Shown: piece by piece, positions 1 through 32,048 of the stretch
Layout: each line of letters opens with the position of its first letter
Numbering within the stretch: position 1 is the first letter of the stretch
Notes under the pieces: model-generated
Told to the model about the DNA's origin: nothing
The model's input: the letters and a program-made list of their open reading frames with translations, nothing else
The model's database searches: none
Source of the DNA: Nanobdellota archaeon
GTDB taxonomy: Archaea; Nanobdellota; Nanobdellia; Woesearchaeales; JAHJBD01
DNA length: 32,048 nt
Assembly (NCBI GenBank): GCA_018813725.1
Contig: JAHJBD010000045.1
Coordinates: 1 to 32,048 of the forward strand
Reading direction: 5' to 3'
Position numbers and translations under genes: made by a program

Positions 1-274
1 CAGCTTGTTCTATGCCAGTCTCTGTAAGTTCAGCAAAAGAGCATCGTCCCTGGAACATACCCTTTGCATCTTCTCTAACATTGACTTCTGATTGTCCATG
101 TCTTACAAAAAAGAACTGATGCGAGGTTGGGTATCTGACACAGGTAGAAGGTACTATATTTCCCATCATCGTGCAGAGCTGTTCAGTGCAATATTCCATA
201 AGGTCCAGGTCATATGTAAGCGTACCGCAATTGTAACAATCCTTGTCAACCCTTGGAGGAGCTATTCCTATCAT
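1..274 (-). CDS. Histidine phosphatase superfamily protein (PGAM/CobC-like), N-terminal part only; gene runs off the left edge
   Basis: Not in the ORF track because there is no stop in the window. Reverse-complement translation from the ATG at 274..272 gives MIGIAPPRVDKDCYNCGTLTYDLDLMEYCTEQLCTMMGNIVPSTCVRYPTSHQFFFVRHGQSEVNVREDAKGMFQGRCSFAELTETGIEQA... The pattern RHG-x5-N ... QG ... LTE.G..QA is the histidine phosphatase signature (RHG codons at 103..95). The ATG overlaps the TGA of the upstream radical SAM gene (ATGA at 274..271). An internal Met start (MMGNIV) is also possible. Confidence 0.75.
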   Translation of the reverse strand, partial: MIGIAPPRVDKDCYNCGTLTYDLDLMEYCTEQLCTMMGNIVPSTCVRYPTSHQFFFVRHGQSEVNVREDAKGMFQGRCSFAELTETGIEQA

Positions 275-1098
275 CTTTTCATCCTCCCAGCAATAACCTT
301 TTCACGTTCGGCAATATTCCTGTTAATCTCATCCAATATATTTTGGTTCCATGTTTCTGGTTTCAGGATATTGCCTGCTTGTACATAATCCTCTCCTACA
401 GTAGTGTACATATTTCCGTCTGGCATGATGAACAGGTATGCGATGTCGTGTACTGGAACGCTGTATCTGACTGGGATTACTCCTGCAAATCTTTCCACAG
501 TCTTTTGAGCGACAGTTTCGAATTCTTCATAATCCAACCTAAACTTCTCAGGGTGTCTTCCAATAGCCTGATAGTAGTTTAATTTCCAGGTGAATCTTGG
601 ATTATCGGCATATTTTTTCAGGACTGCGCCAATATCGTCAAGAATGTCTTTATTCTTTTTTGTCACAACAGTCAGTACCTGGAAACTAATATCTGGATAT
701 TTGGAGGTTATATCTAATGCTTGCAGCACATTGGCAAAATGTCCTGGCTTCCTTGCTTGAGCATTAGTCTCATCGTTATAACCATCTAAACTGAAAGAGG
801 TCTTGTCAACATATGGCAGTATCTCTTTATGTCTTTGTCCCAAAAGATTCGTGTTTGTGAAAAGAAAAGTGGTCAAACCATCTTGTTTGGCCCTGTATAG
901 CATATCAGGAAGCTTATCTTCCAATAGGGGTTCTCCGCCAGTGAATACCAACTGTTTGACTCCATTTTCTGTTACAGCATCAATCACATCAATAGGCATA
1001 TCCTTCTTGTAGTCTGGCATATTTGAACCCCAACAGACGCCACAGTTCATGTCACACTTTCTGGTGACAATGTAGTCAACGCTATTTGGAAAGCTCAT
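271..1098 (-). CDS. Radical SAM enzyme with a single 4Fe-4S cluster, viperin(RSAD2)-like motif order
   Basis: 275-aa ORF. It has CDMNCGVC (CxxxCxxC, ~1033..1059) and the FTGGEPLL SAM-binding motif. There are no other cysteines, so no SPASM/twitch auxiliary cluster. Its landmarks are collinear with viperin as I recall it: SVDYIVTRKC..NCGVC, GGEPLL, FSLDGYNDE, NPRFTWKLNYYQ, DYEEFE, AYLFIMPDGNMY. Both ends overlap neighbouring genes by ATGA. Radical SAM membership is near certain; the viperin-like subfamily call is a hypothesis (~0.45). Confidence 0.88.
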   Translation of the reverse strand: MSFPNSVDYIVTRKCDMNCGVCWGSNMPDYKKDMPIDVIDAVTENGVKQLVFTGGEPLLEDKLPDMLYRAKQDGLTTFLFTNTNLLGQRHKEILPYVDKTSFSLDGYNDETNAQARKPGHFANVLQALDITSKYPDISFQVLTVVTKKNKDILDDIGAVLKKYADNPRFTWKLNYYQAIGRHPEKFRLDYEEFETVAQKTVERFAGVIPVRYSVPVHDIAYLFIMPDGNMYTTVGEDYVQAGNILKPETWNQNILDEINRNIAEREKVIAGRMKR

Positions 1099-2099
1099 CT
1101 CCAGAAAAAAGTCCCTCCTTTCTTTAGTCCTTCATATCTGACCTTGTCTTTTGGATTCTTGTATCCTGGGATGTATACTGTCGGCTCAAATGTTAAGAAT
1201 TCAAGACCTGTTGGCCGGTTATTATACCCTATCAAAGTCATCGCAGTTTTTAGGTGATGCGCAAACCCTTCATATAAGGAATTGATGGACTCCGCTTCCA
1301 TAAGTTGACCTTTTTGCCTTCTCGTCTTTATTGCAAAGGCTTGGGCATCTACTATGTATATCCCTGCTAGTGCCAACCAGTCTGGATCATCAACAACCCG
1401 GCGTGGCATGCAGGGGTGTTCATATATTCTTTGCTCTCTTTGATTGATCCTGGCAAATCTTGTGTGGCTGTCTTGATAATTTGCAAGTTCTTCTGCTAAT
1501 TCATCTTTTGTTCTGTTAGACCCATCTGATAATCTTCTGGCAAAAACCATCGCCTCTCTTTGGCTTTGGACCAATCCATGCAGTGCGTTAATGATGTCTG
1601 GAAAGTATACACCGAATTTTGCTCCGTCAACTAATGCAATATATTTTGGCGGTTTGACAAAATGCCTGATGAAAGTGACTGAGCCGTTTGATGCTGTTAT
1701 CTGCAACCCGTCAACCGAATGCATAGGTCTATGGTGCGCGTCATATAATTGGTCTTCAGACTGTAGTATGAAGCTAGTCCTATGTCCAAAGTTGTTATAC
1801 GGTGACAGTAGGTCCACATAAACTGGTTTTTGTTCTGCTAAAAGGTGAAGGTAGAAGGGTACTTCTTTAGGCACATCCTGCATCACGTTAGATAATGGCC
1901 TGTCACCATCAACCAATAAAGCTAGTGGTTTTGGCTGTTTGCAGTCTGCTCTCCTGCCTCTGCCGCCGCATTGGATAACGATAGCAAAATCATCAGAACG
2001 CATCAATTGCTCATATGTGGATAGCGCTTCTGTGCTTATCGGCGGTGTCCTATTTGCTTGGATGCATCTTTCGATGAGCTGATCGAGAGTTTTTGTCAT
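1095..2099 (-). CDS. Putative nucleotidyltransferase (UDP-sugar pyrophosphorylase/UDPGP-like N-terminal loop); otherwise uncharacterised
   Basis: The ORF track gives 1095..2111 with a TTG start; the first ATG (MTKTLDQ...) is at 2099. IVIQCGGRGRRADCKQPKPLALLV (~1952..1975 encodes QCGGRGRR) matches the GGxGxR...PK(P/S)L pyrophosphorylase loop of sugar nucleotidyltransferases. Later FILQSED...ASNGS...YIALVDGAKF loosely follows the UDPGP order. Its stop overlaps the radical SAM start (ATGA at 1098..1095). The CDS is confident; the function is low to moderate. Confidence 0.6.
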   Translation of the reverse strand: MTKTLDQLIERCIQANRTPPISTEALSTYEQLMRSDDFAIVIQCGGRGRRADCKQPKPLALLVDGDRPLSNVMQDVPKEVPFYLHLLAEQKPVYVDLLSPYNNFGHRTSFILQSEDQLYDAHHRPMHSVDGLQITASNGSVTFIRHFVKPPKYIALVDGAKFGVYFPDIINALHGLVQSQREAMVFARRLSDGSNRTKDELAEELANYQDSHTRFARINQREQRIYEHPCMPRRVVDDPDWLALAGIYIVDAQAFAIKTRRQKGQLMEAESINSLYEGFAHHLKTAMTLIGYNNRPTGLEFLTFEPTVYIPGYKNPKDKVRYEGLKKGGTFFWR

Positions 2100-2152
2100 T
2101 GAATTCACCAAATCTACGATATATTACGCTAATTTAGCATATATATCTATTC

Positions 2153-2177
2153 GATATAATTGATATATTGATATATC
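2153..2177. repeat. Three tandem 8-bp GATATAWT units (GATATAAT-T-GATATATT-GATATATC) in a divergent promoter region; candidate operator
   Basis: Read directly: 2153..2160, 2162..2169 and 2170..2177. The last unit, GATATATC, is a perfect palindrome. A fourth copy, GATATATT, lies at 2118..2125, and ATATATATC lies at ~2139..2147. The array sits immediately upstream of the TTTAAATA box of the AbrB-PhoU gene. The 2118 copy doubles as the likely TATA box of the minus-strand operon. Confidence 0.5.
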
Positions 2178-2188
2178 ATTTAGAAAGG

Positions 2189-2196
2189 TTTAAATA
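2189..2196 (+). promoter_or_regulatory. TATA box (TTTAAATA) of the AbrB-PhoU gene
   Basis: TTTAAATA ends 22 nt before the ATG at 2219. Many other genes in this window show the same spacing. Confidence 0.55.
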
Positions 2197-2218
2197 AACC
2201 AGAAGAATTGTAATCAGT

Positions 2219-3136
2219 ATGAAAAGGAAGGTTATCAAGCAGGGGAATGGGACGCTTACTATGACCTTGCCAAAAAAGTGGGCAGATTCAGTGGGACTTA
2301 CCGAGAATTCAGAGCTTGACATAATTGAGCAAGGACATAGTATTCAAGTGACTAGTTCCTCTGCTCAGAAAGGAACACAGATTGAGATCTCATTAGACTC
2401 CAATAATCGTACTTACATCAGGCAGGTTTTAAATAATATCTACTTAACAGGTTATGATGAAGTAAATGTTATTGATGTAGAGCCAGGCAGCTTAAAGACC
2501 ATCCGTGAGGTTATAGAAGATTTGCTTGGGTATCAGATTATCCAGTATTCAAGGAATAGCTGTTTGATAAGGAACCTTTCTAAAGAGGATGATACTGAAT
2601 TTTCAGCTCTACTTCGAAGAATCTTCTTGTTAGTCAAATTGCAACTTGATCTTATGATAGAGGATTTTTCTGGCCAAAAATTAGATAATCATCAGCAATT
2701 ATTTGAGATTGGCAAGTCAATCCATAGGTTTGTTTATTACTGCAGAAGACTGTTGATCAAGACTAGGATGTTTTCTAATTACAAATCCACAAGAATGTAT
2801 CTATTGATAACTAGGTTATTAACAATATCTCATAGTGTTGAATATCTATATGATTCGTTATCAGGTAGTCCAGTCATATCTAAACAAGAGCTAGAGTATT
2901 GCAAGGATACTGCTGAATATTTTCAATTATTTTACAGTCTATTCTATCAGTTGAAACACAAGTCGATCTATAAATTATCAGAGGGTAAAGAAGATCTTTT
3001 AGATCAACGCTTGCTTAAATTGTTATCATCAAAGAGTTCCAATCATATCGTGATCCATTATTGTGCCCAGATAATCAGGGATATCGCTAGAAATGGAGGT
3101 ATTCTTTTTACTCTGAAGGACGAGCATCTTTCATAA
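2219..3136 (+). CDS. AbrB/SpoVT-domain DNA-binding regulator with PhoU-like helical C-terminal domain (archaeal PhoU-type regulator)
   Basis: The N-terminus MKRKVIKQGNGTLTMTLPKKWADSVGL...SELDIIEQGHSIQV has the swapped-hairpin AbrB/SpoVT pattern (RKVq.tGgs..vtLPKkW). The remaining ~230 aa is all-helical, as in archaeal AbrB-PhoU proteins. The 3' end overlaps the convergent kinase gene by 29 nt (3108..3136). Confidence 0.7.
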   Translation: MKRKVIKQGNGTLTMTLPKKWADSVGLTENSELDIIEQGHSIQVTSSSAQKGTQIEISLDSNNRTYIRQVLNNIYLTGYDEVNVIDVEPGSLKTIREVIEDLLGYQIIQYSRNSCLIRNLSKEDDTEFSALLRRIFLLVKLQLDLMIEDFSGQKLDNHQQLFEIGKSIHRFVYYCRRLLIKTRMFSNYKSTRMYLLITRLLTISHSVEYLYDSLSGSPVISKQELEYCKDTAEYFQLFYSLFYQLKHKSIYKLSEGKEDLLDQRLLKLLSSKSSNHIVIHYCAQIIRDIARNGGILFTLKDEHLS

Positions 3137-4907
3137 ATGCCCTAAAACCTTTTTTTAGATCTTCTGTGAATTCAAAAGCGCTATGATATCTGTCTTCTGG
3201 CTTGTATTGTAGGGTTTTATCAATTACCTTGGCAACTTCTGGGTGAACATGGCTATAATCTACAGTTACCTGTGAGAATTTATCAGAATCACTTACAATT
3301 GCAACTATCTCTGTTGAATCATCAGATATTGGGTGGTGTCCTGTGAGCATATGATATAAGATTGCTCCAACTGAATAAAGGTCTGAGGCAGGCGTTAATG
3401 CTTGTTCTTGGTTAAGCAATTCCGGGCTTGAGTATCTTCTAGAAGCATAACCTTTAACCTCATGTGAATCAGAAGATGTCAAGCCGAAATCAATCAGATA
3501 TGTGCCTTTAGGTCCAATTATAATATTATTCGGAGAAACGTCATTGTGAACATAACCTCTGCTATGTATACCCCCCAGGACCTCTAAAACATGTATAAAG
3601 TATTCTGCTACTGTAGCTATCGCGATGCTGGTTGGGTGTCCTGATCTTATAGATTCTAGATGGTCAGCTATAACCTTATCTAAGGATATGCCTTCTACAT
3701 ACTCATATTTATCACAATTGACTTTTTTATCCATGACTTTTATTGCTATGTCACCATAGAAATTAGGTACACCTTTTACACCAGTCAAATCGTGCATAAC
3801 AGAGAATTCTTTTTCAGAAATGTACGCCAGGCCTATCTCTGTCATCTGCCTCCTCCCAGATGGGCTGTCTGCTTCTTGTTTTGGCACTAGCATAACTTCA
3901 CAAATATTTTTTCCTTGTGTAGGAAGTTCTTTTCTTATCAGTATTGCTGTAAATGTGCTTCCGTCACCGATTTTCCTTTCAGTATTGTAGTCAGGAACAT
4001 ACATTGCAGCCAGCTGGACTAATTCCTGTTCATTGTTGCATTGTGCTTCAGAAATTAGTCGGTTTAGATTATCTAGGAAACCCTTATCGTGTGATATATC
4101 AGGTGGAAGTTGGTATATCTCCTTGAATAGATATTCAGTTACATAAGGGTGGTCTTGGCATTCCATTGTTATAGCTAGCCTTGTTGCAGAAGCCAAATAT
4201 TCTTTTACCTTAGGTATGTCGAATTCAGTTGGCATATCTGCTCTAAAGTAGAAACAACGATATTGTTCCGGTGATGTAGTCAGAAATATATCTACTATTT
4301 GCCTTGCAAAATCAAAATGATCCATCAATGCGGCAACATAATCAGTATTAATCTGGTCAAGCTTAATTCTTCTTGCATGTTTGTCTGAAGTATCGGCTAC
4401 TGTCCTAACAAACTGGACAACCCTCTTGTTAGCAAGATCATGCACTCTATTTTCAAGCATTTGTTCTAGACCGCGGTTTGTGTATAAGTGTTCTCTAGGA
4501 GATGTGCATATTATATGTATAAGCTCTTCAGCATAACCTTCAATACGCGCATGACTTCCATAGTATCTTTCATCTTGGTTGTCTAGTTCACCTAAAACAT
4601 ATTGCCTGAATTTAAATCCGTCTGGGACAGCATGTGGTAGGCCGTCTGGCCTAAACCAGTAGTTATAAGATTCTACAACAGCTTCCGGAAGGTCTCTTTG
4701 AGCATTATTGAATGCTTCTATTATAGCATTATCACTGCATTCTTGTGAGAGTACAGTAACTAACCTTTCTATGTTGTCTAATATTTGCTCTCTTTTATCT
4801 GGGTCAAGGTGAGCACCATCTAAAACTAAATGATTTATTGTCTCGTGGATAGGTGCCAGCTGTGCTGCCAGTGCATCGTATTCTAGGCTGTAGATTGTAT
4901 TGATCAT
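3108..4907 (-). CDS. Hanks-type (eukaryotic-like) Ser/Thr protein kinase, non-RD, with ~345-aa N-terminal domain of unknown function
   Basis: The C-terminal ~250 aa carries the full kinase motif set: IGDGSTFTA (Gly loop), VMLVPK (Lys), HNDVSPNN (catalytic loop, ~3531..3551), IDFGL (DFG, ~3483..3497), YSSPELL (APE-like), DLYSVGAILYHMLTG, and PEDRY (subdomain XI Arg). I place the start at the Met of MINTIYSLEY (4907..4905), whose ATG overlaps the TGA of the NACHT gene. The longer track ORF (to 5039) would overlap that gene by 136 nt. Confidence 0.85.
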   Translation of the reverse strand: MINTIYSLEYDALAAQLAPIHETINHLVLDGAHLDPDKREQILDNIERLVTVLSQECSDNAIIEAFNNAQRDLPEAVVESYNYWFRPDGLPHAVPDGFKFRQYVLGELDNQDERYYGSHARIEGYAEELIHIICTSPREHLYTNRGLEQMLENRVHDLANKRVVQFVRTVADTSDKHARRIKLDQINTDYVAALMDHFDFARQIVDIFLTTSPEQYRCFYFRADMPTEFDIPKVKEYLASATRLAITMECQDHPYVTEYLFKEIYQLPPDISHDKGFLDNLNRLISEAQCNNEQELVQLAAMYVPDYNTERKIGDGSTFTAILIRKELPTQGKNICEVMLVPKQEADSPSGRRQMTEIGLAYISEKEFSVMHDLTGVKGVPNFYGDIAIKVMDKKVNCDKYEYVEGISLDKVIADHLESIRSGHPTSIAIATVAEYFIHVLEVLGGIHSRGYVHNDVSPNNIIIGPKGTYLIDFGLTSSDSHEVKGYASRRYSSPELLNQEQALTPASDLYSVGAILYHMLTGHHPISDDSTEIVAIVSDSDKFSQVTVDYSHVHPEVAKVIDKTLQYKPEDRYHSAFEFTEDLKKGFRAFMKDARPSE

Positions 4908-7882
4908 ATCAACCTCTCTGGTGGGATCAAGCCTTGTGGTTTTAATCCTGCATGAGTTGCTCCCAAAGCTTCGTGGAATGTTCCAGAAGATCGATAACCA
5001 TAATTTGGATTCTTTGCGGCATAGTTTTGAGGCAGCCATTGAAGAGCATCATGGATGAACCTTTCAGGGTCTATGGCACTAAGAGTTCCTGCAAACTTCT
5101 GCAAGTGCGCATAACGTGTCATGGCTTCTACTACTAATGGATAAATCTCTGGGTCAACTGACCTGCCTCTTTCTCTTCTTCTTCTGCATACTTGTCCCAA
5201 ATAATCAGCTACCCTTGAAGTGTCACTAAATTTATCACTGGTCCTTGCGTAATGGTGCTTAAAATACTCATTTGCTTCCTTAATATAACTTTTTGCTTTA
5301 TCTACCAATCTTTCATCGTCAAATCTTGAAAGTAGCTTACAGATATGGCCAAAACAGTTATTTTCCATTTGAGAAAGATTCACTAGCACATCTGGCAGGC
5401 CTGAATTGGTTCTTGCCTCAAGGGAAGCCAGATTGTTCTGATCTTCAAAACGGTATAGTACACTACTTGCATATTTACCATCTGCTTTTATGTAATCAAC
5501 TAATGCCTTGTACGCAGATACACTATCCCATGTGACTATATGATGTAAGTCGCTTTCATTAAAATCTTCTGCATTCATTGCATCCAAAACTATTTTTGCT
5601 AAGCGAGGATCTTGAGAAGATGGGGCAACTGCTGCCCACCATACATCCCTCAAATTATTGATATGTCTTGCGACAAACGCTTCCCCTTCAAATATGGGCT
5701 CATCCGTAAACCAATAAGCCAGCTTATCCTCTATCTGAAAAATGAGCTCTCCAGATTCTGGTAAAGCTCTTCTTATAAAGCTTCTACTTTCTGCGTGCGA
5801 TGCTGATTTCATCGCTACTTCAACTGCTTTGGTAAGGTATGCTGGATCAGTGTGGCATGACTGATATAGAAAATCAAACCTGTCTGGTTGGTCTGTTCTT
5901 GTCACTGCTATTACTTCTGCTTCTATATTTTGGTTTCCCTGTTCAATTGCCTTGGTTAAAGCTTCTTTCTTTTGAATGTATGTCGGTTCAACTGTGGTCG
6001 GTTCAGGTTTTTTTACAGTGGTTGTATGGATACTTATGTCAAATATACTTTTTTCTCTACGTTTTTCAGATTCTTTATCGTGTCTTGCTTGAAGTGCTGC
6101 GTAACAAGGATGATCTTTATCAATATCCAAGAATAATAAGGAGTCCATCACACTGCTTACATGTTCTGGAGAACCAAAACGAGCAGTATGAGCTGTTTCG
6201 TACATGATCTTGGCTAAGGTATTGGCATCGTTACCTACCTGGTAAATGAAATTATCAATCACTTCTGGTTCATCAAACTTTCTATCTTCATTGGAGGGTA
6301 ATCCCAAAACAGATTTATGGCCATAGATAAAACTGACAACTTTCGGATTGTAGCCCATGGCCTGGAAAAGGCCAACCTTTCTGCGGGCTGGATCATTTGT
6401 GCCTGGCTTGTTTTCGGTAAATCTAATCCTGTTTAGCTCATCAATTATCTTCTTGCATATTGCTTCCCTTTGAGCGTATGGCTTTGTAGGTGCTGAATGT
6501 GTTAGCATATCACAAGCCATGAAGAAGTTTGAATTGAAAGGATTGTATGCTTCAGGATGTGAATACGAAATGCCCATAAAAACTTCTGCAAAACCATTAT
6601 TTTGGTGCATAGCGAAATATGGTTCAAGCATTGTTTCTATCAAGGCATCTAATTCTCTTGGTTGCAGTAATCCTGATAAGAAAATCATTGTCTGATCCCA
6701 TGCTGGAAGAAGCCCCCTATTTGGCCCATCTATCAGTTGAGTGCTGAACCAACGTGTTGCTGGTTCTCGGAAAGACACATAATCTTCCCAAACCTGTTGA
6801 GTTGTAATGTGACCCTCCCTCACCTCTTTTGCTATATGCCTTGCTGCAAAGTATTCTTGCAGTGTCCTATGCATAAACTGTATCCTGCTATTTGTGAATG
6901 TCACAAGGTTACTGCCCATCACTACAGGTAATACCTCTGAAAGGTATTCTCCATAGCTCTGTCTTAAATTTTCTAAGATTTTTGCTTCATTAGCAGGTGT
7001 ATCTGCTAATTGAGGGTCTGTGTGTAATTGGAATCCAATTTCTGCCATAACATCCAGAGCATCTTGTGACAATTTTCTGTTTTTGTCTATCTTTTCCCTA
7101 TCTGCAAACTCTTCTTCTACGATCTGGCGGTACAGGTGTGCAATATTTGTCACATTAAATGGCCTATGCTGCAGGAAGGCTCTTTCATATAATCTTGTTA
7201 CAAAACTTAGTAATAATGGATTTGTGCAGAAATCTAATAGGTTACTGTCTTGTTTAATTGTTTCATATAATCCTCTATAATCAAATGGCGACTGCTTGTA
7301 TTTTTCTTTTAAGAATCTTTCAATATCTCTGATCTTTGCTGGCTGGAGTACATATTCATCAAATCCGTTAAATCCAGTCTTGGTATTAGGTCTTGTTGAG
7401 ACCATAACTGGAAACCTTGCATTATTTATCTGTTCAATCAACCTTTGCTTTTCAAGAGCTACTTCGTCTAAACCGTCTAGAAAAACAGCAAACTTGCCTG
7501 TATCAAGCAGATGTGTTGTAACTTGGGCAAAATCAGGAAGCCTTGTTTGTCTTACGATAAACTCTTCTAGGGGTGAACCATCGTATTCAGATAATCTTAT
7601 ATAGATTGGCACTTTGCTCTCTTTTAAAGCAGCTTTCTGAAGGGCAACACTTTTACCTGATCCTGGTGGTCCAACTAATAATGTCCTTTGGGTTTGAATA
7701 TAACTGAGCGGCTGAATATGCTCATTTTTATTTCTAACTTCTAGGTCAAGAGAACAATCGCCTAGTGGAATAATCGTTGGCGCTACCCTACGAAGCCTAT
7801 CTTCTAATGTTGACCTAATTTGGTGTTCAACTTCAAATTCTGGAGTAGATACTCTGAGAAGTTCTGCATGGATTTTGCGCAA
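4904..7882 (-). CDS. NACHT-family STAND NTPase (NLR-like) with ~590-aa helical C-terminal region and no N-terminal effector domain
   Basis: Motifs in canonical NACHT order: Walker A LLVGPPGSGKS (~7651..7680), Walker B FAVFLDGLDEV, VMVSTRP, TNPLLLSF, and FMHRTLQEYFAA (winged-helix signature). The P-loop starts at about aa 70, so there is no room for a fused effector. The only canonical in-frame start upstream of the P-loop is the TTG at 7882. There is no in-frame ATG or GTG between the upstream stop (7930..7928) and the P-loop. Confidence 0.88.
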   Translation of the reverse strand: MRKIHAELLRVSTPEFEVEHQIRSTLEDRLRRVAPTIIPLGDCSLDLEVRNKNEHIQPLSYIQTQRTLLVGPPGSGKSVALQKAALKESKVPIYIRLSEYDGSPLEEFIVRQTRLPDFAQVTTHLLDTGKFAVFLDGLDEVALEKQRLIEQINNARFPVMVSTRPNTKTGFNGFDEYVLQPAKIRDIERFLKEKYKQSPFDYRGLYETIKQDSNLLDFCTNPLLLSFVTRLYERAFLQHRPFNVTNIAHLYRQIVEEEFADREKIDKNRKLSQDALDVMAEIGFQLHTDPQLADTPANEAKILENLRQSYGEYLSEVLPVVMGSNLVTFTNSRIQFMHRTLQEYFAARHIAKEVREGHITTQQVWEDYVSFREPATRWFSTQLIDGPNRGLLPAWDQTMIFLSGLLQPRELDALIETMLEPYFAMHQNNGFAEVFMGISYSHPEAYNPFNSNFFMACDMLTHSAPTKPYAQREAICKKIIDELNRIRFTENKPGTNDPARRKVGLFQAMGYNPKVVSFIYGHKSVLGLPSNEDRKFDEPEVIDNFIYQVGNDANTLAKIMYETAHTARFGSPEHVSSVMDSLLFLDIDKDHPCYAALQARHDKESEKRREKSIFDISIHTTTVKKPEPTTVEPTYIQKKEALTKAIEQGNQNIEAEVIAVTRTDQPDRFDFLYQSCHTDPAYLTKAVEVAMKSASHAESRSFIRRALPESGELIFQIEDKLAYWFTDEPIFEGEAFVARHINNLRDVWWAAVAPSSQDPRLAKIVLDAMNAEDFNESDLHHIVTWDSVSAYKALVDYIKADGKYASSVLYRFEDQNNLASLEARTNSGLPDVLVNLSQMENNCFGHICKLLSRFDDERLVDKAKSYIKEANEYFKHHYARTSDKFSDTSRVADYLGQVCRRRRERGRSVDPEIYPLVVEAMTRYAHLQKFAGTLSAIDPERFIHDALQWLPQNYAAKNPNYGYRSSGTFHEALGATHAGLKPQGLIPPERLI

Positions 7883-7978
7883 TATTTCTGCTTCTATTTG
7901 GCTCTCAGTTTCACTGATTTTTATCGCCTATAATATATAAATGAACGTGACCTTATAAACCTTAACAAGTGCTCATGA

Positions 7979-7998
7979 TAACAATACCTTTAAATATC
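7979..7998 (+). promoter_or_regulatory. Promoter of the 4-OT/lysA unit (TAACAATACC-TTTAAATA-TC)
   Basis: The TTTAAATA box at 7989..7996 ends 22 nt before the ATG at 8019. The upstream TAACA-N-WACCT resembles the lysC/asd promoter 23-mer with one gap. Confidence 0.5.
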
Positions 7999-8018
7999 AT
8001 TTTGTCTTTCATATTCTT

Positions 8019-8201
8019 ATGCCAATCGTAGAAGTTAAGATGTGGTCAGGTAGGACTGAGGAACAAAAGGAACAGATAATCCAAGGTATTACAAAAGTAC
8101 TTGAGGATGTTGGTGTTCCTGCTGAAAAGACTACTGTAATAATCACAGATTATCCTAAGTCTAATTGGGGAACTAAAGGAGTGCAAGCTTCTAAACTATA
8201 G
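8019..8201 (+). CDS. 4-oxalocrotonate tautomerase family protein
   Basis: 60 aa with the catalytic Pro-1 (MPIVEVKMW..) and the typical beta-alpha-beta length and pattern (...EEQKEQIIQGITKVLEDVGVPAEKTTVII). Confidence 0.8.
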   Translation: MPIVEVKMWSGRTEEQKEQIIQGITKVLEDVGVPAEKTTVIITDYPKSNWGTKGVQASKL

Positions 8202-8204
8202 AAA

Positions 8205-9455
8205 ATGGAATACAAGTTACCTTTTACAAAAGAGCAGGTTTTGGAATGGAATATTCCAACTCCATTTCACATATATGATGAGAAAGCGGTAGTTTCCAAT
8301 GCAAGAAAATTGTATAAGGCTTTTTCATGGGCTCCTGGTTTTAAGAATTATTTTGCTGTAAAGGCATGCCCTAATCCATATATCATGAAGATACTAAAGA
8401 AGGTTGGTATGGGTGCTGACTGTTCTAGCTTGCCTGAACTGATGTTATCTGATAAGATCGGCCTATCAGGTGAACAGATAATGTTTACATCTAATGATAC
8501 ACCTGCTGAAGAGTTTGTGTTTGCTAGAAAGATTGGTGCAGTGATCAATCTAGATGATATCTCGCATATTGAATTTCTGGAAAAGGCTGCTGGCATTCCT
8601 GAACTTATCTGTTTTAGGTATAATCCTGGCCCTCTAAAAGGAGGAAATGCGATAATCGGAAAGCCTGAGGAAGCAAAGTATGGACTTACCAGGGAACAAT
8701 TGTTTGAAGCTTATAGGATAGTTAAGCAGAAGGGTGCTAAAAGATTTGGACTTCACACGATGGTTGCCTCTAATGAACTTAACCCAGAATACCATATTGA
8801 TACTGCCAAGATGTTGTTTGAATTAGTTTGGGAAATTAAGGAAAAGCTAGGGATAATCATCGAGTTTATCAACCTTGGAGGAGGTTATGGGACACCCTAC
8901 AAACCTCAGGATAAACCGATTGATCTTGATTATGTCTCTGCTCAAATAAAAAAAGCTTATGACGAGATGATAATAGCAAATGGCATTGACGGTCTAAAGA
9001 TATTCATGGAATCAGGCAGGATGATAACAGGGCCATACGGCTATCTGGTTAGCAAAGCTAGACACCTAAAGCACACTTACAAAGATTATGTAGGGATGGA
9101 TGCTTGCATGGCTAATCTTATGAGACCTGCGCTTTATGGTGCATATCATCATATCACTGTGCTTGGTAAGGAGAATGCTAAGCTTGACCATAAGTATGAT
9201 GTTACTGGTTCATTGTGCGAGAATAATGATAAGTTTGCAATAGATAGGATGCTGCCAGAGGTTTCTGTGGGTGATATCCTGGTATTCCACAATGCTGGTG
9301 CTCATGGCCATGCGATGGGTTTTAACTATAACGGGAAGCTTAGGTCTGCTGAGTATCTGCTTAGAGAAGATGGTTCTGTTGTGATGATAAGGAGAGCTGA
9401 GACTGCTCAAGATTATTTTGCAACTTTGGATCTTGATAATCTAAAAGAGTTCTAA
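8205..9455 (+). CDS. lysA: Diaminopimelate decarboxylase (PLP-dependent Orn/DAP/Arg decarboxylase fold)
   Basis: 416 aa. FAVKACPNPYIMKIL contains the PLP-Lys motif. NLGGGYG, a C-terminal GSLCENNDKF and HNAGAHGHAMGFNYNG are also present. It starts 3 nt after the 4-OT stop. Confidence 0.85.
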   Translation: MEYKLPFTKEQVLEWNIPTPFHIYDEKAVVSNARKLYKAFSWAPGFKNYFAVKACPNPYIMKILKKVGMGADCSSLPELMLSDKIGLSGEQIMFTSNDTPAEEFVFARKIGAVINLDDISHIEFLEKAAGIPELICFRYNPGPLKGGNAIIGKPEEAKYGLTREQLFEAYRIVKQKGAKRFGLHTMVASNELNPEYHIDTAKMLFELVWEIKEKLGIIIEFINLGGGYGTPYKPQDKPIDLDYVSAQIKKAYDEMIIANGIDGLKIFMESGRMITGPYGYLVSKARHLKHTYKDYVGMDACMANLMRPALYGAYHHITVLGKENAKLDHKYDVTGSLCENNDKFAIDRMLPEVSVGDILVFHNAGAHGHAMGFNYNGKLRSAEYLLREDGSVVMIRRAETAQDYFATLDLDNLKEF

Positions 9456-9844
9456 GCTGCTTTCTTCAGCTTTATTGTTGTTTTTAATGCTTCTTCTTCC
9501 AGGTGATGCAGATGTTCTGCAAACTGCATTAAAGATCCTGTTTCCCTTTCCATCCGATCTACTGTCTCTTCTACATGCTGTATGTCTGTGAGAATATAAC
9601 TCTTATCTCTTTTATGCTGGATATCTGCAATCAATGTCCTTACAACAATATTATACCTTTCGATTGAGTAATGAAGACTGTGTGCTTGTTGTGAGAAGTG
9701 CTGTAATTGAGCGTTTGAGAGGGAAATTGCAGCTAAATGCGCTTGGATCTCTTGCATCATCTTGCTAAAATTTGGTTGATTTGCTTTAAGGTGCTGGATT
9801 ATAGCTTTTTTCCTTTTTCCAAAGTCTGTCTTTATTATTCCCAT
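9452..9844 (-). CDS. Hypothetical coiled-coil protein
   Basis: The track ORF (to 9856) starts at a TTG. The ATG at 9844 is preceded by GGGTGA (SD-like) and a TATTTAAA box ~30 nt upstream. Helical, His/Gln-rich, with no recognisable motif. Its stop overlaps the convergent lysA stop. Confidence 0.5.
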   Translation of the reverse strand: MGIIKTDFGKRKKAIIQHLKANQPNFSKMMQEIQAHLAAISLSNAQLQHFSQQAHSLHYSIERYNIVVRTLIADIQHKRDKSYILTDIQHVEETVDRMERETGSLMQFAEHLHHLEEEALKTTIKLKKAA

Positions 9845-9947
9845 TTTATCACCCAAATTATGCCATACTTAATGAGTTTAAATATTTTATGTTGGTAGAT
9901 ATATTATAAGGAAACTGTCATTTTTTTGTTTTATTAATAACGATAAT

Positions 9948-9956
9948 CTTATAAAT
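9948..9956 (+). promoter_or_regulatory. TATA box (CTTATAAAT) of gdh
   Basis: Ends 21 nt before the ATG at 9978. Confidence 0.5.
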
Positions 9957-9977
9957 CAACAGTATTTTCAAAGCTTT

Positions 9978-11251
9978 ATGACACAGCCAAATCCGCACGA
10001 AGCAGCAAAGGAAACTATAAACCAGGTAGCTGATATACTTAAATTAGATGACTGGGTCAGGGAAAGCCTTCTAAACACTCACCGAGAGATAAAGGTAAGT
10101 TTTCCAGTTGAGATGGACGATGGGACCGTAAAGGTTTTTACTGGATACAGGGTACAGCATAATCATATGATGGGACCTTTCAAAGGAGGCATCAGATATC
10201 ACTGGGATGTGAACCTGGATGAGGTAAGGGCATTAGCCACATGGATGACTATTAAGACTTCTGTATTGGACCTTCCACTTGGTGGAGGGAAAGGCGGAGT
10301 TATCTGCAATCCAAAAGAAATGTCAAAGAAAGAGCTTGACAAGATGACAAGAGGATTTGCAAGAAGGATAGCTCCAGTCATAGGTCCACTTGTAGATATA
10401 CCTGCACCTGATGTTTACACAACCGCTGAGATTATGGGCTGGATCGCTGATGAATACTCAAGATGTTCTGGGAAAAAGTCTCCTGGAGTAATAACTGGAA
10501 AGTCAATTAAAGATGGTGGATCAGAAGGCAGGGTTGAAGCAACTGGCAGAGGCGGCCTTTTTGTACTGCAAAAATATCTTAAAGAGATTGGTGATAATCT
10601 TAAAGGTAAAACAATCGCTATCCAAGGTTTTGGTAATGCTGGTTCAATTTTTGCAAGGCTTGCTTTTGAATCTGGAGCAAAGATAATTGCAGTTTCTGAT
10701 TCAAGCGGTGCGATAATAAATGAGCAAGGGCTTGATATCCTTGCTGTAATCAAACATAAAGAAAAGACCCGCAAAGTTGGGGATTTTCCTGGTGCAAGGA
10801 ATTCAAGCAATGAAAGTATCCTTGAGATGAAATGTGATGTGCTTGTACCGGCAGCTTTAGAAAATGTGATTGTCAGGGAGAACGCAAGTAAGATCAAGGC
10901 TAAACTTATATTAGAGCTCGCCAATGGTCCTGTTAGTTCAGCTGGACAAAAGGCTCTTGAGAAAAAAGGAACTGTAGTAATACCAGATGTACTAGCTAAT
11001 GCTGGCGGTGTTCAGTATCTTATTATGAATGGGATCAAAACCTGAAGAATGAACATTGGACAGAAGATGTGGTTAATCAAAAACTTCAAAAGAGGATTGA
11101 GAAGAATACTAAAGAGGTAATTGAGACTGCTGAAAAATACAAGGTCAATCTTAGGCTTGGCGCTTATATCTTGGCAATAAGCAGGATCGCTAAGAAAGCC
11201 CATAATGAGCTTAACCTTAATCATTATATATGCATGAAGGATCTTTTGTAA
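9978..11251 (+). pseudogene. gdhA: Glutamate dehydrogenase interrupted by a 1-nt frameshift near 11010-11012 (pseudogene or sequencing error)
   Basis: Frame 1 (9978..11045) has KGGIRYH, LGGGKGG (catalytic Lys) and the GFGNAGS Rossmann motif. After ANAGGV it degenerates into QYLIMNGIKT*. Shifting one base at 11012 restores SVSYYEWDQNLKNEHWTEDVVNQKLQKRIEK...VNLRLGAYILAISRIAKKAHNELNL, the canonical GDH C-terminus, which includes track ORF 11069..11251. A missing T in GGTGT(T)TCA would fix it. Confidence 0.85.
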
Positions 11252-11252
11252 G

Positions 11253-12479
11253 ATGGTAAAAAGAAATAAGAATATTGAAAAATTAAAAGCAGGCTATCTA
11301 TTCCCAGAGATTGGTAGACGAAAAAGAGAGTTTTTAGCTAAAAATCCTGGAATAAAACTAATTTCGCTTGGTATTGGGAATACCACCGAGCCATTAACAC
11401 CTCATGTTGTTGATGCTTTGGTAAAATATTCAAAATCCTTAGGTACTAAAGAAGGTTATACTGGTTATGATGATGATCAGAAGGCTCAGGATTTTCTTCT
11501 AGAATTAAAGACAAGAATCTCAAAGAATTGGTATAATGGTCTAGTAGGGGCTGATGAGATAGTTTGCTCAGATGGTGCAAAACCTGATTGTGGCAGGCTT
11601 CAAGTTCTATTTGGCAATGATGTAACTATCGCTGTGCAGGATCCTGCATATCCAGTCTATGTTGACGGCTCTGTTATTATCGGGGCAACAGGTGAATACA
11701 ATGAGAAAAAGCAAGGGTTTGATAAGCTTATATATATGCCTTGCACTCCTGAAAATAATTTCTTACCTGATTTAAGCAAATTACCAAGGACTGACCTGAT
11801 ATATTTCTGCAGCCCTAACAATCCAACAGGTGCTGTTGCAACAAAAGAGCAATTAAAAGAGTTGGTTGATTTTGCACTTAAAAATAAGTCTATAATCATC
11901 TTTGATGCTGCTTATTCAGCATTTATCAACGATAAAAAGCTTCCAAAGTCAATATTTGAGATTAAAGGTGCAAGAGAATGTTCAATTGAGATAAATTCAC
12001 TTTCAAAACCAGCTGGTTTTACTGGTGTTAGGTTTGGTTGGACAGTTGTTCCAAAAGAGCTGAAGTTTGATGATGGTAGTCCTGTTCTTTCTGACTGGAA
12101 AAGGATCATGGGCACACTTTTCAACGGTTCTTCCAATATTGTTCAGCAGGGAGCGCTTGCTGCTTTTGATAAAATTGGTATTAAAGAGATGCAAGGCATG
12201 ATCGATTACTATATGGAAAATGCAAGATTGATCAAACAGGGTCTTGATGCAGCTGGGATCAAAAGCTATTGGACTGGAAATTCACCTTATATCTGGGCAC
12301 ACTTTCCTGGAAAGGATAGTTGGGATGTGTTTTCTAAGATCTTAGAAGAAGGGCACGTTGTGACAACTCCTGGTGCTGGGTTTGGACCTGCAGGACAAGG
12401 TTTTGTCAGGTTCTCTGCTTTTGGTCACAGAGAAGATATTGTTGAAGCTGTTGAAAGGGTCAAGAAGCTAAAATTCTAA
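11253..12479 (+). CDS. dapL: LL-diaminopimelate aminotransferase
   Basis: 408 aa. The N-terminal NIEKLKAGYLFPEIGRRKREF is the DapL hallmark. It also has the class I/II aminotransferase core NPTG and SLSKPAGFTGVRFGW (PLP-Lys). Confidence 0.85.
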   Translation: MVKRNKNIEKLKAGYLFPEIGRRKREFLAKNPGIKLISLGIGNTTEPLTPHVVDALVKYSKSLGTKEGYTGYDDDQKAQDFLLELKTRISKNWYNGLVGADEIVCSDGAKPDCGRLQVLFGNDVTIAVQDPAYPVYVDGSVIIGATGEYNEKKQGFDKLIYMPCTPENNFLPDLSKLPRTDLIYFCSPNNPTGAVATKEQLKELVDFALKNKSIIIFDAAYSAFINDKKLPKSIFEIKGARECSIEINSLSKPAGFTGVRFGWTVVPKELKFDDGSPVLSDWKRIMGTLFNGSSNIVQQGALAAFDKIGIKEMQGMIDYYMENARLIKQGLDAAGIKSYWTGNSPYIWAHFPGKDSWDVFSKILEEGHVVTTPGAGFGPAGQGFVRFSAFGHREDIVEAVERVKKLKF

Positions 12480-12487
12480 CAGTAAGC

Positions 12488-12495
12488 TTTTATAT
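12488..12495 (+). promoter_or_regulatory. TATA box (TTTTATAT) of the DMT transporter gene
   Basis: Ends 21 nt before the ATG at 12517. Confidence 0.45.
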
Positions 12496-12516
12496 CAGCG
12501 GTTTTTATTTGTCAAT

Positions 12517-13353
12517 ATGAAAAATGAAAATAAAGGTGAATTGTTTATATTATCATCTTCTATATTCTTTGCAATAACTGCAGTGCTAGTCAAGATACTT
12601 ACAGGAACATTTAGCGGACTTTTTGTTTCCCTGATGAGGTTTGGTATAGGTATTGTTCTTGCTGTAACTATCATGAAAAGCGGCAAAAAAAGCTTAAAAG
12701 GTTTTATGACCAAGGATTATATCCTAAGGGGAATTTTTGGTGCTATAGCTATGATATTTTTTTACATCTCGATACAGTTATCAAACAGTGCCAGGGCTGC
12801 GATGCTTAATCTTACATATCCAATATTTGTGATGATCCTTGGTGCAATGTTTTATGGACATAAGATTACTAAAAAGCATGTTGTCAGCCTTGCATTAGGC
12901 GTTATAGGTGTTGTGTTTATTTTCTATGATGGAACATCTTATGGTCTTCTGGGAAATATTTTAGGGTTGCTTTCAGGGGTTGCAGCTGGTTTTGCCATAC
13001 ATCACATAAGCAGGCTAAGGGCAATGCATGTATCTGCGCATAATGTGTATCTTTCAACTTGCTTGTTCGGTTTTATCCCTGCTTTGTTTGCATACAAGGA
13101 GATTGTTAAGATCAATATGACCAATGTGTGGGTGTTCTTGGTTATGGGTGTGATGATATACATAGCGCAATATCTTATGACAAAAGGGTATAAATATGTC
13201 CATCCAACACGAGGCAGTATCCTTATGTACACTTACATCCCACTTACTGCTGTGCTTAGTTATTTTGTTGTAGATGAAAGGATCACAGTCAAATTTATCA
13301 TTGGGGCATTGCTGATATTTATCGGTGTGATGTTTAAGGAAAAAAGTGCATAA
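12517..13353 (+). CDS. EamA/DMT-family transporter (about 10 TM)
   Basis: 278 aa, hydrophobic throughout, with two similar halves typical of EamA-domain drug/metabolite transporters. Confidence 0.75.
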   Translation: MKNENKGELFILSSSIFFAITAVLVKILTGTFSGLFVSLMRFGIGIVLAVTIMKSGKKSLKGFMTKDYILRGIFGAIAMIFFYISIQLSNSARAAMLNLTYPIFVMILGAMFYGHKITKKHVVSLALGVIGVVFIFYDGTSYGLLGNILGLLSGVAAGFAIHHISRLRAMHVSAHNVYLSTCLFGFIPALFAYKEIVKINMTNVWVFLVMGVMIYIAQYLMTKGYKYVHPTRGSILMYTYIPLTAVLSYFVVDERITVKFIIGALLIFIGVMFKEKSA

Positions 13354-13355
13354 CA

Positions 13356-13363
13356 TTTATATA
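13356..13363 (+). promoter_or_regulatory. TATA box (TTTATATA) of lysRS
   Basis: Ends 25 nt before the ATG at 13389. Confidence 0.5.
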
Positions 13364-13388
13364 AAAAAGTTGAATCAATAATCTAAAA

Positions 13389-15053
13389 ATGTCAAAAAAT
13401 GAAGATTCTTTGCATTGGGCTGACCAGATGGCGAGAGCCATAGTTGAGCGAGAGCAGACAGAGCCAAAACTAAGGGAGATCGTAAAAGAGAAAGGGTACA
13501 TAGTATATGATGAAAAGACACCGTCCGGAAGCATACATATCGGCTCTGGGAGAGGATGGGTCATCCATGATGCGATAGCAAAAGCTCTTCGTGATCTTGG
13601 TGTAAAAGCTAAATTTGTTCTTAGTTCAGATGATATGGACCCGTATGATAAGGCTAATAAGGATCTTCCAGAAAGCTTTGACCAATATTTGGGTATGCCA
13701 TTTAGAAATATCCCATCACCTGTTCAAGGCTACAAAAGCTTTGCAGATTATTATTTTAAGCAAGTGACTGAGAAATTTAAGGATTTTGGCATACAGTGTG
13801 AATTAGAAAGCACTGGAGAGCGTTATATAAAAGGTGATTTTAATTCTGCAATCAAGACCGTACTTGATAATTTTGACAAGATCCAGGCTATTTATGAAAG
13901 ATTTTATGGTGAAAAGCCAAATACATTATTCTTTAACCCTATATGTGAGAAATGTGGTAAGATAGGAACAACCTGGGCATACGAATGGGACACTGTTAAT
14001 GAGGTTCTTAAGTATAAATGCATGAAGAATCATGTTAAATGGGCAGAAGGCTGCGGGCATGAAGGTGAGATGTCTCCATACAATGGAAACGGCAAGCTGC
14101 CATGGAAAGTTGAATGGGCTGCAAAGTGGCCTACTGTTGGTGCTGCATGTGAGCTTGCAGGGAAGGATCATTTTACTCATGGGGGGTCTAGGTCAATCGC
14201 TATCGCTATAGCTGATGAAATATTTGATTTTCCTCCTCCTTATCCATCAACAAGAAAGAATATTGGAAAGGGTTATGAGTTTTTTACAGTGGGTGGGAAA
14301 AAGATGTCTACATCAAAAGGGGCAGGCATAGGTTTTGCTGAAGCCACAGAGTATGCGCCAGCCCATATACTAAGATATCTCCTGGTAAGCACCAGGCCTC
14401 ATGCTGTTATTGATTTTGATCCTGTAAACAAGAATGATCTGATATTATTGCATGAAAGGTTTGATAAGACTGAGCGGATATATTTTGGAGTTGAAGAGGC
14501 ATCTGATAGTGAGGTTGCTAAGAATAAAAGGATCTATGAGCTGAGCCATGTTGGGAAGATACCATCAAAGATGCCTATACAGATACCTTTTTCGTTTGCA
14601 GCTATCATAATACAGGTAGTGCTTGATGTTGACAAAGCGATAGAATTGTTGAAAAAATTAAAGCATATTCCGAAAGATGCTGAAAAGCATGACTTAAAAG
14701 AGCTTATTGAAAGGCTCAAATTTGCAGAGAACTGGGTTAAAGAGTTTGCACCTGAGCAGTATGTCTTTAAGATAAATGAGAAAGTACCTGATGATGTAAA
14801 GGCAAAGATCGAACCAAAGCAGCTTGAATGCTTGTTTAAGGTTAAAGCATATCTTAAAGAGCATGATGAAGTGGATGAGAAACTACTTTATGATCAGTTC
14901 TATAATATTGCAAGATCAGTCGATATCAATCCAGCTGAACTTTTTAGGGCAGCTTATTATGTTCTGATTGGCAAAGAAAAAGGGCCTAAGCTTGCAAATT
15001 TTATCGTTACTTTAGGTAAAGAAAAGGTTATTGAATTGATCGAGCAGCTTTGA
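13389..15053 (+). CDS. lysK: Lysyl-tRNA synthetase, class I (archaeal type)
   Basis: 554 aa. PSGSIHIGSGRG is HIGH-like, CELAGKDHFTHGGS is present, and GGKKMSTSKG is the KMSKS motif. Length and motif order match class I LysRS. Confidence 0.88.
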   Translation: MSKNEDSLHWADQMARAIVEREQTEPKLREIVKEKGYIVYDEKTPSGSIHIGSGRGWVIHDAIAKALRDLGVKAKFVLSSDDMDPYDKANKDLPESFDQYLGMPFRNIPSPVQGYKSFADYYFKQVTEKFKDFGIQCELESTGERYIKGDFNSAIKTVLDNFDKIQAIYERFYGEKPNTLFFNPICEKCGKIGTTWAYEWDTVNEVLKYKCMKNHVKWAEGCGHEGEMSPYNGNGKLPWKVEWAAKWPTVGAACELAGKDHFTHGGSRSIAIAIADEIFDFPPPYPSTRKNIGKGYEFFTVGGKKMSTSKGAGIGFAEATEYAPAHILRYLLVSTRPHAVIDFDPVNKNDLILLHERFDKTERIYFGVEEASDSEVAKNKRIYELSHVGKIPSKMPIQIPFSFAAIIIQVVLDVDKAIELLKKLKHIPKDAEKHDLKELIERLKFAENWVKEFAPEQYVFKINEKVPDDVKAKIEPKQLECLFKVKAYLKEHDEVDEKLLYDQFYNIARSVDINPAELFRAAYYVLIGKEKGPKLANFIVTLGKEKVIELIEQL

Positions 15054-15076
15054 TCTTTGCATAATTGTTAAAATGT

Positions 15077-15099
15077 TAACACAACCTATTTAAATATAC
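15077..15099 (+). promoter_or_regulatory. lysC promoter: 23-mer TAACACAACCTATTTAAATATAC (TATA core 15089..15096), shared with asd
   Basis: Identical at 22 of 23 positions to 24135..24157 upstream of asd. An AAGGTGG SD-like element at 15126..15132 precedes the ATG at 15137. Confidence 0.6.
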
Positions 15100-15136
15100 C
15101 CCTTATCTTTATTCTAAAAATATTCAAGGTGGTTGC

Positions 15137-16450
15137 ATGATAGTTATGAAATTTGGTGGTTCATCTGTTAAGGATGCTCAGAAATTCTTAGAGGTTGCTG
15201 AGATAGTAAAGTCTAGGCTTGATAAAAAGCCGATAGTAGTTCTTTCAGCAGTCAAAGGCGTGACTGATAACCTTATAAAAGCATTGTCTGAAAGCATACA
15301 TGGCAAATTTGATTCTTACAAGGAGATAGAAGCTAAACATAAGGAGATATTAAAAGGCCTTGAGTTGGATCAAAGTACTGTAGATGATGAGTTAAAAGAA
15401 TTGAAGGAGGCACTTGATGTCAATTCAAAATTAAAAGAGGATAACCATAAGATCTTAGATTATATCTCATTTTTTGGCGAAAGGATGAGTTCTAAGATAC
15501 TTTCTGCGCTTTTGGTTAAGCAGGGGATAGCATCAAATTATCACATATCAGGCGATATTGGCCTGCAGACAGATTCAAACTTTGGTGATGCGACTTTTCT
15601 TGAATCATCCTATGAAGTAATGCATAAGAACCTAGCTGGAGCTGATTATGTTCCTGTGATCACTGGGTTTGGCGGGAAAGATGAAAACGGTGAGTTTACA
15701 ACCTTTAATCGTGGCGGTTCAGATTATGTTGCTTCATTGGTTGGTGCTGGTGTCAGGTCAGAAGAAATACAGATATGGACTGATGTAAATGGTGTTATGA
15801 CTACTGATCCGCGAATTGTCCCAGAGGCAAGGACAATTCCTGAACTCAGTTTTGCAGAAGCTGCTGAATTGGCATTTTTTGGAGCCAAAGTTTTGCACCC
15901 AAAGACAATAAAACCTGCTATGGACAAGAATATCCCTGTGAAGGTACTTAATACGTATGAGCCAGAAAATCCAGGTACAACAATAGTCCCTGCTTCAAAT
16001 GTGCAGAGCGGGGTAATGAAAGCCATCGCAAGCAAGAAAAATGTTACCATATTGAACTTGTGCTCTGCAAGGATGCTTAATGCATATGGTTATCTTGCCA
16101 AAGTGTTTGAGGTCTTTAATAAGAATAAGAAAAGTGTAGACATGATCACAACATCAGAGGTTAACCTTTCAATCACAGTGGATAGTGAAGATAAACTGGA
16201 TAAGATTGCTGCAGAGCTTGAAAAGTATGGGAATGTTAAGATCGATACGAACAAGGCTTTAGTGTGTGTTGTTGGTGAAGGCATGAAGCAGACTCCGGGC
16301 ATATTGGGGGAGTTATTCTCTATTCTTGGCAAAGATAACATAAACATCGATATGATCTCTCAGGGAGCTTCAGAGATCAATGTTAGCTTTATTGTCAATA
16401 ACATTGATGCAGATAAGGTTGTGAAAGTGCTCCATAAGGCGTTTTTCTAG
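15137..16450 (+). CDS. lysC: Aspartate kinase with C-terminal ACT domains
   Basis: 437 aa. MIVMKFGGSSV is the amino-acid-kinase N-terminal motif. RGGSDY and VLHPKT are present, and the C-terminal region is ACT-like. Confidence 0.9.
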   Translation: MIVMKFGGSSVKDAQKFLEVAEIVKSRLDKKPIVVLSAVKGVTDNLIKALSESIHGKFDSYKEIEAKHKEILKGLELDQSTVDDELKELKEALDVNSKLKEDNHKILDYISFFGERMSSKILSALLVKQGIASNYHISGDIGLQTDSNFGDATFLESSYEVMHKNLAGADYVPVITGFGGKDENGEFTTFNRGGSDYVASLVGAGVRSEEIQIWTDVNGVMTTDPRIVPEARTIPELSFAEAAELAFFGAKVLHPKTIKPAMDKNIPVKVLNTYEPENPGTTIVPASNVQSGVMKAIASKKNVTILNLCSARMLNAYGYLAKVFEVFNKNKKSVDMITTSEVNLSITVDSEDKLDKIAAELEKYGNVKIDTNKALVCVVGEGMKQTPGILGELFSILGKDNINIDMISQGASEINVSFIVNNIDADKVVKVLHKAFF

Positions 16451-16454
16451 AAAT

Positions 16455-16462
16455 ATTTATAT
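16455..16462 (+). promoter_or_regulatory. TATA box (ATTTATAT) of the 360-aa orphan gene
   Basis: Ends 23 nt before the ATG at 16486. Confidence 0.45.
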
Positions 16463-16485
16463 TCTCTAACACTAAATGAGTATTT

Positions 16486-17568
16486 ATGATATATAACGCT
16501 AAAGGAGAACTGGTCACAGCTAACATGAAGGATTTTGAGCTGAATGTGAACGATTTTGTGGTCCGAATAGTGAACAAAGTTGGGCCTGAGATTGATTCTT
16601 GGCTATCAGGGACAAAATTCAAGGATTTCTCAGGATGGATAAGTGTCCTAATGAATGTATTATGGGCAGATGCAATCTACCGTGAGGTACCTAAGCTGAC
16701 TTTGGTCCTTGAGAAAGGGCTTCCAAAGGGATTTGGTGATATTTCTGATGCTGATGCTGTATGGAACTTCATTGAAAGTGGCAATGCAGCATATGTTGAT
16801 AAAAGGGAGATAGATGCTGGCCAATATATGATACATCTGATGATGGAATTGTTTAGGTATCCGGTGATAAATGTCAAGGTGTCGCGTATAATGCATCAGA
16901 TAGCACGGCTGCTGATCCATGAGATGACGAATATGCTTAATTATGAGCACCATAAGATTAAATCTCAGGTTAGGCACCAGAGCTACAGGCTTGAGGCGAA
17001 GATTAATAGGTTAAAGGCGCAGATAGATGCACAGATTTCAGTAGTTAGTCACATCAAGGAATTTAAGCGAAAAGTGTTAGAGATTACTCTACTTCTAAGA
17101 CGATTTATCTTTTTGTTTCAGGAAAGACTATATCTCGAGGGGATAACAGAGCTTGAAAATAACTTAGGCAATTTGCAATGTGATAAGCGGGATAGGGAAC
17201 ACATTTACAGGACTGCATTAGATGCAGCAGACCATTTTGTGCAAAGGCTTAAGCGAATACTTCATGATTTTTCCAGGATCGAGCCAAACAGTGTGGATAG
17301 ATTATTATCTGATCTTAAAGAGTTGTTGGCAGAAAGATCATATTTTTATATCATTGGGTTACATGTGTTCTATGAGATCTATATGTCTGGAAGGATGAGG
17401 GAGATCGAGAAGGGCTCTATCCGTGATGTGTTTAGGGTATATCTAAAGGCCTGTGTCAATCTTCAGCCCATAATTTGTATGCATGGGAATTCTGCAAAAT
17501 ATTCCTTTTCTGATATGATAGGTAAAATACATCAGGCAAGGAAAAAGATCAAATATCCTCAATCCTGA
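16486..17568 (+). CDS. Hypothetical protein (all-helical, central coiled coil), no recognisable family
   Basis: 360-aa ORF with its own TATA box at the canonical spacing. No motif that I recognise. The 3' end overlaps the convergent hom gene by 20 nt. Confidence 0.6.
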   Translation: MIYNAKGELVTANMKDFELNVNDFVVRIVNKVGPEIDSWLSGTKFKDFSGWISVLMNVLWADAIYREVPKLTLVLEKGLPKGFGDISDADAVWNFIESGNAAYVDKREIDAGQYMIHLMMELFRYPVINVKVSRIMHQIARLLIHEMTNMLNYEHHKIKSQVRHQSYRLEAKINRLKAQIDAQISVVSHIKEFKRKVLEITLLLRRFIFLFQERLYLEGITELENNLGNLQCDKRDREHIYRTALDAADHFVQRLKRILHDFSRIEPNSVDRLLSDLKELLAERSYFYIIGLHVFYEIYMSGRMREIEKGSIRDVFRVYLKACVNLQPIICMHGNSAKYSFSDMIGKIHQARKKIKYPQS

Positions 17569-18802
17569 TTACAACTGTCTTTGACTTGACCACGTCAAGC
17601 TTATTTATCTGGTCTACTGCCTGCATCATATCAGATTCTCTTACATTGTGTGTTATAATTGTAATCGGTACAATATCTTTGCCAAGCTCTTTTTGTGAGA
17701 CTCCCGAGATGCTGATGTTATTTTTGCCCAAAATATCGGCAATCATAGCAAAAACACCTGGCTTATCCAACACATTTGGTCTTAGGTAGTATCTACAGGT
17801 TATGGTGTTTATGTCTTTCAGTTTCTTTTCTTCTGAATAATAATTTGTAATTGAGCTAGACTTGGCAATGTCAATTATGTCACCGACTACAACGGTGGCT
17901 GTTGGCATCGATCCTGCGCCTTTTCCGTATAACATGGCTTTGTCAATGTTATTTCCCACTAAATAGATTGCGTTTGATTCATTTTTTATATTGGCAAGTT
18001 CATGAGTCTGAGGGATCATTGTAGGGTGCACTCTGAGCTCAATCTCATCATCAATTTCTTTAGCGATGGCCAGAAGTTTTATTGTGTAGCCTAGGTCTTT
18101 TGCATACTTGATGTCGCTTTTGTTTATCTTTGTTATGCCCCATGTTAAGATGTCATCTTTTATCTTGGCATTGAATGCTAATGATGAAAGTATCTTAAGC
18201 TTTTGAGCTGAGTCAAGGCCGTCAACATCAAAGCTTGGATTTGCCTCTGCGAATCCCAATTCCTGTGCTTGCTTTAGCGCCTGGTCATAGCTTAGTCCTT
18301 CTTCCATCTTTGTTAAGATATAGTTGGTTGTGCCGTTAAGTATGCCGTATATCCTATTTATCTTGTCGGCTGCAAAGCTTTCTCTGATGGCTTTGATTAT
18401 CGGTATACAGCCGCCAACTGCTGCTTCAAACATTATACTTACATTATTATCCTCGGCAGCTTTGAATATCTCTTCACCATGCTTTGCGATAACTGCTTTG
18501 TTTGCAGTTACTACATTCTTTTTTGCTCTTATGGCTTCAATAATGATTGTCCTTGCAGGTTCGTAGCCTCCGATAACTTCGACAATTGTGCTAATGTCCG
18601 GGTCGTTTAGGAGGTCTTTGTAGTTTTGTGAGTAGATCCCTCTTATTCCGAGCATTTCGGCTCTTTTTTCATCAAGATCACATACTCTCTTTAGCTCGAT
18701 AGTTGTGCCTGTCCTGGCTGTTATCAATGTCTTGTTCTCCTTTAGTATCTTAACTACACCAGAACCTATGGTCCCAAGCCCTATCAAGCCGATTTTTGTC
18801 AT
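17549..18802 (-). CDS. hom: Homoserine dehydrogenase with C-terminal ACT domain
   Basis: 417 aa. KIGLIGLGTIGSGV is the Rossmann motif. The catalytic domain has ANK and GILNGTTNYIL. A strong SD (AAGGAGG) lies 8 nt upstream of the ATG at 18802. Confidence 0.9.
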   Translation of the reverse strand: MTKIGLIGLGTIGSGVVKILKENKTLITARTGTTIELKRVCDLDEKRAEMLGIRGIYSQNYKDLLNDPDISTIVEVIGGYEPARTIIIEAIRAKKNVVTANKAVIAKHGEEIFKAAEDNNVSIMFEAAVGGCIPIIKAIRESFAADKINRIYGILNGTTNYILTKMEEGLSYDQALKQAQELGFAEANPSFDVDGLDSAQKLKILSSLAFNAKIKDDILTWGITKINKSDIKYAKDLGYTIKLLAIAKEIDDEIELRVHPTMIPQTHELANIKNESNAIYLVGNNIDKAMLYGKGAGSMPTATVVVGDIIDIAKSSSITNYYSEEKKLKDINTITCRYYLRPNVLDKPGVFAMIADILGKNNISISGVSQKELGKDIVPITIITHNVRESDMMQAVDQINKLDVVKSKTVVIRIEDI

Positions 18803-18833
18803 TTTTTTGCCTCCTTTAGCCCTACGTCTAGAT

Positions 18834-18857
18834 GGTTTCTATGGATGTGTAGAAACC
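18834..18857 (-). other. 8-bp stem / 8-nt loop hairpin (GGTTTCTA-N8-TAGAAACC) between fcl and hom
   Basis: Perfect inverted repeat read directly. It is followed at 18863..18874 by the perfect 12-bp palindrome CAGCTTAAGCTG. Its role (leader structure, processing site or terminator) is unknown. Confidence 0.4.
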
Positions 18858-18948
18858 ACACACAGCTTAAGCTGTTGTAGTAGTAGGACTAGTTAAAGTT
18901 GTCAACATTGAACTGAATATTGCTGACATTTTAAATTGTAGAAATGGC

Positions 18949-20926
<1,978 letters not shown>

Positions 20927-20930
<4 letters not shown>

Positions 20931-21631
20931 ATGTGTTTCTCCCGTACTAATGTGCTTGCTTTGTATAAGCTTTCAAATGTTCCTGCATCTGACCAATAGC
21001 CATCAAGGATTTTTGCATCCATCTTTCCCAATTTAATATATGCGTTGTTTACGTCTGTAATCTCTAGTTCTCCCCTATGGCTTGGCTTAAGATTTCTTAT
21101 TATTTCAAATACTTTATTATCATATAGGTATAATCCGGTAACTGCCAAATTTGTTTTTGGTTCTTTTGGTTTTTCTTCTATCTCAATGACTTTATTGTTT
21201 GAATCAACTGTTGCTACACCAAACCTCTTGGCATTTTTGACTTCTTTAAGAAATATCCTTGCTCCTTCATGAAAATCACTAATGTCAAGCTTATCTTCAA
21301 AGATATTGTCTCCAAGAATAACACAGAGTTTTTTGTCATCAACAAAGTCCTCTGCTAGTCCTAAAGCATGAGCTATTCCCATGGCTTCATCCTGGATCTC
21401 ATAGCTTAATCTTACTCCAAATTCTTTTCCTGATCCGAGGATATTAACAAATGCGCCTGCATGCGGCCTTCCTGAGATTATCAGGATATCTTTTATGCCT
21501 GCATCAATCAATGTTTGTAGTGGGTAATAGATCATGGGCTTGTTGTATACTGGAAGAAGGTGCTTGTTTGTTACTCTGGTAATCGGCATAAGCCTGCTTC
21601 CTGTACCGCCTGCAAGAATTATTCCTTTCAT
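20927..21631 (-). CDS. rmlA: Glucose-1-phosphate thymidylyltransferase, short form (sugar nucleotidyltransferase)
   Basis: 234 aa with [39 protein letters not shown] overlaps at both ends. Confidence 0.8.
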
Positions 21632-22497
21632 TTTGTCTGGTGCCTCATTATCTTTATCCCCTCTTCAAATGTATGCATCAATATACCTTGCTTTTTTAGC
21701 TTTTCTATACTCAAACTGCTATCTTTTGGTCTTTTGGCTGGAAGGTTTAGGTCTTTCATCAAGATTGGCTTGATCAGGCATTTATTTAGGTTGAATTCTT
21801 CTGCAATCTTTATTGCCATATCGTACCTTGTCAATCTTTGAGCGCCAGCAACATGATATACGCCTTTGCAATCATTCTTTGTCAACAGATTAACTGCATC
21901 TGCTATATCATCTGTTAATGTTGGTGTACCATACTGATCAGTATAGGTTTTAATCTCTTTTCCTTGGCTTAGCGAATTGACCACCCAGTTAACATAGCTT
22001 CTTTCAGAGTTATCTCCATTGTAGCCATATAGGACAACTACCCTTAGGATAAGATAATCATCGCTTTTTTCTTTTAAAATATTCTCTGCCTTTAATTTAG
22101 TCAAAGCATAGTATCCTAATGGGTTTGGTGTATCATCTTCCTTGTACATGCCTTTTTCTCCATCAAAAATAAAGTCTGTTGAGAAATAGACTAGTTTGGC
22201 TTTGGTCTTATTGCATGCTTCTACAATACTATGCATCGGAGCTACATTTACCTTTTCTGCCAATTCCTTGTATGTCTCGCATAAATCAACATTTGTCATT
22301 CCTGCTGCGTGTATCACGATATTTGGTTTTACGTCTATTATTTTCTGGATATCCTGTATTTGTGTGATGTCTACCTTTGGCTCTTTACCGTGATAAAAAG
22401 GATAGACTTCATGATGTTCGGACAGGATTTTCACTAATTTTGTCCCAAGGAAGCCGCCAGCGCCCATTATTGTGATTTTAATGGTTTCCACCACCAA
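21628..22497 (-). CDS. rmlD: dTDP-4-dehydrorhamnose reductase
   Basis: 289 aa. ITIMGAGGFLG and STDFIFDG are present, along with a Y..TK catalytic motif. The start is TTG or GTG (22497/22494/22491) and overlaps the rmlB 3' end. The internal ATG at 22467 would delete the beta-1 strand. Confidence 0.8.
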   Translation of the reverse strand: MVVETIKITIMGAGGFLGTKLVKILSEHHEVYPFYHGKEPKVDITQIQDIQKIIDVKPNIVIHAAGMTNVDLCETYKELAEKVNVAPMHSIVEACNKTKAKLVYFSTDFIFDGEKGMYKEDDTPNPLGYYALTKLKAENILKEKSDDYLILRVVVLYGYNGDNSERSYVNWVVNSLSQGKEIKTYTDQYGTPTLTDDIADAVNLLTKNDCKGVYHVAGAQRLTRYDMAIKIAEEFNLNKCLIKPILMKDLNLPAKRPKDSSLSIEKLKKQGILMHTFEEGIKIMRHQTK

Positions 22498-23426
22498 TCA
22501 TTTTCTTTGTACCAGTTTATCTTGTGCTTTAACCCCTGCTCAAAATCTAATTTAGGTTTCCAGCCTAAGTCTTTCTGGATCTTGTTGAAGCTTATTGCAT
22601 ATCTTAGGTCGTGGCCTGGCCTGTCTTCTACAAACTCTATCATGTTTTCTGTTTCTCCCATCTGGCCAAGAATGAATTTGGTAATCTCTAAATTTGTCTT
22701 TTCACAACCGCCACCGATGCAGTAGGTTTCGCCGATAGTCCCTTTCTCCAAAATAAGTTGGATTGCCTTGCAGTGATCCTTTACATGCAGCCAGTCTCTA
22801 ATATTTTTTCCCTCACCATAAACCGGTACCGTCTTTTTTTGGATAAGGTTAGTGATAAACAATGGCATAAGTTTTTCTGGATGTTGGTATGGCCCGTAAT
22901 TGTTTGAGCAGTGTGAGATAGTGATTGGTAGATCATAGGTGTTGTGGTAGGCTCTGACTAAATGGTCAGATGCAGCTTTAGAAGCGCTGTAAGGTGACCT
23001 TGGGTTGTATGGGGTGTTTTCATCAAAAGGTTTATCATCAAATCCCAGTTCACCATATACTTCATCTGTTGAGATATGGTGGAACCTCCTTTTGTATTTT
23101 TTGGCAGCGTTAAGGAGAACCTGTGTGCCAAGCACATTTGTACGGATAAAATCAGAAGGGTTTGTTATGCTTCGGTCAACATGTGTTTCTGCTGCAAAGT
23201 GGACAATTGCGTCGACTTCCTTAATCAAAGGTTCAACAGTCTGTGCATCGCAGATGTCACCTTTAACAAATCTGTATCTATTTGTTTCTATGTCTTTAAG
23301 ATTATCTAGGTTACCTGCGTATGTCAACTTATCCAGATTAATAATCTCATAATCAGGGTTTTCAAGAATGTGCCTTATGAAGTTGCTTCCGATAAATCCG
23401 CATCCGCCTGTAACCAATAGTCTCAT
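22467..23426 (-). CDS. rmlB: dTDP-glucose 4,6-dehydratase
   Basis: 319 aa with LVTGGCGFIGSNF, ISTDEVYG, SPYSASKAASDHLV and CSNNYGPYQHPEKLMP. Confidence 0.92.
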   Translation of the reverse strand: MRLLVTGGCGFIGSNFIRHILENPDYEIINLDKLTYAGNLDNLKDIETNRYRFVKGDICDAQTVEPLIKEVDAIVHFAAETHVDRSITNPSDFIRTNVLGTQVLLNAAKKYKRRFHHISTDEVYGELGFDDKPFDENTPYNPRSPYSASKAASDHLVRAYHNTYDLPITISHCSNNYGPYQHPEKLMPLFITNLIQKKTVPVYGEGKNIRDWLHVKDHCKAIQLILEKGTIGETYCIGGGCEKTNLEITKFILGQMGETENMIEFVEDRPGHDLRYAISFNKIQKDLGWKPKLDFEQGLKHKINWYKENDWWWKPLKSQ

Positions 23427-23428
23427 TC

Positions 23429-23974
23429 TTATATGCTCTCTTTTATTTTAATGTCTTTAAAGTGTGGCAAATTCTTATCTCTCTCAGAAATTATCGGCTT
23501 ATCAATAGGCCATGATATGTTAATTGTTGGATCATTCCAGATAACACCTCGCTCAAGCTCTGGTGCATATTCTTTAGTTGCCTTATACAGAAATTCTGCA
23601 TCTTCAAGCACGCAAAAACCATGGGCAAATCCTGGAGGTATCCATAACATCTTTTTGTTATCTTCGGATAAGATTGCAGATACCCATTTTCCATATGTTG
23701 ATGATCCTTTCCTTATATCAACTGCAACATCAAATATCTTGCCTTTTATCACTCGAACCAGTTTCCCCTGTTCTTTTGGAGGCAGCTGGTAGTGTAAGCC
23801 TCTTATTACCCCTTTTGCTGACCTTGACTGGTTATCTTGAGTGAATTCGTATTTTATCCTTTGTTTTTCAAAAGCCTCTTTTTTGTAGCTTTCAAAGAAG
23901 TAACCTCTATTATCTACAAAAATCTTAGGTGTAATTAAAACTACGTCAGGTATATCTAGCTTTTTAAATATAAT
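23429..23974 (-). CDS. rmlC: dTDP-4-dehydrorhamnose 3,5-epimerase; full-length reading frame has no canonical start codon
   Basis: The track ORF (23429..23752) begins at an internal GTG. The same frame stays open up to the stop at 23980..23978. It encodes (P)IIFKKLDIPDVVLITPKIFVDNRGYFFESYKKEAFEKQRIKYEFTQDNQSRSAKGVIRGLHYQLPPKEQGKLVRVIKG..., the conserved RmlC N-terminal half including RG.F.E and RGLHYQ. The only start candidates are ATT (23974) and ATA (23971). A GGGGGAAG SD-like element lies ~10 nt upstream and a TTTTTATATATT box ~50 nt upstream. Confidence 0.8.
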   Translation of the reverse strand: MIFKKLDIPDVVLITPKIFVDNRGYFFESYKKEAFEKQRIKYEFTQDNQSRSAKGVIRGLHYQLPPKEQGKLVRVIKGKIFDVAVDIRKGSSTYGKWVSAILSEDNKKMLWIPPGFAHGFCVLEDAEFLYKATKEYAPELERGVIWNDPTINISWPIDKPIISERDKNLPHFKDIKIKESI

Positions 23975-24134
23975 TGGTTATCTTCCCCCTTGACAAAATG
24001 TTTATTTTCAATATATAAAAACTTTTGTTATTTAGAAATTCACCAAGGGCAATAAATCTTGATATATGGTGAATTTCTTAATCCGAAAAACTTTCCAATG
24101 AATATCTTGGCAAGGCAAAGTTTTGTTATTTTAG

Positions 24135-24157
24135 TAACAAAACCTATTTAAATATAC
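24135..24157 (+). promoter_or_regulatory. asd promoter: 23-mer TAACAAAACCTATTTAAATATAC (TATA core 24147..24154), shared with lysC
   Basis: 22 of 23 positions are identical to 15077..15099. GGTGG (24175..24179) lies 5 nt before the ATG at 24185. Confidence 0.6.
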
Positions 24158-24184
24158 TCTCTTGCCAATGGTTTGGTGGTATTA

Positions 24185-25270
24185 ATGAAAAAACTGAGAT
24201 GTGGTGTTTTAGCAGGAACTGGTATGGTTGGCCAGAAGTATATACAGCTTCTTGAAGATCATCCTTATTTTGAGGTTACATATGTTACAGCTTCAGAAAG
24301 GTCAGCTGGTAAGAAATATATCGATGCTGTAGAAGGCAGATGGCATATGCCAACTGAGATGCCTGAAAGTGTTAAGGATATTGTTGTTGAGAACATGGAT
24401 ACTCTTGATAAGGTCAAGGAATCTTGCGATTTTGTGTTCTCTGCTTTGGATTCAGGGCCAGCTAAAGAGTGGGAAGAGAAATATGCTGCAGCTGGGATCC
24501 CTGTTGTTTCAAATGCATCTGCACATAGGCACACACCTGATGTTCCCATGCTAATACCTGAGATAAATGCTGATCATCTTGATATTATTGCGCTACAACA
24601 GAAGAGTAGGGGTTGGGATAAAGGTTTTATTGTTGTAAAGCCTAATTGCTCGCTTCAGAGCTATATGACACCTTTGTATGCACTTCACAAAGAGTTTAAG
24701 ATCAAAAGGGCAATCATCACCACAATGCAGGCAGTGTCTGGTGCTGGACATCCTGGTGTGGCAAGCTTTGACATAATCGATAATATCATCCCTTATATCG
24801 GCGGAGAAGAAGAAAAGTCTGAAAAAGAGCCTTTGAAGATACTTGGCAAGATTGTTGATGGTAAGTTTGTCAATGACGATTCAATCAAGATATCTGCACA
24901 TTGCAACAGGGTTGGCACCATCGATGGCCATATGGCTTGCGTATCAGTTGAATTTGAGAAAAATCCAACCAAGGAGCAGATCCTTGCTGCATGGAAGGAG
25001 TTTAAGGCAGTGCCGCAGGAACTTGATCTTCCTCTTGCACCAAAGCAGCCAATCATATACCGTGATGAGCCTAACAGGCCGCAGACGCGTCTTGATAGGG
25101 ATGCAGACAAAGGCATGGCTTGTGTTGTTGGAAGATTACGGCCCTGTAATGTATTCCAATGGCGCTTTACAGCATTGTCGCATAATACAGTGAGAGGGGC
25201 TGCTGGTGGTGGTATACTTAATGCTGAGCTCCTCTATAAGAAGGGTTTTTTGACCGCAAAGCTTAAATAG
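24185..25270 (+). CDS. asd: Aspartate-semialdehyde dehydrogenase
   Basis: The track ORF starts at the TTG at 24173; the ATG at 24185 gives MKKLRCGVLAGTGMVGQKY. It has the active-site KPNCSLQ, and SGAGHPG is also present. Confidence 0.88.
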   Translation: MKKLRCGVLAGTGMVGQKYIQLLEDHPYFEVTYVTASERSAGKKYIDAVEGRWHMPTEMPESVKDIVVENMDTLDKVKESCDFVFSALDSGPAKEWEEKYAAAGIPVVSNASAHRHTPDVPMLIPEINADHLDIIALQQKSRGWDKGFIVVKPNCSLQSYMTPLYALHKEFKIKRAIITTMQAVSGAGHPGVASFDIIDNIIPYIGGEEEKSEKEPLKILGKIVDGKFVNDDSIKISAHCNRVGTIDGHMACVSVEFEKNPTKEQILAAWKEFKAVPQELDLPLAPKQPIIYRDEPNRPQTRLDRDADKGMACVVGRLRPCNVFQWRFTALSHNTVRGAAGGGILNAELLYKKGFLTAKLK

Positions 25271-25301
25271 TTGCCTTTTCCAGATATTTTTTGGGTTGGT
25301 A

Positions 25302-26039
25302 ATGCAAAAGATATGCTTTTTTTATAAGAGAGAGGTTCCTGATTTTGGAGCTGATTTCTTATATCTTAAATTGGGCAGAAGGGAAAGGATTGACAATTCA
25401 AATGATTACAATGTAATTTTTGAGGCAGATCTTCCTATAAATCTTTCTGAGTATAATGAGCATCTGATGGATTATTCTGGGCTATATGCTTTGCATATGA
25501 ATAAGCTTATCAATGAGAAGCATATGTTAATCATCCATTATGATACTATGATATTGGATAAAGAATGGTTAAAAAAGATTGAAAAAGCTGTGCGCAAGGA
25601 TTCAGTTGTATTCTGTGACAGGCCAGTGGATCGTGATATTACCTCAGAGGTATCGCTTTGGGTATACAAGAATATTGATAAAGCTTTCTTAAGATTTAAA
25701 GGCAAAAGTTTTCTTGATTGCATCAAGCAGAATAATGTATCTAATATGGTGCTTACAAGCCAATTTGCATGCAGTGCAGATACATTTAGCACTTTGATGG
25801 AATTTATGCTGCCTTTGTATGGATGTTTGGATGAATTACAGATGATTGGCTTTAAATTTGCTCACTTGCTGGAAAGGTCTCTCGGATTGTTTTTCTCAGC
25901 CCAAGGCTATGTTAAAGTGCCTGTAATTAGGGATAGTCAATCCACAAAGTATAGGAACGGCAGAAGAATCAAGCTTGATTTCCCTGTCTTGACAAGATGT
26001 ATTAAGGATAATGCATCCGCTTTCTCAGAAGTATTGTAA
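25302..26039 (+). CDS. Hypothetical protein; weak resemblance to DUF4422-type capsule/glycan-locus glycosyltransferase-like proteins
   Basis: 245 aa from the ATG at 25302 (the track uses the TTG at 25296). YSGLYALHMNKL...MLIIHYDTMIL and HLLERSLGLFF loosely recall the DUF4422 pattern. This is recollection-level similarity only. Confidence 0.45.
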   Translation: MQKICFFYKREVPDFGADFLYLKLGRRERIDNSNDYNVIFEADLPINLSEYNEHLMDYSGLYALHMNKLINEKHMLIIHYDTMILDKEWLKKIEKAVRKDSVVFCDRPVDRDITSEVSLWVYKNIDKAFLRFKGKSFLDCIKQNNVSNMVLTSQFACSADTFSTLMEFMLPLYGCLDELQMIGFKFAHLLERSLGLFFSAQGYVKVPVIRDSQSTKYRNGRRIKLDFPVLTRCIKDNASAFSEVL

Positions 26040-26040
26040 T

Positions 26041-26325
26041 CTATTTCTCAATATACTCTTGTTGTATGCGTTTTGCTTCGTTAAATATGCTTAAAAAAAT
26101 CTCTTCAACAAAGCTTTCTTCGAGCCCGTTTTCCCTAGCAACTTTTTTAAGCCTGTCCATGATCTGGATTTCCCTTTTTTCATCAAAAACTGGTATATTC
26201 TTTTCTTTTTTATAGTTGCCTATCTCTGGCATCAGACTCATTCTCTCCGCTAATGCTGTGATTATAACCATATCTATCCTATCTATATGTTTTCTAATCT
26301 TTTTTATATAATCTTCGTTGACCAT
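26041..26325 (-). CDS. Chorismate mutase, AroQ class (monofunctional)
   Basis: 94 aa. IRKHIDRIDMVIITALAERMSLMPEIGNYKKEKNIPVFDEKREIQIMDRL matches the AroQ helical-bundle pattern (R..ID..D..h..Ll..R......K......D..RE). A CTTTAAATAG box lies ~25 nt upstream. Confidence 0.8.
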   Translation of the reverse strand: MVNEDYIKKIRKHIDRIDMVIITALAERMSLMPEIGNYKKEKNIPVFDEKREIQIMDRLKKVARENGLEESFVEEIFLSIFNEAKRIQQEYIEK

Positions 26326-26357
26326 GTGAATAATGAAATGTAAGAACTATTTAAAGA

Positions 26358-27116
26358 TTATGCTTTTGGAGGATTTTCCTTTATAACTGGAGATTGGCAC
26401 AAGTTTCTTAGATGTTCAAGATACTCGTTCTTTGTTTCAGCATCTTTTAGACCGAAATAAGTTATTGTCTTTAGGTATTCGATTGGACTGCCTATGTCAC
26501 ATCTTTTTCCTTTAAGTGCCATATGCAGCAGATTTGCAGTTGCAGAAAGCTCTTTAGTGACATTAGTGACAACATGTGTGTCATCACCAAGGAAATACTT
26601 CTGTTTGTTTAGGACCTCAAATATTGTTGGGCCAAATATATATCTGCCAGAGGAGTAGATATGCAGATTTGTCTCATGAAACTTGTCAATAAGTTCTTGC
26701 AGCGGGTTACCCTCAATAATTATGTCTGATAATGCTACTATAAATGCTTCGCCTTTGAGCTTGCTTTGTAATTGATATATCTCGTACATCCATCCTTTTG
26801 GTTCTGGTTGGCTGATAAAATGTAGTGTGCAAGGTTTGTTAGCTAATCTAAGTTTCTGAATTGTGTCACGATGGCCAAAATTCTCAGTCAGGTGCTCCAA
26901 TTTGATGTCATGCTTAAAATAATCCTTAACTCCTTTTAGATATCTACCAGTGATGTAAATCTCAGTGATCCCAGCATTTGTTAGCTCTTTAATCTGGTAA
27001 TCAATTGCTGGTTTATTTATGATTGGAAGCATAACCTTGTTTGAAACCTTAGTATATGGGAACATACGGGAGCCTAGACCCGCTGATGGTATGACTCCTA
27101 TTTTTATCTTTGCCAT
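26358..27116 (-). CDS. Sugar-1-phosphate nucleotidyltransferase (UTP-glucose-1-phosphate uridylyltransferase-like)
   Basis: 252 aa. KIGVIPSAGLGSRMFPYTKVSNKVMLPIINKPAIDY is a GalU-type N-terminal loop. Confidence 0.7.
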   Translation of the reverse strand: MAKIKIGVIPSAGLGSRMFPYTKVSNKVMLPIINKPAIDYQIKELTNAGITEIYITGRYLKGVKDYFKHDIKLEHLTENFGHRDTIQKLRLANKPCTLHFISQPEPKGWMYEIYQLQSKLKGEAFIVALSDIIIEGNPLQELIDKFHETNLHIYSSGRYIFGPTIFEVLNKQKYFLGDDTHVVTNVTKELSATANLLHMALKGKRCDIGSPIEYLKTITYFGLKDAETKNEYLEHLRNLCQSPVIKENPPKA

Positions 27117-27204
27117 TTAGTTAAATTCAATATTAATACTATATAAATGTTTTGAAGTCAAATAAGCGATTATTTTAAAGCTAAAAATCCTATAATCCAC
27201 TGGA

Positions 27205-28164
27205 TCAACTGCCTTGTCTATACGTTCTAAACCAAGAAATAAACTCTTTTACTCCTTCTTCAATCTTTACTTTTGGGTCAAACCCTAGCATTCTCTTTGC
27301 TTTTGAGATATCTGCAAAGGTTTCAGGGACATCGCCAGGTTGAATCGGAAGAAGCTCTTTTTCAGCTGTTATGCCTAATTCTTTCTCAATCAAGCTTATA
27401 AAATAATTTAGTTCCACTGTATTTGAATTACCTAGGTTAAATATCTCGTATGGTAGTGATTTGTCTATCGCTGCAAGTACACCTGCAACAATGTCTGAAA
27501 CGAAGGTAAAGTCTCTTTTCATGTTTCCATGGTTGTAAACCTTGATCTTCTTTCCTTTAAGTATCTGTGTTGCAAATAGATACGCTGCCATATCTGGCCT
27601 TCCCCATGGTCCGTATACAGTAAAAAACCTTAAACCTGTGCAGTTAAGGCCAAAAAGATGATGATAAGTGTGTGCTATCAGCTCATTGTATCTTTTTGTT
27701 GCAGCATAGGCTGAGATTGGGCTGTCAACTGGATCAGTCTCTGAGAAGGGTATCTTCTTGTTACCTCCATATACACTTGATGAAGAGGCAAAGACAAAAT
27801 CCTTGATCTGATACTTTCTGCATAGTTCCAGAAGATTTAGTGTACCTATATTGTTGGATTTTTCATAAGCAAAGGGGTTTTCGAGTGAATACCTTACACC
27901 TGCTTGTGCAGCCAAGTGGCATACCTTGGTGAATTTATTTTCTAGAAATATCTTTTCCATGGCTGAATAATCTGAGATATCTGCTTTGATAACTGTCAAT
28001 CCTGGATCATCATTAATCTTGCTTATCCTATCTTCTTTGATCTTAGGATCATAGTAATTATTGAAATTGTCAACGATAATTACCTTATCCCCTCTTTCAA
28101 GCAGTGCTTTTGCTACATGAAAACCTATGAACCCTGCCCCACCTGTCAATAATATGTCAACCAT
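27205..28164 (-). CDS. NAD-dependent nucleotide-sugar epimerase (UDP-glucuronate 4-epimerase-like SDR)
   Basis: LLTGGAGFIGFHV, SSSSVYG and the SAYAATKRYNE catalytic Y..K are present. The track start at 28173 is a TTG; the ATG at 28164 gives MVDILLTGG. Confidence 0.8.
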   Translation of the reverse strand: MVDILLTGGAGFIGFHVAKALLERGDKVIIVDNFNNYYDPKIKEDRISKINDDPGLTVIKADISDYSAMEKIFLENKFTKVCHLAAQAGVRYSLENPFAYEKSNNIGTLNLLELCRKYQIKDFVFASSSSVYGGNKKIPFSETDPVDSPISAYAATKRYNELIAHTYHHLFGLNCTGLRFFTVYGPWGRPDMAAYLFATQILKGKKIKVYNHGNMKRDFTFVSDIVAGVLAAIDKSLPYEIFNLGNSNTVELNYFISLIEKELGITAEKELLPIQPGDVPETFADISKAKRMLGFDPKVKIEEGVKEFISWFRTYRQGS

Positions 28165-28266
28165 GGTATACAAATACCTTAGAATAATATCAGGTAAATA
28201 AACCTTTTGGACTTTTCTTTTATAAACTGTTGTATGATTGATAATATATTTTTAAGAAACGTATAG

Positions 28267-28274
28267 TTTATATA
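28267..28274 (+). promoter_or_regulatory. TATA box (TTTATATA) of dut
   Basis: Ends 22 nt before the ATG at 28297. Confidence 0.5.
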
Positions 28275-28296
28275 GGATTAGGGTCAAGAAAAAGTT

Positions 28297-28731
28297 ATGG
28301 TAAAGGTTCTGATAAAAAAGATAAAAGATAATGCAATCCTTCCGACTTATGCTCACACTGGGGATGCTGGTGTTGACTTGTATTCTACTGAAGATTATAC
28401 ACTTAAGCCAGGAGAAAGGACTTTGGTCTCTACTGGGATAAAGATTGCCTTGCCGATTGGTTTTGAGGCTCAGGTAAGGCCAAAATCAGGGTTAGCATTA
28501 AAGGCAGGGATCTCTGTCTGTAATACTCCAGGAACTGTTGATGCTGGATATAGGGGCGAGGTTGGAGTAATAGTCATAAATCATGGCAGTGAGGAATACA
28601 AGATTGAAGCAGGTTCAAAGATTGCTCAGATGGTGTTTACAACAGTTGAGCAGGCAGAGTTTGAAGAGGTTGAGGAGCTGGATGAGACTACTCGAAATGA
28701 AGGTGGTTTTGGCAGTACAGGTTTGAGGTGA
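28297..28731 (+). CDS. dut: dUTP diphosphatase, homotrimeric type
   Basis: 144 aa with all five dUTPase motifs: AGVDL, RPKSGLA, GTVDAGYRGE, AQMV and RNEGGFGSTG. Confidence 0.92.
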   Translation: MVKVLIKKIKDNAILPTYAHTGDAGVDLYSTEDYTLKPGERTLVSTGIKIALPIGFEAQVRPKSGLALKAGISVCNTPGTVDAGYRGEVGVIVINHGSEEYKIEAGSKIAQMVFTTVEQAEFEEVEELDETTRNEGGFGSTGLR

Positions 28732-28855
28732 ATTAAGTTGGGAATAAGTTATAATACAGTGAAAAAGAACACAACGCTTGGTGACTTTGGGCTTACCGAA
28801 GAGGAAGCTCAGTTAGAAGAAGAGTAGTAACTTAGCAGTAGTTAATATACAAAGA

Positions 28856-28863
28856 TTTATAAA
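28856..28863 (+). promoter_or_regulatory. TATA box (TTTATAAA) of the small membrane protein gene
   Basis: Ends 22 nt before the ATG at 28886. Confidence 0.45.
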
Positions 28864-28885
28864 TCAAAACCTAATTCTTGGGTAT

Positions 28886-29239
28886 ATGAATAAACACGGA
28901 GTTGTTGATTTGGCAATAATCGTACTGGTTGTAGTATGTCTTGTATTTCTAGGATGGTTAGTAAATCTAGGTACAAGAGAGTGTTCTGGTAATAATGACT
29001 GTTCAAACGCTCAGTATTGCGGCGCTGATTTTTCATGCCATGATATTCCTATAATAGAGAAGGAAGTAAAGACAACCCAAGTTAGCCTTGTTGGGCCAGC
29101 ATTTATCCTTGGCATTGCTGCTGTTGTTGTTGCAGTTATCCTAAGATGGGACAAGATTTCAGCAGGTTTTAAGAAGAAAGGCGGTAAGAAACCCGAGGTG
29201 TATTATGAGGGTGTTGACCAAATTAAAACCAATTTTTAA
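28886..29239 (+). CDS. Small two-TM membrane protein with Cys-rich extracytoplasmic loop
   Basis: 117 aa. TM1 is LAIIVLVVVCLVFLGWLV and the loop is RECSGNNDCSNAQYCGADFSCHD (5 Cys). TM2 is LVGPAFILGIAAVVVAVIL, followed by a basic tail, KKKGGKK. Confidence 0.6.
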   Translation: MNKHGVVDLAIIVLVVVCLVFLGWLVNLGTRECSGNNDCSNAQYCGADFSCHDIPIIEKEVKTTQVSLVGPAFILGIAAVVVAVILRWDKISAGFKKKGGKKPEVYYEGVDQIKTNF

Positions 29240-29832
29240 TTTTCTGTTATAATCTTGTCAATCTCTTTATTAATCTGTTCAAAAACCTCTTCTTTTGTCT
29301 TAGAAGCGTCAATTATTACAATATTGTCTTCTAATTCATCTTTTAGCCTTAAGAAATTTTTTCTTAATTCTTTCATGAATTCCAGCTTTTCAAACTTCTC
29401 TTTTGCAGCGCCCCTTTTAGATATCCTTTTTAAGGCTATTTCAGGAGGTAGGTCAAGGATAAATGTGATATCAGGTGTCTTGAACTCGATATTTGCAGCT
29501 ATCACTCTTTCTAAGGCTAAACCTTGAGTATGCTGAAAAGCGATTGTTGAGTAGTAATAACGGTCGCAGATGACAATTCCAGGGTAATCTTCAATCTCTG
29601 TTAGGTGTTCTTCCCTGTCTTTTGTGAATAATTCTAAGCACTTTTCTGCAGATGCTTTTGGGTCTTTTTCAGTCTTTAGTATCTCTTGTGCTTTCTTTCC
29701 AAACCTGCCGTTTGTGGGTTCTCTTGTTACCAAAACCTTGTTACCTTTGTCCTTTAGATAAGCCTCAAGGCGCCTTATCATCTCGCCTTTGCCAGAGCCG
29801 TCCAGGCCGTCAAATACTATAAATTTTTTCAT
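29236..29832 (-). CDS. tmk: Thymidylate kinase
   Basis: 198 aa with FIVFDGLDGSGKG (P-loop), DRYYYST (DR(Y/H) motif) and a lid region. Confidence 0.88.
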   Translation of the reverse strand: MKKFIVFDGLDGSGKGEMIRRLEAYLKDKGNKVLVTREPTNGRFGKKAQEILKTEKDPKASAEKCLELFTKDREEHLTEIEDYPGIVICDRYYYSTIAFQHTQGLALERVIAANIEFKTPDITFILDLPPEIALKRISKRGAAKEKFEKLEFMKELRKNFLRLKDELEDNIVIIDASKTKEEVFEQINKEIDKIITEN

Positions 29833-30344
29833 CTTATCCTTCTGTAGGTTATAAAAGAGAACTTAACCTTTATCTTGTTTTTGATGTCCATGCCCTCATG
29901 ATCTTCTTTATTTATCTCTTGCCACTCGTTTAGGTTAATCTCTGGGTAAAAGGTGTCTGCATCATAGTCATGGTATATCCTGGTAAGCTCGAAAGCATCT
30001 GCAATCTTCATGCCTAGCTTATAGATTGTTGCACCACCGATAATAAATGCTTGATCTACGCCTTTTGCTTTAACATAGTCTATTGCTTTGAAAAAGTCAT
30101 TAAATAAGGTTGCACCTTCTGCTTTATAGTTTGGATCTAATGTACAAACGATATTTTCTCTTCCTGGAAGAGGCCTTGCAAAATCAGGCAAGGAATCATA
30201 AGTTTTGTCACCCATGATACAGGGGTGTCCCATTGTTTTTTCCTTGAAATGCTGAAAATCTTCTTTAATATGCCAGGGGATATCATTATTCTTTCCAATG
30301 GCTTGGTTTTGGGCTATTGCAACAATCACTACTATGTCTGTCAT
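29829..30344 (-). CDS. folA: Dihydrofolate reductase
   Basis: 171 aa with IVAIAQNQAIGKNNDIPW, FKEKTMGHPCIMGDKTYDSLP and IIGGATIY. An ATGA overlap links it to tmk. Confidence 0.88.
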   Translation of the reverse strand: MTDIVVIVAIAQNQAIGKNNDIPWHIKEDFQHFKEKTMGHPCIMGDKTYDSLPDFARPLPGRENIVCTLDPNYKAEGATLFNDFFKAIDYVKAKGVDQAFIIGGATIYKLGMKIADAFELTRIYHDYDADTFYPEINLNEWQEINKEDHEGMDIKNKIKVKFSFITYRRIR

Positions 30345-30352
30345 ATTTTACC

Positions 30353-31219
30353 TCACACTGCTATCTCGAATTTTATCCTTGGATGGTGTTCGTAACCTTC
30401 AACTTCTGAGTCAGTGTATTTCCATTCAAAGATTGAAGTAAAGTTGTTTGTCTTGATTTTTGGGAGCTTTTTTGGCTCTCTTGAAATCTGTTCTCTTAAC
30501 CCATCAACATGGTTCTTGTATATATGTGCATCGCCTAGAAAGCCTACTAGTTTTCCTTCTTTAAGTCCTGTTTCTTTTGCCAATATATGCAGTAATAGTC
30601 CATATGAAGCTATGTTGAATGGTAGCCCTAGAGCAACATCTACTGAGCGCTGGTTCCACATAAGGTTAAGTTTTCCGTCTAAAACAGTTACCTGGTAGCC
30701 ATAGTGGCAGAAAGGCGGGATAACCTTGTCAATATCCATAGGGTTCCATGCTAAAACTAGCATCTGTCTATCATCAGGGTTGGTTTTCAATAGGTCTACT
30801 ATCCTTTTTACTTGGTCAATACCTTTGCCTGTGTAATCAGTCTTATAATCCTTGTATTGTGCTCCAAAATGTCTCCATTGCCAGCCATAGATCGGTCCAA
30901 GGTCACGTTCTTCAAGCATCATCTTTTTTGTTTTTTCATCATGCGCATAAGGGACTATCTTTGGGCTGCACCATTCGTCCCATATGTGGTTATCCCTATC
31001 TTGTAGCCATCTTTTGTCTGATATGCCTTTGACAAAGAATTCTAGTTCTGAAGCGACTAGTCTTAACGGAACTGATTTGGTTGTAAGCAAAGGAAATCCC
31101 TCTTCCATATTATGCTCAAACATTTCACCAGCTATAGCTATAGTTCCTACTCCTGTCCTATCTTGTTTTGCTACTCCTGTCTCTAGAATCTTCTTTACAA
31201 TGTTTAAGTATGCTTGCAT
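30353..31219 (-). CDS. thyA: Thymidylate synthase (ThyA, folate-dependent)
   Basis: 288 aa with DRTGVGT, FPLLTTK, LGPIYGWQWR, the active-site Cys PPFCH, and DAHIYKNH. Confidence 0.92.
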   Translation of the reverse strand: MQAYLNIVKKILETGVAKQDRTGVGTIAIAGEMFEHNMEEGFPLLTTKSVPLRLVASELEFFVKGISDKRWLQDRDNHIWDEWCSPKIVPYAHDEKTKKMMLEERDLGPIYGWQWRHFGAQYKDYKTDYTGKGIDQVKRIVDLLKTNPDDRQMLVLAWNPMDIDKVIPPFCHYGYQVTVLDGKLNLMWNQRSVDVALGLPFNIASYGLLLHILAKETGLKEGKLVGFLGDAHIYKNHVDGLREQISREPKKLPKIKTNNFTSIFEWKYTDSEVEGYEHHPRIKFEIAV

Positions 31220-31248
31220 TTTACCCCTGATAAAATAAAACCGATTAG

Positions 31249-31256
31249 TTTATATA
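31249..31256 (+). promoter_or_regulatory. TATA box (TTTATATA) of the P-loop kinase gene
   Basis: Ends 22 nt before the ATG at 31279. The AT-rich region is shared with the divergent thyA. Confidence 0.5.
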
Positions 31257-31278
31257 TTTTTTTATAATCAATCGCTAT

Positions 31279-31821
31279 ATGCTGATAGGACTTACAGGAA
31301 CAATGGCTTCTGGCAAGGGGACAGTAGCTGAATACCTGAAAAATAAAGGTTTTGAAGGGTATGTATTTTCTGATGTTATCAAAGAAGAGGCAAGGAAGCG
31401 CGGGCTCGAGATTACTAGAGAGAACCTGCAGAAAACCGGAGATGCGCTTAGAAAAGAGCATAAGAATGAAGGGATTCTTGCAAAAAAATTGCTTTTAAAG
31501 ATCAAATCAGACAAAGCGTTTGTAGATGGTGCAAGAAATGCTGACGAGATACATGAATTAAGAAAAAGAAAAGATTTTGTGCTTATAGCTGTTGATGCTC
31601 CTCAAAAGGTAAGGTTTGAAAGGCTTAAGTCAAGGGGAAGGTCTGGTGATCCAAAAACATTTGAAGACTTTAAGAAATTAGATGACCTTGAGAATAAAAA
31701 ATTGGGCGGGGGCCAGGAGATCAACAAGTGCATGGCACTTGCGGATCATAAGATAGAAAATACTGGTGATGTAAAAGAACTTATAGCAAAAATAGAAAAA
31801 ATATTATCTCTTCTTGAATAA
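31279..31821 (+). CDS. P-loop nucleotide/nucleoside-monophosphate kinase-like protein (archaeal UPF0200 / dephospho-CoA-kinase-like)
   Basis: 180 aa. MLIGLTGTMASGKGTVAEYL is the Walker A motif. ...FSDVIKEEARKRGLEITRENLQKTGDALRKE resembles archaeal UPF0200-family kinases. The substrate cannot be read from the sequence. Confidence 0.65.
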   Translation: MLIGLTGTMASGKGTVAEYLKNKGFEGYVFSDVIKEEARKRGLEITRENLQKTGDALRKEHKNEGILAKKLLLKIKSDKAFVDGARNADEIHELRKRKDFVLIAVDAPQKVRFERLKSRGRSGDPKTFEDFKKLDDLENKKLGGGQEINKCMALADHKIENTGDVKELIAKIEKILSLLE

Positions 31822-32048
31822 TTTCTCAGCTGCTTTTCTTTCCTCGAACAGCTCTTTTATGCTTTCATAGACTTTTGCTTTGTTTGCGTCATTTAGCTTA
31901 TTGTATTCTTGAAGAAGCTCTAGGTAGATTTCCTGAGCCATCTTAAAGTCAAACCTGATAAGCGCTGACCTTGAATCAAATATCCTGTCTTCCATGTATT
32001 TTACTGGATCTGTAATCTTGCCTTTCTTTGGATATACTTCAATCTCCA
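31804..32048 (-). CDS. Hypothetical protein, C-terminal part; frame stays open to the right edge
   Basis: The track ORF 31804..31995 starts at an internal Met. The same frame continues upstream without a stop to position 32046 (...EIEVYPKKGKITDPVKYMEDRIF...). No family recognised. Confidence 0.5.
   Translation of the reverse strand, partial: EIEVYPKKGKITDPVKYMEDRIFDSRSALIRFDFKMAQEIYLELLQEYNKLNDANKAKVYESIKELFEERKAAEKLFKKR

Follow-up and report, generated by a model that had tools for sequence, protein, structure and literature searches.

We describe a 275-aa radical SAM protein, encoded near the edge of an archaeal contig, that founds a small sister family of viperin-like enzymes and is not itself a viperin. 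Its gene forms a trio with genes for a UDPGP-type nucleotidyltransferase and a histidine phosphatase, a rare, tightly regulated operon of a tiny symbiotic archaeon whose product is probably a modified nucleotide compound. The window, the whole stretch of DNA analyzed here, is an entire 32-kb Nanoarchaeota MAG contig with the contig edge at base 1. The trio runs on the minus strand from the 334/338-aa transferase through the radical SAM protein to an RHG histidine phosphatase that is cut by the contig end. The ATGA stop/start overlaps previously proposed to join the three genes were found at 1098..1095 and 274..271. The features at this end of the window are:

2..274, minus strand: branch-1 (CobC/PGM-like) histidine phosphatase, N-terminal 91 aa (PF00300, RHG)
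271..1098, minus strand: single-cluster radical SAM enzyme (PF04055; AF2, Foldseek and hhalign)
1095..2111, minus strand: divergent UDPGP-superfamily nucleotidyltransferase (AF2, Foldseek and hhalign)
2112..2218, no strand assigned: putative divergent promoter/operator region, core ~2130-2185 (inverted repeats, conservation)
2219..3136, plus strand: 305-aa transcription regulator (PF04014)
3108..4907, minus strand: Ser/Thr protein kinase (PF00069, E 7e-23)
4904..7882, minus strand: 992-aa STAND-type P-loop NTPase (weak NACHT, nSTAND5 and NLRC4_HD2 matches)

Elsewhere in the window, rhamnose and GDP-mannose genes lie at 18.9-28.2 kb, and a thymidylate kinase gene at 29236-29832 is 29 kb from the operon.

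The radical SAM protein carries FTGGEPLL and has cysteines only at residues 15, 19 and 22, within CDMNCGVC, as the earlier note had described. There is no cysteine outside CxxxCxxC, which bears out the absence of a SPASM/twitch domain or second cluster; cysteines for a C-terminal auxiliary Fe-S cluster, the SPASM/twitch feature, are absent from the 275-aa sequence. The AF2 model (pLDDT 90.6) was matched best by mouse viperin with CTP (6q2p; Foldseek E 1e-15, TM 0.75/0.71), and the top hits (6q2p, 6q2q, 5vsl and 9dfn) had TM scores of 0.70-0.76 on both lengths. The viperin likeness first proposed from short motifs is thus upheld, the best full-length structural match being viperin with its C-terminal extension included. 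Profile-profile alignment with hhalign against 11 viperins gave a Prob of 99.8 over 275 columns and put in register all six motif pairs listed in the earlier note, and the C-terminal part aligned alone to viperin with P 3.6e-4. The viperin strings were themselves genuine, as a human RSAD2 sequence matched residues 49-361 of mouse viperin 5vsl.

Sequence scores place the protein outside the viperin family. On the curated viperin model NF038283 its 71.2 bits fall short of the cut-off, 180, and unrelated SPASM-type radical SAM proteins run as a control reach 60-78 bits; since non-viperins score alike, we dropped the viperin HMM bit score as evidence. With an HMM built here from 11 viperins, the family scores 32-97 bits versus 312-396 for true viperins. 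The PADLOC pVip models match at E 4e-24 and are the sole defence matches. In a PDB sequence search the family profile matched the SkfB core best, with 85 bits versus 65 for viperins. The family lies about equally far in sequence from viperins and from SPASM-type radical SAM proteins, and viperin-type chemistry is therefore not guaranteed. On the MoaA model the protein scores 44 bits against a cut-off of 284 and has no extra cysteines for a second cluster. Assignment to MoaA, NrdG/PFL activase, QueE or a SPASM/RiPP maturase was rejected on missing auxiliary cysteines, partners or scores. Searches of plasmids, phages and viral contigs with the radical SAM protein returned generic radical SAM proteins only, at no more than 31% identity over substantial alignments.

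We then compared residues, taking as reference the positions invariant across 11 viperins from bacteria to human. Eight such residues were tested in the family; four are retained and four replaced. In mouse numbering, R194, W246-K247, Y302 and R347 are kept from viperin, while N77 is replaced by D, H79 by I, K220 by Q and N222 by L in 10-13 of 14 members. S183, E293 and M298 are likewise altered throughout the family. We take N77, H79, K220 and N222 to line the terminal-phosphate pocket, as in the 6Q2P and MoaA structures. Their loss would fit a neutral group in place of the substrate gamma-phosphate, and these pocket changes fit the earlier proposal of a different substrate class, here NDP-linked. 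The likeness does not extend to membership of the viperin family, given the sub-threshold scores and the four invariant residues replaced family-wide, and production of ddhNTP chain terminators is therefore not implied.

The second protein of the trio is 338 aa long from TTG 2111, or 334 aa from ATG 2099, the NCBI start. Pfam, NCBIfam and PADLOC scans of this protein gave no match, and all 17 family members fall below the PF01704 gathering threshold, with weak NTP_transf_3 matches only in Pfam. Its AF2 model (pLDDT 89.5) found UAP1, AGX1 and UGPase as best Foldseek matches (E 4e-13, TMq 0.65), and hhalign to PF01704 members gave a Prob of 99.4 over 267 columns with the catalytic motifs aligned, which together confirm the UDPGP-like assignment made from the loop motif. 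The GGRGRR...PKPL loop itself stands, with a spacer of five residues (GGRGRR-ADCKQ-PKPL) rather than the six first counted. The motifs comprise the QCGGRGRR...PKP loop, Q113, N138-G139, D158, E227 and K314; the N-terminal motif also matches UAP1 and IspD. A family-specific insert of ~25 aa bears E204, R214 and R217. Judging by the predicted UDPGP fold and the conserved catalytic motifs, the transferase looks active. Its family is tiny, with ~26 clusters among 1.8 billion.

The phosphatase open reading frame runs off the contig end, leaving 91 aa visible with RHG at residues 58-60 and a PF00300 match of E 0.0024. Full-length homologues (195-231 aa) match PF00300, and with the RHG motif they substantiate the earlier reading of the third gene as a histidine phosphatase. 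These homologues come closest to the model TIGR03162 (alpha-ribazole phosphatase), but their 88 bits fall short of its cut-off, 163, so they are not CobC equivalogs. The substrate of that enzyme, alpha-ribazole-5'-phosphate phosphatase, is of nucleotide type, a point that we counted in favour of the pathway proposed below. The homologues all begin 3-8 residues ahead of RHG. The ATGA start gives the window's phosphatase a lineage-specific, Cys-rich N-terminal extension of 54 aa (CxxC-x12-CxxxxC) that occurs in no homologue. The ATGA start is favoured by a Shine-Dalgarno-like GGGAGG lying 9 nt ahead of it, though translation may begin at Met36/37 instead.

The association of the three proteins recurs. 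The linked trio was found in at least seven independent loci (the window, L001/2, L003, L004/5, L010, L011 and the P0021 contig), with gene order shuffled among them, and the transferase and radical SAM genes are adjacent in L055. P0012 and P0020, each with a longest contig of 3329 bp, suggest a further linked pair. The phosphatase and transferase are fused in P0045, and two transferase domains are fused to a phosphatase in P0034; together with the recurrent linkage, these fusions answer in the affirmative whether the trio is co-conserved. The literature search returned no characterized system with this three-gene architecture, in agreement with the earlier note, which knew of none. The linkage is not universal. 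In L008/9 and L086 the transferase occurs without the radical SAM protein, and in one organism the radical SAM gene is unlinked. In L086 the places of the radical SAM protein and phosphatase are taken by a sugar-1-P nucleotidyltransferase (PF00483) and a class II aldolase, and in L008/9 a transferase-phosphatase pair sits among TIR, STALD/SLOG and NACHT genes. The regulon in loci of the Woesearchaeota type also takes in membrane proteins and lipoproteins, surface proteins with LA_2272 repeats and very large GH113/GH5/NosD proteins, and a GT4 glycosyltransferase and an epimerase lie near L004. The expectation that the trio would not sit in a recognizable glycan or cofactor locus thus holds for classical loci and less well for the Woesearchaeota-type regulon, with its surface-protein and glycoside hydrolase genes. 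When the secreted proteins of the operons were searched for a shared extra partner, only pairwise relationships emerged. No nucleotide or deoxynucleoside kinase, a frequent pVip partner, was present in the family loci examined; the pVips fetched for comparison do show linkage of this type.

In Planctomycetia and Omnitrophota the radical SAM domain is housed in giant open reading frames. A CxxC/HxHxHxx domain precedes it in five of these, with a borderline match to DUF4922 (24.0 bits against a cut-off of 23.6), whose clan we take to be HIT-like, making the domain a probable HIT-like one; a PDB sequence search with this upstream domain gave no match. An HD phosphohydrolase domain follows the radical SAM domain in two giant open reading frames scanned with Pfam (L018 and L014). 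The order transferase-like, radical SAM, phosphohydrolase would by analogy form a module comparable to the trio.

Upstream of the trio, a 305-aa regulator is encoded divergently, with an N-terminal AbrB/MazE/SpoVT DNA-binding domain and an uncharacterized domain of ~250 aa; a PDB profile search with the C-terminal domain returned the AbrB fold only, at E 0.2. The regulator and kinase genes share 29 nt at the 3' end of the former. Homologues are equally placed in L003, L010, L011, L013, L086 and L087, and the N-terminal 21 residues are near-invariant. Between regulator and operon, a core with overlapping inverted repeats holds the 17-mer ATATATCAATTATATCG (2152-2168, minus strand), and a TATA-like box, TTTAAATA, lies near the regulator gene. 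A near-identical element is present in L011, L010 and L003, though the proteins there are 25-45% identical. Within the window the 17-mer is unique, against 0.02 copies expected, and of 85 loci four carry it (L003, L010, L011 and L012, the last being one and the same contig as L010), with an equivalent intergenic position in 4/4. On sequence conservation, the AbrB-like regulator and the putative operator form a regulator-operator unit. Beyond the regulator lie a kinase and a STAND NTPase. The kinase domain is C-terminal, after a helical region of ~400 aa, and matches the PADLOC PD-T4-6 and mad6 kinase models at E 1e-29 to 1e-30; the likely start of its gene, ATG 4907, overlaps the STAND stop as ATGA (4907-4904). 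Kinase homologues are found in L011 and L003. The STAND protein is 33% identical to its L011 equivalent over 461 aa, with weaker relatives in L086 and L087.

Starting from the folds and families of the three proteins, their co-conservation and their fusions, we infer a step order, an NDP-X substrate and a chemistry for a regulated small-molecule pathway whose substrate would be NDP-linked and not a free NTP. We hold this reading tentatively, at a little under an even chance. The AbrB-like repressor would bind the conserved putative operator in the divergent promoter and control the trio. The UDPGP-type enzyme would join an NTP and a phosphorylated acceptor X-P to give NDP-X and PPi. The viperin-like enzyme would then cleave SAM at its single [4Fe-4S] cluster and carry out viperin-type radical chemistry on NDP-X, abstracting hydrogen from the ribose or the attached sugar, with subsequent dehydration via the conserved Tyr. 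The CobC-like phosphatase would strip the remaining phosphomonoester, either from the product or from the acceptor before activation; its role is the weakest step of the scheme. An antagonistic or antiviral nucleotide analogue and a surface or host-interaction function are both candidate biological roles.

Other readings of the operon draw on much of the same evidence. In sugar-nucleotide tailoring for the cell surface, a sugar-1-phosphate would be activated, the radical SAM enzyme would act on the sugar moiety by DesII/BlsE-type deamination, dehydration or decarboxylation, and the product would go into glycosylating surface proteins that take part in host attachment. DesII (NDP-sugar) and BlsE (nucleoside-sugar) are among the close structural matches, and the Woesearchaeota-type regulon with its lipoproteins, surface proteins and glycoside hydrolase giants, the swap in L086, the glycosyltransferase and epimerase near L004 and the window's rhamnose and GDP-mannose genes all point this way. 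We nonetheless find it doubtful: a glycosyltransferase, flippase or oligosaccharyltransferase is never consistently linked, the window's sugar genes are 17 kb off, beyond housekeeping genes, the retained radical SAM residues are those of the viperin nucleotide site, and the phosphatase has no obvious role. It is unlikely, too, that the protein is a canonical pVip defence gene making ddhNTP from CTP, UTP or GTP, with the transferase and phosphatase replacing the nucleotide kinase as substrate-supply or self-protection accessories. Against a pVip stand a curated-model score within the range of non-viperins, the four replaced invariant residues, an operon without a nucleotide kinase, a phosphatase opposing triphosphate accumulation and the lack of any family member in the viral contigs, phages and plasmids searched. 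A pVip would, however, agree with the sole PADLOC matches and the top fold match, the retention of Y302, K247, R194 and R347, the STAND NTPase and defence-like kinase next door, the L008/9 pair amid TIR, STALD/SLOG and NACHT genes, the inositol-monophosphatase-family gene adjoining a true pVip of Thiodictyon and the patchy distribution of the family across archaea and bacteria.

The remaining alternatives are less probable still. One is a natural product built on a high-carbon or otherwise rearranged nucleoside, as in the tunicamycin (TunB/TunG) and polyoxin (PolH/PolJ) pathways; the radical SAM enzyme would form a C-C bond at the 5' carbon of a nucleoside that the phosphatase would supply or release. 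Export could fall to the lipoprotein genes of the operons. Tunicaminyluracil clusters include a histidine phosphatase alongside a radical SAM enzyme, and these terms co-occur in PMC6965331. The dehydratase, epimerase or enolpyruvyl-transferase partners that such pathways need are absent, and among the NCBIfam matches listed (25 of 60) the only nucleoside-antibiotic radical SAM model was a weak BlsE; we regard this route as very unlikely. That the enzyme matures a peptide or a cofactor, in the manner of SkfB/SPASM or MoaA proteins or of an activase, is highly improbable. The SkfB core outscores viperins in the PDB sequence search and many SPASM-family HMMs match the N-terminal core, but these matches are confined to the shared core and viperin aligns over the full length. 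The protein has zero auxiliary-cluster cysteines and no RRE domain, and the loci examined hold no conserved precursor peptide or glycyl-radical partner.

Few immune enzymes are common to bacteria and humans, and viperin is among them. To our knowledge, its family has so far had a single chemistry, the conversion of NTP to ddhNTP. The sister family retains the catalytic tyrosine and some of the phosphate site, with a rebuilt terminal-phosphate pocket. Its linkage, and in places fusion, to a phosphohydrolase and an enzyme of nucleotidyl transfer suggests that the viperin scaffold gives rise to another class of product. If the NDP-linked pathway yields a new nucleotide analogue, this might become a new lead for antivirals or antibiotics; if its product feeds surface glycans, the operon would still add to sugar-nucleotide metabolism a radical SAM step new to it. 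We know of almost no regulation or defence biology in DPANN archaea, and the putative regulator-operator pair would offer a directly testable switch there. The whole 7.9-kb block might even be an inducible DPANN innate-immune module with a different chemistry, a prokaryotic counterpart of interferon-induced viperin, although we think this decidedly unlikely. The STAND NTPase would act as sensor and, with its translationally coupled Ser/Thr kinase, relieve the AbrB-like repressor at the conserved putative operator, and the derepressed trio would make antiviral or anti-host nucleotides of a new class, such as a 3',4'-didehydro-NDP-sugar or the nucleoside conjugate that its dephosphorylation leaves.

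Each protein of the trio can be set beside a known system. The transferase has the fold of the UDP-sugar pyrophosphorylases (PF01704: UAP1/AGX1, UGPase and USP) and shares with them the GGxGxR...PK loop, the base-binding Gln, NG, the metal/phosphate Asp, the Glu and the C-terminal catalytic Lys. It differs in lying below every Pfam and NCBIfam threshold, in its length (~300-345 aa versus 450-520) without the N- and C-terminal domains of PF01704 enzymes, and in its Arg-rich loop (GGRGRR) and E204/R214/R217 insert. The window's phosphatase shares the RHG catalytic motif with CobC alpha-ribazole-5'-phosphate phosphatase and dPGM-type enzymes (PF00300), but it has no cobamide context, carries a unique Cys-rich N-terminal extension and is truncated. 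DesII and BlsE are close structural neighbours of the radical SAM protein and resemble it in the proposed substrate class (NDP- or nucleoside-linked), but their TM scores and coverage are below those of viperin and there is no family membership at the sequence level. With viperin and the pVips (NF038283) the radical SAM protein shares a single CxxxCxxC cluster and no auxiliary one, the GGEP SAM motif, a length of ~275-300 aa and a partial barrel that is completed by a C-terminal extension of the viperin type. Identity to viperin is ~20%, the viperin NxH motif before the cluster is DxI, and in place of a nucleotide kinase it is partnered by the UDPGP-like transferase and the histidine phosphatase.

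The window spans an entire Nanoarchaeota MAG contig (32,048 bp), and the three minus-strand genes of the trio lie at one end of it. Direct sequence checks bore out the coupling described in the earlier note, with ATGA overlaps at 1098..1095 and 274..271. They also confirmed a 275-aa radical SAM (rSAM) ORF with cysteines only at positions 15, 19 and 22 and the string FTGGEPLL, and an RHG motif in the last ORF, which runs past the contig end. The transferase loop does contain GGRGRR and PKPL, separated by five residues rather than the six first reported. The viperin strings quoted for comparison are genuine, a human RSAD2 sequence corresponding to mouse viperin 5vsl over residues 49-361, and all six motif pairs fall in register by profile-profile alignment.

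Sequence scores tie the rSAM protein loosely to viperins. Pfam reports generic PF04055 only. Among NCBIfam models, 'viperin family antiviral radical SAM protein' fits best, over model positions 3-260 of 281, but its 71 bits fall short of the 180-bit cut-off; the PADLOC pVip models give 83 bits. The NCBIfam score is non-specific: in a control, SPASM-type and other rSAMs taken from unrelated loci scored 60-78 bits with this viperin model by virtue of the N-terminal core that they share. We also built an HMM from 11 bona fide viperins: human, mouse, Nematostella, Trichoderma and seven prokaryotic sequences from plasmids that NCBI annotates as viperins. It gives true viperins 312-396 bits, the window's rSAM family 32-97 and generic rSAMs 19-76. 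Against PDB sequences, the family profile finds the SkfB core first (85 bits) and viperins at 65. Comparisons over the whole protein are more telling. With the AF2 model (pLDDT 90.6), Foldseek places mouse viperin with CTP at the top (E 1e-15, TM 0.75/0.71 by both lengths) and other viperin-like enzymes next; matches to SuiB, SkfB, BlsE, DesII and MoaA cover the core only. By hhalign, the family aligns with the 11 viperins over 275 columns (Prob 99.8), and the C-terminal 100 residues align in register with viperins by themselves (P 3.6e-4). By these three comparisons, viperin is the closest known relative of the window rSAM, judged on the whole protein.

We then asked which positions shared by 10 or all 11 of the viperins are retained among the 14 members of the rSAM family (mouse viperin numbering). 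The cluster cysteines, GGEP, N158, S180, D182, R194, N229, W246-K247, F277 and Y302 are kept, as is R347 in 10 of 14 members. Consistent replacements are N77 to D, H79 to I, N122 to V, S183 to G, N222 to L, E293 to Y and M298 to H, and K220 is Q in 13 of 14. On the basis of the 6Q2P structure and of MoaA, we take N77, H79, K220 and N222 to surround the NTP terminal phosphate, and Y302 to be the proposed catalytic tyrosine. This pattern marks a distinct sister family on a viperin-like scaffold, not to be filed as viperin, in which the phosphate/tyrosine site seems partly conserved and the pocket remodelled and less basic. The label 'viperin-like' in the earlier note thus holds for the nearest full-length fold and profile match, but not for the NCBIfam cut-off or for the conserved viperin residues that are replaced.

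The 334-aa protein, annotated 'hypothetical protein KJ601_01835' (P0017), is recognised by no library searched (Pfam, NCBIfam, PADLOC). Its family is tiny, a search of 1.84 billion clusters yielding 26 representatives at E<1e-10. Its proposed UDPGP-like identity was upheld by structure and profile alike. The AF2 model (pLDDT 89.5) matches UDP-GlcNAc and UDP-glucose pyrophosphorylases (Foldseek E 4e-13, TMq 0.65). The most distant hits of the profile search are PF01704 UDPGP proteins, with which hhalign aligns the family over 267 columns (Prob 99.4), the GGxGxR..PK loop, Gln, NG motif, Asp, Glu and C-terminal Lys all in register. A family-specific insert conserves E204, R214 and R217. The protein is a minimal, divergent nucleotidyltransferase of the UDPGP superfamily with an Arg-rich loop.

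The histidine phosphatase assignment is likewise sound: PF00300 matches the window fragment weakly and the full-length homologues clearly (His_Phos_1), the nearest model being alpha-ribazole-5'-phosphate phosphatase CobC, whose 163-bit cut-off the homologues miss with 88 bits. Homologues start a few residues before RHG. Read from its ATGA start, the window copy carries a Cys-rich extension unique to this genome's copy:

112-274, minus strand, ORF residues 1-54: 54-aa N-terminal extension of the phosphatase, CYNCG-x12-C-x4-C plus C45

A GGGAGG site 9 nt upstream favours the ATGA start. The extension may fold as a small zinc ribbon; alternatively, translation may really begin at Met36/37. On a Thiodictyon plasmid (L048, 586-2343), an inositol-monophosphatase-family gene immediately precedes that of a genuine prokaryotic viperin; phosphatase partners of true pVips therefore exist.

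The unit that the earlier note had proposed is co-conserved, with all three genes linked in at least seven independent loci (the window, L001/L002, L003, L004/L005, L010, L011 and the contig of protein P0021; L010 and L012 share a contig and count once), ordered transferase-rSAM-phosphatase or phosphatase-transferase-rSAM. In L055, the transferase adjoins the rSAM gene, and proteins P0012 and P0020, each with a longest contig of 3329 bp, suggest another linked pair. Fusions join phosphatase to transferase (P0045), two transferases to a phosphatase (P0034) and two transferases (P0035). The genomes concerned belong to DPANN archaea (Nanoarchaeota, Woesearchaeota) and to some bacteria, and searches of phage, plasmid and viral-contig collections found no rSAM family member. 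Homologous lipoproteins of 220-283 aa lie inside the operons of L003 (7345-8007) and L055 (2413-3264), and their C-terminal aromatic residue, typical of outer-membrane beta-barrels, suggests that these loci are bacterial.

Two variants depart from the trio. L008/L009 have transferase and phosphatase only, and in these samples an rSAM family member stands alone on another contig of similar G+C. The setting of the pair (11775-17002) is defence-island-like: it adjoins TIR-domain, STALD (SLOG) and DUF4062-NACHT-TPR proteins, with a RelA/SpoT-TPR protein upstream. The variant regulon of L086 (6621-14326) has neither rSAM nor phosphatase; a PF00483 nucleotidyltransferase and a class II F-bP aldolase take their place. 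These accompany the AbrB-like regulator, transferase, membrane protein, LA_2272-repeat protein and Lrp-like protein.

Divergent from the operon is a 305-aa regulator with an AbrB/MazE domain, whose homologues hold the same position in L003, L010, L011, L013, L086 and L087 and whose first 21 residues are almost invariant. The intergenic region contains overlapping inverted repeats and an element of ~50 nt whose copies in the window, L010 and L011 hardly differ, with partial agreement in L003, although the proteins encoded at these loci are only 25-45% identical:

Window 2130-2185: intergenic element (17-mer at 2152-2168)
L011 5540-5590: intergenic element
L010 5540-5590: intergenic element
L003 4745-4790: intergenic element

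It consists of ATATATCAWTTATATCG-N4-GATATATATG plus a TTTAAATA box. The 17-mer ATATATCAWTTATATCG occurs once in the window against 0.02 expected and in 4/85 loci (L003, L010, L011 and L012, the last being the L010 contig), always at the same intergenic position. The element is probably an operator of the AbrB-like regulator plus two promoters.

Upstream, a 992-aa STAND NTPase gene is translationally coupled to a Ser/Thr kinase gene: an ATGA at 4907-4904, preceded by GAGAGG, holds both the NTPase stop and the kinase start. That start is Met45 of the long ORF, and the kinase is probably 599 aa, not 643. L011 repeats the gene order, including the ~28-nt overlap of kinase and regulator 3' ends, and L086 and L087 too are flanked by STAND-like proteins. 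Elsewhere the window holds housekeeping genes: amino-acid metabolism, class I LysRS, rhamnose and GDP-mannose genes, thymidylate synthase and kinase. A sugar-nucleotide gene cluster at 18949-28173, 17-26 kb from the operon, comprises RmlA-, RmlB- and RmlD-like genes, GDP-mannose 4,6-dehydratase, several epimerases and a second NTP_transferase. The ORFs at 16486-17568 and 25296-26039 have no Pfam match.

The same rSAM domain, at 39-48% identity, is embedded in uninterrupted Planctomycetia and Omnitrophota ORFs of >1,700 to >4,400 codons, including further ones in L054, L058, L060 and L061:

L014 2-5194: giant rSAM ORF
L016 2-9718: giant rSAM ORF
L017 2-13420: giant rSAM ORF
L018 2-13129: giant rSAM ORF
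L019 2-9577: giant rSAM ORF
L020 9404-16057: giant rSAM ORF

In five giant ORFs, a conserved CxxC/HxHxHxx domain, with a borderline DUF4922 match and presumably HIT/GalT-like by its Pfam clan, directly precedes the rSAM domain. Among the three scanned with Pfam (L018, L014, L020), an HD phosphohydrolase domain follows it in L018 and L014; in L020 the scan found GNAT but not HD. L018 also has ARMT1/DUF89 phosphatase and LigT domains, and a GGKGTR nucleotidyltransferase motif with hexapeptide repeats is visible in its sequence; GlmU-like segments are among those carried by the giant ORFs. These ORFs probably repeat the transferase-rSAM-phosphohydrolase arrangement with non-homologous parts, and nothing argues more strongly for the three activities serving one pathway on a nucleotide-linked substrate. 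Residues 241-474 of L018 form a second, degenerate rSAM-like copy. A separate Planctomycetia contig (L021, 1-18700) carries ~16 consecutive same-strand radical SAM paralogues, two of which, scanned with NCBIfam, are SPASM/NirJ-like.

Folds, linkage, fusions and a regulator-operator unit are what these loci display; for substrate, step order and chemistry, we infer a repressor-controlled three-step pathway, which we favour tentatively. The UDPGP-type enzyme would form NDP-X, the viperin-like rSAM would carry out radical (probably dehydrating) chemistry on this NDP-linked molecule and not on a free NTP, and the CobC-like phosphatase would strip a remaining phosphomonoester. Tailoring of sugar nucleotides for surface glycans is unlikely: the L086 variant and the gene content of the Woesearchaeota regulon support it, but glycosyltransferases and flippases are absent. 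We doubt still more that the enzyme is a canonical ddhNTP-producing pVip with unusual accessories, as it fell outside the viperins in the membership tests and its operon includes a phosphatase. A tunicamycin- or polyoxin-like nucleoside product seems very unlikely, and a peptide or cofactor maturase, with no auxiliary cysteines and no partners, scarcely credible.

As to the role of the favoured pathway, STAND and kinase genes in the window and TIR, SLOG and NACHT proteins around L008 point to defence, whereas surface-protein and glycosidase genes of Woesearchaeota-type loci point in the opposite direction. Literature searches found no description of the trio or of the transferase family. The regulator-operator pair offers a clean regulatory switch in DPANN archaea, and the trio a candidate second chemistry for the viperin scaffold that can be tested directly. 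The specific relationship to viperin is distant: this radical SAM family is viperin-like but not a new viperin, and it differs in its new set of partners and probably in acting on a new class of substrate.

What the first reader, a model, noticed from the sequence alone, without database searches (positions are those of the whole stretch)
3108..7882. Effector-less NACHT (NLR-like) NTPase translationally coupled to a non-RD Hanks-type Ser/Thr kinase
Seen in sequence: the 992-aa protein has the full NACHT motif series (GPPGSGKS, FLDGLDEV, VSTRP, NPLLLSF, FMHRTLQEYFAA). Its P-loop starts at about residue 70, so it has no fused N-terminal effector, and a ~590-aa helical C-terminal region follows. 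Its TGA overlaps the ATG of the next gene (ATGA at 4907..4904). That gene encodes a protein whose C-terminal ~250 aa holds every catalytic kinase motif: Gly loop, VMLVPK Lys, HNDVSPNN, DFG, SPE, DLYSVG, and the subdomain XI Arg. It is therefore predicted to be active. The catalytic loop reads HND rather than HRD, so it is a non-RD kinase. Established knowledge: bacterial and archaeal STAND/NACHT proteins (Avs, bNACHT) are antiviral sensors that normally carry a fused effector, and in eukaryotes NLRs signal through partner kinases (NOD1/2-RIPK2, plant NLR-kinase pairs). Inference: the kinase is the in-trans effector or signal relay of the NACHT sensor. That would make this a two-gene split NLR-kinase module in an archaeon, next to a viperin-like cassette. 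I am not aware of a characterised two-gene NACHT plus eSTK defence system.
Basis: partly seen in the sequence, partly recalled or inferred. Interest (0 to 1): 0.8.

Follow-up and report, generated by a model that had tools for sequence, protein, structure and literature searches.

The report
Split NACHT sensor–kinase operon in DPANN archaea
A NOD-like (NACHT) ATPase with no effector domain of its own and a protein kinase are made from one overlapping two-gene operon that recurs in tiny symbiotic (DPANN) archaea, always tail-to-tail with an AbrB-type DNA-binding regulator; this points to a sensor–kinase–regulator relay, but its role in virus defence is unproven.

Summary
Window 4904-7882(-) encodes a 992-aa NACHT NTPase with at most 70 residues before its P-loop and an all-helical HEAT-like tail. 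Its TGA overlaps the ATG of a 599-aa protein (3108-4907, -) made of a new ~300-aa helical domain plus a Hanks-type, non-RD kinase.

Both proteins look like orphans in word-indexed searches. Exhaustive HMMER and locus mining found four more independent NACHT→kinase pairs in DPANN archaeal contigs, at 23-34% identity, each with overlapping or abutting stop and start codons. The pairing is therefore conserved.

- In all five loci the kinase gene overlaps, tail-to-tail, an AbrB/SpoVT-domain ~300-aa protein.
- That protein family is multi-copy in DPANN, and its tail-to-tail slot holds 11 of 13 detected Hanks kinases (P≈3e-11).
- The AbrB gene sits behind a near-invariant ~70-nt bidirectional promoter/operator (window 2125-2196). 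In the window this also faces a nucleotidyltransferase-like gene, a viperin-like radical-SAM gene and a His-phosphatase gene.

Best model: NACHT sensor → kinase → AbrB regulator → cargo operon. Defence is not shown: the flanks carry no other recognised defence system (only weak CARF/CasR/Csa3-type regulator hits, left unresolved), and no relatives were found on viral contigs. Fused kinase–NACHT proteins are already known, so this is a new variant of a known kind.

The parts
4904..7882 (-). NACHT-HEAT STAND NTPase gene (992 aa, TTG start)
   Evidence: ORF and translation. Motifs located. Family alignments. AlphaFold2 model with pLDDT 74.7, whose top Foldseek hits are NOD2, NLRC4 and NLRP3.
7688..7882 (-). 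Short N-terminal segment (aa 1-65): two helices with the conserved motif P-E-F-E; no effector domain
   Evidence: Alignment A1 and the five-way alignment. Helices 2-12 and 14-31 in the model.
6707..7687 (-). NACHT module (NBD-HD1-WHD, aa 66-392) with Walker A, Walker B, sensor-1 Arg, NPLLL and the WHD His
   Evidence: (NLRC4 residues 171-465).
4907..6706 (-). All-helical HEAT/ARM-like solenoid (aa 393-992), the presumed sensor; homologous in L002 and L004 but replaced in L011 and L019
   Evidence: Exhaustive HMMER hits P0193, P0194 and P0196. alphaRep/HEAT hits. CRM1, importin and beta-catenin matches. Pairwise bit scores.
4904..4907 (-). ATGA stop/start overlap between the NACHT and kinase genes
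   Evidence: Equivalent overlap or a 1-nt gap in L002, L004, L003/L011 and L019.
3996..4907 (-). Kinase N-terminal domain (aa 1-304): new helical domain with motifs FYNYWFRPD..PDG.DF, RRK.LD.IG and FLDNL.RL..E..C
   Evidence: No Pfam or PDB match. Alignments A5 and A6. Detected only in NACHT-linked kinases plus P0195.
3108..3995 (-). Hanks-type Ser/Thr kinase domain (aa 305-599 plus stop), non-RD, catalytic loop HNDVSPNN
   Evidence: Pfam Pkinase 6e-23. PDB sequence hits StkP and PknB. Five-way alignment of catalytic residues. AlphaFold2 model plus Foldseek, PknB TM ~0.75.
2219..3136 (+). AbrB/SpoVT(MazE)-domain protein, 305 aa; convergent with the kinase gene, 3' ends overlapping by 29 nt (3108-3136)
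   Evidence: Pfam MazE_antitoxin 1.5e-6. Orthologues occupy the same position in all five loci. 79 DPANN loci found. Slot statistics.
2125..2196 (.). Near-invariant intergenic block: bidirectional promoter with central operator GATATAATTGATATATTGATATATC (2153-2177), TTTAAATA box (2189-2196) facing the AbrB gene, and CATATATATCT (2138-2148) facing the divergent operon
   Evidence: alignments, no covariation; unique in the window; the same 25-mer in 9 other distinct AbrB loci; no Rfam family.
1095..2111 (-). Nucleotidyltransferase-like protein (338 aa), first gene of the divergent cargo operon
   Evidence: GG.G.R...PKP motif in alignment A7. Weak IspD, ManC and UAP hits. NTP_transf_3 2e-4 in one member. 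Orthologues in L002, L004, L016, L021 and L049.
271..1098 (-). Viperin-like radical-SAM enzyme (275 aa), start overlapping the preceding gene
   Evidence: PADLOC pVip 4e-24. NCBIfam viperin_w_prok 71 bits, below the cut-off of 180. Viperins are among the best PDB hits, E 2e-8 to 2e-6. 43% identical orthologue in L002.
1..274 (-). Partial histidine-phosphatase-like ORF (RHGQSEVN), cut by the contig end
   Evidence: Translation. His_Phos_1 genes lie in the same operon in L002, L004 and L049.

Best explanation
This is one copy of a cassette specific to DPANN archaea, and it most likely works as a phospho-relay.

Shown:
- A NACHT-HEAT STAND NTPase without an effector domain and a non-RD Hanks kinase are encoded by one operon with overlapping stop and start codons.
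- That pair is conserved in five divergent loci.
- The kinase carries a dedicated ~300-aa N-terminal domain. Wherever the upstream gene could be read in full (five loci), that gene is a NACHT gene.
- The kinase gene always overlaps, tail-to-tail, an AbrB-domain protein gene.
- The AbrB gene has a near-invariant bidirectional promoter/operator.

Inferred:
- The HEAT-like solenoid of the NACHT protein binds a ligand, which triggers nucleotide exchange and oligomerisation, as in NLRs.
- The oligomer recruits and clusters the kinase through its N-terminal domain. Induced proximity then activates it; a non-RD kinase should not need activation-loop phosphorylation.
- The kinase phosphorylates the AbrB-domain regulator and possibly other proteins.
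- That changes occupancy of the operator at 2153-2177, and with it expression of the regulator gene and of the divergently transcribed cargo operon. In this window the cargo is a nucleotidyltransferase-like enzyme, a viperin-like radical-SAM enzyme and a histidine phosphatase.

The biological trigger is open. I put roughly 40% on an antiviral or anti-invader signal and the rest on a host, nutrient or stress signal.
For: Pair conservation:
- Window, L002, L004, L011 (an extension of L003) and L019 all have a NACHT gene followed by a kinase gene.
- The junctions are ATGA, TAA-A-ATG, ATGA, ATGGATGA and GTGGTAA.
- NACHT catalytic motifs are kept in all five. The kinase Asp, Asn, DFG-Asp, APE-Glu and subdomain-XI Arg are invariant, and all five kinases are non-RD.

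Coupling domain: my KINndom HMM hits only the NACHT-linked kinases and the N-domain-only protein P0195. AbrB-adjacent kinases that lack a NACHT partner also lack this domain.

AbrB link:
- The 3' ends overlap convergently by 6-29 nt in all five loci.
- 58 of 76 AbrB genes have a convergent neighbour.
- 11 of 13 HMM-detected Hanks kinases among 1,052 ORFs sit in that slot, binomial P 3e-11.
- Other occupants of the slot include LRR+APH and TPR+P-loop kinase proteins.
- AbrB similarity tracks kinase-domain similarity: the window pairs with L011 and L002 pairs with L004. The NACHT module groups differently.

Operator:
- A ~70-nt block is near-invariant although the flanking proteins share only 30-55% identity.
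- The 25-mer is found upstream of AbrB genes in 10 distinct loci, the window included.
- It is unique in the window.
- It shows no covariation and matches no Rfam family, so it reads as a DNA site rather than an RNA.

Structure: the NACHT model matches NOD2, NLRC4 and NLRP3 best, and the kinase model matches PknB.
Against: - No step of the relay has been tested. Every link between the proteins rests on gene order in metagenome-assembled contigs.
- There are only five NACHT-kinase loci, so the co-variation argument is anecdotal.
- The AbrB gene is convergent with the kinase gene, not co-transcribed with it. The adjacency could instead reflect transcriptional interference, or a recombination hot spot beside a conserved gene.
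- Some occupants of the AbrB slot are housekeeping genes: aEF2, and LeuRS with a 355-nt gap.
- The cargo operon varies. The viperin-like gene is present in only 2 of 5 NACHT-kinase loci.
- The window kinase and the L011 kinase lack the catalytic-loop lysine, so their activity may be low or atypical, resembling RIO or Bud32 kinases.
- No homotypic domain is shared between the kinase N-domain and the NACHT or AbrB proteins.
- The AlphaFold2 confidence for the N-domain is only partial.
Confidence: 0.5

Rival explanations
1. The pair is a self-contained antiviral abortive-infection system. The NACHT protein senses a viral protein, and the kinase is the in-trans killing effector that phosphorylates many cellular or viral proteins, as the Stk2 and PD-T4-6 kinases do. 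The AbrB neighbour plays no part in it.
For: - NACHT and STAND proteins are established phage sensors (PMC13581612; bNACHT preprint).
- Fused Pkinase-NACHT proteins exist, and Pkinase is listed as a bNACHT effector domain.
- The kinase domain matches the PD-T4-6, MAD6 and PglW defence-kinase models.
- The sensor C-terminus is swapped between loci, and paralogues without a NACHT module form tandem arrays. Both are typical of diversifying receptors.
- A viperin-like gene lies nearby in 2 loci.
Against: - The kinase-model matches cover only the generic catalytic domain.
- The NACHT protein matches no defence model at a meaningful score: EruA gives 23 bits against a cut-off of 1000, and PADLOC gives only a P-loop hit.
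- The flanks are housekeeping or unknown genes, not defence islands.
- No relatives were found on viral contigs.
- This model does not explain the strict AbrB tail-to-tail arrangement.
Confidence: 0.2
2. The pair is a non-immune signal-transduction module. It senses a host-derived, nutrient or stress cue, which matters for an obligate episymbiont, and it tunes expression of variable metabolic or cell-surface cargo genes. This resembles bacterial STAND and Hanks-kinase regulatory pairs.
For: - The module is fixed next to a transcription regulator that has a conserved operator.
- The cargo genes look metabolic: nucleotidyltransferase, His phosphatase, APH, HAD, PfkB and AsnC/TrmB regulators.
- Surrounding genes are housekeeping.
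- AfsK-AfsR and PknK are precedents for kinase-STAND signalling (from my own knowledge, not tested here).
Against: - The closest relatives of the radical-SAM cargo are viperins.
- Sensor swapping and paralogue arrays suggest diversifying selection.
- No ligand or pathway can be named.
Confidence: 0.25
3. The information flow is reversed. The kinase acts upstream and phosphorylates the NACHT protein to gate its oligomerisation, in the manner of AfsK→AfsR. The NACHT-HEAT protein then acts as a scaffold or output.
For: - The NACHT protein has no effector domain and the kinase has its own large N-terminal domain that could be a sensor.
- AbrB-adjacent kinases elsewhere carry their own accessory domains and work without a NACHT protein.
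Against: - The NACHT gene is first in the operon in all five loci.
- The N-domain was detected only in NACHT-linked loci, apart from one truncated, unresolved case. That fits a docking role better than an independent sensor.
- The HEAT-like solenoid is the element that varies between loci, as sensors do.
Confidence: 0.1
4. The adjacency has no functional meaning. It is a chance neighbourhood, or an artefact of gene calling or assembly.
For: Both proteins are singletons in the word-indexed 5.8-billion-protein search. All the data come from MAG contigs.
Against: - The order and the start/stop overlap are conserved in five loci at 23-34% identity.
- The same sequence was assembled independently in a second record.
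- The N-domain co-occurs with a NACHT gene in all five complete loci.
Confidence: 0.02

Closest known systems
Bacterial NACHT (bNACHT / NLR-related) antiphage proteins, including architectures with a fused N-terminal protein-kinase domain (Kibby et al., bioRxiv 10.1101/2022.07.19.500537; examples here P0198 and P0267)
   Same: The NACHT NTPase module has all its motifs, followed by a C-terminal helical-repeat sensor. A Ser/Thr kinase is the associated catalytic module.
   Different: - Here the kinase is a separate downstream gene rather than an N-terminal fusion.
- It carries a novel ~300-aa N-terminal domain and is non-RD, whereas the fused examples are canonical HRD kinases.
- The host is a DPANN archaeon.
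- No defence phenotype or defence-island context is known.
- The preprint says bNACHT genes are only rarely in operons.
Animal NLR-kinase partnerships: NOD1/2-RIPK2 and NLRP3-NEK7
   Same: A NACHT sensor signals through a separately encoded kinase. NOD2, NLRC4 and NLRP3 (the NLRP3 entry being its NEK7 complex) are the best structural matches of the NACHT model.
   Different: - There is no CARD or PYD adaptor domain here.
- The kinase N-domain is unrelated to CARD (no Pfam or PDB match).
- The similarity lies in logic, not in shared descent of the pairing.
- The interaction itself is untested.
NTP-dependent 'ternary' conflict systems and STAND systems with in-trans effectors (Kaur, Burroughs, Iyer and Aravind, eLife 2020, PMC7159879)
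   Same: These are multi-gene systems in which an NTPase switch is coupled to separately encoded effectors. S/T/Y kinases are among the commonest macromolecule-modifying effector domains.
   Different: - Those kinases are mostly catalytically disrupted and occur in actinobacteria and chloroflexi. Here the catalytic residues are conserved.
- No effector-associated (Death-like) adaptor domain is shared between the partners.
- There is no vWA or MoxR component.
Bacterial Hanks kinase-STAND regulatory pairs or fusions (AfsK-AfsR of Streptomyces; PknK of Mycobacterium). Recalled from my own knowledge.
   Same: A Ser/Thr kinase is functionally tied to a STAND NTPase, with transcription as the output.
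   Different: - Those STAND modules belong to the NB-ARC/MalT type, with SARP or LuxR DNA-binding domains on the same protein.
- Here the module is a NACHT without a DNA-binding domain, and the putative DNA-binding component (AbrB) is a third gene.
- The comparison was not tested here, apart from a weak NCBIfam AfsK hit on the kinase domain.
Kinase-based antiphage systems (Stk2, PD-T4-6, MADS MAD6, BREX PglW)
   Same: The kinase catalytic domain matches these models at 1e-30 to 1e-12.
   Different: The matches cover only the generic kinase domain. The accessory domains and partner genes differ, and none of those systems has a NACHT partner.

Membership tests
NACHT clade of STAND NTPases | Walker A GxxxxGK[ST] and Walker B hhhhDGhDE | tested here: met
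   GPPGSGKS@71 and FLDGLDEV@134. Both are kept in all five family members.
NACHT clade of STAND NTPases | Sensor-1 Arg, the NPLLL motif in the helical domain, and the winged-helix His (F-x-H-x-[ST]-x-Q-E-[YF]) | tested here: met
   VSTRP@161, CTNPLLLSF@219 and FMHRTLQEYFAA@336.
NACHT clade of STAND NTPases | Score above the Pfam PF05729 gathering threshold | tested here: not met
   The single sequence scores 15.3 bits against 26.7. The family profile, however, hits hundreds of PF05729 proteins at E down to 1e-28.
NACHT clade of STAND NTPases | NBD-HD1-WHD fold closest to NLR NACHT modules rather than to AP-ATPase, MalT or AAA+ modules | tested here: met
   The PDB profile search puts NLRC4 as the best NTPase. 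Foldseek with the AlphaFold2 model ranks NOD2, NLRC4, NLRP3, NLRP9 and NAIP5 at ranks 1-14.
Tripartite NLR/bNACHT architecture (effector-NACHT-sensor) | N-terminal effector or adaptor domain on the same polypeptide | tested here: not met
   At most 70 aa (70-95 in relatives) precede the P-loop, and these form two helices only.
Hanks-type (eukaryote-like) Ser/Thr protein kinases | Pfam Pkinase above threshold and a bilobal kinase fold | tested here: met
   82 bits against 31.7. The model matches PknB with target-normalised TM ~0.75.
Hanks-type (eukaryote-like) Ser/Thr protein kinases | Catalytic residues: beta3 Lys, alphaC Glu, catalytic Asp and Asn, DFG Asp, APE Glu, subdomain XI Arg | tested here: met
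   K343, E357, D456, N461, D473, E496 and R573. The Asp, Asn, DFG-Asp, APE-Glu and Arg are invariant in the five NACHT-linked kinases.
Hanks-type (eukaryote-like) Ser/Thr protein kinases | Canonical catalytic loop HRDLKxxN (the RD arginine and the Ser/Thr-specific Lys) | tested here: not met
   The window has HNDVSPNN. R is replaced by N, making it non-RD, and K is replaced by S. L011 has HNDFSPNN. L019 (HSDIKPDN) and L002/L004 (LKDVKLRN) keep the Lys but are also non-RD.
Known antiphage defence systems (Avs, bNACHT, EruA/HyoA, PADLOC models) | Match to a curated defence-protein model at its cut-off | tested here: not met
   EruA 23 bits against 1000 and HyoA 16 bits against 1200. PADLOC gives only mad8 at E 0.0076 on the P-loop.
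Known antiphage defence systems (Avs, bNACHT, EruA/HyoA, PADLOC models) | Genomic association with known defence genes or variable islands | tested here: not met
   Among 54 flank ORFs of L002, L004, L011 and L019, the only recognised defence enzyme is the pVip-like gene. Weak CARF3, CasR and Csa3 model hits (E 2e-7 to 6e-6) were not mapped to ORFs and are probably driven by HTH domains. The window flank is housekeeping. The sample is small, so enrichment was not tested statistically.
Known antiphage defence systems (Avs, bNACHT, EruA/HyoA, PADLOC models) | Protection against virus infection | not testable with these tools
   This needs an experiment.
Prokaryotic viperins (pVip), for the neighbouring radical-SAM gene | Curated NCBIfam viperin_w_prok cut-off and viperin as the closest relative | tested here: inconclusive
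   It is the best NCBIfam hit but scores 71 bits against a cut-off of 180. PADLOC pVip 4e-24. Viperins are among the best PDB hits, E 2e-8 to 2e-6; the top two entries are unnamed radical-SAM proteins. Substrate-binding residues were not checked.
AbrB/SpoVT/MazE swapped-hairpin DNA-binding proteins, for the convergent neighbour | N-terminal AbrB-type domain above the Pfam threshold | tested here: met
   PF04014 scores 28.5 bits against 24.7. 4 of 5 relatives also match. The C-terminal ~250 aa are unassigned, with one weak PhoU hit at E 0.015.

The most novel reading that the evidence does not exclude
The cassette is an inducible innate-immune transcription circuit in DPANN archaea. An NLR-like NACHT sensor detects a viral protein and activates a partner non-RD kinase. 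The kinase phosphorylates an AbrB-type transcription factor bound at an invariant operator, and this switches on a viperin-like nucleotide-modifying operon. In logic, this would be a prokaryotic counterpart of the eukaryotic receptor → kinase → transcription factor → viperin axis. It would differ from the constitutive, cell-autonomous effector fusions known from bacterial NLRs.
Probability: 0.12. Interest if true: 0.9.

Novelty: new variant of a known kind. Interest (0 to 1): 0.6.

Why it matters
Prokaryotic NLR-like proteins are known almost only as single polypeptides that carry their own effector. A conserved operon in which the NACHT switch hands its signal to a separately encoded, catalytically intact kinase would show that NLR-to-kinase signalling in trans exists outside eukaryotes. 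The kinase's dedicated docking domain, the third conserved partner (an AbrB-type regulator) and its invariant operator make the proposal concrete.

It would also give DPANN archaea, organisms with tiny genomes and almost no characterised signalling, a defined and testable sensory circuit. The binary interaction, the phosphotransfer and the operator binding can each be tested in vitro with synthetic genes.

The wider finding may matter beyond this locus. AbrB-domain proteins in DPANN are systematically paired tail-to-tail with repeat-containing kinases.

Tried and rejected
- Word-indexed homologue searches with each protein found only self-hits plus generic NACHT or kinase domains. A concatenated family profile added no family members either.
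- The search for related loci with the NACHT alignment found nothing in genome contigs or in viral contigs.
- The kinase N-domain alignment gave only one short fragment in JGI metagenomes and nothing in viral contigs.
- The AbrB alignment found nothing in viral contigs.
- The kinase N-domain has no Pfam hit and no PDB sequence hit. Its Foldseek list is swamped by kinase domains.
- I tested whether the kinase N-domain shares a homotypic adaptor domain with the NACHT protein or the AbrB protein, as effector-associated domains (EADs) do in conflict systems. hhalign gave probability below 1%, so I rejected the idea.
- I tested whether the conserved intergenic block is a structured RNA. It has no Rfam match and zero covarying pairs, so I rejected that in favour of a DNA operator/promoter.
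- I checked whether the operator also precedes the NACHT operon. It is unique in the window, so it does not.
- A toxin-antitoxin reading (MazE-like antitoxin with a kinase toxin) was set aside. The genes are convergent, not co-transcribed, and the kinase is of the Hanks type rather than the HipA type.
- The bacterial promoter/terminator scan is uninformative for an archaeon.
- Literature searches for DPANN+NACHT, EruA/HyoA and archaeal AbrB/PhoU/kinase found no description of this module.

Full report
**1. Check of the observation**

The window carries two long ORFs on the minus strand: 4904-7882 (992 aa, TTG start) and 3108-5039. The second ORF extends upstream of the sensible start.

The kinase call is secure.
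- Pfam Pkinase scores 82 bits against a threshold of 31.7.
- The best solved relatives are StkP and PknB.
- The AlphaFold2 model has a normal bilobal fold, with PknB as the top Foldseek match at target-normalised TM ~0.75.

The NACHT call is weak for the single sequence, at 15 bits and below Pfam's threshold. Four other lines support it.
- 70 distant hits are almost all annotated PF05729.
- A profile of the family hits NACHT proteins at 1e-28 to 1e-18.
- NLRC4 is the best NTPase among PDB sequences.
- The AlphaFold2 model (pLDDT 74.7) has NOD2, NLRC4, NLRP3, NLRP9 and NAIP5 as its best structural matches.

The C-terminal ~600 residues are all helix. They resemble HEAT/ARM solenoids such as alphaRep, CRM1, importin-beta and beta-catenin.

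The kinase domain begins near residue 305, so the preceding ~300 aa form a separate domain. The catalytic loop HNDVSPNN is non-RD, and it also lacks the loop lysine of Ser/Thr kinases. RIO and Bud32 kinases share that second feature, and they gave weak local hits.

**2. Origin and surroundings**

The identical proteins are recorded from a 'Nanoarchaeota archaeon' MAG, which is a DPANN archaeon. A second assembly (GCA_018823065.1, 7,238-bp contig, L001) carries the same genes.

From about 8000 onward the window is housekeeping: aspartate-family amino-acid biosynthesis, class I LysRS, dTDP-rhamnose genes and thymidylate metabolism.

To the left of the kinase lie four genes:
- A convergent AbrB/MazE-domain protein (2219-3136, +).
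- A 338-aa protein with no Pfam match (1095-2111, -).
- A radical-SAM enzyme (271-1098, -) whose best matches in PADLOC and NCBIfam are viperins, with viperins also among its best PDB hits; it falls below NCBIfam's cut-off.
- A truncated ORF carrying the histidine-phosphatase RHG signature.

**3. Is the pairing conserved?**

Both proteins are singletons in the word-indexed search of 5.8 billion proteins. I therefore sent an exhaustive HMMER search with a chimera of the two unassigned regions, the kinase N-domain plus the NACHT C-terminus. It returned five distant relatives:
- P0193 and P0196, full-length NACHT homologues.
- P0194, which matches the C-terminal solenoid only.
- P0197, a full-length kinase homologue.
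- P0195, which matches the kinase N-domain only.

Their contigs show the same order: a NACHT gene, then a kinase gene, then a convergent AbrB-domain gene. This holds in L002, L004 and L003.

I then anchored on the better-conserved AbrB protein and recovered 79 loci from species-representative genomes. Nearly all are labelled as DPANN lineages: Woesearchaeota, Pacearchaeota, Nanoarchaeota, Aenigmatarchaeota and Iainarchaeum. Scanning their ORFs with my own family HMMs extended L003 to a full NACHT gene (L011) and added L019.

That gives five independent NACHT→kinase pairs. Protein identity is 24-34% over the NACHT module and lower over the rest. The five junctions are ATGA, TAA-A-ATG, ATGA, ATGGATGA and GTGGTAA.

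**4. Anatomy of the family**

All five NACHT proteins keep Walker A, Walker B, the sensor-1 Arg, [NR]PL[LF]L and the winged-helix His. All have only 70-95 residues before the P-loop. Lack of an effector domain is a family trait, not a truncation.

The C-terminal solenoid is homologous among the window, L002 and L004. L011 and L019 carry an unrelated helical region instead.

NACHT-less paralogues, made of the winged-helix region plus HEAT repeats, form tandem arrays of five or six genes next to AbrB genes in other DPANN contigs.

All five kinases keep the catalytic Asp and Asn, the DFG Asp, the APE Glu, the subdomain-IX Asp and the subdomain-XI Arg. All five are non-RD, with catalytic loops beginning HND, HND, HSD, LKD and LKD. 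Three of them keep the loop lysine. They are probably active, although the window enzyme may be atypical.

The kinase N-domain has conserved motifs: FYNYWFRPD..PDG.DF, KKRD, RRK.LD.IG and FLDNL.RL..E..C. It has no Pfam or PDB relative. It is modelled as all helix with partial confidence.

My HMM finds this domain only in the five NACHT-linked kinases and in P0195 (found in L009, L010 and L090). P0195 is a kinase-less copy that follows a HEAT protein cut by the contig end. Kinases that sit next to AbrB genes without a NACHT gene lack the domain and carry other accessory regions. This co-occurrence is the main reason to read the N-domain as the NACHT-coupling module.

**5. The third component**

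In all five loci the kinase gene and the AbrB-domain gene converge and overlap by 6-29 nt. The AbrB family is multi-copy in DPANN MAGs.

Of 76 copies with at least 1.5 kb of downstream sequence, 58 have a convergent neighbour, usually within -37 to +30 nt. In the 79 loci (1.16 Mb, 1,052 ORFs), 11 of the 13 Hanks kinases my HMM detects occupy that one slot, with binomial P≈3e-11. Pfam finds two more divergent kinases there.

Other occupants of the slot:
- An LRR+APH phosphotransferase.
- A TPR plus P-loop kinase protein.
- An LRR protein.
- HEAT arrays.
- Large proteins with no match.
- Occasionally housekeeping genes.

Pairwise scores show that AbrB similarity follows kinase-domain similarity: the window pairs with L011, and L002 pairs with L004. 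The NACHT module instead groups the window with L002 and L004. This is suggestive only, given five loci.

**6. A near-invariant operator**

The region upstream of the AbrB gene is conserved at the nucleotide level far beyond the flanking proteins. A ~70-nt block (window 2125-2196) is almost identical in the window, L002, L004, L011, L025, L040 and L049.

The block contains three elements:
- CATATATATCT (2138-2148), 27 nt from the divergent gene's start codon.
- GATATAATTGATATATTGATATATC (2153-2177), which includes the palindrome TGATATATCA.
- AAAG.TTTAAATA (TATA-like, 2189-2196), 23 nt before the AbrB ATG.

The 25-mer, with two free positions, occurs once upstream of an AbrB gene in ten distinct loci, counting the window. 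It is unique in the window. It has no Rfam match and no covarying pairs.

I read it as a compact bidirectional archaeal promoter with a central operator, most simply for the AbrB-domain protein itself. The DNA-binding N-terminus of that protein (M[KR]RKVIKQGNGTLT.TLPK.W) is equally conserved. That reading is an inference; no binding was tested.

**7. The cargo operon**

The 338-aa protein belongs to a family with the nucleotidyltransferase signature (V.Q.GG.G.R...PKP). It gives weak but coherent hits to IspD, mannose-1-P guanylyltransferase and UDP-GlcNAc pyrophosphorylase.

The nucleotidyltransferase-like gene, the viperin-like radical-SAM gene and a histidine phosphatase recur together in L002 and L049. 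L004 has the first and third, plus an APH kinase.

L011 and L019 carry other, unassigned genes in that position. The cargo is therefore variable, and the viperin-like gene accompanies only 2 of the 5 NACHT-kinase pairs.

**8. Mechanism**

What is shown:
- Operon structure and conserved pairing.
- Conserved catalytic motifs in both enzymes.
- A kinase N-domain found so far only in NACHT-linked loci, with one truncated case unresolved.
- A fixed tail-to-tail AbrB gene.
- An invariant operator.

What is inferred: the solenoid senses a ligand and the NACHT protein oligomerises. The kinase is recruited through its N-domain and activated by proximity. It phosphorylates the AbrB regulator, and promoter output changes. 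I give this relay 0.5.

The rivals differ mainly in output or direction:
- The kinase as a direct killing effector of a defence system (0.2).
- A non-immune signalling role (0.25). This shares the relay mechanism but not the trigger.
- The kinase acting upstream of the NACHT protein, in the manner of AfsK-AfsR (0.1).
- Chance adjacency (0.02).

**9. Defence or not**

For a defence role:
- The family's relatives are immune sensors.
- The sensor region is swapped between loci and expanded in paralogue arrays.
- The radical-SAM gene is viperin-like.

Against it, or untested:
- No curated defence model is matched at a meaningful score.
- Of 54 flank ORFs in four loci, the only recognised defence enzyme in PADLOC is the pVip-like gene. 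The few weak CARF3/CasR/Csa3-type hits could not be resolved to ORFs.
- The neighbours are housekeeping or unknown genes.
- No relatives occur on viral contigs.

The defence label is therefore a hypothesis, not a finding.

**10. Comparison with known systems and novelty**

- Fused Pkinase-NACHT proteins exist. P0198 and P0267 have a canonical RD kinase at the N-terminus, and Pkinase is listed among bNACHT effector domains.
- S/T/Y kinases are common, mostly inactive, effectors in NTPase conflict systems.
- STAND-kinase regulatory pairs such as AfsK-AfsR and PknK are known. This comes from my own knowledge and was not tested here.

The library searches found no description of any of the following:
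- A split, co-translated NACHT→kinase operon with a dedicated coupling domain.
- Its restriction to DPANN archaea.
- Its fixed association with an AbrB-type regulator and an invariant operator.

I class it as a new variant of a known kind, with interest 0.6.

**11. Caveats**

- All sequences come from metagenome assemblies.
- The family is rare: five full loci plus fragments.
- Several taxonomic labels, such as 'uncultured Methanosarcinales' from automated binning, are probably wrong.
- The neighbour statistics use HMMs that I built from 2-5 sequences.
- The N-domain model rests on three family sequences, because locus-derived sequences could not be submitted.

Noticed in passing
window 2125-2196 (operator 2153-2177); also L002 7897-7921, L004 7671-7695, L011 9935-9959, L016 6643-6667, L021 9777-9801, L025 6663-6687, L040 9934-9958, L049 9935-9959, L059 3043-3067: A ~70-nt intergenic block upstream of the AbrB-domain gene is almost invariant across DPANN loci whose flanking proteins share only 30-55% identity. 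It contains two TATA-like boxes facing opposite ways and a central repeat/palindrome, GATATAATTGATATATTGATATATC. It shows no covariation and has no Rfam match, so it looks like a DNA operator.
   Followed up: partly
window 1-2111 (-): 1095-2111, 271-1098, 1-274: The 'viperin-like cassette' is a three-gene operon: a divergent nucleotidyltransferase-like protein (GG.G.R...PKP motif), a viperin-like radical-SAM enzyme, and a histidine phosphatase (RHGQSEVN, cut by the contig end). The same trio occurs in L002 and L049. A viperin-like enzyme paired with a nucleotidyltransferase and a phosphatase, rather than with a nucleotide kinase, is unusual.
   Followed up: partly
79 loci L011-L089 (AbrB gene usually at ~10001 of each locus): The AbrB-domain ~300-aa protein is a multi-copy DPANN family. 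58 of 76 copies have a convergent neighbour whose end overlaps or nearly overlaps theirs. Those neighbours are enriched for Hanks kinases of varied architecture (11 of 13, P≈3e-11) and also include LRR+APH, TPR+P-loop kinase, LRR and HEAT proteins. The C-terminal ~250 aa of the AbrB protein are unassigned, apart from one weak PhoU hit.
   Followed up: partly
L005 3207-16296 (also L006-L008, L021, L040, L042, L047, L070): Tandem arrays of 3-6 large paralogous proteins share the winged-helix region and HEAT-like solenoid of the NACHT family but lack the NTPase domain. They lie next to AbrB genes. One array is headed by a 754-aa His_Phos_1 protein.
   Followed up: partly
L009 1076-2185, L010 133-1242, L090 742-1254: P0195 is a 369-aa protein made of the kinase N-terminal domain alone, with no kinase domain. 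It is encoded directly after a HEAT-repeat protein whose N-terminus is cut by the contig end. It could be an adaptor or a decoy version of the coupling domain.
   Followed up: no
L016 ~6690-6830 and L021 ~9830-9980: Between the conserved operator and the AbrB start, these two loci share a further conserved ~100-nt segment (…TTTTTGAA[GC]CTCAAAATTCGTAGAATTTTGTTGGTT…) that is absent from the other loci. It may be an inserted element or a small RNA.
   Followed up: no
flank ORFs of L002, L004, L011, L019 (alignment A11): The PADLOC model 'CARF3--CARF' matched 4 of 54 flank ORFs (best E 2e-7), and CasR and Csa3 matched 1-2 each. The hits are probably driven by HTH domains. The window's AbrB protein gave no PADLOC hit.
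   Followed up: no
window 8019-8201 (+): A 60-aa ORF (MPIVEVKMWSGRTEEQKEQI…) looks by eye like a 4-oxalocrotonate-tautomerase-family protein. It lies between the NACHT promoter region and the Orn/DAP decarboxylase gene.
   Followed up: no
window 7927-7941 (minus strand TTTATATATTATAGG): A TATA-like element lies 45 nt upstream of the TTG start of the NACHT gene, as a candidate promoter of the NACHT-kinase operon. The AbrB operator sequence is not present there.
   Followed up: partly
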